From: Rhina ancylostomus | Taxonomy: Eukaryota | Direction: 5' to 3' | NCBI GenBank assembly: GCA_030265395.1 | Contig: JARFYF010000002.1 | Location: forward strand, 61,606,850 to 61,670,849 | Length of the DNA: 64,000 nucleotides | In this document: positions 1 through 64,000 of the stretch, piece after piece | Numbering within the stretch: position 1 is the first letter of the stretch | Layout of the letters: every line of letters starts with the position of its first letter | The notes under the pieces: generated by a model | Databases searched by the model: none | Seen by the model: the letters and a program-made list of their open reading frames with translations, nothing else | What the model was told of the DNA's origin: nothing | Made by a program: the position numbers and the translations under genes

Positions 1-185
1 GGGTGGAGGGAGAGGCAGATACAAGAGGGACATTTAAAAGACTCTTAAATCAGCACATGGATGTAAGAAAAATGGAGGGTTATGGGCTGTGAAGGAGGGA
101 AGGGTTAGACTGATCAAGGAGTAGGTGTTTATATAGGTTGGCACAACATTGTGGGCTGAAGGCCCTGTACTGTTCTGTGTTCTAA
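1..185 (+). mobile_element. CR1 LINE 3' end (truncated by window start)
   Basis: Typical CR1 ORF2 end/3'UTR (acatttaaaagactctta...cacatggat...ggcacaacattgtgggctgaaggccctgtactgttctgtgttcta); the same tail recurs at 17.2, 46.3 and 58.5 kb. Confidence 0.85.
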
Positions 186-1910
186 AGAAGGGCAAATGTT
201 TAAGGAAGCATAATATATGAGATTACAAGATATAAGTCATGTTGGGTTGATTTCACTTTGGGGAGGATGGGAAATATTTGACACAATCTTTCCTTCAGTG
301 ACTGAATAGAAAGGTAGATACCTTACCAAAGCAGAATGTTGAAAGCCCAGTGTTTGGTTAGATGGCCTTGTTGTTCTGTGCTTTTCATTTCAGGATAATT
401 ATGTTCTGAAAATAGAGTTCCACAAATGATGTAATGATTTCTTGTGCACCATTTATTTGCCACAATAACACTTTGCATTTTTTCACCTCTGCGATTTCCT
501 GTTTAAGTAATTTTAGTTGTAAAATATTAATTGGGTTTAAAGTGAGTTATGTCAAAAACAATCCCCATGAAAGGTGCTCAGGGAATTCTCAGAGTTTTAT
601 TCAGTGGTGCACTCTCTATGAACTGGTACTTCATACAAGTTGCAATGCAAAAGTTATTCAGCTGCCATTATTACAAAGAATTTTATTCTGAAGGTTATGA
701 CAGAGAAATTTATAAATGATATTTTCATGAATATCTGTGGTCTATCAAGTTGGGAATATTGGCTCCAATTTCTTGTTTAATTTCAGAGCTGAATATTTGA
801 TGTTAATGTGAAGATAAAAACTGAAAGAAGAAGATCTTACCTCGATGCCCATTTATTGGACATAAGCAATTGAAAAGTACATACTCCTCACTTGTCATTT
901 CAGTGTTTTAATTAGAGTGATTAATAATTTTGTCCATATTGGCTTAAGGCATATTGCGAGGGCAGAGTGGACTAAGCTATGATTACAGTGAATTATATAC
1001 AATCGAAAGAACAGCAAGGTTGAAGTAGTTAATACTTCTGTTTATACTCCACAAGAGTCTCTGTCCAATCAATCTACCTTTTCCCAGCCTTTCAGAATTC
1101 CTTACAACTTGCTCTTAATGTACATAATCAGAAATGTTATAACACGAACAGCAACTATTTAGCCTTTTGAGTGCATAGCAATGTCTGATTTTGGATTCTG
1201 CCAAAAGTGGAATACCTGTCCAACCCATTCAAAGACATGTTTTAATAAGCCTGCTGATTTCTTAACAGCAATAATCTCTGTTCTGTTAACATCCATGCAA
1301 GTAGCTTTAGCACTTTGTATTCTTTGCAAAATGGACACTAGACTTTTGTATATTAATGNNNNNNNNNNNNNNNNNNNNNNNNNNNNNNNNNNNNNNNNNN
1401 NNNNNNNNNNNNNNNNNNNNNNNNNNNNNNNNNNNNNNNNNNNNNNNNNNNNNNNNNNNNNNNNNNNNNNNNNNNNNNNNNNNNNNNNNNNNNNNNNNNN
1501 NNNNNNNNNNNNNNNNNNNNNNNNNNNNNNNNNNNNNNNNNNNNNNNNNNNNNNNNNNNNNNNNNNNNNNNNNNNNNNNNNNNNNNNNNNNNNNNNNNNN
1601 NNNNNNNNNNNNNNNNNNNNNNNNNNNNNNNNNNNNNNNNNNNNNNNNNNNNNNNNNNNNNNNNNNNNNNNNNNNNNNNNNNNNNNNNNNNNNNNNNNNN
1701 NNNNNNNNNNNNNNNNNNNNNNNNNNNNNNNNNNNNNNNNNNNNNNNNNNNNNNNNNNNNNNNNNNNNNNNNNNNNNNNNNNNNNNNNNNNNNNNNNNNN
1801 NNNNNNNNNNNNNNNNNNNNNNNNNNNNNNNNNNNNNNNNNNNNNNNNNNNNNNNNNNNNNNNNNNNNNNNNNNNNNNNNNNNNNNNNNNNNNNNNNNNN
1901 NNNNNNNNNN

Positions 1911-2825
1911 AATTAATAGGACTGAAAGCTGCTAAAATCCCTGGACTAGATGACTTGCACCCTTGGGTTTGAAGGAGGTGGCCGCACAGACAAGCAAACA
2001 GTGGTTGTCATTTTCCAGAGATACTAGGGCAGTTCCTACAGACTGTGAGGTAACAAGTGTAACCCATCTCTTTAAGAAGGGAGAAAATAGGGAACTACGT
2101 ACCAGTTGGCATGACTTCAATAGTAGGAAAGAAAACTGAAATCCATTATTAAATCCATTATTAAGGAAGTGGTAACAGTGCACTTAGAAAATAATAATGG
2201 GATTGGGCAGAGTCGGCATGAATTTATGAAAGGGTTTGTTGGAGTTTTTGAGATAAACTGGCAGAACAGATGAGGGAAACCTGTTGATGTGTATTTGGAC
2301 TTTCAGAAGACCTTCAATAAGGTGTCACATAAGAAAATGAATGTGTACTGAATTGGAAGTAATACACGGGCATGGATGGAGGATTGGTTGATGGACAGAA
2401 AGCAGAAGAAATAAATGGGTAATTTTCAAGTTGAAAGGCTACAGCTAATGGGGTTTTGCAAAAGGCTCACAATCTAGATCAGTGATTTGGCTGAGGGGAT
2501 CAAATCTATCCAAGTTTTCTAATGATGTAAAGTTGGATGGCATCATGAGTTGTGAGGTGAATACAGAGGGGTTTTGTATGTTCAGGCTAAGGGAATAGTC
2601 AAGGATGTAGTGGATGGAATATAATGTGGAAAAAATACAAGCTCATCCAGTGAAGACGAAAAATAGAGAAATGTAGTGTTTTTATTAAATGGTGAGATTG
2701 GAAGATGTTAGTGTTCTTAGGAACACAAATGTCCTTGTACATAAATCACTTGAAAGTTAACGTGCGGGTATAGCAAGCAATTAGAAAAACAAACCATGTG
2801 TTGGCCTTAATTGCAAGAGAATTGC
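1911..2825 (+). mobile_element. Degenerate CR1 LINE ORF2 (reverse transcriptase) fragment
   Basis: Translates piecewise to KIPGLDDLHPWV.KEVA, VTSVTHLFKKG, NYVPVGMTS, VDVYLDFQKTFNKVSH, matching CR1 motifs KSPGPDGLHPRVLKE / ANVTPLFKKG / NYRPVSLTS / VDVVYLDFQKAFDKVPH; many stops and frameshifts. Confidence 0.9.
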
Positions 2826-3912
2826 CCAGTCTTTGACTTAATCTGGGTGAAATGCTGTTGATTTAATACCTAGACATGTCATGATCAGCAACAAAGAGTT
2901 TCAGCCAATAAATGTAAGATGATAGGAGGAATGCCATCCAATCCTCTCAGTTCCACTTATGATTTATTTTGCTAACTGCAGATGAATTAAAAGGAGTGAG
3001 AGTTCATTTCATTTGTACTTATCTATTTAGCTTTTATGTAAAGAAGAATCCTAACAATATTTGTATTGTTCTATTTATGTTCTCTGTAATTAACATTATT
3101 CTCTATGTCTTGAATAATAGACACAGTTGGGGAAAATTGTCCTCCTGATTCTTGATGCCAAACGTAGAGGAAAATGCACAAAAAAGTAATATTCAATGTC
3201 CATGAGTTTTGGTGATATTTATTCTGGAACTACTGCTTTCCTGCTAATACTTACTCTTTGTTGCATTACATTCAGAGCTGGAAACTTGTGATATGGAATG
3301 TATTATCATTCAGTTATCATAAAAGAACATTATCTAGTATGTGATGTAAATAGCCTCAGCGATTTGTTCTTGGACCAGCCATTTGCCTTGAATATCAAAT
3401 TAGGCTGACTGCTGGCAGTAAAGAAGAATAAAGACACTGGTATTCCACTAAATGTATAGTTGAATATGAGAAAGCAAGGAATAACATAATGTACCGATAG
3501 TATTGGATGAAGAGGGATAAGAGGATACTTGGAGGTACTATAAATATCAGCTTGATTTGTTACTTAAATGAAGTTCCGTGCTATCAGAAGTAGTTAAGCA
3601 CAGAAAAAATCATTACATGCTGTCGAAGGCATTATTTCTGTGGAATCTGTAAACTTCTATATACCATACTTGGATCTTTTTTTTTTGCTCAAGGACCTTG
3701 CACAATTCAGTACATTTACTTCTGACATTTATGATTACTTACTGAATGATTTCCATTACAGTCTCTCACTCCCAGGAGGAGGATATCTTTTTATATAACT
3801 TCTGTTCATGATTATTTGCGCTTATCTCATAATTGGTGAACAAAAGTGCCCTGAAAGAAGGAAATGTCTGAAACATTTGTTATTACGTCAGGATGCATTA
3901 CCTGAATTGGAG

Positions 3913-4140
3913 GAAAAACCTGCAGGTGCTGCAAATCCAATATAACAATTGAGAATGAAGGAAATACTCAGCAGGTCAAGCAGCATTTGTGGGGAGAGAA
4001 ACAAGAGTTGACGTTTCAGGTTGAGGACCTTTCATCAGAACTTGAAAGTGAGGAAACAAACGTGTCTTAAGTTGCAGAGAGCAAGAAGATTTGAGAGAAT
4101 GGAGGATGCAGACCAAACTTGCCAAGGTAACAATTAATTC
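3913..4140 (-). mobile_element. Penelope-like element terminal (pseudo-LTR) fragment
   Basis: Shares the block ggaaatactcagcaggtcaagcagcat(c/t)tgtgg with copies at 4.6, 12.2, 20.3, 24.4, 37.5 and 62.1 kb; the 24.4 kb copy adjoins a Penelope ORF remnant. Confidence 0.75.
4006..4043 (-). ncRNA. Minimal type I hammerhead ribozyme motif within Penelope-like repeat
   Basis: Minus strand reads AGTT-CTGATGA-A-AGGT(CCTCA)ACCT-GAAA-C-GTC-AACT: core boxes CUGAUGA and GAAA, stem I AGTT/AACT, stem II AGGT/ACCT, GUC triplet, palindromic ACGU at stem III. Activity untested. Confidence 0.7.
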
Positions 4141-4145
4141 AAAAA

Positions 4146-4224
4146 CCAGCACCTGAGGTTAGGATTGAACCCGGGTCACTAGCTGTGAGGCGGTAGCTCT
4201 ACTAGCTGCCTCACTATGCCACCC
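4146..4224 (-). mobile_element. tRNA-derived SINE head (HE1/V-SINE-like) fragment
   Basis: Reverse complement gggtggcatagtgaggcagctagtagagct...gacccgggttcaatcct has A- and B-box-like motifs; same head as the SINEs at 13.2, 32.2 and 46.7 kb. Confidence 0.75.
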
Positions 4225-4620
4225 AAATTGTTGACATCTGTAACTTTTTTTCTTGCTTCTCACTTTCCTTCAGTGAAATGTGGTAGGTGGATGAAGACGT
4301 AATTATGGAGGGCTTTTAAAATGGTCATTCTCTGTCATTGGAGGTTCTTGGTTTCAAGTGGTAAACAATGCATTACTCTGCACTGAACTGAAGCAAGTCA
4401 GGGATTTAATAAAGGATTGCCAAACTTTCTGAAGTGATGATGCCGTTTTCTACATGTTGTTACATTCATGGCCTTGGTCAATCTGTGCCTCTGCTGCTTA
4501 TGATGCCTTTGTTCTCATTTTAACCTTCTGCAGAAACTTTTTTTTATTGAACAAAAGTCCCTAAATGCAGGAGTCTAGGGCTAGACGATACTCTTAGCAG
4601 GAAAAGAAAATTTCTTAAAG

Positions 4621-4785
4621 AGAAACAGAACAATTTGGAATCATGTAGCAGGTCAGGCAGCATCTGTGGAGATGGAATCACTGTTAATGTTTCAGGTTGA
4701 TGGCCTTTCATCAGTTCATTGACACTGCCTAAACTGCTGACATTTTCCCACATTTTTGTTTTTACTTTAGATTTTCAACTGTAAC
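4621..4785. mobile_element. Fold-back Penelope-derived mini-element with central hammerhead-like motif
   Basis: Arm 4621-4664 is roughly the reverse complement of arm 4721-4763; 4681-4717 (-) reads CTGATGA-A-AGG(CCATCAA)CCT-GAAAC-ATT. Confidence 0.7.
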
Positions 4786-5183
4786 ACATTACTTTTGGTG
4801 AAAATATCTGAGTTGGTAGAGTAAAAAAAAGAAATCTGGCATCAAAAAGCAATCCTTTATCCAAAGTTTCAGTAGTGTACTCAGGCAACCAGGATCACAT
4901 GCAAGCTTTAAGGCAATTCCATTATTTCCTGCATGTCTACTGAAATCATACATCCAGACAGAAGATCCTCTTTGACCCACTTCAGCATCCTTGCTGCAAA
5001 GAAGTCTCAGATGTAATGGACTTCATTTTTGTGCTGCCTCTCCTTGAAAAGACCCATCTTATCTGACTTGCAATCAACCTCATTAATAGGATTGCCTTTG
5101 TTCCAGTTTCTCGAATTTATACTGAAATTTCATTCCGTTGAACATGATGATTCTCTTTTAGTGTTTCACTTTGTTCTGTATTG

Positions 5184-5212
5184 GTACCTTTTCCCAGCAG
5201 CAGAGGGCAGCA
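5184..5212 (+). promoter_or_regulatory. Candidate CTCF binding site
   Basis: GCAGCAGAGGGCAGCA (5197-5212) differs from core CCASYAGRKGGCRS only at the first base; GTACC lies 8 nt upstream, where the extended upstream module usually falls. Motif match only. Confidence 0.4.
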
Positions 5213-6124
5213 AACAGTTGGTGGAATCACCTTGAGCGGAAGATTGATGGCAAACAGCTTCCCACACTGACTGGAAGATAGTATTGTTCTGTCAAAATGT
5301 CCTTTTTTTTTGTCTTTCATGGGGCTTTATCTTAAACAATTCATTATTTAAAACATGATGGCAGTCTTAAACAGAACAGATTTCCATCTGCCTAATTTTG
5401 GAGGGTAAATTGGCTTTTGCTGATTCTCTGAAGCTTGGAGATGAGGATGAATCACTAGACGGTTTCCCTCATTCAAATTCTATAAGTTCTCAGCAGCTAG
5501 GTAATCCCCTGAAAATAAAATGGCATATGTTCCTTATTAATCCCTCTTTCAGGCATTTCCATACCTCCCAGGAGGAGAAGAACCGCCTGAAAACTCACTT
5601 ATATACCTACTGTGCAGTCACCTTCATCTCATGTCAGTTCATGGAGTTTTAATTTCAGTACTTACCATATATGTCAGGAACTCCTTTTATTACAGCTGGG
5701 CATAAAGACCATGTGGGGACAGCACTTGGGGAAGGACGAGCATGAAGGATTATATGCGAGTACCAGAGCCCATCAGTTAGTTTAAACATACCAAATAATG
5801 TTACTGAATGTTGCTTCTACCTTGGCATGCTTTAAGTCATGAAGATGACTTGAAGATTTCACCTGGCTTGGCTTTCACAGGTTACTGCACAAAGGAGAGC
5901 TTTGGCTCTGAGGTGAAAAGCAATGGAGGGCATTAATGTTATGTAGAGCAATACCCAAAAGGGAACATTTCCTTATGATTTAGGAGTTGCTGAAGCCATT
6001 ACAAGAATCATATAGTGCCTTCAGCTATGGCTGAGTTTAGTCATTATCCACACAATAGAATCAGGCCATGTTAGATACAGTTCCCACCAGAGTTCTGCTT
6101 GGCTCACATTTCACTCTGGTCTGT

Positions 6125-7465
6125 AAACTCCATTCCAGCATTATAGGTTGCAGCGATGAGTTATCCTATGTCAAAACTGGATTACACTATTGAGTAATGC
6201 ACAATGAACAGAAAGCACTGTATATGAGGGGGAAACAACTAAATGGGAACATAGCATTTTTTTAATTGCAAGTTGTTGATGACGATTTCCCTTACATCTG
6301 TTGCTTTTGAGGTAGGTATATGATTCTACTTTGTCAGAAGTGAATCAGAAATGGGAGTGAGTGAGGAGATCAGGCACTTCCAGAGCAGACAGCATGAACT
6401 GTAGGTGAGTCAAGTGACTCAGAGTAGTGATTCTGAAGGGTACTACATGTGTACATACAGAATGGCATAAATGCTCAGCACATGGGAATTGTCCACATGA
6501 AAGCAGTAGCCAAAGACTAGGTGTAGTGGCCTAGGAGTAGTGTCCTAGGGCTGATCAGGACATTGAAGATCTGGTGAAGTCCTACTTGGAATACCAGGAC
6601 TTCAGGCAAAAGCTATCCACAGCTCCGATGTAAACGTAGATGAACAGCTAGTCCCATGCAGTGGGTGGATGTTGGCAATAGAGTATTTCCTCCTGCTGAC
6701 TGACAGCCACTTGAAGTGATTTGAAGTGTTGCTGTTGGGTCATGTACTTCCGAATGAGAGAGGCTCTGAGATCAGTTTTTGCAACACAGTTTGCAATTCA
6801 TATTAGCATAGTTCACCACATCCCTAAAAGACATTTGGGCATAGCTTAACATCCATTGGAGAGGCTAAACAATATGTCCATAGGGTGAAGGAGATTTAGA
6901 AACTGCAGTTTCTAGACAAGGGGTCTAAGCGGACCATGAGACATCAACTGGCAATGTTTCTGCTTATGTACAGGAACACCACCACTTCTTTATAGGATAT
7001 TCCCTAGTTAAGTTGCTGCTGGGTTGATTCTTGTGTACACGGCTGAACTTAGCACAGTCAACTTGGAAGGACAAGTGGTAGAACCAGAAGGGGTGTCACA
7101 AAGCGAAAGGTCAGGCAAGAAATATTCAGATAAGAGATACTGAAAATATGCCAGCCACCAAGCCATGGAGGATGGTCAAAGTGGAGCTTTGGAGAGATTG
7201 TAGGAGTCAGCAACTATATGGTAAAGGTGGATGGCAGATGTTGAATAGTCCACATTAGTACATGCACATGATACCTAGGATGGTCATTGAGAACATGACA
7301 CAGGGCAAACATCAATTTGAGTTAAGGAATGGTTACTATAGCTCAACCATTGCTCGGCAGTGCATAGGTTGTCAAGAGGCACAGGAAAGCTAGGCAACTT
7401 AGAGGAAGAGGTGGTCTGCCATATTTGAAGGTATCTAGAGTAGATACTTAAGGACGGAAAATGTA
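6125..7465 (+). mobile_element. Decayed Ty3/Gypsy LTR-retrotransposon pol (RNase H end + integrase)
   Basis: Piecewise translation RLQR*VIL...DYTIE (RNase H end), HMGIVHMKAVAKD (6479), DQDIEDLVKSYLEYQ (6553; H2C2 region), LAMFLLMYRNTP (6948), then a KW..G...Y.VKV C-terminal module and a purine-rich aaggacggaaaa-TGT junction near 7450-7464. Confidence 0.8.
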
Positions 7466-8124
7466 CCTTTGCAGTTGAATATTTCACATAAGTCACCAAT
7501 ATCAATTTAGTTTGTAATTATCCATGCACATACAAATACATATTGTAACCGGATTTGTCTTCCTTTCCTTCTACAACATTCATGCTTTCAATTTTTAGAA
7601 TTGTCATCTAATCATTAATTCCTGATCCATTTTGTGTTCTCTTTCATTATTTCTAAATTTAAATGTTTCTCAATGTGTCTTGCACCACACTATCACACTT
7701 CATTTAGGTTTGCAAATGGAAAGTTTTACTGTCACAAACTTCAAAAAATATCAAACAAACTTGACAAAGTTCTAGAACAGTTAATGCACTTTTTTCCTTG
7801 GGAGTTCCTCATTATACCACATACTGAGTCTGAGCAGCATCTACTTCATTATCCCTCTGTGTTATATGTTAGGGTTTGTCAGACATATGACATCCTTCTT
7901 TTAATACAAACAAGAACCAGTTTTCAATCGAGGGAAAGGATAGCTGCATGAATAAACACCACTGACTGCAAGAGAGGGCTATCTCTCAATGTGGTTAAAG
8001 AAGGCTGTTCTGGGTATTTGGATTCCCAACAAAAGTGTCTGAATATGCAGAAGTGGTCTTGTTGGTTGATGTGTGCTCCATTATAAGTACGTAATTCTAT
8101 GGAATCACTTGCTCCCATCCAAAA

Positions 8125-8297
8125 TGTAATTGCAGCAATTGAAACTGCATTTAATCACCTCTTGTTATCCTTGTGCTGAGAGTATAAAACCTCCATGTAC
8201 TTTGACTTCAGAGCGTCTTCCACTATGTCTCCTCTAGGTGTCTGCTTGTGCTGAATAAAGACCTTTTACATCTATGGCTCACTCAAAGTCACAATAT
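8125..8297 (+). mobile_element. Candidate LTR remnant
   Basis: Starts TGTA, TATAAAA at 8183, AATAAA at 8254, LTR-like spacing, 0.7 kb downstream of the Gypsy integrase remnant; no matching second LTR recognised. Confidence 0.4.
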
Positions 8298-11049
8298 TAT
8301 ATAAGTTAGCTGATTTTGTTTTAGAGTGTGAAATTGAAGTTGTTTAAGCTCCCCATTTATCTTACAAACATTTCATTTGGAGAATGTTTCATAATGGAAA
8401 GAAAATAGTGTGCTTTGCTGCAGTGGCTTAGAATAGCACCTCAAAAGTTGACTTCATTCCGTTCTTCTGAAGGCAAATTGCTACCATAGTAACCGGTTAG
8501 TTCTGTGAGTGATTGCTGACCAGAGCAGTTTTACTGATGATGTAAGGCATTCCATGCTGCCCAGTGGTTTGATTTGTGCATATTTTCAGTATTAGCAAAC
8601 TCTTAAAAGNNNNNNTCAAAGTAATATTTATACTTCAGAGCAGTGACATAAACATCAGTGTCAACCTATGTTGCTAAGTAAGTTATTTTATTGCATTTTT
8701 TTTCCTGTATTTTGTTTGTCTTTGTAAAATCAGCATGCAAAGTTCTAATGGACTATTAGCGCTATATATTAAGTCTTGCTCTGAATTGTTATATTTCCTT
8801 CAAATTTACTTAAAATCATTATACTTGGTACAAAATTAATGCAATAAAAATAAACAGTAAAGCTTTTGAGATTGATTACCCATTTGTAAATAAAATGGTT
8901 CTCTACATACAAGCAATTAAAAAGATACTTGATTTTCATCAATTGGAGCATATCTTTATAATTGCCTTGCAGGCATAATTTCCCCTGCAGTATTTGGCGT
9001 TTGTTGGAATAAAATGATAAATGGAAAAAAAAAGAAAATACTGGTGAAAATCATACAACTTATTTTAATTAGATTGAAATTTTAACTAACTGAATTGTTT
9101 AATTGCTTTCAGATGGATTTTTATTTGGGTGCATTAAAAGGTGCACTAATTTGTATCATGGCATTCTTAATGAGTGATGCACAAGAACAGTACAAGGAAC
9201 ATGGATTTACACCTTATCTTCATTTTCATCTCATTGCAGGGCCAATGCAACAGTGATATTTGTCTTTTACCTGTTTAAACATTTCTATTCATTTAGCTGA
9301 TATAAATGTTAGCCTCTTGTTTGTTGAATGAATACCCAATTATTTAAAACTGGTGATGTAGTCATCAGTCAGTAGATGGTTCTTAATAACCTGGTGCTGT
9401 ATTTTGTAGGTTCTGTTTTGAAACAGGAGTGTTTCGAACATATATACTCCATTTATGTGAAATACAATGCTGATTTTGTGCTTTGTTTTTAGAAAAATGA
9501 GGCTCTGTACATTTAGTTTTAATGCTGGTTAAATCCTTAATGCTAACAAAGAGCTGTGGTGACTATTGGCTCTTTGCTGACATTAAAAAGATTAAATATG
9601 ATTTTTTAAATGCTACAGTGGACCAATTGTTTTGTTATGCAGGTGGATTTGTGGCTCATGCAGTCTTAGCACAATCTTGCAATCATTACCTTGAAGGAAA
9701 TAAAACATCAATCAACTGTCCTAGTTTATCAGTGTTTTGAACAATGTTGCTGCAAAGGATAGCCTCCAGGCTCAGCTTTGCAACACAGCAAATATCCACT
9801 GATTTTCCACTTGTGCAGAAAAGTGTACTCAGATACAAATCGAACCCTAAGTGCATTTGAGGTTCAAGATGCTATAAAAATTAAGATCTTGCAGCATACA
9901 GAACGACTCAAAGTTTAAAACTATACAAAATGTGAAGTGTAAACGATGGTTAAATTTTTCATGCTACGTAGAGCCCAAATCAAAACTTGCCTCATCTGGT
10001 CAGGAATTAGTATTTAGAGCTACCTTTTCATAAATGTTATTAATACCCCATTGCGTATGGCAAACAAACATTTTGGCAAAAGTGCTTGGAGTTTCTGACT
10101 TAGTTCACCCAACACTTTTACCAGATAACTGCTTGGAGGAAAGCATGTTATCATCATTGAGTAAGTATTAATTAATTTGCTCTCAGTTCCCAGACTCTTG
10201 ATTTATCTTACACAAACAATTCCGGTAGCAGTGATCTCCAGAAATAATTGGCCTTGAGAGATCTATTAAAATATTTTATCCTTTTTCACCAAATAAAAAA
10301 AATAGTGGGAGTGGTATTCAGAAATTTATTCAAGTAATAAACTCTAATGTCATTTCTATTTCCAAAGCCCAAAACTGGTGTTTTCTTTTAAAAAAAGCAC
10401 AAAATGATTTTGAAAATAATTGGAGAAGAAATTTTGCTCAGAGGTTTTGGCATTTGGAGACTCTTAATGACGACAAATGCCCCAAATTTTGTGTTGTCTG
10501 CACGTGAGAATGGAGGAATGCTGGCAGTGAAATGTCACATTCCATTGTGGCTGAATTGCCTAGCCTGAGGATTCCATGATATTGGATCTGAAGTCTCATC
10601 TAGTGGAGCTGACGAAGCAAGAAGAGCTTGCCAGTGAAGGGGAGGTCAGAAGTTGAGGATGGGTTTGGGGATTGGTGATGGTGGGGAGTCTTGGATTGCT
10701 CAGGACCCCATATGTTGGGAGCAGCAGTGAAGGAGAGAGTAATAGTAATTGATTCCATTAACATGGAGATGGTGGGGACCACTCCCCATTCAAGTATCTT
10801 CTTGTTTGGGACTAACAGGCTTGTTTGTCTACAAGATAGTAAATGCCATTTTCTGGCATAGGTAACAGGACATCTTTTGTCTTTATCCATCAAGGTATGT
10901 ACTGTACTCTAGACCAGAAATGAATCAGTAGCAGCACAGTAATATTGCATGAATTTATAGGCCCTGCATATAATTTGGTCTATATTCACTTACTTAATAA
11001 TTCTGACAGAGAAGGGGGTGTGCTGGGTTTCAACAGAGCAATTCCAGTC

Positions 11050-11305
11050 AAAATTCCACTCATTTCCCTGTAATTCTGCAACTTACTCTCTCTTACAAAC
11101 TATCAACTCCCCTTTGATTCTTTTGCCACTTAAGAAATAATTTACAATAGTGGGTTAACATGTCTTCAGGATGTGAGGGGAAACCTGAGCATTTGGGGGA
11201 AAACCTTTAGGATACTGGGGAAATGTGCAAATTCCACACAGACAGCATTCAAGGTCAGGAATGAATCCCAGTTCCTGGACAACAGCGCTAACTGCTACAC
11301 CAATT
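11050..11305 (-). mobile_element. HE1/V-SINE-like SINE, degenerate
   Basis: Contains the reverse V-domain block ggatgtgaggggaaacctgagcat...tgcaaattccacacagacagca...ggtcagg...ctaactgctacacc. Confidence 0.8.
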
Positions 11306-11375
11306 TATGTCCAACATTTTTGTTATTTTCTCTTGCATCATGAAACATTTCACAACATAATAAATGAGCAGACCA

Positions 11376-11745
11376 CATATGAAATAAGAATGTAAAAAAA
11401 AGCCAAAATTGGCAAGTTGACCCCTCAAATCTGCTCCACCATTCATCAAGCTCATGGCTGTCCATCTTGTTCTTTCCTGCACTTACCCCATATTCCTTGA
11501 TCTCCTTAATATCTAAATATCTAACTATCATTGAACTGAACCTGCTCAGTGATTCAGTGCGTCTGCATTTCAGTATTCCAAAGATTCACCAGCCTCTGGG
11601 TGAAGAAATTTATTCTCATCCCATTACTTTGAGACTGATCCTGCTTCACCCAGGGGAAACATAAAATCTGCATCTACCACCATTCTTCCAAACTCCAGAG
11701 AATGCAGGCCCATGGCTGTCTCAATCTGGCTTTATAACAAATGAC
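11376..11745 (-). mobile_element. CR1 LINE 3' fragment
   Basis: Reverse CR1 3' end (tctgctccaccattcat...catggctg...attccaaagattcaccagcctctgggtgaagaaatt, i.e. NFFTQRLVNLWN). Confidence 0.8.
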
Positions 11746-12132
11746 TGGCAAGTGCATAAGACTTCCAGTTCTTGCTCCAATTATTCCTTGTTCCAATTGT
11801 TTTCCTTGTTTTGTTTTGAAGTATCTGCCCTTGGAGCTACCAAGATTGTAAAGTTGCCATGTAGGCAATTGCACTGAAAATTTTTGACCTGTCCTTTTGT
11901 GATAGAATTTTTGTGTCAGACCCTACAGGACTATTTTTATTCTGAAGGAATTGTTTGTTCCTTTACATTTGTCTGTACTTTTTAAAACAAAAACCTGTTT
12001 CAATGTGTTAAATAATATTTGGTTTACGTGCAAGGACCAAACACTGAGCTTGGAATCCTCCAAATAATTATTTTGCATGCAACTTTTCATTAGTTAACAA
12101 CTGTGTGACAAAGACTAAATAAATAGAAAATC

Positions 12133-12445
12133 AAAAAAACTGCTGAGGCTAGAAATCTGGAAGTAATACAGACAATGCTGGAAACATTCAGCAGGTCAAG
12201 CAGCATCTGTGTATGGGGAAGCAGTAAACATTTTGGGTAGCTGCTCCTATTAAGCCATTTGGACTTGCACTATCAGAGATACTCCCTTTGTTCTACACAT
12301 TCCTCCTTTACCTTCTCTCCTACTGAAAATAAACTCTCTCTTTCCCAATTCTGAAGAAGGATCCCAGACCTAAAAGGTGAACAATTTCTCCTTCCACAGG
12401 CACTGCCTGATCTGTTGAGTGTTTCAGCATTTTCTACATTTCTAC
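12133..12445. mobile_element. Fold-back Penelope-derived element
   Basis: Arm ~12165-12238 is roughly the reverse complement of arm ~12368-12441; decayed hammerhead CTGAAGA-AGGATCCCAGACCT-AAAA at 12351-12375 (+). Confidence 0.7.
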
Positions 12446-12454
12446 AGGATCTGT

Positions 12455-12852
12455 CTCAGAATCCCATTGCACTTCACAAACACAGAGGTACTTCTTCACT
12501 GTTGCAAAATAGGAACCACGACAATTTATTTGCAAGCAGCAAGAACCCACAAAATGACAAAGCTGCAACAACCATACATTTTCCTGATTGTGATTGGAAG
12601 ATTATTATTGGCTAGGTTGCCAGAGTTAACTCCCTTGCTCTTTGAAGCAATAGATTTCAATCTATTGAAACCACCCAAAGCAGCAGACAGTACTTCAGTT
12701 TGATATCTCTTCTGGAAGATTGGCACCTTGATTCATGCAGCATTAATGGGTCAGCCTAGATATTTTACTGCTTATATTTTTGGAGTGGGATTTGAAATCT
12801 ACAACCTTCTGATTCTGACGTGTGTATGGGTCCAATTGTGCCAAGGTGACAC
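12455..12852 (-). mobile_element. DeuSINE (SacSINE1/AmnSINE1-like), near full length
   Basis: Reverse-strand head (ggagtgggatttgaaatctacaaccttctgattc) and Deu-domain-like core (tattggctagg...aactcccttgctctttgaa...tcagcctagat); homologous to 44.2 and 47.2 kb copies. Confidence 0.75.
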
Positions 12853-12881
12853 AGACTATTTTTCATATGGTGGAATGGAAT

Positions 12882-13217
12882 GCAGCATAGAGAGGCACAG
12901 GACAGAAAAAGGCTCTTCAGCCCACTGAGTCCATGCCAACCATCAACACCCATTTATACTAATGATACATTAATCCATCTTATCTCCTTAAAGTCCCATC
13001 AATTCTACCTAGATTCTGTCATTCACCTACACATTAGGGGTGATGTGCAGTGGCCAATCAGCTCAGAAATCTGCACATCTTTAGGATGTGGAAGGAAACC
13101 CATGCAGTCAAAGGGAAATTGTGTAAACTCCACACAGGCAGGACCTGAAGTCAGAAATGAACGTGGGTCTTTATCACTGTGAGATAGTGGCTCGACTAGC
13201 TGCACCACTGTGCTGTG
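12882..13217 (-). mobile_element. HE1/V-SINE-like SINE with CR1-derived tail, near full length
   Basis: tRNA-like head at ~13140-13217, V-domain-like core, and CR1-type tail (ggctcttcagcccactgagtccatgcc). Confidence 0.85.
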
Positions 13218-13696
13218 ACGTCTTCCTGTTCCCAATGGGAGACTGCACTGCTGACTTTGAGGCGGACTGACTAGTGTCAAGGAAGGCCTCTGCATTTGAC
13301 TGTCAATACTAACAGCTGTAGAAATAGCGAATGGAGAAGAGGTTGCTCAGTCTGGCCTATGAGTAGTCTTTTCACAGAAAAAATAGTCAAAAACTGTTTC
13401 CATGATTCCCATTGTTAATGGGATACTTTAAAGGTAGATTTTGAACAAAATAGAGTTCTCTTCAGGGTTCTTGATTATGAGCCCACACCAACGTATTGTC
13501 AGTACATAGGTCAAGTTATTTGACATTGGGAAGCTTTGCTGCTTATTCAGATAGTCTCATTTGAAGTAGAAGGACACCTTTTTTTCCCATCCCAAAAAGT
13601 TAAACTTAACCAAAGTTAGTGTCAGAGTTATGCCAGAAAAGTTGTGGAATTTTGATGCCAAGCAGATGTTGGTCAGAACAAGCTCTCCAACAACCA

Positions 13697-13980
13697 TATA
13701 GTTCAAGTCTCAAAATAAGAGGTCAGCCTTTCAGCTTGAGGATGAAGAGAAATTTCTTCACCCACTGGGTAGTGAATCTTTGGAATTCACTACCAAAGAG
13801 GACAGTGTAGGTCCAAACACAGAGTATAATGAGTACATATTTTTAGATATTGTGGTTTTGAAGTATATAGTACAGGAATGTACTGCTGAGGTTTCAAAAA
13901 AAAAAGTCAGTCACGATCTTATTAAATAGTGGGGCAGGCTAGAGAGTTAAATGGCTTAATCCTGCTTCTGTTTCTTAGAG
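13697..13980 (+). mobile_element. CR1 LINE 3' end
   Basis: ORF 13619-13810 ends SLKIRGQPFSLRMKRNFFTHWVVNLWNSLPKRTV, the CR1 ORF2 C-terminus; 3'UTR ends cctgcttctgtttctta. Confidence 0.85.
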
Positions 13981-16900
13981 TTAGACAGATAACTCCAGGT
14001 AAAAGTAGTAAATGAGCATCAGGTGTAATTGAAAGGCTGCAAAAACTAATTAATGATCACATGATGTCACTGCTGTTTGAATTGGTCTCTAATTTCAACC
14101 AATAACAAATGTCAATAACAAAGATTGCAAATTAGTGCTGAGTGTGCAGTCTAAAGCGAGTCAGGAGTCTACAGGCAGGTAAGAAATCTAGTTGAAATGG
14201 GCCCTGGCCTATGTTAATATTATAGTTATTGTAAATATGAATTATAAATTTTGTAATATTTTGGGTGTACATAAATGAATCCGCAGAAATACTGAGTGGT
14301 GGAAATCAAGTTCCATGGTGTTTATCTTGTTAATTTACTCTAAATTACATAAATTCCAGTAAAAGAAACCATTAGATATCTGATGTACACCCATTTATCC
14401 TTTTTTTTACTGCTCTCTTGTTGAATTAGTGCAGATAAGAAGGAGAACACCTGTGGAAGTTCAACTCAAATTGTTTACTGAGACCAAGTGATTGGTTTAT
14501 AGGCTGAAAGCTTACTGAGTCATGTTGTGACGTATGGCTCTGTATAATGTCGTTGCTGTACAGTTGAGGTCCTGTAGGTTTAATCATTTTATTTGTAGTA
14601 CTTTGTCAATATGGATTTCTCTTTCAACATTGGATAAAGAATCTGAGAAAGTATTTTAGTGCTGTATGCTGTACCTTGTATGTAGCCATTGTATTAACAA
14701 GATAAGAACTTTCAATCACAGTACATCTCTGGCACTGGGATAGAGAATTTTTAATGGAAGTAACATCAATAACTTCAAGACACAAAACTATAATGTTCCA
14801 TCAATATAGTAATCAATAAATTGTTGAATTTTTATCAATTGCAGCATTACTTTTAGAATGTTTTCTCACAGGTGGTGGCTGTGATTGCTCTCTATTGAAT
14901 CATTTTATTGAGAGAGAAAAGACATACAAGTACAGCAACTGTAAATCAATCTAAACAATGTTCTGAAGGATGGGAAAGTTCTGAAGTTGTCAATAACTGC
15001 TAACATAAAGATATCAATACCATGGAATAGTTTAGAGATCAGCCTGAATTTATGTGAAGTGACAATTTCCCATGATAGATGCTCAAATTAGAGATGATAT
15101 CATAACTAAACATTCAAATTTGTGCTTATTAACTCTGGTTAACATGTTATGAAAAAGTTTTTTTTATAATCTTCTGAAATAATATTGCTGAAAGAATCAG
15201 TTCACCCAGAATACTGATTATTATGGACCAAATTAAGCTGATCATCTTGTGGTACTGACAGGATCTGCCCTTCTCAAGTAAGTACATCTTGGATTTATAA
15301 TGACCCACAAAGCCCAAGATGTACTGAGTGACGGCACCCCTGTTTCAATCCTACATCAGCCAGACCTGATGTAGGAGACTTCTCAATCATTTGAATGGAG
15401 ATTTCTAGCTTGAAGATTAGGAGGAAAATAGTTTTAATTATTTCTTGGTGTTAAAAGTCTTGATAGACATTTACAGAAAAAAAGAAGCTCCTACTGTGCA
15501 GTCCTGTCTCCTTTCAAAGCCTGTCAGGATGTTTTGGGGGATAGGACCTCCATGATATGCTACCCAAGATCAATCCAGACACATAGATTCCATTCAGTCA
15601 GCTTTCCCTATCGGGCNNNNNNNNNNNNNNNNNNNNNNNNNNNNNNNNNNNNNNNNNNNNNNNNNNNNNNNNNNNNNNNNNNNNNNNNNNNNNNNNNNNN
15701 NNNNNNNNNNNNNNNNATCGGGCCCAAGTGAGCAGCATTATCAGACGAGATATGACACAAAGCCACACTTAAATAAGAAAAAAGTGAATGTTGGGGAAGG
15801 AATCTGGGAATTTAATACCAAGGCAACTCAAAGCATAGCTACTAATGACAGATGATTAAAATTTGGAAAATTGGAGAAATCTGAATTGGAATGCTGATAA
15901 TCCAGAAAGTTACGGGGTTTGTAAATGAATTAGAAAACTGTAGCATAGGAGGCCATTTGATCTATCAGGCAATGCTGGCTGGAGAAAAGAACCATACTCA
16001 TGAGTGATAAGCTTATGTGACCCTTCTAGAAACACACACCTTTTTAAAACTGGAGGTTAGCTGCTTAAATGTGTAAATATTTAATCTATAGTCTCTGGTG
16101 TAGCAGTCAATTATCAGTGATGAGTGGAGCAGACACTGGGCCTTTTCCCCTCGGTTTTGTAAATTAATGCTCGTGTATGAAAGATTGATTTAAAATGTAA
16201 CCTCTGATAATCCATTCAAATTGCCCCTCCTGGAACACACCTATTGGAGAGCTGCTCAGCTTGCTGTTGATCTCATCTCTTAAGGCTCATGTCAGATACA
16301 ACGATGAGACCTAGAATCCATTTCCATCAATTAATGTGTCACTTGATTCAGATGGTGCCATTTGCATTTTTTTTGGTAATTTATTTCATGATTGTGTTTT
16401 AATGAATTTTGTCCTTTTCCCAAATTGCGCTCATTCATGAATAATTAAAATACATACTTCATACTCTGTTTTTTTTTTAAAAAATCATGGTTCAAGGAGT
16501 AATGTTTTATAGTTAACACTCTATCTGTTGCTGGCAATTCATTGATACTATTCACATGGGTTACTTTGGGTGGAAGCTCTCGTATTGATCCAAACATTGT
16601 AGTTTGGATAATCCTAAGACTTGTGCCATGTCATTATGAATCCAGTAATATATTAAGTTTTTTTAATGTATTTTTCCTTTGTTGCATAAGTGACCATCGC
16701 CATTCAAAGGTCCCCAACTAGATTAAGTTATTTCATTTTTGTATCAGTATTGCACATGAAAATAGAGAGTCTTCACAAAGACCAGTGATTGGGAGCTATG
16801 CTAACGTTGGTGTATAACAGAATGGTCACTGTCTACTGCAAAAAAGCTTTTGCTTCCTTGCCATAGAGACAAGTCCATCTCCTAGTATCTGGTATTTAAA

Positions 16901-17061
16901 AGCTGCTTTTTTAATTTACTTGTTTGGGTTGAATTGAATGTGGTTGGCATTAGTTACCAACAGTTTGTATGTTTTAAGTAAGACACCAAACTGAGAATTA
17001 GTTAAATTTAGGATGGGTTTATTAAAAATAAATATATCAGTGACAAAGAGTTACAGACGTG

Positions 17062-17231
17062 TGATACTACTTCTTAAAAGGCTTTCAGGCACATAAATAT
17101 GCAGGCAATGGAGGGATATGGACGTGTAGGCAGAAGGGACTAGTTTAGTGGGCTTTAATCATTCGTTTAATTAGCTTGGCACAACAATGGTGCGCCAAAG
17201 GGCCTGTTGCTGCTGCACTGTTCTGTGTTCT
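17062..17231 (+). mobile_element. CR1 LINE 3' end
   Basis: atggagggatatgg...ggcacaacaatggtgcgccaaagggcctgttgctgctgcactgttctgtgttc tail. Confidence 0.8.
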
Positions 17232-17862
17232 TGTTTATGATATTTATTAACAGCTCTTTTGTTTGACACTCCAAGCTTGGAGCATGACATGGAACAAATT
17301 TTTCTTGGAAAACTGCAATTGACCGAGTTTGTTGGACAAAGGATTTGGAGAATGTCAAGATCAATATAAAGGATGCTGCTTGTTGCCATTTTTTATGTTC
17401 TCGCTCACAAAATTGCATTCAGTCTAGTTGAGTATGCCTGAGAACACATTCACACCATTTTATTGATGTTGTTTGGGGGAGGGAAAGAAAAGGACATTTT
17501 GTTCCTTTTAGTGAAAAAGAAAGCACAACAGAAAAATGTGATGGATGACACAGTGGGAGAAATTTTAATGGTTGAGGGTTACTGGTTTGGGGTTGGGTAG
17601 GAGGTTAAAATAATCTTGCATCTAATTTTCTGACTATAATGGAGGCAGAAAGTGAGATAGGCAATCATTTGCAGGTGAAGTATTTTAGATTCTTCAGAAT
17701 CTTCAAATTCTTCAAATCCAGTTTCTTCAGTTCCAGATTCCCCTTGTGCTTTCATCCTTTGATCTCTTATAAGCTGACAGCTCTACTCCAGCTGATTTCC
17801 CAGCTAAGGGTCAATCTGTGTTGTAGGTTTTAATCTCACAGTTTAAGCGTTTTAGTCCAGAA

Positions 17863-18134
17863 GGGCTGGCACGGTAGTGTAGTAGTTAGCGCAATACTAG
17901 TACAGCGCCAGCTATCGGGGTTTGATTCCCGCCGCTGTCTGTAAGGAGTGTGTATGTTCTTCCCGTGTCTGCGTGAGTTTCCTCCGGGTGCTCCGGTTTC
18001 CTCCAGGTGCTCCAGTTTCCTCCCACATTCTGAAGACATATGGGTAGGTTAATTTGGGGTTTAAAAAATGGGCATCACGGACTCGTTGGGCCAGAAGGGC
18101 CCGTTACCACGCTGTAAATAAAATTTTAAAAAAA
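17863..18134 (+). mobile_element. Young full-length tRNA-derived V-SINE-like SINE
   Basis: A box (ggcacggtagtgtagtagttagc), B box (ggtttgattccc), V-domain core, CR1-like tail and A-rich end; many CpGs retained; internal 19-nt tandem duplication at 17977-18014. Confidence 0.9.
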
Positions 18135-18194
18135 TGTTATAACATGTCCTGCCCCTCCACCTTTATGTTCATTTTCAGAATCTGAGTGCCACCG

Positions 18195-19260
18195 GTGAGA
18201 TCATCATTTATTGCCCTTGAAAAGTTGGTGCTGTGCTGCCTTCTTGAACCATTGCAGTCCATCTGGCAGAGGTACTCCCACAGTGTTGTTGGTAAGGGAG
18301 TTCCAGGATTTGGATCCAGTGATGATGGAGGGTGATGTTTACCTTATCAGGAGGATGGATGACTTGGAGAGGGAATCTGGCAGGTGGTGGTGATCTTGTG
18401 CACCTGGTGGTCTTGCCCTCATCCTTCTTGGTGATAGATGTTGTGAGTATGGGAAGTGCTGTCAAAATAGGCTGGGTGATTTACTGCAGTTTTGTAGATA
18501 GTACGCATTGCAACCATTGTGTGCAGTGGTGGAAGGAATGAATGTTCAGGGTGGTCAGCAGGCTGTTTTAGCCTCATTGGTGATGGACTTCTTGAGACAA
18601 GTGGGGAATATTCTATCCTGTTTCTAATTTGTACTTTGTGGATGGCAGAAAGGCCTAAGATGTCAGGAGATAAGTCGCTCACCACAGGCTACCCAACCTC
18701 TGACCTTCTCTAGTAGCCGTAATATTTCTTTGAATCGTTCAGATGAGTTTGTGGTGACCTCCAGGGTGTTGATGGTGAGGGACTCGGCATTGAATGTCAA
18801 GGATAGATTGTCAGACTTCCTCTTGATGGAGATGTTGCTCATTCGACCATGCCTGTCTATGTCTTGCTGCATGCAGGCATGAGCTGCCTCAGTTGCTGAG
18901 GAATTATGAATGGAATTGAACATTGTGCACTTATCAGCAACCATTACCACTTCTGACCTTTATGATCCTTGATGAAGTAACTAAAAATGATTGGGCTTAG
19001 GACATTGTCCTGAGGAACTCCTGCAGTGATCACCTGGGGCTTGGATGATTGACCTCCAACAACCATAGCCATTTTCCTTCCTCAGAGCAATGTCCTAAGC
19101 TCAACCACCTTTAATGTTTTTCATCTCGGCTTAACTTGGGTACCCTGATGTCACACTCATTAAATACTTTTTTGATGTCAAGTCAGTCCCTTGTCTCATC
19201 TCTGGAATTCAGCTCCTTGGTGCATATTTGGACTAAGGCTGTGTTAAGGACTGAAACCAA
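18195..19260 (-). mobile_element. CR1-clade LINE (second family), RT to 3' end
   Basis: Minus strand gives AGVPQDNVLSP (GVPQGSVLGP motif) and VADKCTMFNSIHNSSATEAAHACMQQDID (FADD region); 3' end atttattgcccttgaaaagttgg also seen at 35.0 kb. Confidence 0.85.
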
Positions 19261-20180
19261 CCTGCCTCTTTTATAACTTCGAGTATTAGCGCTAATACGT
19301 ATCAAGGCCAATGAAAGTTATTCAGTTGAAGTATTCAAGTAGATGTGTAAATTTGGATAAAAGGGTAAATTTGATCTGATTTTGTAAAATGACTTGTTAA
19401 GTCCTAATAATTTAATGTGGTGGCAGGTTATTCCCTATAATACCCACTTCTTTCCCTCTACAGATCCAATGACACACTAGCATTTGGTGTCTAAAGACTG
19501 ATTCGCTGCATTGATTTGTCCTGTTTTTTAAAAAAAATCAAAAGCTTACAGTACTGAGTGGTGTTAACGATTTAGCAGTTGTTGTCTACAAGTTGCACAA
19601 CTATAACCTGAGAACAAATATTTCCTATCCTCCTAATTGAAGATCACTCAAAAGAAAAGGTTATATTCGCCTCTTTGTGGGGAAAATGAATATTGTGGAA
19701 GGCGTATTTTGATTTCAATTATACGAGGGAAATGTCTAAACATTTTTTGGATGTTTTTTTTGTAAGCAAGCTGAAGGATGCTAGTGTGATTTATTTAATC
19801 AATATTTTGTTTTTGTTATGTAGCTACATTTTTAACTGGTTCAGGGTCTCACCCTTTTGAAAATTAAAATTTGAGCTGTGCAATTTGAACTAATCATAGT
19901 TTGTGCTTCTCTGTTGGGCAAGTGAAATAAATGGTTTCCCAGGTGATGGGTGGGGAGATGATGTACACTATCCGTGACTGGAATTTCTGCTGAAATGGTA
20001 AGCACACCAATGTAAATTGCATCCAGTTTTAGAAAATGTTGGTAAAAGTACCCATCATCCCAGGGATGAGTACATGGAAATGACAGCAATAGGATAGAAT
20101 GATATAGGCCATGCTGTGTATTAAAGCACGTGACTGCCACCTTTCTAATCTTGAAAATATATCACTGTTTGAATGGAATA

Positions 20181-20335
20181 TAAACAAAATTGCTGGAAAT
20201 GCAAAACATCTGATGAATGGTCCCAGACCTGAAATGCTAACTGTTTCTTTTTCCACAGGTGCTTTGTGAACTGCTCAGTGTTTCTAACATATTCTATTTT
20301 TATTTTGGATTTCTAGCATCCTACAGTTTTCTTCT
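20181..20335 (+). mobile_element. Penelope-derived mini-element with hammerhead-like motif and short inverted arm
   Basis: CTGATGA-AT-GGTC(CCA)GACC-T-GAAAT at 20210-20235; 20181-20202 is roughly inverted relative to 20278-20302. Confidence 0.65.
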
Positions 20336-22269
20336 GTTTTCTTAACAATTTAAGTGATATTATTCAGCAGGCTAATTTACCAAGGTGGAAGCACTTGGTG
20401 GAAGAATGGTACTGTGCTATACTTCCTCAAATGTGGGACTGATTGTTGGCATTGGGAGATTTGTGTTCGGAAACACTTTCTCCACATTTTTTTGGCCGAA
20501 CAGAAGGTATCCCATTTTTCATATGTTGAAGAAGGAGGAATTTGAAAGGGGCATTGGAGGGTAGTGGGAGAGAAACACATTCTGGAGCTATCCATTCACT
20601 GGGATCTGTTGAGTTCAAGTTCATTTTTCTGGACCTTTTCACAAGAGCACTTTATTCTCAGGAGACTTCAGTCATGTCACTTTGCAGGAGCTCTGTTTAT
20701 TGTTTTGCAGTTGATTTATCACCCCTTCAGTTTCTGCTGATGAAGTTACAAAAGTTCTCAATGTTTAGCTACTGATTCAAGAGAGCCACAGGGGATATTT
20801 GTCTGGGCCATCCAATTTACTGGGCATTCATCAATAAGGCAAGTTACCATTGCTGCCTTGTCCCAAACAGCTTAATTACACAACTGGATGGTCATCCCAG
20901 ACTGATAACTGAGAGCTGTCATGAAGTCACATTGTCAGTATGGAGTCTCAGTTATGATTTGACAACAGAGACAAATGATTTGGACTTGGTTATTGAAGGA
21001 TAATTACTGTTTCCAAAGCTCGTACTGCCTCTTGATGCATCACGGCAGTGAAGCAGGTGCAGACAATAGGAAGAAATTAACAAGCCTTTGGTACACAAAG
21101 TCTGGGTAAGATGAAGGTGCCTTGTTATGTGTAACCAGAGTTTTATAAATTGTTGGAATATTNNNNNATGCTTCACAGCTTGGCAATCAAGAATGATTGG
21201 CAGACTAAAAACAGAATGCTGAAAATGCTCAGGTGGCATCTATGAAGAGAGGACCAGAGTTAACATCATGGATTAATGACTAGTCCCTAACTCTGACTGG
21301 TTATTGAAATGATAAGTTGCACACGGATTTTTGCAATGTGGTTGTACAGGAGATTTGGGGCAATAGAAACCTTAAGGTTTTAGAAAATGGTAGGGAAAAG
21401 ATTTATACTTCACTCAGTCTGATTATTGTTTATAAATTGTTTTTTGAAAAAAGCTCAGTATTTCCTGGCAGTGATGAGCTGCCCATGTTCACCACTAGTC
21501 TGTCTGCTAAAACCGTACCTGCTTTGAGTTGATCCCCAGACGAGCACTTCGCAGAAGCTGTGCTGAACCTCCTCAATGAGGTCCTGCAAAGCGCAGGACT
21601 AGAATTAGTCACACCCACAACTATTCAGAAACATTTTTAAAAAAAGACCAAATTACATATGTGTCCTTTGGATTATTAGCAACCCTTCCTCTCCATTGAA
21701 ATTAAGAGAGTTAATTTTTTTTTGTGTGTGTATGCTAGTGTGATGCAGTCTCGGTGAGCACGTTCCCAAGAATGAACATTGGAGATTTGCAGTAAGTTGG
21801 TGCTCCACCTCTGCATCTCAATGATGTAGTGTTACCAGTACAATTTCAGCAAACACCCAGCTGGAACTCTGGGGCTTCCGCATCTGTTCATGCTTGCAGG
21901 GGTGCCCTGATTTTTAAAAAGGGAAATGTCAATGGTTCCACTTGAAGCAGCTGGCATTTCTTGGGTACATCTGACTCAAAGCTTCTGTGCCCATGTGGTG
22001 TGAATCCAACAGGAATGCCAAGCAATTCTACACTACTCCTTGTTCAGGATGCAATCACTCTACACCTTGCCTATCCCAGGCAGTAATCCGGCTGCTTTCC
22101 TGTATTTTGGCACAAAGCGTCCTCTGGTCAGAAGTTACTATTCTGTCAGTGAATTTCCAGTTGGTGCTCTTCATTTTTATTCTAAATTATTGGATCCGTC
22201 CTTGTTAAAATAAGTTGATGTAAAATAAGTATCAATAATTTCATCAAATGTTGAATAAAATAATAAAAA

Positions 22270-22690
22270 TTGGGGTAGCAATTAATAGAGCGCCAGAGAC
22301 CTGGGTTCATTACTGACCTTGGATGCTGTCTGTGTGGGCCTTGTGTGTTCTCCCTGTAACCAGGTGGGTGGGTAGGTTTAATTGGCCAGTGTTAGTTATC
22401 CCCAGTGTCGTAGGTGAGTGGTAGAATCTGGGAGGGAGTTGAGGAGAATATGGGGAGAGTAAAAATGGGATTAATATAAGTGGGTGGTTGATAGTTGGCT
22501 CAGACTCAGTGGGCTGAAAGGTCTGTTTCTGTGGTGTATGTGTCTGATTCTATGNNNNNNNNNNNNNNNNNNNNNNNNNNNNNNNNNNNNNNNNNNNNNN
22601 NNNNNNNNNNNNNNNNNNNNNNNNNNNNNNNNNNNNNNNNNNNNNNNNNNNNNNAGGTCTGTTTCTGTGGTGTATGAGTCTGATTCTATG
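22270..22690 (+). mobile_element. HE1/V-SINE-like SINE (tail duplicated across a gap)
   Basis: gacctgggttca...tgctgtctgtgtgg...ttaattggcca...gggctgaaaggtctgtttctgtggtgtatg; 22519-22554 is repeated at 22655-22690 after the 100-N gap. Confidence 0.85.
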
Positions 22691-23439
22691 ATTTATCAGA
22701 TTTATTCTTAAATAATTAAATCTCGGCCAAACAAGCACCTGCAGAAAATGAAGGTGCTGCAGTCTGGAGTGAAATTTATAAGACCTTGTTTTGTGTATAT
22801 ATATTCTAATCTTTTAGAAACATTCTGGATTGTAGGTTTGCTCACAATGTTAAGTCTCCATTGTGGATTACCTTTTCAACATTTTCTCTTGTAATATTCT
22901 GACATTTTGCCTTTCATGACTAAATTGTATTTGCAGAATTTTCTGCAGATATTTTGATGCAATGTGGGTTTGTTATTAACTGGAAATTTTAAAGCAAGAG
23001 TGATTACTTTTAATCCTTTGAAACATTAATAATTCTAATGCAGTGACTATTTTAGTATGCTTGTTGATTACTCTCTGCTTTCTAATTCTGCTAAGAATCT
23101 GCTTCACCTTCAACTGTCTGTCACAAATGTTGGTTGACCACCAGCCATTTCAATATAGCTTTGAGTAATTAGCTGAGCATGGTATTCAGTCAGGATGGTC
23201 CCTACGTGTACTGAGTGGGGCAATCTTTCACAGAGTTGTGATAGGATAATGCAATTGTCTCAAATGCTTAGTGTCTGAAGCAATAATCGATGTTAGTTTC
23301 TAATTGCTATCAAGCGGATTCTGCTAGTGTGCATGTGGACCTTGAATCAGGGCATGTACTGGACTGACTTATAATGGTCAAGGAGAGGTTGCTGAGATTT
23401 GCTGTGCAAGCTCACTGTGGGTAATTGGGTGAAGTGGAA

Positions 23440-23733
23440 GGGCTGCTCTCGCTCTTTAAACTTCGTCCCAGCATGAGTCAGATGAATCAGCATCTTCATC
23501 AAGGAAGATGAAAGGAAATTTGTCAAGGAAAGAAAAGCAGCTAAAAATGCTTGCAATATACTGTTTTCTGCTGTGTTATTGTCTCGGCAAAACAAATATA
23601 ATGAACAGCTATTTCGGCAAATGGAGCTGTCATTTGGTTTCCAAGCTAAGGGCAGCATCCCATAATGCTCTGGGAGGATGCTGGCATATAATTGCTGTGC
23701 TGTTTCACTATAATGTGAACAGACATGGTGAGA
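23440..23733 (+). other. Candidate conserved element / alternative upstream exon with 5' splice site ATG|GTGAGA after 23727
   Basis: Non-repeat, balanced-composition block; AP-1 TGAGTCA at 23474; ORF from ATG 23508 open for 73 codons up to a phase-1 donor. No protein similarity recognised. Confidence 0.35.
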
Positions 23734-24386
23734 CCTGCGCTGATTAAGCTTTGCAGTACAAAATGTCTGCCTTTGCAGTTCTCAAGGATTGCCTGTTCAT
23801 TCGGGTTATAGCTCTGGAAGGTTAGATGGTTGTGATAAATTACCTTTTGGAAAGCACTTTATTTCTCATTACATCAGATGCTAAAATAGCAAACTCTGCT
23901 TTGCTTTGCTTATTGTGTTTGACCCAGTTTGCAATCATTTTATATGTTTTGTCTGTTAGTAATGTTTGGTAACTGGCTGATGCTGGTGTTTAGAAATTTG
24001 CAAATCATTTATTAGTGATCCTAAAATCCTGAAAGTTCCACAGAGCATAATTCATATAATCGTGTCTATAAAATGGCAAACTCAATTGAAAGAAGATTGG
24101 TGATTATTATATTCATCATGTTATCCTCAAAGCATTTATTTATACCACAAGTGCCTTGAAATTACATTGAGCACATGCTCTTGCATACAAATGAGAATAA
24201 ATGAGAAATTTAGAGCCTTTGGCATGTTTTGACTGATTAAACAATTGGATGGTGGAACTACTTGTTAGGCTCAACTACCAGGATTCTGACGTATGTGGAA
24301 ATGCTCTTGGAGGAAGATATGTAAAAGGGCCTTTGCACTGAACCTGGTAACAAACTTGAAACTTCAAACAAAAATTCTTTCTGGGC

Positions 24387-24672
24387 TTAAAACAGAAAAT
24401 GCTGGGGGGGGGGCCCGGGGAAACTGAACAAGTCAGACAGCATGTGTGNNNNNNNNNNGACAGACCACCGTGCGAACACCAAATCCATCCTTCTGTGTTG
24501 GGAGAAGTACAAGTCATGTGCTGCTTCACCTGGAAAGTCTGTTTGGGTCTCTGGGTGGTGGGAAGGGAAGAGGTGGAAAGTGATGATGGAAGATTGCGCC
24601 AGGGAGTCATGAAGGGAGCAATGCCAGGAGGGAAGGGCGAACATGTTTGGTGGTGGAATCTTGTTTGAGGAT
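24387..24672 (-). mobile_element. Penelope-like retroelement ORF remnant (linker + GIY-YIG start) joined to its terminal repeat
   Basis: Minus frames give SLHDSLAQSS and PKQTFQVKQHMTCTSPNTEGWIWCSHGGL, resembling Penelope-like SLRDSLV.S and F.V...FTC.S.NVVYCI.C..CGL.YIGET; terminal repeat at 24387-24448. Confidence 0.8.
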
Positions 24673-25749
24673 AGGTTCTCTGTACAGTGATCACCCTAGA
24701 GTAACGGCATCTTAGTGCAGTTGGAAAGGGTTATGGTGAGACCACTTCTGGAATATCTCTTGACTCTCTACTTAAGGATATACGTGCAATAGGAGTGAAA
24801 TGAATGTTCGTAAGCTTTAGATAACTTGCTCTTTCCTTGTGGTTTGTATGAGAACAGGCTATTTCTGCCTGCCATCGTTTTTTCAGGCTGCTGCCCATCT
24901 TCCTTCCTCCCTCAACGAATGGTGCAATTTCTTTGGTATCATGAGAGTCTGAAATCTTGTAAGCATACAGCACTAGAATTGGGATTGTGGCATGAGAGAG
25001 GGCAACTCTATCACAATCTAGAGTCCTGATGCTGGGGGAGGGGGGTGTGGGCCTGTGTAATAGTCTCTCAAATGTTTCACTGATTAAATGTTTGGGAATG
25101 AAGCATTAATGCCTTTTGACACTTCCAGTGAATGTATTGCTGTGCTTGGTGAAATGAATGAAAATAATTTCCTAAATNNNNNNNNNNNNNNNNNNNNNNN
25201 NNNNNNNNNNNNNNNNNNNNNNNNNNNNNNNNNNNNNNNNNNNNNNNNNNNNNNNNNNNNNNNNNNNNNNNNNNNNNNNNNNNNNNNNNNNNNNNNNNNN
25301 NNNNNNNNNNNNNNNNNNNNNNNNNNNNNNNNNNNNNNNNNNNNNNNNNNNNNNNNNNNNNNNNNNNNNNNNNNNNNNNNNNNNNNNNNNNNNNNNNNNN
25401 NNNNNNNNNNNNNNNNNNNNNNNNNNNNNNNNNNNNNNNNNNNNNNNNNNNNNNNNNNNNNNNNNNNNNNNNNNNNNNNNNNNNNNNNNNNNNNNNNNNN
25501 NNNNNNNNNNNNNNNNNNNNNNNNNNNNNNNNNNNNNNNNNNNNNNNNNNNNNNNNNNNNNNNNNNNNNNNNNNNNNNNNNNNNNNNNNNNNNNNNNNNN
25601 NNNNNNNNNNNNNNNNNNNNNNNNNNNNNNNNNNNNNNNNNNNNNNNNNNNNNNNNNNNNNNNNNNNNNNNNNNNNNNNNNNNNNNNNNNNNNNNNNNNN
25701 NNNNNNNNNNNNNNNNNNNNNNNNNNNNNNNNNNNNNNNNNNNNNNNNN

Positions 25750-26160
25750 AAAAGTCTCTGACTGTCCACTCGATCTATGCCTCTTATCATCTTGTACACC
25801 TCTATCAAGTCACGTCTCATCCTCCTCCTCCTCTCCAAAGAGAAAAGCCCTAGCTCATTCGGCCTCTCCTCGTAAGGCATGGTCTCTAATCCATGCAGCA
25901 TCCTGGTAAATCTCTTCCGCACCCTCTCTAAAGCTTCCACATCCTTCCTGTAATGAGGTGACCAGAACTGAACACAATACTCCAAGTGGGGTTTAACCAG
26001 AGTTCTGTGGAGCTGCAACATTACCTCACGGCTTTTGAACTCAATACCCCGACCGAAGAAGGCCAACACACCATATATCTTCTTAACAACCCTATCGACC
26101 TCTGCGGCAGCCTTGAGGGATCTGTGGATGTGGACCCCAAGATTCCCCTGTTTCTCCACA
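25750..26160 (-). mobile_element. Young 5'-truncated CR1 LINE, ORF2 C-terminal part still open
   Basis: About 135 uninterrupted codons: LGVHIHRSLK...GIEFKSREVMLQLHRTLVKPHLEYCVQFWSPHYRKDVEALERVRKRFTRM...DLIEVYKMIRGIDRVD; 3' end lost in the N gap. Confidence 0.95.
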
Positions 26161-26548
26161 CGTGTACCTCCCAGGTTACAAACACCTGACTTATGGACAC
26201 CCTGTACAAACAAATGAGGGTTTGGGAGACTGACGTGATGGATGGGGATGGATTTTCTGGCTGCTGCGGGACTGCAGGCATCTTGTGCTGGGTGGGAATG
26301 GGGCATTTTCACGTGCCTTGTCTTTTCCACTCCCACCACGAGCTGCAACAATCGGGGGTTGGGTTGAGCTGAGCAGACTCGCTCGCTCCTTGAGTCAGTG
26401 AGTGCAACTGGCTGCCACTCTTCCTGTGCCTGCTCGCTTTCCTGTCACAGCTGTCTCTGTGACCCACTCCCACACACTGTTTTTGTCCATTTCCGACTTA
26501 GGAACAATTGTCGTGAACGGAACCCAGTCGTGACCTGGGGACTACCTG
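26161..26548. mobile_element. Tigger/pogo-like non-autonomous DNA transposon (MITE)
   Basis: Left end cgtgtacctcccaggttacaa matches the reverse complement of the right end (caggtagtccccaggtcacga) at 14/21 positions; subterminal gactta motifs at both ends; no coding capacity. Confidence 0.65.
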
Positions 26549-27744
26549 ATAGTGGTTGATTATATAATTTTTTAAATAAAGCTCATTTCTGGAAAAAGAA
26601 CTCTTTTCTCCCTTCGACTTTAAGGGGAACCTGATCTTTGGAACAAGTAGAATTCTTGCATTGTTGGGGGTCCATTCATAATGAAAGAAGTCATTCCACC
26701 CTAGTGATTGCTTGGGTACTATTTTATTCATAGAAATGACAGTAATGTGGCACAGCTATCTTCTTGCACCCTCGAGATACCAACACAGCTGCTCCTTAGA
26801 AATTAGTTAGACAGTTGGAACGGATGTCTGAAGTCTAACAAGAATGAATAATATCTTGGGGCTTTTCATGCCCCACCTCCATCTTTTGGGCAAGGAGAAA
26901 GCACCTGTCACAACCACAGGATACCTTATTACTCTGCAGATAATTCCAAAGTGTATCACTGTTGTAAGAAATACTTGAGCCAATTTGTACACGGCAAGCT
27001 GCTGAGAGAGTGATGTGTTAACGATCAAATAAGTGCTTGGCATTCAGCAGCATAATGCAGTTGGGGGAACAACCTTCTTTGCTAGATTGAAAAGCAATAA
27101 TTATTTTGGTGTTTAGTGTTACTTTCGAAATCTGATCACATGCACTCATGCAATTTCCATAGGAGTTGCATGCATTATCATTATTTCACCCATACAGTGC
27201 TTTTTTGGAATCCAAATGAAGTTAATGATTGTTACCCAAGAAGTGACATTTGTGGGTTACTTTTAGGGCATTTTGATCCTCTCCTAAGCCACACTGGACT
27301 GAAGCACCTAGCAGCTGAGAAGTCACTTTTTAAAAAAAATTTTTTTCATTGTTCTAGTCCCCAAAGTGCATCAATCACCCAACTTACTGAGGCCCTGGGT
27401 GAAGACCCCACCCCTTGTCGCCAACATCCACAGTCACTGGCAGTAATCTTTAAATGTGACTTGGGACCCAATTTCATTCTTAGCTCATTTAAGGCTTCAG
27501 TTCCTACCACCACATGAAAGCCACATCAAACTTATCTCTCTTTGTCCACAAACCATCTCCCACACTGCCAGGTGGGACATATTTGATTCCAATATTGATG
27601 CAACCCCCCCCCCCTTTAGTTGTGCACGAGGGCTGGCATCCGAAGCAGTCATTGGCACAGCTACAGTGCCCATCTAATGTACTCTTGCGTGTGCATTCAA
27701 ATTTCTACTTCATGCTGTCTTGGATGTTCTTTGAAGAATAACTA

Positions 27745-27870
27745 TTAAATCCCCTAATCTTTAGATAGTGCTATGGGATCTTTTACATCAAGCTGAGGGC
27801 CCATCTGCCCCCAGATAAACCATATCTGAAAGTTGGCACTTCCGACAGTACAGCGACTTCCCTCACTGAT
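27745..27870 (-). mobile_element. DeuSINE fragment
   Basis: atagtgctatgggatcttttacatc...tctgaaagttggcacttccgacagtacagc...tccctca, homologous to the core of the 12.6 and 47.3 kb copies. Confidence 0.65.
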
Positions 27871-28409
27871 GCAATAGCTTCTGTTTTAATTGTTTTTCTA
27901 TGTCAGTTATGGTAAATCTTATTGTGTATATGTAAAAAATATAGCCGGGGTAATCTAAATTACGTATGTATGTATAAGGATTGCAAACTTGTACAACATG
28001 TAAGTTTTACTCTTAAGTAATCTTACTAAACAAAAATTCTAATTTTAGCTGTATTTCTACCTAATGAGTTGCCATGTGTTATGTACTGTGGTCCTTGGGT
28101 GCAACTCAGAAAGGCATCCCTCTGATTCAGGAGTGAGAGAGTTGCCCACTGGGAACTGTCAATGTGCAGAGATGAACGACGCTTTTGAACCTTCAAATAG
28201 CTTGCGTAATATGTTTGCGAAAACTTTGAGGAAGTTCACCTTTGTAATGACATAAGAATTGCGAGCAAGGAAAGCCCATCAGAAAATTACTGCGTTCTAA
28301 CTTGTGCTCAAATCAGGTTTTACGTGATTTAGTACGGATTGTAACATGTTATTGAAGGTGGCAATTCAGAATGTCTGTTCTCCTAGTCGGGCTCACACTT
28401 GCACAGAAA

Positions 28410-28670
28410 GCATGATAGCATTGTGGTTTTTCCAGGCAGCAATGGTATGCCTGGCATGTTATTCCAATGACTATTATTCTGCATGTGGGTGTTAAATTGG
28501 CATCAATCTGAAGTGCTTGGCTTTGCTATTCAGAGTCAGATGCATCTGTGCATGATGCAAATTCATTTTTAATCGTGGACTTTGAAATCTCAGCAGTTCA
28601 TTTTCATTTAAGATATTTTAAAATTGCAGTTTGACTTTTATGCATGACCAGTCTTAATGTTCAACTTTGC
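28410..28670 (+). promoter_or_regulatory. Intronic splicing-regulatory cluster (Rbfox motifs, branch point, TGC)
   Basis: GCATG at 28410 and 28454, TGCATG at 28480, 28549 and 28641; CTTAAT branch-point-like at 28653; TGC at 28668-28670 just before the AG. Confidence 0.6.
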
Positions 28671-28675
28671 AACAG

Positions 28676-28705
28676 CATCTTTGATCCTGGAGTCTATCAT
28701 TCTAG
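28676..28705 (+). CDS. Candidate 30-nt cassette microexon of an unidentified host gene
   Basis: ctttgcaacAG|CATCTTTGATCCTGGAGTCTATCATTCTAG|GTaatt; length divisible by 3; open in phase 1 (xSLILESIIL) and phase 2 (xIFDPGVYHS), stop in phase 0. Confidence 0.55.
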
Positions 28706-29100
28706 GTAATTGCCTCAAGGACCTGTAATGGAAGAAAAATATGAAAACGGGTCATGCAAACAATGTTGTCTGTTAACACGAGATGGTCATAGTCTCACGT
28801 GAAAGGAATTATATTAAAATTGTTCTTTTTCTTCCCTGGAGAACACTAGTCTAGCTTGCTGTTCGTCATTTCCTGATTGCCAAAAATACTTGTTGCATTT
28901 TTCACTGAGCAATATTTGTCTTGTTTAATTGGGAGTTCCAGCCAGCCCTGTATTTTGTATCATCAGCAATAATGCCTGTGGCCTCTTAACTGATATGATA
29001 TCTGATGGCTGAAGCCAGAGATAAGACTGAAGGTTACTGGCACAGGGTTTGAAGCAGGATCTGCACAAATGCAGAGTATTCAGTAGCTCTCTCTGTACAA

Positions 29101-29316
29101 AAGAATATAAGAAAATAGAGCAGGAGTAGATCACTCAGTCCCTCAAGCCTGCCCCACCATTCAATGTAATCATAGCTGATCTGCCCTAGGTCTCCTCTTC
29201 TACGTCAGCTCCCAAGCCCTCAATTCCCTGATATTTCAAAAACTGTGTCTTTCTTTTTTTAAAAGCCCAATGATCTTCCCTCCAGAGTAGAAAATTCCAG
29301 AGATGCACCACCTGAG
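29101..29316 (-). mobile_element. CR1 LINE 3' end
   Basis: aagaatataagaaaatagagcaggagtag...cctcaagcctgccccaccattcaat...aattccagagatgcacca is a reverse CR1 tail. Confidence 0.8.
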
Positions 29317-30690
29317 CCCTCTGACCATTCCCTTCAATTGCCAGCTCAGTGTATATCAACTCAATATAACAAACAAAAACATCCACACAAGCAAATTCCC
29401 ATGACTTGAAAAACAGAATCTGGGTAGTTACACAATAGGTTTTGATGACCTTGTGTTGTGGTCCAGAGAAGTGTCCCAGATCCTTCTCTTGCCAGGGCAT
29501 CCACAGAAGTTACAGCAACTGATCAGGAGTTTGCATTTTCATATCTACCACCCAGGTCTGATTTTTCTTTTAAAAAAAGAAAATGTGTGAATATTTAGGT
29601 AGATTGAATGAACATCAGCAATGATTTATCACTTCCTCTTCAAAACAATGGAACAGAGTGATTCCTGTTGGGAAATCCACATCTCCCATTGAATATTTTA
29701 CTTACTGCAGAGCTAACTAGATACGACCAGTTGCAGCCAGCTCTTTAATTGATGTTAACTATATTTGTTTTTTTAATACAACGGCAAAATGGTAACAACC
29801 TATAATCCTACCAAAGTAAATGATTTCTTCTCGGCTCTCTGCCCTGGAGCTATTCTGTTTATTAAAGCTCTGTTCAACAGAGTGGTTTTAATTTGGGTCC
29901 TTTTTAGGCTAGAAGCTGCAGGAAAGAAATTGGCTGCATCTTTTACATCTTTGTTGTACCAGCAGATAGATGGGCTGTAAAGGGAACGGGCAGATTCTTT
30001 TGGGGGGAGGGAGGGGCACGGGGACAATTCTGGTACAATTTTCTTGTTGCAAATTTGAACTGCATTTTGCCACCTTTATGGCTCTCCAAAATCTGACCAC
30101 AAACAAACATCAAGTGGAAGAAACAACAGGCCAATGATATCTGATGGTTTTATTCTCTCAGATTCCATGCTCCAGTGATTCTTATAACTTTAAGCTGTTT
30201 CTTAACAATTTTCTGTCTATGGATTGAACTCAATTATTAGGGCTAGTATTGGAAGGATGATTCCAATTACTTGTTTGGAAACGTAGTTGCAGTTGTGCAC
30301 ATGCAGAGATGATGATCATCTTTCTACTACAGGATAGCTTGACTGTCACATTTGTCATTAGAATATTCTCTTTTTTTCCTTTTCTAATACGATGTATTCT
30401 GTTTCCACTTTCGGATTAACTTAATTCCCAATGTTACCTTTCGATAACACCAGAAAGAAATTGTTTGTTATAAATTGTGACCCAGAAAGTAATCAAGAAG
30501 TGCTTTTGTGAGCAATTTATTAGAATAAATTTGCTACAGTACAACTTCCTCCAACCTGAATGTCCAAGATTTAAAAGTTTGGTTGTCTTCGCCCTGTTCT
30601 TCCAGTCCCTGCTCTCCATCATGCTAATTGCTTCTGACCATGACAACACGCATTCTTGAAGTGGCAAAATGATTCTTTGGTTGAATGCCC

Positions 30691-30708
30691 TGAAGGTCAA
30701 ATTGACCA
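30691..30708. promoter_or_regulatory. Perfect-core estrogen response element (IR3) with ERR-like half-site extension
   Basis: TGAAGGTCA-AAT-TGACCA: GGTCAnnnTGACC at 30695-30707 in non-repeat sequence. Motif match only. Confidence 0.4.
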
Positions 30709-31117
30709 CTGGTGCACGTTGGATTCACTTTTTATAATGATGCACATCACAGTTCAAGAGTTGATGTTTGATAATGATGCTGTTCTACAAGCACCTTAAA
30801 TTGAACATATGCGCTTACTAGCATTATAAATAATTAAATTGTTTCTGGTGAAAATGAAATATGCAATCTCTAGAATTATGCCACTCCTGGGATTGCAGAT
30901 CTTTAGTTGCCTTCTGCTTTCTGACAATGGTAACTCCTGCAAGGCTACAACAAAAATGAAAATGCTCTTCCTTGTAGGAAGATGTAGGTAATATATCCTG
31001 CCCGCTTCTTACCCATTTCTTACATGGGAATCATTAGCAGTTTTTTTTTTAATAATTATTTTTGCTTGTCTAGCTTCCTGAAAGACAAGGCACTAGAAAA
31101 AGACCACTTGGCTCACC

Positions 31118-31272
31118 AGACCCATAGTAATACATCATGGAAATGGGCCCTTCGGCCCAACTTATCCATGTCGACCATGGTGCCCAACATCCTAGTCCAA
31201 TTTGCCAGCATTTAGCCCACATTCCTCGGAACCCCTCCTATCCATGTACTTTTCCAAATGTTTTTTAATGTC
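31118..31272 (-). mobile_element. CR1 LINE 3' end
   Basis: catggaaatgggcccttcggcccaacttatccatgtcgacc...ctatccatgtacttttccaaatg, a reverse CR1 tail. Confidence 0.8.
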
Positions 31273-32180
31273 ATTTAAATATCATTATTCCAAATGTCTT
31301 TTAAATGTTATGTGGAAGAATGTTTCTTTTGGTTCAGTTATCTATCCAACTTCCTCTCATTCTATTTACCATCTCAATTAACGTGAACATTTGTAATGTA
31401 AGGCTTTTACACAGTGGCTACTATTGATTTTACTGGTGGGTTAACTCATCTTTACTATTTTTTTTTTCCCTATGGGTATCACTTCCAAATGGATGGGTTT
31501 CTCACCATCTAAAGGTTTGAATTCAGTACTACTCTTTGAGACTGCTGACTCAAAAAATCCTGCCAGGGATATTTCTGTTCTGTATTGCAGTGAATAAAAT
31601 ATTACAAGAAGTAGTTGCTACTGAATGATATTTGGAACACTAACTGTCTCATTTGTTTTGGAACTACCACCCGTGAAAATTTTTTTGGCAATTTTAAATA
31701 ATGGAATTAAAAGTATCGACATTGTACCAACAATTGGACAGTTGTCTTTAACATAAATTGTCTTGTGTGCCCATGTGGAAACAACATGGAGCTCTTGGAG
31801 TTTGCTGCTATTAATTGTGAATGAATTTCTTTGCTGGGCTTGAAAAGGGGAAACCTACATAGCAAATGAGCCAAACATCACATTTAGGCAGGGGCCTGGG
31901 TTGACTCTGTATGTAACATATCTGGTGTGGCCCACACATTTGCATAGAACTCGCTATACTGTTTGATAAAATGCCCCCATTGCCAAAAAAATGCCATCAC
32001 AGATGCAAATTTCTCAGTCACGAGGATTTGTTCAAATGTTCATTTGGGTTGAGAAGAAAATTGTAAATCTTTCTCTTGCATATAAAATTGTGTGTGTGTG
32101 ATTTTAAAGTAACAGAGTAGATGAACAAAGATCTTTCATGTGGTGGGTGTTTGGAACTCATGGTCTGCAAATGTGATAGA

Positions 32181-32421
32181 GGGGCAACACATTGCCACAA
32201 CTAGTAGAAGAGCTGTTCTGTAGCTCCAGGGACCTAAATTTAATCCTTGCCTCTGCAGTAGGTGTGGAGTTTGCACGTTCACCCTGTGGCTTCATGGGAT
32301 TCCTCAGGAATTTAATTTTTGCCCCCTCTCTCCCCCACATTCCAAGGTCTTAATTGGTTGTTAGGTTAATTGGCCACTGTCAATTGCCCTATGTATGTAA
32401 ATCAGTGATAAAATCTGTGAA
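32181..32421 (+). mobile_element. HE1/V-SINE-like SINE
   Basis: Decayed tRNA head, then gtgtggagtttgcacgttc...cccacattccaa...ggttaattggccactgt core; runs into a gap. Confidence 0.8.
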
Positions 32422-33749
32422 NNNNNNNNNNNNNNNNNNNNNNNNNNNNNNNNNNNNNNNNNNNNNNGATAAGTGCTGAGAAATTGCTACAAGTTTGAGA
32501 TCAGCAGCTTGACTCCGTGAGGTGTCCAAGATCAGAGTACATTTGGGGAAAATGCTGGGGGAGAATAGTCAGCAACCTTGGGGACCTCTGCTTTGTGCAG
32601 GGGAATTCCAAATTTGGTGGCAGGTAATATGATGAATTGTCGGCAGTTCCATGTAAAACAACTGTCATTTCACTTCAACATATGGCCCACTGCTTGTATT
32701 GGTTACTAATAACTGCACTATCATGAATGCATCTTTTTTTAAAATAAAAACTTAAAGAAATTAAAATGGAACATTTTAACAGTAATGAAACTGGTGGAAT
32801 GTATTTCAAGTATTTTACAGGAAAATGTGCAAATTAAAAAAAATGTATTCCAGAAGGTGCTTGCAGAGAGCTTTCAGTTGTATTGCTGCTTCTAGGAACT
32901 GTCTCTTCTCACATTCTACCACTAGATGATACTACTCCTCTACATATAGTGCCAACAAATTAAAAAGAAGTCTGTTAAGGAAATTAATTTCTGGATTTGC
33001 AATGCCCCAGAGTAATATACCTGATTTTCGTTGCCTTATTTTTAGATTTGTTGGCATTGCAGCATTTTTTTTAACAGAACAACTAAATACTAGTATGCTC
33101 ATCATAACTGGCTTTGTATTTTTATTTAGAAATGTATAGTCATGGGATTAAACTAAAACCATGTAAACAATCATTGGACTTTTCACTAAATTAATAACAT
33201 GGAATATCACAAATATATTACTAGTACACTGTACATTATACTGTATCTACTGGAGTGTAACATATTTATTGATGAATTGTCTAAATCTTTAAAAAAGGAT
33301 ATGTGTAATTCATTAGTGACTTAAATGAATGCAACTCCTTTTTATAGTTTTTAGAACTATTGATCTAATTTAAAGTAGTTACTCCAGGTGTATGATTTTT
33401 CTTTCATTTCACAAAAGCTTTATTTGGGGTCATCTGCCTCTTGCATTTTGTGCTGAGTGGGTGCATAATTAATATTTGCTCATGAACAAAGCTATTTTAA
33501 TAAAGGTTATGACACAAGCTGCATTCTTTTTCTTCCGAATGGACTGCACTTGATTTTTGGTGTTAGATGCACTGCCAGAACTTGTATCCATAGTTTCCTC
33601 CAAACCTGGAAAAGGTGGAATGAACTGATTCTCCACACCTGAGATGTGTCCCAGGTGGCTGTGTGGGCTCTGGTGAAGTCCTGCTCTAAAAACATCTCAG
33701 CAATCTTTGGTTCAGTGCTGTCATTGGGAGTACAATATTCAGCATTGAT

Positions 33750-34209
33750 CTTTTTATTTAAGGAAGGATGTTAGTGCATTGAAAGCAGTTGAGAGAAGGT
33801 TTGCTAGTTTATTACCTGGAATGAATAGATTGTCTGATGAGGAAAAGTTAGACAGGCTGGGCTTATTTGGATTAGAGTTCAGAAAAATGAGGGGGTCTCG
33901 GAAGGGTTGATGTGAATGGTATGTTTCCTCTTGTTGGAGAATCTAGAACTAGGTAGCTGGTCACGGTTTTAAAAATAAGGGTCTCCTTTTTAAATCGAGG
34001 CAAGATTTCTTTTCTCTTTGACAGTCATGAATGGAGTTCTCTTCCTCAAAGGACAGTGGAAGCAGAATCTTCAAATAACTTTGAGGCAAAGGCAGATTGC
34101 TGCTTAAGAAGCAGGCGGTGAAGGTTTAACACTAAGTTGAGGTTACAGTCAGGCCAATCATGAATGTATTGAACAGCAGAGTAAATTCGAGGCTAAGTGG
34201 TCTACGCCT
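33750..34209 (+). mobile_element. CR1 LINE 3' fragment
   Basis: YLRKDVSALKAVERRFASLLPGMNRLSDEEKLDRLGL-type translation followed by a CR1 3'UTR. Confidence 0.85.
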
Positions 34210-34984
34210 NNNNNNNNNNGCCTTCTCCTAGCTTGCAGTTCAAAGGCTTTAAAACTGTTTTTCAAGTCTGATAGACAGAGACATTTGACACTATTCAAGT
34301 TGATTCAAATAACTTAAATCAAAAATGATAAAAACTAAAACATTAACAAATAAAAACATTAAAATAATTTAAACATTTACCTGCACTTAGTGTCACCAAC
34401 CTATGGAAAACCTAAAGTAGTGAATGCAGTCACCACTTGTTTATGAGCCAGCCCTGGCGTAAAACTAAGGAGCCAGGTGCAAAGTGTATCCAGCCCCTCT
34501 CTCCGGTGGAACAGAAGGCCGGATATGCTGGTGTTAATTCTTTTTTCATCATTTCTGATGGTGGCAATTTAGCCAAGAATGAACGGAATGCCAAGACAAA
34601 CTGTGTACGGATGATGCCAACCCTTTCTGAAATTGGGATAGAGGGCTGAAAATGGTTCAAGAATTTGATGCAATTCTACACACAAAGTATGAAAGCCAGT
34701 ATGCTATTACAAATATAGCATATTAAATTGTAATATTTTAAGAGAATGACTTGTACAAATAAAACCCCTTGGAGGGCGGTTCAAATGAGACCTACAGGCA
34801 GTTTAGTTAACTAATTTCTTACTACTTTACACATATACAAAAATGAATTTGTATTTCATGTAGGTTAGGACTGTAAAGTGAATAAAGAATTGGGTCCTAA
34901 ATAGAAATATGCAAAGACATCATTGCTGCAGTTTGTAACTCTGCCCTTTGTCAATGTTTTAAGAAATTGTGCGTATCCCAAAGG

Positions 34985-35330
34985 GTAGAATTTATTGCCC
35001 ATCCTTAATTGCTCTTCAGACATTTTAAACTATACTGTCTGAGTATTGCAGCTACTTGCAAAGTGCTAATAGGCAGGTAAGTTCAAGAATTAGATTTGGC
35101 AATGGATCAGCAAAATATTATCAAGAAAGAATTATGGGGGTCATTAACTTGCAGGAGGTGGTATTGCTATGAGCCTGCTCTTCTCTGTCTCATAGAAATC
35201 CTAGGTTTGAGTGAAGCCACTGGTGAGTTTAGTATATCTTGTGGTTGCTCCAACATTGTTATATACTACAGTGATTGTGTACCAGTCAAGGACGAAATGA
35301 ACGTTTAAGGTGCAATCCTTAATGTTCCCA
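34985..35330 (-). mobile_element. Old 3' fragment of the CR1-clade family seen at 18.2 kb
   Basis: aatttattgcccatccttaattgctctt...gttcaagaattaga...ttgcaggaggtggt parallels 18205-18400. Confidence 0.55.
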
Positions 35331-37519
35331 AAGTTGGTCTGTGCTGAGTAGGAAGGATTTAGCATGTCAGATGGAAGCCTACTGCTCAGTGGGGTAGTAA
35401 ACTTGTCTGTGAGACCAGTAAGGATTGTCCTATGTATTTGGTTCAATTTGCCATGGAAGGCCAGCCACTGACCAAGTGAAAGCTGCCTTTTTCTTTCATC
35501 GATTGTGTTTCACTTAGTAATGTTTTGCCTCTTTAAGAACCAATTGCAACACTTTTAAACATGAGGCTAGTGATTGCATGGTTCCCCCCCCATTTATTCT
35601 GCGCTAAAACATTTGCATATGTTCAGTGTCTGTGCATTACACTTAATATGTACCCTGAAGATGCAGCCAAATCAATATTCATATTGTTCCAATTTTCCTC
35701 TCCCAGGATGTATAATACTGCTGCCCCTTGCTCGGGTCTGGTAAACTTCCCTACCATCAGAGTTTCTGGTATTTTTCAAGAATTTTAACTTCAATAATTG
35801 CCTGAAAGCACTACTGAAACATTAGTCAATCTCACCCTTTCACCCCTTCACCTGTCTAGCATGTTTTTGTGACCAAAATGTTCTTCTATTCTGTAATATG
35901 AACCCTGGTAATGGTAAGCATACCACCCAACACATTTCCTTCTCAACAAGAGAGTTCATTTTTATACAGATTTTTTTTCCTATGTTTCCTAACACCTGTC
36001 TTAGCTCTATTTGTCATTATAGTCATCGTCACACTGTGCACATCATTCACGTGGATAAATCAGCCCTATCACAAGGACATTGGACTGTCATTTCTAAAAA
36101 TTACATTGTAACAAGTATTTGTTTGCATCATTTTAATGAAAAATTAATTAAGATCCAATCATTGCAACAAGGTGGTGTTGAGAATAATTACCTCACAATA
36201 CAGCTTTGTTATAATTCATTTTCTAATTTGCTGCAATGTTATTTGGTACATAAATATTGAAATTAAATGATTGTGTTCTATTTTACACTGCCCGAAGCTG
36301 TGATGTGAACCAATGCTAATAGACAGTATAGTTTGGACTTGAACTAATTGAATTTCACCCTAGCAACTGTTTTGAACTGATTATTAGTAAAAATGACAGT
36401 GATGCTGATGAACTGTCATATTTTAAGCACTGACATTTTATTAACAGTTTATTTGCAATGCAAATTTGGCTTTCAAAATAACTCTTCATGATGGCAATCC
36501 ATCATAATTTTCTAATGACAAATATAAATTGGATTATCAAATTCATACTCCAGTTTTGGCTTCCACATGCTTGAATAGTTCTGGGAGCTGCTGCTGCCTC
36601 ACTGTTCATCCATGTATATTGGGAAAGTATATTATCTTTTTAAAGGACTGCTGCTGTTTCAAAATGGTACAAAGTAAATACTAGGTAAATAGGCTGTTGT
36701 TGCTCAAAGTCTCACTGATTTTAAAGGTCAAATATTCTGATAAAAATCATTGAAGACAGTTTTGAATTCAATAGACCATGGCATGCTTAAAGCAGTGACT
36801 ATTTGTGTACAGATGAGATTAAGGAGAAATTAAGTTGTCACACATAGCTACCTCACAGTGATGCTGCTGTGCCATATAAATATTTTCCTTGGGAGGCTGT
36901 CAAATGTTTTTTATTTTTTCATTTTCCTCATTCACGCCTTCAATTTCATTTAAAAATTTGTTCTTGGCTCATCTGATCACACTGAGTGTTGGTGATACTT
37001 TATAAAATCACAGTACATTGGTCAATTACATTTCTATGAAATACTTTTCTCTTGTATATTCATGAATTTGGAATGAAAATTACATTTTTATTTTGCTACG
37101 ATGCAGACCCCAAAGCTGTCACATTCACTGATGGTGATATTGGGTTGGCCAGTTCTGAAATGCTCTACCTGAATTTATATTCCCAGGGAAAGGAATGACC
37201 GATTTATGCTGAGTACATAATTGGGAGTAAATCTGATTTATCTCCTATTTCACCCCTTCACTGAAGTTTAAATCCAGCTGTTCCTTAACATTGTAGATTT
37301 TGTGTATGTTCTGTAACAATATTCTGAAAAGATTTTCATAGTGTCAAACTTTTTTGTATTGGGTGGTTTTCCTACCTTCATATGGCTCCTCGTGTTTGTG
37401 AAGGATTTACTCATCATTCAAAAGATGACTAGAAATTCTTCTGGTACCCTCACCAACTTTCCGTGATTATATTTGGACCTTATTCACAAAAGAGTACCTG
37501 CACCTGCGTACAATGAGTA

Positions 37520-37890
37520 CAATTCACAAAGGAGCTGGAGGAGCTCAATGGGTCAGACAGTATCTAATGAAGGAAATGACCAGTTGACAATTTGGGTTGA
37601 TACCCTTCATCAAGACTGGAAAGAAAGAGGGCAGATGGCCAGTATAAAAATGTGGGGGGGGGAGCAAGAGCTGGTGGGTGATGGGTTGGTCCAGGTGAGG
37701 GAGGGGGGGAGAGTGGGAATGATGCAAGACGCTGGGAAGTNNNNNNNNNNGTTAGGTGGAACTGAAGAAGATGGAATCGGATAGGAAAAGGCAGTGGAGC
37801 ATGGAATAAAGGGAAGGAGGTGGGGAGGAGAACCAGTGGGAGGAATGTGTGGGTGATGCAGATGGTGGGGGAGGGGAAAGAGATAGGTGA
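37520..37890 (-). mobile_element. Penelope-like element 3' region with decayed hammerhead motif
   Basis: 37581-37618 reads on minus CAGTC-TTGATGA-AGGGT(ATCA)ACCC-AAAT-TGTC-AACTG; G-rich flank typical of the family. Confidence 0.7.
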
Positions 37891-38516
37891 TGTCTCCAGC
37901 GATTACAATCTCATTAGTTGTAAGATTCCTCTCGAGGCTCTGAGAATGTCAAAGAACACTCTATTGATGCAAGTGCTTTATTTCTTACCATCTTGCATCC
38001 TTCACAAATTTCATTGGTCTTTACCAGTTATATAATGTGCAACAAGTAAGTTAAGAGCAATTTTATCTTGGATACCAAAAAGCCTCTTAGGTAGCCAAGA
38101 AAGCCCAGGTCCAAAAACTAACCTAGCATCCACCAAAGAAGGTTCACAATAATTTGGCTGCTGTTTCCACATGTCCTTGCTTTTAACACCAACAGAGGTA
38201 AGAACTCATTGATGAGTATTCTGGAAGCTGGTTAAAGCCATGCTTGGATTTCACTGGTCATGTTGCTGGAAATTGCCTACCTGCACCATCAAAGATGATA
38301 TTAAGGAATGTCAAGTGCATTGCATTGGGTACCTTGTGAAGATTTTACACTCTATCAACTCTGCAGATTTTACTTGATAAAGACCATTCTTGTTTGGGAT
38401 ACTCACTTTGGAGGAAAACACAAGACCTGGCAGAACAGCAAAAACTCTTGTAGGTGATAAGGACAAGAAGAAAGTAAAGTAGAATCTTTCCCTCGCAGCC
38501 CTGAAAGTGCAGGAAA

Positions 38517-38630
38517 TTTTCCATTGGGGACACCTCCGAGCACCTGTATGATTTCTCTCTCAACTCACTAACCTTTTCCAGCGGGGTCATGGCTGAGAAC
38601 CTGTAAGACTTCTCTCTCAACTCCTGAACC
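38517..38630 (+). repeat. Tandem duplication, 2 x 57 bp
   Basis: 38517-38573 and 38574-38630 align without gaps at 44/57 positions. Confidence 0.85.
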
Positions 38631-40189
38631 ATCCAGAAATTTTCTAAACTCTGTTGGCTATTGTAGTTACCAATTTAAGTGGAAGAAGGTGTATTGTGGC
38701 TATAGGTACTATAGTTGTACCTAATGTAGCTTGTGTATTGTGGCTATAGATATTAAAGCTGCACCTAATCAGTGATTTGAGACTTGCAGGGAGATCAGTA
38801 GCCAAGTTGTTGCAGAACTGTGTGCCAATGTTAAGCATTTAACCTGGTATATATTTTTACTAGGCACTCAAAGTGGCCGCTTTGGCCTTTCCTCATAATA
38901 TTGCCATCTTGTTTTACTAGCAATTAATTTATTCTATGTGCCTGCAAATGAACCTAACTTTGTATGCATGTGTGAACCCTTTGTTTAAAATACAAATTAT
39001 GCATGTTCATGGATGATAATTCAATGGTGCAGATACTATATTGATTAAATACTCGAGTTTCAAGTAGGAATAGTAATGGTGAAGATAATTTCTGAAGAGT
39101 TGACTTACAGTCATCAACTCTGTTGACCTTGTAGTTAATGTAGGTTGATTACAAATGATTGATTAATAAAATGATAGGGATATTTTAATACACTGACTCT
39201 CCAGTGTGTTTTAAGACCTCTACAATAAAGGCTGTGAAACATATGGTACTAATGACATGTTTCTCTGTTGGGGACTGAGAGACAAGAAAAGTACTACCTC
39301 CTATCCACTATCAAGGACGATACACATACTTCCAGCTGTTACAATTACAATGACAGTATCATACCATGTATGGCGTTGGTAAACTGTTAGAAAGCATCAT
39401 TTAAAGGTCGATTCAATCTTTTATATTGTGGGTGTAAAAGTATAAGGTTACTTTTTACTGTTGTTTTTCTTGCACTTGTCCAACTGTACAGAACTGCCAC
39501 TTTCAGAATGTGAAGGAAGCTTGATATTTGAAGATCATGACAGATGAGTTGGCATTTCTGCAGAGATCATGAGGTTATTCCTTGAATTTGAAATAAACTG
39601 GTATTTTCACAGGCAAGTTGCGATTTTAATACGTTCTGGGGATGAAGTTGAAGTAAGCATTTTCTGGTCAACCAAATTATGAGATAAAAAGGTTGATCAC
39701 CTAACAAATTGCTTGTACGTGATCTCGTACTGGTGACTTAACTATAGCAAAGTAATGGACCAGTAGAAATGTAGTGAGACGATCAAATGTCGATGTGAGT
39801 AAGACTTGAGGTTTCACTGTTGTGGTCAGACATTTTTGCAGGAATAAATGCTTTAGAATAAGATAATGAGGAAAAACCAGAGAGTACAGCCTGGACACAA
39901 ACACCAGTTTGTAGGTCACCCAGAGAAATTGTAGTCATCAGGATTTCTTTGCTCAGGAAAGTGGATTGCTTTATGTGTCATAAGGGCTATGCTGTCAGGA
40001 TAATGAGTTATTTACCTGCAGCTGGGGCAGTATAGATTGAGGCAAGTTTAGAAAGAAAAATTCTTAAGGATTTGCCAGTAGTCCGTTACAAAGGGATAAA
40101 TGACATAGGGGCAGGGGAATAGAAAACACAGAAGCTTTAAAAATGCATGTGAAATTAATTCAGAGCTCAACTCAGATTCGAAAGCAAAG

Positions 40190-40560
40190 TAATGCTAAAT
40201 AATAGCAAAATATTCTCAATGTCAGATGGCATCTGCGAAGAAGAAAAGCAATTAAATGTTTTGGTCAATGATCTTTTGTCAGAGCTGGGAAATGTTACAA
40301 TGAAATGTTTTTATGTTGCAGAGAAAGTGGAGAGAGGCAGATAGAACACGAGGGCAGGGCTGTGACTGGGTGGACTCCAGGAGAGAACAGGCAACACAAG
40401 TACTGATGGTGCCAGCTGAAAGAGAGTGATAAAGGCTACTGAATAACAGAAGGGAAGTCTGAGGGAAGTGTAAATAGGAGGAGACAACTGAAATCTGTTT
40501 ATGCCAGACAAAGAGAATTGGGGGGGGGGGGGGAAAGACTGAATGCTGGAAATATGATAC
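40190..40560 (-). mobile_element. Old Penelope-like 3' fragment
   Basis: ggcatctgcgaagaagaaaagcaattaaatgttttggtcaatgatcttttgtcagagctggg...gttgcagaga parallels 3980-4085. Confidence 0.55.
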
Positions 40561-41039
40561 ACAAGGCTGGAATGGCTGTTTGGCCAAAAATGCTGAAGCA
40601 AAGTCATGCTCCCTCGTCTATAAGTGGGAATTGGGAAAAGGGGAGTTCATCAGTAAAAGATGATTTAGTAGCAAATGATGTGCTGCAAGAACAATAATAG
40701 GTACCTTCATAAATAAGTGGGAACCCTTCCAGAACAAAAGCACTGTTGGAAGAATGATAATACTTAATCAAGTGGGGACAGAAAGGCTAGCTGGGGGCAA
40801 TGATGGGAAATTATTTAAACTGGATACCATTTGGAATTTGAGCTGAAATTGACTGTGGGGATAGAATGTAGTCTCCTGGTTGCTTGAGGTACAGACATTC
40901 AGAGAGATGCATGTGAATTGAGAGACCAGGAAGTGCTATTTATTGGGCACAATGAGGAAATCTGCAGTAGGATGGTTGGTCAGACCGTGTGTTGTCTCCG
41001 ATCCTGTCTGACATTTTGAATTGGATGAGCCGCAGTTAC

Positions 41040-41670
41040 CTGCATTTAAAAATATTTGAGAGACTGATCTGATCGTTTTCAGTACCTGCCACAAACTCTG
41101 CAGCCTTGCTATTGGTTTCTTTCCCCTTCCCAGCCAGCCAGTATCTGGAGCTCAAACTGACTATTCCCAACTCTTCTGTCCTGTTCACTTGAGAGCTGAG
41201 TTTCCATCCCAAAAACCTTCCTGTCACAAAGGCCACCTATTTTCACTTTTATATCGTTCACTTGCCTCTGCTCTGGGCTCTGACCAATGATCCCCGAGTC
41301 TCCAGAGTTCTCTTATTAACCTGAGACTTAAACTGATTAGCCTCAAAGTCTCCAGCTCATTTAAAAACTCAGAGAATGATTGGATATGGGTTGCAAAGTC
41401 CCACTCACCCATCACCCATCCATATTGATATACACTGGTTCCTGTTCCGCATGTAGCTCTGTTTTAAAATGGTATGCCTGCTTTTAAGCTTCCCTGTCTT
41501 TCAGCCCCGGACTTTCTCAGAAATTCCCATTACCTCATTCCACTGATACTTGGTTCTTGTGCATTTCTCCCCCAACTCCACCATGGTTATAACTTCAACA
41601 GTTTACTTTATACTTTATAATTCCCTTCCTAAACTTCTCTGCTTCCATTTCCTCCTTTGTTCATAAGACT
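41040..41670 (+). mobile_element. Degenerate L2-clade LINE ORF2 C-terminus
   Basis: Piecewise LQLI.NS, KSHSPIT, IHWFLF, FK: resembles the L2 motif LQL.QN.AA...HITP.L..LHWLPV...FK. Confidence 0.65.
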
Positions 41671-44164
41671 GGGGCATGAATTTTTAGGCTTCTATTTTTG
41701 TTCCACCGAGGAACGTAAGCTAGGTTATTGCCATTGTTTTGCAAACTTGGATATTTTCAGTTATTTGGGAAAAGAAATCCTTGGCATATGCATCAATTTT
41801 CTTTTTTTTATAATAAATTTTTACAACTGAATTTGTAATAACAAATAATACCTGGATATCTTAAAGTCATCCATTGCTGCCTGTAATTTTATAATCCAGG
41901 TTTGTTTGCTCTTTTCAACTCTCTGCCTTCCCCAAACCTAGAGTCACCGAATCACATCAGTGATCAAGATATTCTATTATGTGTTCACAACAAATGCAAT
42001 TGATCTTTATTCAATGTAGTAAAATGCTGCATTCCTAAAATAAGGTGTATTATTGGTATTAAAAAACATAGCGTTTCATTGGCATCTACTGCAGTTTACT
42101 GTCAGACATATTTGATGTTCTGACTAAAGCAAAAACACCAAATTGTTTGAGTTGGTTTTTATCACTCTTAGTTAAAAAATTTTTAAAAGTCAAACTACTT
42201 TTTTTCCCCTCTGAACGGTTCAATCTTTAGTCATGATATCCATTTTAGTTTTATCAGGCATTTTGCAATGATAAAGATGAAATGGATTTAAGCATGTCCA
42301 TGATCTAATAAAAACGCAATGCAATTGTAGGATATGGCATAATTCTTTTGAAACAAGAAAGTAAAATTCGTGAAAACTTACATTAAAACAAAAAAATCTA
42401 AGTAATTCTTTGCCTCAGTCTTTCACACTGGCTAATGAGATGAGAGTTCATGAACATGATCTACAATAATATACATAATTTACTCATCCTCAAGTCTGAA
42501 ATATGACATTTGGTGAGATATTGCAGCATGAGTTGATGCTATGTCAGAACATCACATGCCTCTGATTATTGTAATAATACAGTGAACTGTAGAAGATGCT
42601 GAGTGACTGTCAAATCTCCATTTCTGCTGATAATGGAGGGCATAGGTGAGAGTAATCTAACTGTCATAGCCAGCAGGTTGTTATTGGCTGCTAGGTTTTC
42701 CATGATGGGATAGTGATACTGGCTCAATGTCATTTGAATGGGTCCATTACTTTGTGCTGTGAATACTCGACAACCACTTAATCTGTCATAACTAAAAATC
42801 TAGGAGTATGACAAATGGCCTGTCTTATAGGTGCCAGATACTTTAACAGCTACAATATTTCCTCTTTTTTTTGATAATAGTACTCTTGTGTCTGCAACAA
42901 AAAAATTCATTTTACTCATTGCTGTTAAAACGTTTCAAGTCTTTTTTACAGAATTAATTGTCTGTCTCTTGGCAGCATGTGAAAATTTCACTGCAATATT
43001 TTTTACTTAATTTGGGAATTTTGTATCTTTGTGCAATACATGGGATTGTATTTTATTGAATGATAATTCCCAATGATTTTACATTGACCCATATTGATGA
43101 CAGTGATTTATATTTTCAGGATAAGCAAGGCTTGATATATTAAAGCAGCTAAGCAGTGGTTTTCAGAGTGTAAGTGATCTCATTCTGCCCTGGGTAGAGG
43201 TTGCAATTAGATTCATCCATATCTTCTTGATCTTGCTTCTGGCTTTTCTGTCAGGCATCTCCTAGATTCTGTCTGAACCTACCAAGGGCTCTGCAGTCCT
43301 AATAATCCTATCATTACTTTACTTCTGGCCTTTCACTGTCCAGTTACAGAGAGAACACTTATTTCAGATGGGCTCTGACTGCTCAGACTCTGGTCTTCCT
43401 CTTCCTCTGACATCAGTTTTCCCAATTTAGTTGCTACAGCCCACTTCAGAGTGTTTCTTTTTCTCTCCACTTATCCACTTTCAATTAAATATTTTTTTTT
43501 ATAATTGTTCCACCCACTCACTCCTTGTTACGAACATACCCTGTTTTTCCTCCTCCCATCTTCCTCACCTGCCCTCCCCCCAAAAAAAACCCTGCAGTTT
43601 GAAAACCTAGACTTCACCTTATCTGTTTTTCCTCACTGCAATTGGATGCAGGTTTCCCCACACAGAGAAACATGACTTGGAAGTGAAGAATTGTGCCATC
43701 CTTCATGATTCACGAGAGGGTGCAATATCATTGGCCCTTCCTCCATCTCCTGTCGACAGAATGACCTTGGTTCCTATCTGAATTAATTCAGCTAATAGTT
43801 TTTAATTTGGCTGGCTTTTAATTATCTTTTTTTTTCCTCTTTTCTTGTCTGCTAATAACTATTCCCTCCCCTACCCCCAAAATATCTTGCACTTTATTTT
43901 AAATGTCATCTGCTAGAATCCATGACCCGGGGGGGTTTTCAAGAAGCAGCATAATTTTTCCACAGTAATAAAATATACAAATGTTTTAAACTTGCCTGTT
44001 TTAAAGTGGATTCTTAAAGGAATAAAATTATCTATTATAAAGGTGTGATTTTATTTTGTTATATTTAATGTATTTAAATGTTGCAATTAAAATCCTTGGA
44101 ACTCCTACAATGCTAAAATTTCTGTTCTTTGGCTCTGTTTTCTTTTGTTTTTTTTGATGATCAC

Positions 44165-44540
44165 TGATACCATTCTGAGTCAAAAGGCTGAGGATTTGGA
44201 AACTTAAGCACAATAAACACTTTTGACACCGCGCTACACAGGCTGTTGTCTTTTAGTTGAAATCTAAAAAAGTTGCTCTATCAGATGGATGCAAAGAAAC
44301 CCTTTGGCACTAGTTTTGAAGCACAGCAGAAGCTGATAACTCCAATGACCAGAACAATATCAGTCCCTCAATCGACATCATAACAACAGCTTATCTCATC
44401 ATGATCGTGTTGCTATTTTTGCAAATTGACTCCTTTTATTAAAACAGTGGCTACAATCCCAGAGTATTTAATTGACTGTAAAGTGGCTTGAGATGGCCAA
44501 AGAGGGTGAAAGGAACAATAGAAATGCAAGCCTTGTTTTT
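44165..44540 (+). mobile_element. DeuSINE (SacSINE1-like)
   Basis: Head tctgagtcaaaaggctg, core cagatggatgcaaagaa...ggcactagttttgaag, tail taattgactgtaaag...gtgaaagg...atagaaatgcaag. Confidence 0.75.
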
Positions 44541-45951
44541 GCATAAAGGTATTTTGCTATTAATTACTATGTAGGCTGAAATGATTCAAGGATTTACAAT
44601 TTGTAATCTACTAGTAATGCTGGTTGTAAGATCACACTATGGTCAGATTGACACTGTCTTCATGATGGATTGATATCAAAATCTTGTTTGATCACTCCAC
44701 AAACCCTGAATGCTAGTTACAAAATCAATATCTGAATTTAATTTTTCACAAGTAAATCAAATTTTAGAGGAATCCAGCATTGCTATAATTGAAAGGCATC
44801 TTGGATCCGTACATTTTGAATAAACAAGTCAAGAACTATTACTAGCGTAGGTACTGGGGTAAATTATTGATGTGAGAATAATTGCGAAATGGTGTTAGGT
44901 AAGAATAATAGCAAAACCTTGGCCGTTGCATGAAGATGTGATGAAGTGGAGTTGGTTGCACACACAATTTGCCTGGATTCCCCATTTCCTGATACATTCC
45001 TAATTTTGGATCTGGAAGCCTGAATCTGCTGATCAAGAGCATTCTACAGCTGATAACTGAACCCTTGCATGATGACAAGACCTCAAATGAGGTAATTGGG
45101 TCATGTATCTGGGCCAGAATAAGCCCTGCCTATGAAACTACTGATGAAACCTTTGAAAGAATAAAAAGCCACATCCCCATCCCACACCTTTAGCCCTCCA
45201 CCCTGCCCCTGATTTGTCACCTGTCAATCCTTTCGAATACTTCCATGTCCACCTGATGTCCAGAAGGAATCCAAAAAAAATCTAAGAAGTAAAATACACA
45301 AAAACACAATTTAATAACTTCACTGCAAGCATAAGCAATTTAAAGAAAAAGTTGCTGTTAATTTTTGAGATATGATATCTTTCTTGAAATAAATGGGTTT
45401 GTACATCCTATACCTGATCTAATGGCCTGTAGACATTTNNNNNNNNNNNNNNNNNNNNNNNNNNNNNNNNNNNNNNNNNNNNNNNNNNNNNNNNNNNNNN
45501 NNNNNNNNNNNNNNNNNNNNNNNNNNNNNNNNNNNNNNCTATACCTGATCTAATGGCCTGTAGACATTTATTCTTTGCTCTTGAGAACTTTGGTATGAAT
45601 CAATACATATTAGTCAGGGGAATTGGATATGCCATGACTTCAAGGTGCCAGCCAAGCAACAGATGGCCAAGACTGAGAGCAATTGTATGGGAATGCAAAG
45701 TCATTTATAGCAACTGCCTGGAAAGCAAACACAGCAGATTCTTACAATTTCTGGGACGTTATCAGGGACGTATCCCAAAGCCCAAGACAAAAGCAGCAGT
45801 GCTTGATGCTCAGCTGTTCCTTAACTACAGAGAGCACAAAAAGCAGGCACTTGCCATAACAATGGCAAAGAGTAAGATAGAATTTAGAGTTGTGCACGCA
45901 AGTTTCTACTTATAAGGGACTTGGGTAGGCACAGAGCAAGATTCCAAGGTA

Positions 45952-46105
45952 GAACGCAAGAAAATAGGAGCAGAAATAAATCACCTGGTTCCTCAAGCTT
46001 GCCTTGCGGTTCAGTATGATCATGGAAAATGCCAAACTTCAACTCCTCTTCTGTATCAATTTCACTTTGCCCTCAATTCCTCGATCTCTCAAAAACCAAC
46101 CATTT
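45952..46105 (-). mobile_element. CR1 LINE 3' end
   Basis: aagaaaataggagcag...cctcaagcttgcc...cctcaattcctcgatc, the same subfamily tail as 29.1 kb. Confidence 0.7.
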
Positions 46106-46222
46106 ACTACTGTGCTTATGAAGGTTTAGTTATACTGGATCCTTGTGAGAGAAAGAGAGAAGAGATTGCTACACCTCTTCCCTTCCTAATTTTCATGAGA
46201 TTTACTTCTGCANNNNNNNNNN

Positions 46223-46308
46223 GGAGAAGGACATTTAGTATAAATTGGCATCAAGATCGGCACAACATTGTGGGCCAAATGGCCTGTCCAGTGCTGTACT
46301 GTTTTATG
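46223..46308 (+). mobile_element. CR1 3' tail
   Basis: ggcacaacattgtgggccaaatggcctgtccagtgctgtactgttttatg. Confidence 0.75.
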
Positions 46309-46644
46309 ACATCAAACAATCATGTAAGTCCACACACTGGTACTCAAACCTATTTAGCCACATTGTTCTTTAAACCATTTTATTTTCAATTGTGGATTCT
46401 AATAATGGATGGTCAGGGGATTTCTGCAGTTTTTCAGTGGGATTTGTCTTTTAGGGATGGTGACCCTCTAAAATGAACCTGAATGCTGACATTTTCTCCA
46501 GAGTAGATAAGGCTTGTTTTGGGCTTTGGCAAATGTCACTGAACAGCCCCATCACATTTGTACAATTCTTGAACAGTTAAATACATGAAATTTTCTTGTC
46601 ATGAATTCTTTAGCCAATATTAGACGTGATTAAAATCTACAGAT

Positions 46645-46995
46645 GGATGACATGGGCACATCTAGTAGAGCTACTGTCTCTCAGCTCCAGCAACCAGGGT
46701 TCAGCCCTGACCTCTGGTACTCAGTGCTGTCTGTGTGGAGTCTGCACAGTTTCCCCTGTGGACTGTGTGGGTTTCCAGTGGGTGCTCCTGTTTCCTCCCA
46801 CATCCCAAAGATGGATGATTTGGATGTTGAAATCTGCCCCTGGTGTACAGGTGAATGGTAATAATCTTGGTGGGGTGAGAAGATGGGGAGTTGGAAACAT
46901 AGGGAGAAAAAAATGGATTAGTTTAGATGGGTCCTTGATGATCAGCAATGACTCAGTGGACTGAAAGTCCTCGTTCTGTGCTTTGTGATGCTGAG
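46645..46995 (+). mobile_element. HE1/V-SINE-like SINE, near full length
   Basis: Head ctagtagagct...agggttcagccctgacctc, core gggtgctcctgtttcctcccacatcccaaaga, CR1-like tail. Confidence 0.85.
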
Positions 46996-47184
46996 TTACC
47001 ATTATTTGTTTTAACATCTAACTTTGCTTTGGGTGCAGTCATTAAATTGGGTGCAGTTTGTGCCCAAAATGAATAGAAAGATACTGTGAGAGTAAAAGTG
47101 GTTATGTATGTACAGAGTCCTCTTCAGAATCTATTTCTTGACTGTAGTATAATCATTGTGGTGTATATGATGGCCCATGTGCAC

Positions 47185-47497
47185 TACAACCTCCCACAAT
47201 TTGCAACAAGATAACAAACATTTTTTAGTGATAATGTTTGAGAAATAAATGCTGGCCAGATCACTGGAGATGATTCCCATGCTCTTCTTTGAAATGGCCT
47301 GATGAGATCACTTTGCATCGATCTGAGAGAACAGACAGGAGCTCCACTTAACCACTGACTTGAAAGGTAGCACCTCCTTTGGTAATGCATTGGAATGTCA
47401 GCCCAGCTATTTGGGCCTAAGTCTCTGGAGTGGGAATTGAACCTACAACCTTCAGATCTGGAATTGAGATTGCAACAAATGGAACGTAGCTGACAGA
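47185..47497 (-). mobile_element. DeuSINE (SacSINE1-like)
   Basis: ataaatgctggccagatcactgg...tgctcttctttgaaat...gtcagcccag...aagtctctggagtgggaattgaacctacaaccttc. Confidence 0.8.
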
Positions 47498-48729
47498 AAT
47501 CCATGAAANNNNNNNNNNNNNNNNNNNNNNNNNNNNNNNNNNNNNNNNNNNNNNNNNNNNNNNNNNNNNNNNNNNNNNNNNNNNNNNNNNNNNNNNNNNN
47601 NNNNNNNNNNNNNNNNNNNNNNNNNNNNNNNNNNNNNNNNNNNNNNNNNNNNNNNNNNNNNNNNNNNNNNNNNNNNNNNNNNNNNNNNNNNNNNNNNNNN
47701 NNNNNNNNNNNNNNNNNNNNNNNNNNNNNNNNNNNNNNNNNNNNNNNNNNNNNNNNNNNNNNNNNNNNNNNNNNNNNNNNNNNNNNTAAGTGAATTTAAA
47801 ATTTACTGGTTTTGTGAGTCAGAGGTAGCTTCGCTATTAGTGCAAAAGATTGGAGGAATTCAACGTGTAGGCAAATTGTACTTAATTCCCAGGTTTTCTT
47901 TGTTTGGTCTAGTCGCCCTGATTTTGGAGTAACTGCCCAAAAACTAATGCAAGCAAGCAGAAGTTCTGCGGAAATTTGGTGCCTCTTATTGTTTTCTTTA
48001 TTCAAGAAGCTAATTGCTATAGCCATGGGAGCAAGAAACATTTCAGTATTTAGTGAGCAGTTATAAAGTACACATTTCTAGCTTCAGTTTGAGCTGTGAA
48101 GTGGTTCACAAAAACTTTCAATTGATCTCAGCATGAACTAACTTTCTTAACAATTCTGATACTTCAGTGAGACTGCTCTCCAACCAGGGATGCAAAGTGA
48201 CAGGGCTGTTCCATTTTTATATATAAAACAGTTCCTTTGGTCTTGGTATGCACTTGCTCTAGTGTGTGCCTTAAGCATATATGTATCTATACCTGGTTCA
48301 AAAGTAGTAAATTTCTTAGCTACTTAATGCACTTTTCGGAATTTTGTTAAAATGCTGTTTGTCATTACTATTTTTCTTACTGTGCGTCTCCATCTGCGAA
48401 AGTGCAAGCATTTACTGATCTTGCCTTTGTAATGATTGATTTCAGATTTGTGGTTGATTGTCTAATATATCTTTGTGGATGTCAACACTGTTCCAGTTTA
48501 TAAAGTGCAATAGGATTGTATTATCTTGTAACATTTTCTTCTCACTTTAGCAACTGTGCAGAACTGTTTAATTACAGTGTGACATGGAGGTGGGATGCAG
48601 ACATTCCAGCTTTCACCCTTGGTCTCTTTGCAGTTGCAGGGATGGTAATTTGAGTGCAATAGTCTGATTCAGAATCCTGCTGAGAAATTTGCAGGCGGGG
48701 GAGGGGGTGGAAAGTACCATATTCTTGTC

Positions 48730-50965
48730 AAAAAATAATTTGATTGAACTTTTCAGGGAGGTAACTAAGCACGTTGATGCAGTTTGTGCGGATTTGGTAC
48801 TGAAGGAAGTTATCTAAGATTACAATGGAATCTTGATCAACTGGACCATTAGGCTGAGGAATGGCAGATGGAGTTTAATTCCGACAAATGGGAGGTGTTG
48901 CATTTTGATAAGACAAACCAGGGAAAGACATGCACAGTAGGTCCCTGAGGAGTGTTGTAGAATACAGAGAACTTGGGGTGCAGACACACTGTTCCTTGAA
49001 AGTGGTGACATGGGTAGACAGGGTGGTGAAGAAGGTATTTGCCTGCTTGTCTTCAACAGTAATAATATTGAGTATAGAAGCTGAGATGTCATGTTACAGC
49101 TGTACAAGGCATTGGTAAGGTCACATATGGAGAACTGCATACAGTTCTGATCATCCTGGTGTTAGGAAGGATGACGTTAAATTGGAAAAAGTGCAAGAAA
49201 GATTTACGAGGATGTTACTGGGACCGCAGGGCTTGGGTTATAAGGAGAGGCGGGATAGGCTGGGACTTTTTTCCCTGAAGCATAGGAGGCTGAGGGGTGA
49301 CCTGACAGAAGTCGATTTAAAAAAAAATCATGAGGGGCATAGGTGAGGTGAATAGCCGGAATATTTTCCCCAGGGTAGGGAAGTCCAAAACTAGAGGGCA
49401 CGGGTTAAAATGAGAGGGGAAAGACTTAACAAGGAGCTGTGGGGCAATTTTTACCACACAGGGTGGGGAGTATATGGAATGAGCTACTAGAGGAAGTGGT
49501 AGAGATGGGTACAATTATGATATTTAAAAGGCATTTGGACATGGATGGGAAATGGGATGAGCTCAGTTAGGCAACTTGGTTGGCATGGGCAAGTTGGGCT
49601 GAATGGCCTGTTTTGGCACGGTATTGATCTTTGACTCCAGTAAGGCCTTTAGACAGGGTTCCAGATGGGAGACTAATCCAAACTAGTGCCCATGAGATCC
49701 AGGGCAATCTGTTCTTAATTGTTAGTCCAGATTTAGTAGGCTGCAGGTCCTGTTTCTATGCCTTATGACTAATTTGGCAAATTAAATCCTAAATTAGCTT
49801 GGTAATAGGAGGCAGAGGGTAATGGTCAAGGATTGTTTTTGTGTTTGGGAGCCTGTGATTGGTGGTGTGCAGTAGGGATTGGTGTTAAGAACCTTGCCAT
49901 TTATTACATACAGTTATGTTCAGATCATCACTGTAGGAGGTACGGTTAGCAAGTTTGTAGATGACGCAAATTGAGGGTGTTGTTGATAGTGAGGTGGGGA
50001 GAGGTGCCAATGGTATTGGCAAGTTAATAAAATGGGAAGAGCAATGGTGAATGGAATTTAATCCTGAAGAATGTAAGGGGATGCTTTTTGGGAGGACTAC
50101 TAAGGCTTGGATATACACAATGAATGACAGGACCCTAGGTGGTACTAAGGAATATGGGGAACTTGGTTGATGTGTCCAAGGAACCCTGACGGTATCAGCA
50201 TGGATGGGTAAGATTATTAAGAAGAGACACAGGATACTTATTTTCATTAGCTGGGCATAGAATATAAGATCAGGGAGACTATGGTATAATTATATAAAAC
50301 ATTTAGCTAGGCCACAACAGGATTGTTGTACTTTAAAGATAAAAATATTAACTTAAACTATGTTTAAAAATGCAATACTGACATGTATCTTTAATAATTT
50401 TCTGTCTTTCTCCTCCATTGAAATATTCTTAAGAAGTCCCAGGTTCTGTAAGCTGGAGGACTGTGTGCACTTCTGGTCACCACACTATAGGAAGGATGTG
50501 ATTATACTGGGGTGGGTGCAGAGGAGATTTGGCAGCATGTTTCCTGGGATGAAGCATTTCAGCTGTGAGGATAGGCTGGGTTTGTTTTCCTTAGAGCAGA
50601 GAAGGCTGAGGGAGAACCTGAGTGAAACATAAGAGGGTATAGTTAAAGTAGATAGTGAGAAACTTTTCCCTTCAGCAGAATTGCCTATGACCAGCGGCAA
50701 TGGTTTGGAATAAGGGGTGGGAAGTTTAGAGACGATTTGAGAGAGAATCTTTATCACCAAGAATATTGTTGGAATCTGGAATGCACTGCCTGAGAGGGTG
50801 GTGCAAGGAATTACTGTCACAACATTAAAGAAATATTTTGATGACAATTTGAAATGTCATGGCAGCCAAGACTATGGGCTGAGTGCTGGAGCATGGGATT
50901 AGTATAGCTAGCTAGCTGGTGGCCTGTATGATCATGGAGAGCAGAAGAGTCTGTTTTTGTGCTTT
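48730..50965 (+). mobile_element. Older CR1 LINE (RT to 3' end), interrupted by nested insertions
   Basis: NLIELFREVTKHVD...DF (48735-48795) resumes as SKAF...VP at 49639; later SKFVDDAN, EDCVHFWSPHYRKDV, GIWNALPERVV and a CR1 tail. Confidence 0.85.
48800..49638 (+). mobile_element. Younger 5'-truncated CR1 nested in the older CR1
   Basis: WQMEFNSDKWEVLHF through its own 3' tail (gggctgaatggcctgttttggcacggtattgatctttgactcc); flanks ggta / agta. Confidence 0.85.
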
Positions 50966-52904
50966 ATGACTGTATAATTCTATGGTTGTATCCAGTGAGT
51001 TCTGCGGGAGTATGTGTGTATCCAGATGTTGGCCAAAGAGAGCAACAGGCTAGGCTTGAGTTTTCAAATTCATTGTGTGGAAGTGGACATAAAGAGTGAC
51101 CATCTGAAAGGCCATTGGTCCATATAAAAACTTAGTTAAACGTGAATCCCTGATTTTAAAATAAAAAATTAAAGCCCACAATTTTTATACTGCTGTGGTT
51201 GGGGCTTGATTTTTCTTACATTTCCTTTGATTTAAATCTACTAGTTTTCTACTTACCTCGTGAAAACGGTTGTGCATTGCTCTGAGGTATGTTTATTTCT
51301 CTATAAATCTATCTAAACTTTTTTCTTGGAAGTAGTGGGAATTGTGTGAAATAAATATGTCTGGTTTATGAGCTTAGTAAAATAAATGCATAAAGCGGTA
51401 TGCCATTTTTTCTTGCATAAAGCATTCTCAATATATTATTATAAAGTTAATGAAGTTGTGGTCTGTTTTCCAATTAGGAACTACTGAATCATCACGATCT
51501 TTGGCAATGCCATTTGTAAACATCATGCACTTCTCGATCTCTCCTAATGTAATCTATTGCTGAATATTTAATCTTGTGCAAGCAAATTATTTGAATGTAA
51601 GTTATTAAGTTAAAATTGTTTGAACTGATTTCAGGATTGTTTTATCTCCAACATTGAAATTTCATAGGACTTTGCAGTTACATAAATGCCATGCATATAT
51701 TTTCTCCTCAACACACACTGGGAACTTTTTAGAAAAGAAGTAGTTAAGCTGCAAAGGTCAAATAAGAATGTATCAGTTTCTGTGGGCCAGTGCACGGCGT
51801 GAAACTTCCCCTAATTGCTACTAAATTGTCTGTCTCATTCAGACAGGTCATGGGGTGGGCGATGGGAAATTGGAAAAATGTCACTGGTTCACAGGGTGAT
51901 GTTTTTCTGAGGCTGTGACGGCAGTTAGGTTTTCCCATTTCTCATTCTTTTGGCACAAGGGAAGGCTTCAATAAATCATGAGTGATGAGTAAGCACTCAT
52001 CATGGTCTGAATGAAGCTTTAAAGGTAATTCTGTTAAATCTGGGTAGGAGTATTTGATGTTAACACTTCTAAAAATGAGTGGAAAAGGAACAAAAAAATC
52101 CTTGCACTTATTATGTAGCATCCTGTAACACTGTCTTCTAAATACTCAGCCCTGCAGAATTGTTTAATTACGGTGGGATATGGATTCATGGGATGGGGTA
52201 TGGAATATGTTGGTTTCCTTCCTTGGTCTCCTTGGAGTGGCAGTGTTAGCATTTTGGGCATTAGAGTTAGAACCAGATTCCGAATCCTACTGAGCAACTA
52301 GTAAATGAATGAAGGTTGGTGCCCATGATTGATATCCAGTGACTTCTGCACAGTGTGCATGCCTCCAGATGTTAGCTAAAGGGAGCAGTGGGCAGGGCTG
52401 GATCCCCAGTATTCAGGGTCTGGAATCGGACATAAAGAATCACAATTGGAAAGCTGCTAGTTCATTTGAGTACTTGGTTAATTGGGACATGATGGTCCTC
52501 AAAGAATTGTATTGAGAAGTTAAGTGGTTTTGCCTAAGTGAACTGTGACCAGTGAATGAGTAAGGTTATGAATCAGCCTAATTCAAATTATATTCTGTTT
52601 GTGGTCATGGTAAATATTTGGATAATCTTGAACACTTAATTGATAGTTTGAAATTCAAGGAGGGACCGGTATTCCTCAGGTACTGTAGACACTAAGCATG
52701 TTTCTGGACCAGCAAGGCCATTGAGTGAAATGCTGGTTGAACTTGTTTAACGCAAAACACTGCCTTGGTAAATCAAGCTTGGGTTAAGGACTCCTGGCTG
52801 GAGAACAGGTAAGAGGCTGATGGTCAGCCAAAACTCATTAAAGAGATATTTTTTCCCTTTCCAAATTGTGACTAACTATTATATTATATTGATTAAATGC
52901 ATAG

Positions 52905-55175
52905 GACTATACTCTTAACTGTCAACAGTGGGAAGGGTATTGGGGAGCAAATTTGCAGGGAAATTGCAGAAATGTTCAAGTGCCTTAGAGTAATTATAAT
53001 GGGGAACTGCAATTATCCAAATATAGTCTAGGAAAGTAATATAAGAGGCAAGGAGAAGTTGTAGTTTTTGAAATGTGTTTAAAAGACCTTTCAGAACCAG
53101 GATATTTTTTGGCTCAACAGGGAAGGTAGTTTTGCTGGGTTTGATATAGAGAAATGAATTGGACCAAATTGAGCAATTATCAGCAGGAGAACATCAAGGA
53201 AATGATGATGATTAATAATCTAAGGTTTAGAATACCTTGGGAAAAGTAAGTGGACCATTCCAAGATTAAACACAGTCAGTTGGAGAAGGACCAATCACAG
53301 TGGATGAGAGCAGATCTGGCCCAGGTAAATGGAATCAAAGCTCGACAGACAAAAATGTAATTGAACTATTGGAAACCTTTGAAATGGAGATGGTTTGGCT
53401 GCAGTTGAGGAAGAAATTCACAGCTATAGCCATGACAAAGAAGGATAGAGTAGTTTAAAGCCATAGCTCCATGGATGACAAAAGTGAGAGAGAGTAAAAT
53501 CAAGCAGAAAGAAAGTGCACATAGAAAATTCTAGGCTGTTGATACAAGAGAGAAGCAGGCTGATTGCAATTATTTCCTTTATGCCTTTCCATTCAGAGGG
53601 GAAGCAAAAGAGGGAACATTTGGCAGCAAATGTAAAAGGGAATCCAAAAATAGCTTCTCAGAATGTGAACTGGAAAAGGATAGTAAGATGGGCTGTTGCT
53701 GATTGGAGACCAAAAAGGAAATTCCCATCGGAGGCAGAGGGCATAGCCAGAGGATGAGGCAAGTACTTTACATCAGTCTTCACCAAAGAAATAGATACCA
53801 TGGAGTCCTGACAAAAGAAAATATGGTTGAGTTTCTGGATGGGCTCTAAACAGTCAAGACAGGGTATTAAAAAGGCTAAGTGGATAAATGACCTGGCCCA
53901 GTTGCTGAAGGAAGTAAGGCAGGACAATGCAGAGGTCTTGGCCATTAGCTTCCAAACTTCTAAAGGTTCCTGGATGATGCCTGAGGAGAGGAAAATTGCA
54001 GATGTTACACCTTTGTTCAACAAGGGTGCAAGGATAAACCAGTCACTATGGACAAGTCAGTTTAATCTCAGTGGTGGGCAAGATTTTGGAAAGAATAATC
54101 CAAAGACACAATTCACAGTCACTGTAACGAGTGTGGATTAATCGGAGAAAGTCAGCACGGATTTGTTGAAGCCAAGTTATGTGTATATTTGATAGTCTTT
54201 TGATGAAAGGATAGAGATGGCTGATGAGGTATGTATGGACTAACAAGGGCTCATTGTGGACTTTTATTGTTGGAGGATGTTGTTTTAGAGGCCAGTGGTT
54301 GGTAGAGGACCTTAGTTTTGCTGATGTTAACTGAAAAGGCCCATTCTCCTAGATGCCTTATTAAAGATCCACAATGACTTGTAGCTTGACCACCAAACAT
54401 ATGTATGTGCTCTACCACAAATAATCATGAATGGTGGTAGACAATTAAACAGCTAATGGGGGAAAGTGGCTCGAAGATCATCATCAACCTCAAAAATGGC
54501 AGGGCCCAGCACATGAGTGCTAAAGACAAGATTGATGTACAGAACGTCATCATCTATTCCAAATGACTGCTTAAGAAGCATGTCCAGAGGAGGTGTGGAC
54601 TTTCAAAAGATAAGGTGCCACATAATATGCTCGTCATCAAGACTGATGGCCATGGGATGGAAGGGAGTGTAGTAGCATGGATAGGAAATTGGATAAATAG
54701 CAGAAAATGTATAGTAGTAGTGAAAAGGTTTTGGACTGGAGGGCAATATATGGTGGAGTTCCCAGTGTTGCCATTTTCTTTAATGTACACCAATGAGTTG
54801 GACTCAAGTGTACAGGGCACAATTGCCAAATTTGCAACGACATAAAACTAGGAGTTGTGGTGAACCCATGGAGAGAATAGTAATAGATTTCAAGGAGATA
54901 GTATCAGCCTGGTGGAGTCGGTAGATAGGTCCCTAATGAAATTTAATGCGGAGATGATATGAGGTGATGTATTTTAGGATAACTGAGAAAAGACAACATA
55001 AACTAAAGGGCACAATTCTTAAAAAGGGGACAAGAACAAGATCTGGGAGTATCTGAACAGTCACTGAATGTGGCAGGGTAGCTTGAGAAAGTGAAGCACA
55101 GAGGAACCTGGGTATTACAAAGAGAAGCATAGCGTACATGAGCAGGGAAGTTGCGATGAACCTTTTATGAGTTTG
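52905..55175 (+). mobile_element. Long degenerate CR1 LINE (APE endonuclease end, tether, RT)
   Basis: IGEQICREIAE...RVIIMGNCNYPNI (APE), NVKGNPK, FTSVFTKE, IADVTPLFNKG, DKVPH, AWIGNW, IAKFATT; a fragment of the other CR1-clade family (WW.TIKQL...GRAQHMSAKDK) sits at ~54400-54560; probable 3' tail at ~58580-58720. Confidence 0.85.
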
Positions 55176-55184
55176 CATGTTCCT

Positions 55185-56550
55185 TCTTCCTTTTTCAATC
55201 TTTTTTATTGAATTTCAAATTAATATACATAACATTAGTAATTATACATATGGTGCTAAGAGATTGGGATAACAATAATAACAGTTAATATATATACCCA
55301 TGGGGAGTGAAATATATAATTTGAACCTCCCACTCTCTTACTAAGTGGTCATGATACAAAAAAAATTGAAAAGAAATTTAATTATATGAAAAGAGAACCC
55401 CCAAATCAAAAAAAAACAAAAGCCATCCAAAAACTTCAAAAAAACTGGACTGATATTTCTTTGTTTTTTTAAAAAAATAAACATTATTAAGTTGTTAGCT
55501 CTGCTCCTCTTTATCCAAAGGTTATTGAAAGGGATTCAAAAAAAGGTCTGCTTATGTCATATGGAAACACTGAATAAATGGACTCCAAACTTCCTCAAAT
55601 TTAAGCGAAGGAACAACAGTACCTCCCCTAAATTTTTCTAAGTTTAAACAGGTTTTAGTTTGAGAAAACCATTGAAATGTGGTAGGAGGTAGAAGATCCT
55701 TCCATTTAAATAGAATGGATCTCTTGGCCATTAATATAACAAAAGCAATCATACGACAAGCTGAAGCAGATAAATGGCCAGAATCCATCATTGATAACCC
55801 AAAAATTGCGGTAATAGGATGGGGTTGTAATATTCAATACAGTTGAAATAATATTAAAAATGTCTTTCCAATATTTTTCCAAAAGAGGACAGGACCAAAA
55901 CATGTGTGTCAGGGAAGCCACCTCTGAATTACATCTGTCACATATAGGGTTTATATGGTGATAAAAACAGGCTAACTTGTCCTTTGACATATGGGTCCTG
56001 TGGACCACCTTAAACTGTATCAAAGAGTGTCTAGCACACATTGAAGATGTATTAACTAATTGGAGAATTTTCTTCCATGTNNNNNNNNNNNNNNNNNNNN
56101 NNNNNNNNNNNNNNNNNNNNNNNNNNNNNNNNNNNNNNNNNNNNNNNNNNNNNNNNNNNNNNNNNNNNNNNNNNNNNNNNATCTGTTTCCAGTAAGCTCA
56201 GTCTACGATCTCTCTCTTTGCCAGCTTCATCCAGTTCAACAATTAATTGCTGCTGTTCAACATTTTCCTGTATGAGTGTTGTCTGTCTTCAATCCCCTTT
56301 AACAGCATTTCCAAAGTGGCAAATCTCTGATCAAGTTTTATATGCAGTTTAGAAATAGCTTCCGAAGTAAGTTGAGGGTCTCCATTATCCTTGCTATCAG
56401 CTGCAGCTTTAGCTCTGGTGTTCATTTCTGGCAATTAAAAATCAAAATCAATCTTATAAAAGTATTATAAAAGTCTTATTAAGGGGTGGTGTATAAGGAA
56501 TTAAAAGGTGAGTGGAGCAGTGCCAAGATGCGACCTACTCCATCTAGCGT
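55185..56550 (-). mobile_element. L1-clade LINE: 5'UTR + ORF1 start and ORF2 end + 3'UTR, interior missing in a gap
   Basis: ORF2 C-terminal zinc knuckle LIQFKVVHRTH...CDRCNSEVASLTHMFWSCP and ILFKWK..PP...W...LNLEK...FEEVWSPF; AATAAA plus A-rich tail near 55190-55210; ORF1-like MNTRAKAAADSK...IKLDQRFATLE beyond the gap. Confidence 0.9.
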
Positions 56551-56554
56551 CACC

Positions 56555-58572
56555 AAGACCGTCCCTGAGGTTGCATGCTCCAATAAAGAGGAAAGACAAG
56601 GATGGCAAGATAAGGAAAGTTTGGATGATGAGAGGTTATGAATTTAGTTTTAAAAAAAGGGAAGCATATGTAAGGTTTAGGAAGCTAAAATCAGACAGGG
56701 TCCTTGTGGAATTTAAAGATTGCTTGAAAGAACTTGACAAGGAATTAGGAAGGCCAAATGATGCCATGAAAAGTCCTTGGCAAGTGGGATTAAAGAGAAT
56801 CCCAAGGCATTTTTTACTTGCATTAAAACTAGGAGGATAACTACAGAGAGGGTGGGATCAGTCGAGGATAAAGGAGGGAACTTGTGCTTGGTCAGAGGAC
56901 ATGGGCGAGTTACTAAATGAGTACTTTGCATTGGGATTGACCGAGGAGAAGGACATGGAGGATAGTGATATTAGTGCGGGGTATGCTAATGTGTGAGGGC
57001 ATTTTGAGATCAGGAAGGAGGTGGTGCTGGGTATTCTGAAGAGCACAAGGTGGTTAGGTCCCCACCCTGATGGGATATATCCCAGATATTAAAAGAGGCA
57101 CGAGAGGAGATTGCTGGGGCCTTGACGAATATCATTGTATCCTCAATAGCAACAGGTGAGGTCGCAGAGGACTGGAGAGCAGCCAATGTTATTCCTTTGT
57201 TCAAGAACGGAACTTAGGATAATCTAGGAAATTATAAATTAGTGATCCTCGCATCAGTCATAGAGAAGCTGTTGGAGAGGATTCTTAGGGACAGGATTTA
57301 CGTACATTTGAAAAAACATGGCTTTGTGCAGGGCAGGTCATGTCTTACAAACTTGATTTGAGTTTTTTGAGGAGGTGATGAAGGTAATTGATGAGGGTAG
57401 GGCAGTAGATGTTGTCTACATCAATTTTTGTCGAGCNNNNNNNNNNGTGGGCTGACCTGGAAGATTAAGTCACCATGGATTCCATGCATCTTTGGTAGTT
57501 TGCATTCTGAACTGGCTTGTCCATAGAAGACAGATGGTAATGGTGGAAGGGTGTTATTCTGGCTGGAGGTCCATTCCCATTGGTGTTCTTCAGGGATCAG
57601 TGCTGGGGCCTCTGTTTGTGGTGTATGTAAATGACTCGGATGAAAATGTAGATGGGTGGGTTAGCAAGTTTGAAGATGACACAGACTGATGGAGTTGTGG
57701 ACAGTATAGAGGGCTGTCAAAGGATAAAGCAGGACATAGATCAGTTACAGATAGGTGTGGAGAAATGGCAGATGGAGTTTAATCTGTGCATGTGTGAGGT
57801 GTTGCACTTTAGGAGATCAAATGTAAGGGGAAAGTACACAGTTAATGGCAGGAACCTTTACAATATTGATGTACTGAGGGAACTTGGGGTCCAAGTCCAT
57901 AGCTGACTGAAAGTGGCCACGCAGGTAGATAGGGTGGTAAAGAAGGCATATGGCATGTTTGCCTTCTTGGCTGGGTCATGGACTATGAGAATGAGGAAGT
58001 CATATCGCTGCTATATTAAAACTTTGATTTGGCCGCTCTTAGAGCATTGCCTACAGTTCTAGTCTCCCCATTACAGGAAGGATGTGGAGGCCTTGGAGAG
58101 GGTGCAGAAAAGGTTTACCAGGATATTGCCTGTATTAGTGGGTGTGAGCTATAACGAGAGGTTGGACAAACTTGGGTTGTTTCTATGGCACGTCAGAGGC
58201 TAAGAGGAGACCCGATAGAAGTTTATAAGATACTTGAGAGGCATAGATATGGTATAAGGTCAGAATCTCTTTTCCAGGGTAGAAATGTCAAGTACTAGAA
58301 GACATGCATTTAAATCGAGGAGGGTAAGTTTAAAGGACGTGTGCAGGTCAAGTTTTTTTTTACACAGAGAGTGATGGATGCCTGGAATGGGATGCCAGGG
58401 ATAGGAAGAAGATGAGATATTGGCATTTTAGAGGCTGTTAGATATGCAGGGAATGGAAGGATGTGTATCGTGTACAGGCAGAAGAGGTTTGGTTTAATTC
58501 AGCATCATGTTCGGTGCAGGCATCGTGGACTGAAGAGTCTGTTTCTGTGCTGTACTGGTCCATGTTCTATGT
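56555..58572 (+). mobile_element. CR1 LINE, ~2 kb, moderately diverged
   Basis: IKENPKAFF, LNEYFA, DWRAANVIPLFKNG, GRSCLTNL, GVLQGSVLGPLF, VSKFEDDT, WQMEFN, HYRKDVEALERVQKRFTRILP and a complete 3' tail. Confidence 0.95.
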
Positions 58573-59289
58573 AGTGTTCAAAGTGGATCCGAGGAAATAT
58601 CTGAATGAGGAAAAAAAAATTGCAAGGCTAGTGGGAGAGGACAGGGAAGTGGAGTTAGCTGGATTTCTCTTGAATGGAGGTAGTATGGACTTGAACTGCC
58701 TAAACATGTATCACATTTTCGTTGTTAACTTGCGGGTGGCGGCTTGAACATTTTTGAAGCACATTGGGACATTCAATCTATCAACAATATCTTACTAATG
58801 TTTATTCTGAGAACTGTACATGAAAAGAGACGGAGTTGTATTCTACTTTTAATGGAAGATCATGTGACACCAATGAAAGGGACTGCTTGGTTTTGGGTAG
58901 GTGTGTGCTCAGGAATGATAAATTCCCCAGTTTTCAGGTAATACAGCTGTGCTTTTCTTGGGAATTTGCTGGGATCATGTGTCCCTTCTTTCCCCATCCC
59001 TGGATCATGGTATCTTGTAAAGGAACTTCTTGGACTGCAGGAGGAATGGGAATGGGATGTGAGGTATTGCTGGAGGAGGTAAAAGAATGGAGCAAGTTGC
59101 CTCCATCCTTTCTGTATTTTCCCCAGCTCGCACCCACTTGTCAATCAGTACCTCCGAAGCAGTGTGCAGTAGCTTTTGTGCTGCCTTTGTGCTGAGTTTA
59201 CAGTGCGAAGAAAGCACAGAAGCTGCCGCCTTTGGGTCGTTGGGTTAGCATTTGGGATGGTATTGAGAATCTTAGGTCCATGTATTGAG

Positions 59290-59466
59290 AGTACCCAGAA
59301 GCCCTGCGGAAGGAGTGAACCACCTCACAGATACCTACTCACCTGCCCCATATGTGGACCGGGTCCACAGTGCCCACATTAGCCTCATNNNNNNNNNNGC
59401 CTCATCAGCCGCAAAGCCAGAGTGAAAACAAATCATCCTCAGTCCTGAGGGACAGCCTAAGAAGGG
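59290..59466 (+). mobile_element. RTE-clade LINE 3' end
   Basis: C-terminal CPICG...HI.LIS zinc-finger-like remnant, then aaatcatcctcagtcctgagggacagcctaagaag, an RTE-type tail. Confidence 0.6.
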
Positions 59467-59793
59467 GGATCAATCAGAGCACTCGCTCACCTGCCTTCCA
59501 TGGAAGTGGGTGAGGAGAGTCATGAAAATTGTTCTACCTGAGTGCCAAACCCACAGGAGTTTAAGCATTTCCAGGCAAATTCAAATCAAGGAAATCAGCA
59601 ATTAGGATCAACGCTGCCTACTAATATTGGACTTTTAACAGAAACATTTTATTGACACGGTTCCCTTTAATGCCTGTTTAAACTATACTTGCCCCTTGTG
59701 ACTTTTATACAGATTAACAAGTGAAGTTTGTTGTTAGCCAACAGCTTCCTTAATATNNNNNNNNNNNNNNNNNNNNNNNNNNNNNNNNNNNNN

Positions 59794-59853
59794 CGGTATG
59801 CGAGACAAATTTTTCACTGTACCTCGCTACAAGTAACAATAATATACCAATAC
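59794..59853 (+). mobile_element. Rex1/Babar-type 3' tail
   Basis: ttttcactgtacctcgctacaagtaacaataatataccaatacca matches the tail at 63760-63807. Confidence 0.7.
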
Positions 59854-62044
59854 CAAAGGAGTTATTGCTTTTTTTCTGGGAGGAATCGAGCGATGCCTGT
59901 TTATGTGCATATTCATGAAAAACATGGAGGAGGATGGGAGAAACAGCAGGTTGGCCTTTTTAGGTGCAGTGTTGGATGGTGTGTGATTGGCCAATGTTCA
60001 ATGGACTGCTGTAGCAAGATCTGCTAGTGCCTGAGACCTAAGGTGATGTTTGTTACTGACTGGCTTTGCGCAATCAAAGGTTTTTCCTTTGCCTGCTTTG
60101 ACACAGCAGGGCACAAAGTGGAATCAGAGCAAGTCCGGTGGCTCCACTGACAATGATTAATGGGCAGTCAGAGGATTTGGCAATGACAGTGGGTGACTAA
60201 TATCAGGCAGAAGATCAGTGGGTGTGGGGTCCCATAGGAGAAACAGCCTGTGGGATAAGTATGATATTTAAAGCATATCTTTCTGAGATGGGTTCCAAGC
60301 ACAAGACTCCACAGCTAAGAGTCTGCGCCAGCAGGCTCATTGAAGTAATGCTGAAGCAAGCCTCATAAGTGTTGTAAATGCCTACTTTTGCAAATATGGT
60401 CCATGATGCCATTTAGTATGACATCCAGGTGTGCTGTACATGTCCTTAGATACTATTAGATGTGTCCAGGCTCCACACGCTGTCACTGCATCAAGCATAG
60501 GAGGTACCTGAAGGAAAAGTTTGGATTTCATAGAGTTAAGTCCACAGTTTTCGCTTCTGATTGATGTTTCATTGAAACTGAATCCCACAGAGCACAAAAA
60601 TATGCTGCTTGAAGAACTAAATGGTCATCAAATTTGGGCTTCAGCTGCCGACACCCATTACAATGAGATAAATTGGAAACTGCGAGTCTGCACATAATTG
60701 ATTTCTTCCCTCCCCACAGCAGTCCCAAGGGATAACTGTACCTGACTCTGCAACAGCTTTTCCAAAACCATTCATAATGGTGTCATCTTATTCTTGGCAG
60801 GCAATTTTTTGACTGCCCCTTTACTGTCATTTTCACTGCTTCTCTACTAGACCTTTCCTTTTACACTGATCTTAATCCCATCCATTGTTGTCAGGTGTAG
60901 AACTAGGTTAAAGGATGGAAATTGCCTTCTCTCAAAAGGCATTGAGCCAAAAAGGGAACAAGATTAACAATTGATATTTAATGCTGAGAATGTTATTTTA
61001 ATAAGCAATGATGATATTCCATAGAATGCCTCATTCTTTTTAGCAAACTACATGCTTGTCATCAATGTCACTGAACACAGTGTGACATTTCTCATAATCT
61101 CTGTCTAAAGCTGTAGAGTAGGAATGAGACTGCATCATTACAGTCCACAGTGCCTTCCAACCTCATAAATGAAAAGTACAATCTGATACAAGTTTGTTTT
61201 CATTGAGCATGGTGTCAGCACTTGTCTTCTTGGAAAGACACCATGGTGTGATAAACCTGAAAAGAACTGATTGCAAAGGCAAAATGTAGATAGCATTCAC
61301 CCAGTGAGACAACAGTTTTTCTTGTATACCAGGTGGACCTTGTTCAGGATTTAGTAGTGTGCAGCATGAAACGTTCAGTTTACTAACAACTTTTAAAACT
61401 GAGGAACCTTTTGAATGTTTTTGGACCAACTTTCTGATTTTCTTTTCCATTTTGTTTTGAACCAGAAATAAAGATGAACTACTGCAAAATATTATTTCTA
61501 AATATAAAGACAGGAAAATGTACAAAATCATGGAAGAATTTATAATATTCAGCATGTAAAATTGCTGCCTTTTGTGTTGGAGATTGTGACGTTGAGGCTC
61601 CCATCTCATTTTGTTGAGTACAGAGTTGAGGCTGATATTTTGATGTGGTACTAAAGGAGCCCTGCACTGTTGGAAGCCTGATAATAATATTTAACTGAGA
61701 TTCCATCAATCAGCATTGGTGGCTACTGGACTGGATTATATTGATCTAGAGCTGGGGAACTGCCAGCTATCCTTTGTTTACATGTCTGCCAGCACATCTG
61801 CCCCACCCGCTGCTAGACTCTGCAGCAGCAGAGAATTGCCATACTGAATTGACAGGCAAGCTGTGCTTTTCATGAATGCGCTCCCTGATTTTGAGTAAAA
61901 AAGGCGAACTGAGGTAATTGGTTTATTTTGAATATTTAAAAAATCTAGCATTTTGACATTTTTAATCAAAGACTATTTAAAATGGTTCAGAAGACCTTTT
62001 AATAGGAATAAGCTATCAAAAGGCCATCGATTTGGGGCCTTGGC

Positions 62045-62170
62045 TCTCACCACCTCTCTTGGTCAGTTCTGATGAAAAGTCATCAGCCTGAAATATTTGA
62101 CTCCATTTTTTTCTCCATACAACTGCTGCCTGATCTGCTGGGTACTTCCAGCATTTTCTGTTCTTTGTCA
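62045..62170 (+). mobile_element. Penelope-like terminal fragment with hammerhead-like motif
   Basis: CAGTT-CTGATGA-AAAGTCATCAGCCT-GAAA-TATTT-GACT at 62064-62102, then ctgcctgatctgctgggtacttccagcattttctg. Confidence 0.7.
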
Positions 62171-62620
62171 CACTAAACTGAACATCTGTGGAGACGTTTT
62201 TGGCTAGGGCAAAAGATTTTGCTTACAGTGTATTGATTTCAGAACAGAAAATTCATACTTCATTTAAAAATAAACTTTGTCTCCAAATTCACAATTAAGT
62301 TATATTTCAGCTTAATTGTCTCCCCAATGACATTATCTATTACTCCTTTTTATATCATATTATTAATAAGGCAACAAACATTTGTTTGAAATGAATACCA
62401 ATTTACAGTATTCATGGAATGCACTGTTGATTTCTCCCTTGTTTAAGTACTCGCATGGCAGGGGTGGAAAAAATTGGCACAGATTTTTATGATCAAAAGT
62501 GAGCTGTCTGTATTCAATGCTGAAGAAAAAACACACTTCCCTAATGCAGATCTTACTGTCTTAACTTGCTGGGAAGTTCTGGCTCCAACACTGGCAGGAA
62601 TGACCAGATCAAACATTGTT

Positions 62621-63020
62621 GATTCAGATTAGTTTATTGTCATATTCACCAGGGTGCAAAGAAACTCCTTACTCATGTGAAGCTCACAGAGTAAACAGTA
62701 CCCATAGTAATAATAAATATGAGTGCAGAGCAACGGAGTGGTCCAGAGGTTGTAGTGCAGGCTGAAGAAGCCCAAAACGTAATGCTACAGTGACAATAGG
62801 AATAAACAAGAGAGGTAGAATTACGAGAACAAGAACCTGGCAGCACCAGCGGGAAGGGGATGTGAACAGGGTGATTGGTTCAGAAGTCTGATAGCAGTGG
62901 GGAAGAAGTTGTTCTCGAGCCTGGGCTTTCAACCTCTTGTATTTTCTCCCAGAAGGTAGAATAGAGAAAAGAGAATGGGCAGGATGGCAGGCATCCTTGA
63001 TGATACTGTGTGGCTGAAGA
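62621..63020 (-). mobile_element. Rex1/Babar LINE 3' fragment
   Basis: Minus ORF contains HSIIKDACHPAHSLFSILPSGRKYKRLKA, followed in another frame by NFFPTAIRLLN: the Rex1 C-terminal signature. Confidence 0.85.
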
Positions 63021-63371
63021 ATGACTAGGACAGATAATTGTAAAAATACTGACTTTTCAGAAATGACCGTATCATTATAACATTTAAAAAGAACAACAGA
63101 CATGTAAACACACTTAAATGGGGTTTATTTAAATGTTTTTAAAACAATTAAATACTGACACAAATCTATAAATAGTTGCAGTTATAATCCTCTATTGATT
63201 TCCATAGAGGAGATCATCCTACGGCAGGTGTAACCTGTCCCAGGCTCTGCGAGTATATGTGGATATGTGAATGTGGAAGTGCCAGACTTGCTGCAGCTGC
63301 TCACCAGTGGCTGTTTTCCAATAGTGGGATTCTGTGGTCCAGTAGCAGAGCATAAAGTTCCAACAACCTGC

Positions 63372-64000
63372 ATCATAGAGTCTTGCAGCAGAGAAATAGG
63401 CCCTTCAAATATTGAATGGCTCCCTAGTACGATAAGATGGACCCTTGACCTCACAATCTACCCTGTTATGACCTTGTGCCTTATTATCTACCTGCACTGC
63501 ACTTTGTCTGTAGCTGTGACACTTTTACTCTGCATTCTGTAGTTTTACCCTGTATGANNNNNNNNNNNNNNNNNNNNNNNNNNNNNNNNNNNNNNNNNNN
63601 NNNNNNNNNNNNNNNNNNNNNNNNNNNNNNNNNNNNNNNNNNNNNNNNNNNNNNNNNTGTAGCTGTGACACTTTTACTCTGCATTCTGTAGTTTTACCCT
63701 GTATGATCACAGTGCACTGTGTAACGAATTGATCTACATGAACAGTATGCAAGACGGGTTTTTCTCTGTACCTCAGTATATGTGACGATAATAAACCAAT
63801 TCCAATTCAGCCCACCATATCCAATCTAGCTATCAATTACACATCTACACTTATCCCATTTATCAACACTTGGTCCATTGCCTTCTATTCCTTACATTCA
63901 AGACTTAAATGTTGTGGGATTAGTTGCTTTCATCACCCACTCATGCAGAACTTTCCAGATTCCAGGGACCCTCTGAGAGGAAAAAAAATCTTTGGATCCC
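63372..64000 (-). mobile_element. CR1 LINE 3' end split by the Rex1-type insertion
   Basis: catagagtcttgcagcagagaaataggcccttca (63374-63407) resumes as gcccacc...ttccagattccagggaccctctg (63810-64000). Confidence 0.7.
63408..63807 (+). mobile_element. Rex1/Babar-type 3'UTR nested in a CR1 tail
   Basis: ttgacctcacaatctacc...tgcactgcacttt...ctgtacctcagtatatgtgacgataataaaccaattccaatt; flanked by TTCA on both sides. Confidence 0.75.

Follow-up and report, generated by a model that had tools for sequence, protein, structure and literature searches.

The minus strand at positions 4006-4042 carries a minimal type I hammerhead ribozyme motif. Within the 64-kb window (the whole stretch of DNA that was analysed), it is the sole copy in which the 14-letter core and both 4-bp stems are complete, and the initial annotation was right to call it the best preserved there. 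We consider it very probable that the motif is a hammerhead from the 3' end of a Penelope-like element (PLE) and that this copy is an inert fossil that survived by chance; in the masters of the family, the motif likely acted as a slow, dimer-only, protein-assisted self-cutter. The insertion and the parts of the motif are as follows.

3915..4132, minus strand: whole insertion, a family A Penelope-like element reduced to its 3' end (pseudo-LTR) by 5' truncation
4006..4042, minus strand: whole minimal type I hammerhead motif, read directly from the sequence
4039..4042, minus strand: stem I 5' strand AGUU, read from the sequence; partner 4009-4006
4032..4038, minus strand: catalytic box C3-A9, CUGAUGA, read from the sequence
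4031, minus strand: additional A that separates A9 from 10.1, found generally in PLE minimal hammerheads
4018..4030, minus strand: stem II, 4 bp with a 5-nt loop; closing pair 10.1-11.1 is A-U
4011..4017, minus strand: GAAA box and palindrome A15.1-C-G-U16.1, without a monomeric stem III, read from the sequence
4009..4010, minus strand: predicted scissile bond 3' of C17; the family has U17
4006..4009, minus strand: stem I 3' strand AACU, read from the sequence

Stem II is formed by AGGU (4030-4027) and ACCU (4021-4018) around the loop CCUCA, and is followed on the minus strand by GAAA (4017-4014), C (4013) and the triplet GUC (4012-4010). The boxes, the two 4-bp stems, the GUC and the cut between 4010 and 4009 all agree with the initial annotation; its span of 4006 to 4043 starts correctly and ends one base past stem I. 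The palindrome ACGU (4014-4011) stands in place of helix III, as had been proposed. The copy has the CUGANGA and GAAA boxes flanking helix II, an NUH triplet and a 4-bp helix I, and is a member of an already described motif type. Its A-U at 10.1-11.1 is a standard pair but departs from the consensus preference for G-C, and the fifth stem II pair of family A, a C-G, is lost at 4022.

A loose two-box pattern matches the window 10 times against 6.6 expected, which is chance level. The motif rises above chance because the 14-letter core with a 14-base spacer is enriched across the 2.2-Gb genome (950 matches vs 15 in the reversed control) and because the copy belongs to a repeat defined by a sequence profile. 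With spacers of 10-19 bases, the core was found 3,772 times vs 169 in the reversed control. In 517,257 bases sampled at even spacing, the profile detected 124 copies (240 per Mb), against 0 in the reversed control, which extrapolates to a genome total of ~5x10^5 copies, mostly broken, in three families. A search with hammerhead models had been proposed in the initial annotation; the Rfam hammerhead covariance models gave no match at the motif, either at gathering level or at E<=10. In the window itself, the profile matched 10 times in the real sequence and 0 times in the reversed sequence. The other copies and fragments in the window are the following.

4613..4714, minus strand: closest copy on the same strand, 676 nt upstream, with its 5' end at C3, a broken palindrome (ACAU) and a stem II of 3 bp
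4718..4789, plus strand: inverted arm belonging to the 4714 copy, a weak match (17.6 bits), in the fold-back layout typical of PLE insertions
12134..12458, 12238-12134 on the minus and 12261-12458 on the plus strand: divergent pair of family A stubs, cores broken
20209..20325, plus strand: family A stub with its 5' end 1 nt ahead of C3 and a broken palindrome
21207..21280, minus strand: family A fragment without the first box
37494..37742, minus strand: family B stub, core broken
40208..40440, minus strand: degenerate stub, best fit to the family A model, core broken
62064..62164, plus strand: family A stub with its 5' end 5 nt ahead of C3 and a broken palindrome

The insertion at 3915-4132 is 218 bp long and without an ORF; it begins ~110 nt before C3 and stops at the usual family 3' end. 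Its origin is seen in longer copies, which run upstream into decayed coding sequence with remnants of reverse transcriptase (RT), zinc-finger linker and GIY-YIG endonuclease, and these bear out the pseudo-LTR identity first assigned from the sequence. In a DNA search with the coding remnant, the repeat lay downstream on the same strand at 28 of 30 loci. Among 60 loci with GIY-YIG remnants, chosen by a protein query, 40 had the repeat just downstream (22 family A, 14 B and 4 D). The RT and GIY-YIG motifs of the family lie in decayed frames; a C-X4-C-X2-C linker is seen in the better kept of 23 translations, with RT motifs further upstream. Pfam analysis of decayed ORF pieces gave one weak GIY-YIG match (1 of 7 pieces, E=0.0063, under the cut-off), and homologous proteins were found in skate and ray records, one of them bearing RVT_1. 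A CX2-5CxxC linker before the endonuclease is a mark of the Neptune/Nematis type (PMC8557442), and the element is, judged by its sequence, an EN+ Penelope-like element of this type. Divergent fold-back pairs, a layout typical of PLE insertions, numbered 47 among 395 matches. No full-length element with an ORF between two pseudo-LTRs was present among the 60 loci examined, nor was there a junction of pseudo-LTR to ORF among 200 downstream flanks, and an intact RT was not recovered. By eye, no clear host exon was recognised among the 94 long frames of the window.

Sorting 382 matches by their tails alone placed 188 in family A, 95 in B and 59 in D, with 40 unassigned; the 4006-4042 copy belongs to family A. 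Two stem pairs differ between families. Pair 2.1-1.1 is U-A in family A and C-G in B and D (table 92, 16; 35, 67). Pair 10.1-11.1 is G-C in B and D, with an even TG/CA split of CpG decay, and G-U or A-U in A, where TG predominates, so that U is likely ancestral in that family. Among 55 copies picked by core only, 76% of cells pair, and their covariation score was matched in 5 of 500 shuffles; pairs with two-sided change were not above shuffle (469 of 500), and inside family A there was no association of 10.1 with 11.1 (p=0.44). This pattern amounts to a few compensatory events between masters, which suggests that selection on the fold acted in the masters and not in the copies, and that a working fold was likely maintained in them. 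The stem covariation to which the initial annotation had looked is borne out between families, where two pairs change; the independent events are few and the statistics modest.

The triplet also has a family state. Position 17 is U in 138 of 167 family A copies and C in 9, making GUU the family state, and in similar contigs from two runs, 80% of the depth reads U at this position in both. The GUC at 4012-4010 is the copy's own change. As separate observations, a subgroup of family B (for example L170 and L175) has A at position 7, a GUU triplet and a 3-bp stem I, and CCA is found at positions 2.1-4 in several copies of B and D, which suggests an ancestral C3-C4 CpG variant.

In family D, the A9 column holds C in 25 of 40 copies, followed by a conserved A (CUGAUG-C-A). 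A genome search for exact cores with a non-A at A9 returned 1,890 vs 5 in the control, and because 89 of the first 100 carry C (with 7 T and 4 G), we regard C as the state of a master and not as decay. These cores otherwise keep the stems, palindrome and GUC (for example L281:1501-1527:+), and the family D type is estimated at 7x10^4 copies. A tentative idea, to which we give rather little weight, is that family D either cuts, with a spare nucleotide between G8 and A9, the second A as the catalytic one and a sliding bulge, or spread widely with an inactive ribozyme, the 5' letters of which show where the copied RNA starts. If family D cuts, it is a type of hammerhead that escapes the published CUGANGA descriptor; set against the other families, it offers natural constructs for probing the need for cleavage and the identity of the catalytic A9. 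At G000:C1:120934316-120934412, three family D cores lie in a row on one strand with 35-base spacing, and a fourth is inverted 160 bases away; judging from this layout, the triple could be a tiny tandem able to dimerise in cis.

The initial annotation had taken the extra A after CUGAUGA for a family-specific core variant. This A is present in 122 of 132 copies in family A, 64 of 71 in B and 37 of 41 in D, and a nucleotide between 9 and 10.1 is a general feature of the published minimal hammerheads, with the consensus CUGANGAH (Cervera and De la Pena 2014, PMC4209133). In our own count over the 56 motifs of Fig. S3 in that paper, 54 have the extra nucleotide, which is A in 30. The extra A thus occurs in all three families as well as in the published consensus, and the proposal of a family-specific variant fails. 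The CChMVd (+) hammerhead carries the same extra A between A9 and 10.1 (A10), for which a moderate rate decrease is reported, but it is a viroid type III ribozyme with stable helices and an active monomer (De la Pena and Flores 2001, as covered in the review PMC3705267).

The motif agrees in most respects with the minimal hammerheads of Cervera and De la Pena (PMC4209133). Shared features are CUGANGA with one extra nucleotide, a short helix I, the absence of helix III with a palindromic 15.2-16.2, an NUH triplet (GUU in 15 of the 56 listed motifs), and occurrence mostly as solitary copies from truncated PLEs with inverted neighbours. It differs in having A-U at 10.1-11.1, where the consensus is G-C (A-U in 3 listed motifs), and in its short stem II of 4-5 bp; the sister family D differs further in its C at position 9, which is absent among the 56 motifs, all of which keep A9. 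In the parts of the supplement searched, the source lists no cartilaginous fish. Poseidon of Anolis carolinensis (PAc; Frangieh et al. 2024, PMC11167929) likewise has a hammerhead in its pseudo-LTR, an uncut RNA template, and a tail ~110-120 nt downstream of the hammerhead where reverse transcription starts. By contrast, the element here has the Neptune/Nematis zinc-finger linker, and its hammerhead lies ~300-450 nt beyond the end of the ORF, the start of which was not located.

How such a motif would act can be sketched from the PLE literature. Minimal PLE hammerheads do not cut as monomers and cut weakly as dimers (PMC4209133), as a review likewise states (PMC6765202: inactive monomers, weakly active dimers). 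For the Anolis hammerhead, cleavage requires the protein of the element, and most insertion uses uncut RNA as its substrate (PMC11167929). In the masters, two hammerheads of one tandem transcript would pair through ACGU and so form the missing helix III; each would then cut the other's site, aided by the element protein, while uncut RNA would be the usual template. Reverse transcription would begin in the tail ~95-125 nt past C3 and run toward the 5' end of the RNA, which probably lies 2-4 nt before C3; such an RNA end would account for the pile of copies that start near C3. As a monomer, the present copy has a folding z-score of -0.96, its lowest-energy structure differs from the hammerhead, and a competing helix is predicted to bury U4-G8 by pairing with the cleavage strand (pair probability 0.95). 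The tendency is family-wide, with a mean pair probability of 0.78 in 7 GUU copies. On paper, a homodimer of the copy is perfect, with 4+4+4 pairs. With the 4714 copy as partner, helix III has a mismatch in both directions and stem I forms 3 or 1 of 4 pairs; the 4714 copy is a poor dimer partner, and there is no good partner nearby in cis.

Where the copies start bears on what was copied. Among family A copies taken without ORF selection, 64 of 154 start within -10 to +9 of C3, a density of 3.2 per nt vs 0.23 per nt further upstream (14-fold); 33 of 105 copies in family B and 15 of 49 in family D start in the same interval. Start calling was calibrated on truncated real copies, with a median error of 0-4 nt. 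In the window, the 4714, 20209 and 62064 copies start near C3, and the 4006-4042 copy, with its start at -110, falls outside this class. None of the three families has an excess of starts at the cut site (p=0.60, 0.91 and 0.16); in family A, 6 of 154 starts lie within 4 nt of it, or 0.67 per nt vs 0.70 nearby, a sample too small to resolve a cut-site class of a few percent. Letters shared before C3 reach back to about -4, and 48 stubs have no common sequence beyond 4 nt upstream of C3 that would mark a spliced leader. Uncut RNA starting at the first letters of the ribozyme is likely the main template, in so far as the starts of the copies reflect it, which agrees with one in vitro study. Neither the C9 variant nor the 5' pile-up was found in the literature searched; Lunse et al. 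2017 (RNA Biol), which reportedly deals with PLE hammerhead variants, may already contain the C9 variant.

The same data allow a second reading, in which the motif serves the masters as a structural or regulatory element (an RNA 5' end, or a protein-binding or promoter-proximal signal), cleavage is dispensable, and it is chiefly this role that preserves the letters of the hammerhead. The pile-up at the motif's first letters with no cut-site excess would fit this, as would the amplification of a sister family with C for A9 to an estimated 7x10^4 copies. In vitro, catalytic mutants of the Anolis element leave insertion unhindered, and no RNA ends were seen at its cut site (PMC11167929); Naiads, which have no hammerhead, are very successful (PMC8557442). 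However, boxes, palindrome and an NUH triplet persist in three families whose stems have changed in step, a pattern in keeping with catalysis. Cleavage does occur with the Anolis motif and is affected by mutation and rescue at C3/G8 (PMC11167929), and a cut-site class of a few percent is compatible with 154 copies. We regard a structural or regulatory role with dispensable cleavage as a minority possibility, somewhat improbable.

A further possibility is that the short copies are not truncated PLE ends and instead represent an independent non-autonomous element, SINE-like or a retrozyme, built on the hammerhead. Their sharp common 5' start and 3' end delimit a unit of ~100-125 nt, and non-LTR retrozymes with type I hammerheads derived from PLE pseudo-LTRs have been described, including one chondrichthyan case (bioRxiv 10.64898/2026.07.22.740005). 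Those retrozymes, however, consist of tandem units each with a complete hammerhead, whereas the copy here is solitary. It also has 110 nt of additional PLE sequence on its upstream side, copy starts are spread continuously as far as the ORF, the window holds no tandem array of complete hammerhead units, and the frequency of divergent fold-back pairs fits PLE integration, all of which make an independent element quite unlikely. Membership of the non-LTR retrozymes was likewise rejected for this copy, the window having no tandem array and the nearest same-strand copy being 676 nt off and broken. Family D copies were absent from the window.

With the short copies read as truncated PLE ends, what remains to be explained is how complete this one is. 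It is 86% identical to the family A majority on stable columns, a score exceeded by 33 of 177 copies, and has 22 differences from that majority, including the lost fifth stem II pair and the private C17. Among the 115 copies of family A that span the motif, 2 have a complete 14-letter core (one being this copy), and 1.9 are expected from per-site retention; boxes are retained in 18 of 115 vs 12.9% expected. The copy retains 27 of 28 stable motif columns vs 62 of 75 tail columns, and the 20209 copy scores equally on the stable motif columns despite its broken palindrome. Family A as a whole retains core columns slightly better than tail columns (0.83 vs 0.79, one-sided p=0.01), the trend is the reverse in B and D, and edge columns are biased by local alignment. 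Intact cores are thus no commoner than neutral decay predicts, and the core of this copy likely survived by chance; its "intact" state is survival at the neutral-decay rate and not a sign of function. The intact core with GUC that had been annotated is present, but its GUC is private in a GUU family and one stem II pair is gone.

That the copy is a kept, working ribozyme, which as a homodimer of two transcripts or with the help of a protein would cut host or read-through RNA at 4010/4009, is highly unlikely. In its favour are a core with 14 of 14 letters, two 4-bp stems, an unbroken CpG palindrome, GUC and the retained motif columns, and also the rarity of such cores (~935 in a family A estimated at 2.9x10^5 copies). 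Against it, core survival equals the neutral expectation, the copy had been chosen as the best of ten, a stem II pair is lost, a strong misfold is predicted, there is no cis partner, and in an 81-nt contig from a second organism, probably the orthologue (78 of 81 letters identical), C15.2 seems to be changed to U. This last change is placed from the position of one listed difference, and the contig stops short of unique flank. The copy itself is of little weight: ~900 cores look intact against a background of hundreds of thousands of decayed stubs, and it is one of them.

Three observations concern the surroundings of the motif. On the minus strand at ~4135-4222, a truncated tRNA-like head with high repeat depth, which we take to be that of a SINE, adjoins the 5' end of the insertion; no tRNA was called there. 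At 24275-24730, also on the minus strand, lies a decayed PLE linker/endonuclease coding remnant, after which no pseudo-LTR was detected. Past the cut site, the tail at 3990-3960, like the family tail, contains a pyrimidine tract ending in CAG together with self-complementary GCTG/CAGC blocks, features common to all three families that are possibly a splice acceptor or a hairpin.

What the first reader, a model, noticed from the sequence alone, without database searches (positions are those of the whole stretch)
28410..28715. 30-nt microexon under a dense Rbfox motif cluster
Seen: canonical AG/GT, frame-preserving length, CTTAAT branch-point-like site, TGC at -8 to -6, and five GCATG (three TGCATG) in the 270 nt upstream, where a given hexamer is expected well under once. 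A 12-bp palindrome CAGATGCATCTG (28537-28548) and octamer ATGCAAAT (28555) lie in the same block. Known: upstream Rbfox sites usually repress inclusion, and UGC near the 3' splice site marks SRRM3/4-activated neural microexons. Inferred: a tissue-regulated cassette, either a 10-aa insert (phase 1 or 2) or a poison exon (phase 0 gives CAT CTT TGA), easily missed by annotation. This is the best evidence that the window is intronic on the + strand.
Basis: partly seen in the sequence, partly recalled or inferred. Interest (0 to 1): 0.7.

Follow-up and report, generated by a model that had tools for sequence, protein, structure and literature searches.

The report
Rbfox-flanked microexon without a coding host
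A tiny exon-like signal with five splicing-regulator words in front of it is really present in this ray-like fish's DNA, but it lies about 40,000 bases past the end of the nearest same-strand gene, so it is likely either a piece of an unannotated non-coding transcript or a regulatory DNA element, not the 10-amino-acid protein insert first proposed.

Summary
All motifs are at the stated places. The five GCATG are the only cluster of five in 935 kb examined on both strands (chance about 0.6-4% per window), and an AG/GT 30-mer follows directly. But no protein-coding host was found. The window lies in a gene-poor stretch after APOB, TDRD15 and DUSP23b. The TDRD15 and DUSP23b reading frames end about 89 and 40 kb upstream. 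The next + strand gene found is 1.5 Mb away, and neither in-frame peptide occurs in 228 fetched proteins. The splice sites are weak, and the layout departs from neural microexons (short branch distance, no long pyrimidine tract, no downstream GCATG). For + strand transcription: window 15.7-45.4 kb has the T>A skew that introns show in this genome, and three more exon-like units sit 6-7 kb downstream. New details: a 9-bp stem pairs the last TGCATG with a downstream arm, and the block is CpG-rich with two octamer-like sites. Best reading (0.35): a likely Rbfox-repressed exon of an unannotated non-coding or read-through transcript. Rivals: enhancer (0.27), chance (0.23), misplaced or hidden coding gene (0.15). 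Splicing and conservation could not be tested.

The parts
28410..28646 (+). Cluster of five GCATG (three TGCATG), Rbfox-type words, none on the opposite strand inside it
28653..28658 (+). Branch-point-like CTTAAT, A at -19, no AG between it and the acceptor
28668..28670 (+). TGC at -8..-6 before the acceptor
   Evidence: sequence
28676..28705 (+). 30-nt exon-like unit, AG/GTAATT; weak sites (7.7% of 4097 AG and 3.7% of 3558 GT on the window's + strand score as high)
28641..28649 (+). 5' arm of a perfect 9-bp stem (holds the last TGCATG); part of a 26-nt, 77% inverted repeat 28636-28661 / 28738-28763 that also covers the branch point
28750..28758 (+). 3' arm of the 9-bp stem, 45 nt after the donor
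28555..28562 (.). Octamer ATGCAAAT (POU-type site; label recalled); a second near-octamer at 28754-28761
28537..28548 (.). 12-bp palindrome, not significant alone
   Evidence: sequence
28177..28389 (.). CpG-retaining stretch just upstream (9 CpG; 13 in 28100-28799, matched or exceeded by 6 of 438 unique 700-nt windows)
15717..45438 (+). Domain with intron-like T>A skew on the + strand (+0.047 +/- 0.011)
35020..35076 (+). 57-nt exon-like unit with a consensus donor; its acceptor side is a repeat remnant (6 other genomic matches)
35196..35222 (+). 27-nt exon-like unit
35707..35913 (+). 207-nt exon-like unit, no frame open throughout

Best explanation
The 30-nt unit is likely a weak, normally skipped exon of an unannotated + strand transcript that runs through this part of the window and probably codes for no protein there (a long non-coding RNA, or read-through 3' exons from the TDRD15-DUSP23b unit), and the five upstream GCATG words would recruit Rbfox to hold it off. 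Shown: the motifs, their rarity, the missing coding host, the intron-like skew and the neighbouring exon-like units. Predicted only: a 9-bp stem that pairs the last TGCATG with a downstream arm, with a looser inverted repeat reaching over the branch point, so that folding and Rbfox binding would compete at the acceptor. Inferred from known Rbfox position rules: upstream sites repress, so inclusion would be lowest in Rbfox-rich brain and muscle, unless SRRM3/4 acting at the UGC overrides it. Not shown: that the unit is spliced at all.
For: Only five-cluster in 935 kb on both strands, 5:0 by strand within the cluster, with the AG 29 nt after the last copy. TA skew +0.047 +/- 0.011 over 15717-45438 and +0.060 +/- 0.008 in the target contig. 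For comparison: +0.033 +/- 0.006 in the 200 kb fetched at the KLHL-family gene (+), -0.035 +/- 0.007 over SKAP2 (-), and 0.000 +/- 0.006 in the 300 kb downstream. Three of the 16 strongest + strand exon-like units in 464 kb lie within 900 nt, 6-7 kb downstream (P=0.007 anywhere on one strand, 0.0005 within 10 kb of the target). TDRD15's large exon ends at a donor-like site; elasmobranch models carry varied tails after it, and one ray model runs on into DUSP23b. The stem has predicted pairing of 0.83-1.0 per pair, and 0 of 95 background TGCATG sites tested have such a partner. Upstream Rbfox binding is associated with repression (PMC11874969).
Against: Splice sites are weak on my recalled matrices (1.3 and 2.6 bits; the real SKAP2 exon scores 5.6 and 6.6, though the real DUSP23b donor scores 2.2). 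The TA skew is not continuous back to DUSP23b (+0.020 over window 1-15616, -0.004 between TDRD15 and the DUSP23b CpG island), so no promoter is identified. The region's GC skew is not a feature of the control introns. The acceptor side of the best neighbouring unit is a repeat remnant, and the minus strand has nearly as many strong exon-like units (15 against 16). The pattern TGCATG-branch-TGC-YAG occurs 1,012 times genome-wide, and clusters of four or more GCATG in 500 nt number 21,005 in mouse genes (PMC12435732). The fold limits were chosen after looking: z=-3.3 for 28636-28760, but 240-nt windows over the block gave only -0.3 to -1.8. The rarity criteria were tuned to this site.
Confidence: 0.35

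Rival explanations
1. A constrained DNA regulatory element (enhancer) in the APOB-TDRD15-DUSP23b to KLHL-family gene desert. POU-type ATGCA words and selection keep TGCAT/GCATG words and CpGs, and the AG/GT pair is incidental.
For: CpG count matched or exceeded by 6 of 438 unique windows, two octamer-like sites by 4 of 438, six ATGCA[AT] by 8 of 438. The 9-mer holding the last TGCATG recurs inverted 109 nt on, as a repeated DNA site would. The setting is gene-poor. That such deserts hold conserved enhancers is general knowledge (search listings only).
Against: Only two of the five GCATG (28550, 28642) touch ATGCA-type sites. The cluster is strand-biased 5:0, which DNA sites need not be. It does not explain the TA skew domain. 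SOX words are not enriched (71 of 438).
Confidence: 0.27
2. Chance: a local clump of GCAT-type words in unconstrained intergenic DNA, followed by a common weak AG/GT pair and picked out by a motif-aware reader.
For: 7 of 343 comparable pentamers clump as much in this window. Four-clusters occur in a LINE-like remnant and before an ordinary Kelch-family exon. The joint chance is up to 2e-3 per window. The organism B contig over 28578-29149 differs at 13 letters plus 18 gap letters in 554, within the range of its other pieces (6 of 466 to 24 of 457).
Against: Cluster, acceptor layout, CpG excess, stem and skew all coincide at one place, though each was examined after the site was chosen.
Confidence: 0.23
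3. One reading: a real coding microexon (10-aa insert or poison exon) of a protein-coding gene, either because this contig is misplaced in the scaffold or because a hidden small-exon gene lies here.
For: The assembly does misplace pieces: one SKAP2 exon sits 36 kb past the window while 8 other SKAP2 matches lie on scaffold C84 beside a homeobox cluster, and one lipid-droplet hydrolase segment is on another scaffold (it could be a paralogue). The skew domain begins and ends near scaffold joins. The length is 3n and two frames are open.
Against: The joins overlap in sequence (35 of 36 nt at 22555/22654, in a repeat tail; 31 of 31 at 45439/45538; 7 nt at 15617/15716), and an organism B contig spans the gap at 32422-32467, so several contigs agree on this place. 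No Pfam match over cut-off among 147 + strand candidates; the DUSP23b control gave the best E-value. The peptides are absent from 228 fetched proteins, PDB and the paper library. No array of similar small exons in the window.
Confidence: 0.15

Closest known systems
Rbfox-repressed cassette exons with upstream (U)GCAUG sites (PMC11874969, passages read)
   Same: Several GCAUG upstream of a weak alternative exon, none downstream on the sense strand
   Different: Known cases lie in introns of annotated genes with splicing data; here there is no host gene and no RNA evidence, and the paper notes the upstream-repression pattern is less pronounced in its own data
Intronic (T)GCATG clusters bound by Rbfox/LASR (PMC12435732, passages read)
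   Same: Meets their definition (four or more motifs within 500 nt)
   Different: Their clusters were counted within annotated genes and mostly lie deep in introns; this one abuts an acceptor in a gene-poor region
SRRM3/4-activated neural microexons (bioRxiv 10.1101/2024.09.17.613571 passages; PMC12871342 abstract and section 20; PMC4317164 passages)
   Same: Short 3n length, weak acceptor, UGC between branch point and AG
   Different: Branch distance 19 nt against a median of 45-47; no extended pyrimidine tract at -16..-30 (53% pyrimidine); acceptor region predicted mostly paired; TGCATG upstream rather than downstream; no coding host

Membership tests
Alternative coding microexon | Canonical AG/GT, length 51 nt or less, multiple of three | tested here: met
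   30 nt, AG/GTAATT
Alternative coding microexon | Lies in an intron of a protein-coding gene on the same strand | tested here: not met
   TDRD15 and DUSP23b frames end upstream; next + gene found at C2:63.15 Mb with zero skew over 300 kb between; 61.97-62.96 Mb was not fetched; misplacement of the contig is not fully excluded
Alternative coding microexon | Junction reads at both ends | not testable with these tools
   No RNA holder listed
Alternative coding microexon | Exon and intronic flanks conserved across vertebrates | tested here: inconclusive
   Only one close relative's contig over part of it, at background-like divergence, with the places of the differences not shown; no distant vertebrate DNA on hand
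SRRM3/4 neural microexon | UGC between branch point and AG (74-79% of members) | tested here: met
   TGC at -8..-6
SRRM3/4 neural microexon | Long, accessible branch-to-acceptor region with extended pyrimidine tract (a class tendency) | tested here: not met
   Best branch A at -19 (weaker YTNAY at -36 and -42 lie upstream of another AG at -24); 53% pyrimidine at -30..-16; mean predicted pairing 0.65
SRRM3/4 neural microexon | Inclusion depends on SRRM3/4 | not testable with these tools
   Needs a minigene
Rbfox-activated microexon | TGCATG in the downstream intron | tested here: not met
   0 GCATG in the 300 nt downstream on +
Rbfox (T)GCATG cluster | Four or more motifs within 500 nt on the transcribed strand | tested here: inconclusive
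   Count met; that + is transcribed rests on skew only
Conserved non-coding enhancer | Deep sequence conservation and enhancer activity | not testable with these tools
   Only indirect signs: CpG and octamer excess
Known structured RNA family | Rfam match at gathering score | tested here: not met
   0 matches in the window

The most novel reading that the evidence does not exclude
An Rbfox- and hairpin-gated microexon is one of several downstream exons that DUSP23b (or TDRD15-DUSP23b read-through) transcripts splice to instead of the catalytic last exon. Joined to DUSP23b's phase-0 donor, this unit and the three units at 35020, 35196 and 35707 would each end the protein after two residues, before the catalytic loop, giving a tissue-regulated off-switch placed tens of kilobases beyond the annotated gene end.
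Probability: 0.07. Interest if true: 0.6.

Novelty: new member of a known kind. Interest (0 to 1): 0.3.

Why it matters
If spliced, it would be a heavily Rbfox-decorated microexon outside any annotated coding gene. That would flag an unannotated transcript in a cartilaginous-fish gene desert and give a compact test of how Rbfox binding competes with a stem over the branch point. If it is an enhancer or chance, it shows that Rbfox-word clusters plus AG/GT are not enough to call a window intronic. In neither case does it add a protein isoform on present evidence.

Tried and rejected
RNA evidence: no RNA holder listed. Site-by-site comparison with organism B was not obtained, so whether the AG, GT and GCATG words are kept there stays open. 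Paralogous copy in the own genome: only the self match. Metagenome scans: 0 matches for a 22-mer; 7 for an 18-mer, none extending past 24 nt, so chance. SKAP2 as host: rejected, as it is on the other strand and a displaced single exon. SNX10 next door (first guess from recalled synteny): no PX match nearer than C2:60.92 Mb. TDRD15 or DUSP23b coding extensions: all fetched shark and ray DUSP23b proteins whose sequences were printed end at the annotated last exon, and no TDRD15 tail matches window peptides. KLHL-family gene as host: 1.5 Mb away with no skew over the 300 kb after the window. Hidden coding gene: Pfam scan of 147 + strand pieces (138 of the 150 listed, which had ranked 601 candidates on both strands; 8 TDRD15 pieces and the last 4 left out, 9 window frames added) gave no match over cut-off; three weak hits (SWIM, ASFV_L11L, PGAP2IP) were ignored. 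A search of 1.84 billion representatives with the frame 35537-35785 gave 3 repetitive, unrelated proteins at 26-43% identity. Combined TA+GC skew was dropped for TA skew once controls showed introns here carry no GC skew; PMC2927911 (abstract and passages) warns that fish asymmetries differ from mammals. Secondary Rbfox words are not enriched (3 against 2.1 expected; motif list recalled). The reversed-pattern control is not fair because it contains CG. The atlas look-up to name the BACK-domain gene did not complete, so 'KLHL29' rests on recalled synteny. Peptide search of papers: 0. Paper searches listed nothing on transcripts in this desert (listings only). No paper supplements were read; microexon lists in supplements or VastDB could hold an orthologue.

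Full report
Observation. GCATG stands at 28410, 28454, 28481, 28550 and 28642, the branch-like CTTAAT at 28653, TGC at -8..-6, and a 30-nt AG/GT unit at 28676-28705. The cluster is the only one of five in 935,371 non-N bases on both strands. Uniform placement gives P=0.006 per window. But 7 of 343 pentamers of like abundance clump as much in this window, so 1-4% is the fairer figure. With a microexon-like pair nearby, the joint chance is 8e-6 to 2e-3 per window; the criteria were tuned to this site. The 401-nt element is single-copy in the genome, unmasked by my repeat screen and matches no Rfam family.

Setting. The window is G000:C2:61,606,850-61,670,849 in a 2.2-Gb genome. Neighbouring proteins are closest to rays and sharks (DUSP23b exon 97% to a Pristis protein). 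I fetched 300 kb on each side, 200 kb at the next BACK-domain gene and 200 kb at SKAP2. Upstream, in order: a lipid-droplet hydrolase (minus, 61.00-61.08 Mb), APOB (minus, about 61.39-61.44 Mb), TDRD15 (plus; residues 1-2046 of a 2051-residue homologue map within 61.538-61.546 Mb) and DUSP23b (plus; start to stop, with AATAAA signals, ending about 11 kb before the window). The next + strand gene found is a BTB-BACK-Kelch gene at 63.15 Mb (KLHL29 by recalled human synteny). The stretch 61.97-62.96 Mb was not fetched. None of 147 + strand candidate pieces matched Pfam over cut-off. The two open-frame peptides of the unit are not in 228 fetched proteins (best 4 of 9 and 6 of 9), PDB or the paper library. 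So no coding host was found.

Assembly caveat. A SKAP2 SH3 exon lies 36 kb past the window on the minus strand, while 8 other SKAP2 matches are on scaffold C84 next to a homeobox cluster. Small pieces are therefore sometimes misplaced. For the target, the 100-N joins around it overlap in sequence (35 of 36, 31 of 31 and 7 nt), and a contig of organism B spans the nearest right-hand gap. A 572-N gap beside a repeat on its left is not bridged. Misplacement is unlikely but not excluded.

Is the + strand transcribed? In this genome the control genes show T>A on the sense strand and no GC skew: SKAP2 (minus) -0.035 +/- 0.007 and the Kelch-gene region (plus) +0.033 +/- 0.006, against 0.000 +/- 0.006 over the 300 kb after the window. 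Window 15717-45438 gives +0.047 +/- 0.011, window 1-15616 +0.020 +/- 0.013 and 45539-64000 -0.001 +/- 0.026. This fits a + strand unit over part of the window and argues against a continuous link to the Kelch gene, but it does not run cleanly back to DUSP23b. The boundaries were seen in the data first. Three strong exon-like units lie within 900 nt at 35020-35913 (3 of 16 on + in 464 kb, with 15 on minus), but the first borrows its acceptor side from a repeat. All three and the target read two codons and stop in phase 0 (null 0.051 each); this was noticed after the fact and may be chance. Elasmobranch TDRD15 models have varied tails after a donor-like site, and a Hemitrygon model continues into DUSP23b. 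Onward splicing in this unit is therefore on record, though not into the window.

Anatomy. The splice sites are weak on matrices recalled from memory. A perfect 9-bp stem pairs 28641-28649, which holds the last TGCATG, with 28750-28758 (predicted pairing 0.83-1.0 per pair in two fold windows; 0 of 95 background TGCATG have such a partner). It sits inside a 26-nt, 77% inverted repeat that also covers the branch point. The 361-nt fold has z=-2.7, but fixed 240-nt windows over the block are not outliers. The block 28100-28799 is CpG-rich (6 of 438 windows reach it) and has two octamer-like sites (4 of 438). CpG excess fits constraint of any kind; the octamers point to a DNA-level role.

Comparison with known kinds. 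Upstream Rbfox binding is associated with repression (PMC11874969, passages). Clusters of four or more motifs are widespread in mammalian genes (21,005 in mouse; PMC12435732, passages). In alternative microexons TGCATG is over-represented downstream (PMC4317164, passages); here there is none downstream on +. UGC is found in 74-79% of SRRM3/4 targets and is not strictly required (bioRxiv 2024.09.17.613571, passages). Neural microexons have a distant branch point (median 45-47 nt) and an accessible, pyrimidine-extended acceptor region (PMC12871342, section 20); here the distance is 19 nt and the region is predicted mostly paired. The unit is laid out like an Rbfox-repressed cassette, but it fails the host-gene test for a coding microexon and does not fit the neural class profile.

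Verdict. Observation confirmed; interpretation partly supported. Most likely a weak Rbfox-repressed exon of an unannotated, probably non-coding + strand transcript (0.35), then an enhancer (0.27), chance (0.23) and a coding exon through misplacement or a hidden gene (0.15). These odds are judgement, not computed. Splicing and deep conservation, the two decisive facts, could not be tested. Interest 0.3.

Noticed in passing
L015:6230-6339 (G000:C2:61.707 Mb, minus): A single SKAP2 SH3 exon sits on scaffold C2 while the rest of SKAP2 maps to C84:104.27-104.46 Mb; most likely a misplaced contig.
   Followed up: partly
window 35020-35913, + strand: Three strong exon-like units (57, 27 and 207 nt) within 900 nt; each, like the target, reads two codons then a stop in phase 0. 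The first acceptor side is a repeat remnant.
   Followed up: partly
L005:~9095 and L010:2907-8368: TDRD15's large exon ends at a donor-like site; a Hemitrygon model (P0172) is a TDRD15-DUSP23b read-through fusion, and shark models have varied tails after the same point.
   Followed up: partly
L005:5500-8080 (TDRD15): Ray TDRD15 models jump from L005:5500 to 8082, while shark models have about 350 more residues that match this stretch only in part; the region holds assembly gaps and apparent frame breaks.
   Followed up: no
G000:C63:70,127,446-70,127,583: The first segment of the lipid-droplet hydrolase profile matches on another scaffold than the other three segments (C2:61.00-61.08 Mb): a second misplacement or a paralogue.
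   Followed up: no
L081:5510-5729 and L079:6324-6720: GCATG clusters on the sense strand of the Kelch-family gene: four just before and at the acceptor of a BACK-domain exon, and five in 397 nt in what looks like a LINE remnant (label recalled).
   Followed up: partly
window 13979-14178, + strand: A 200-nt exon-like unit with good splice sites and no open frame.
   Followed up: no
L009:200-1400 (G000:C2:61.577 Mb): CpG island about 12 kb upstream of the DUSP23b start codon, probably its promoter.
   Followed up: no
window 51841-52080: Lowest folding z-score (-4.1) among 165 unique 240-nt windows scanned.
   Followed up: no
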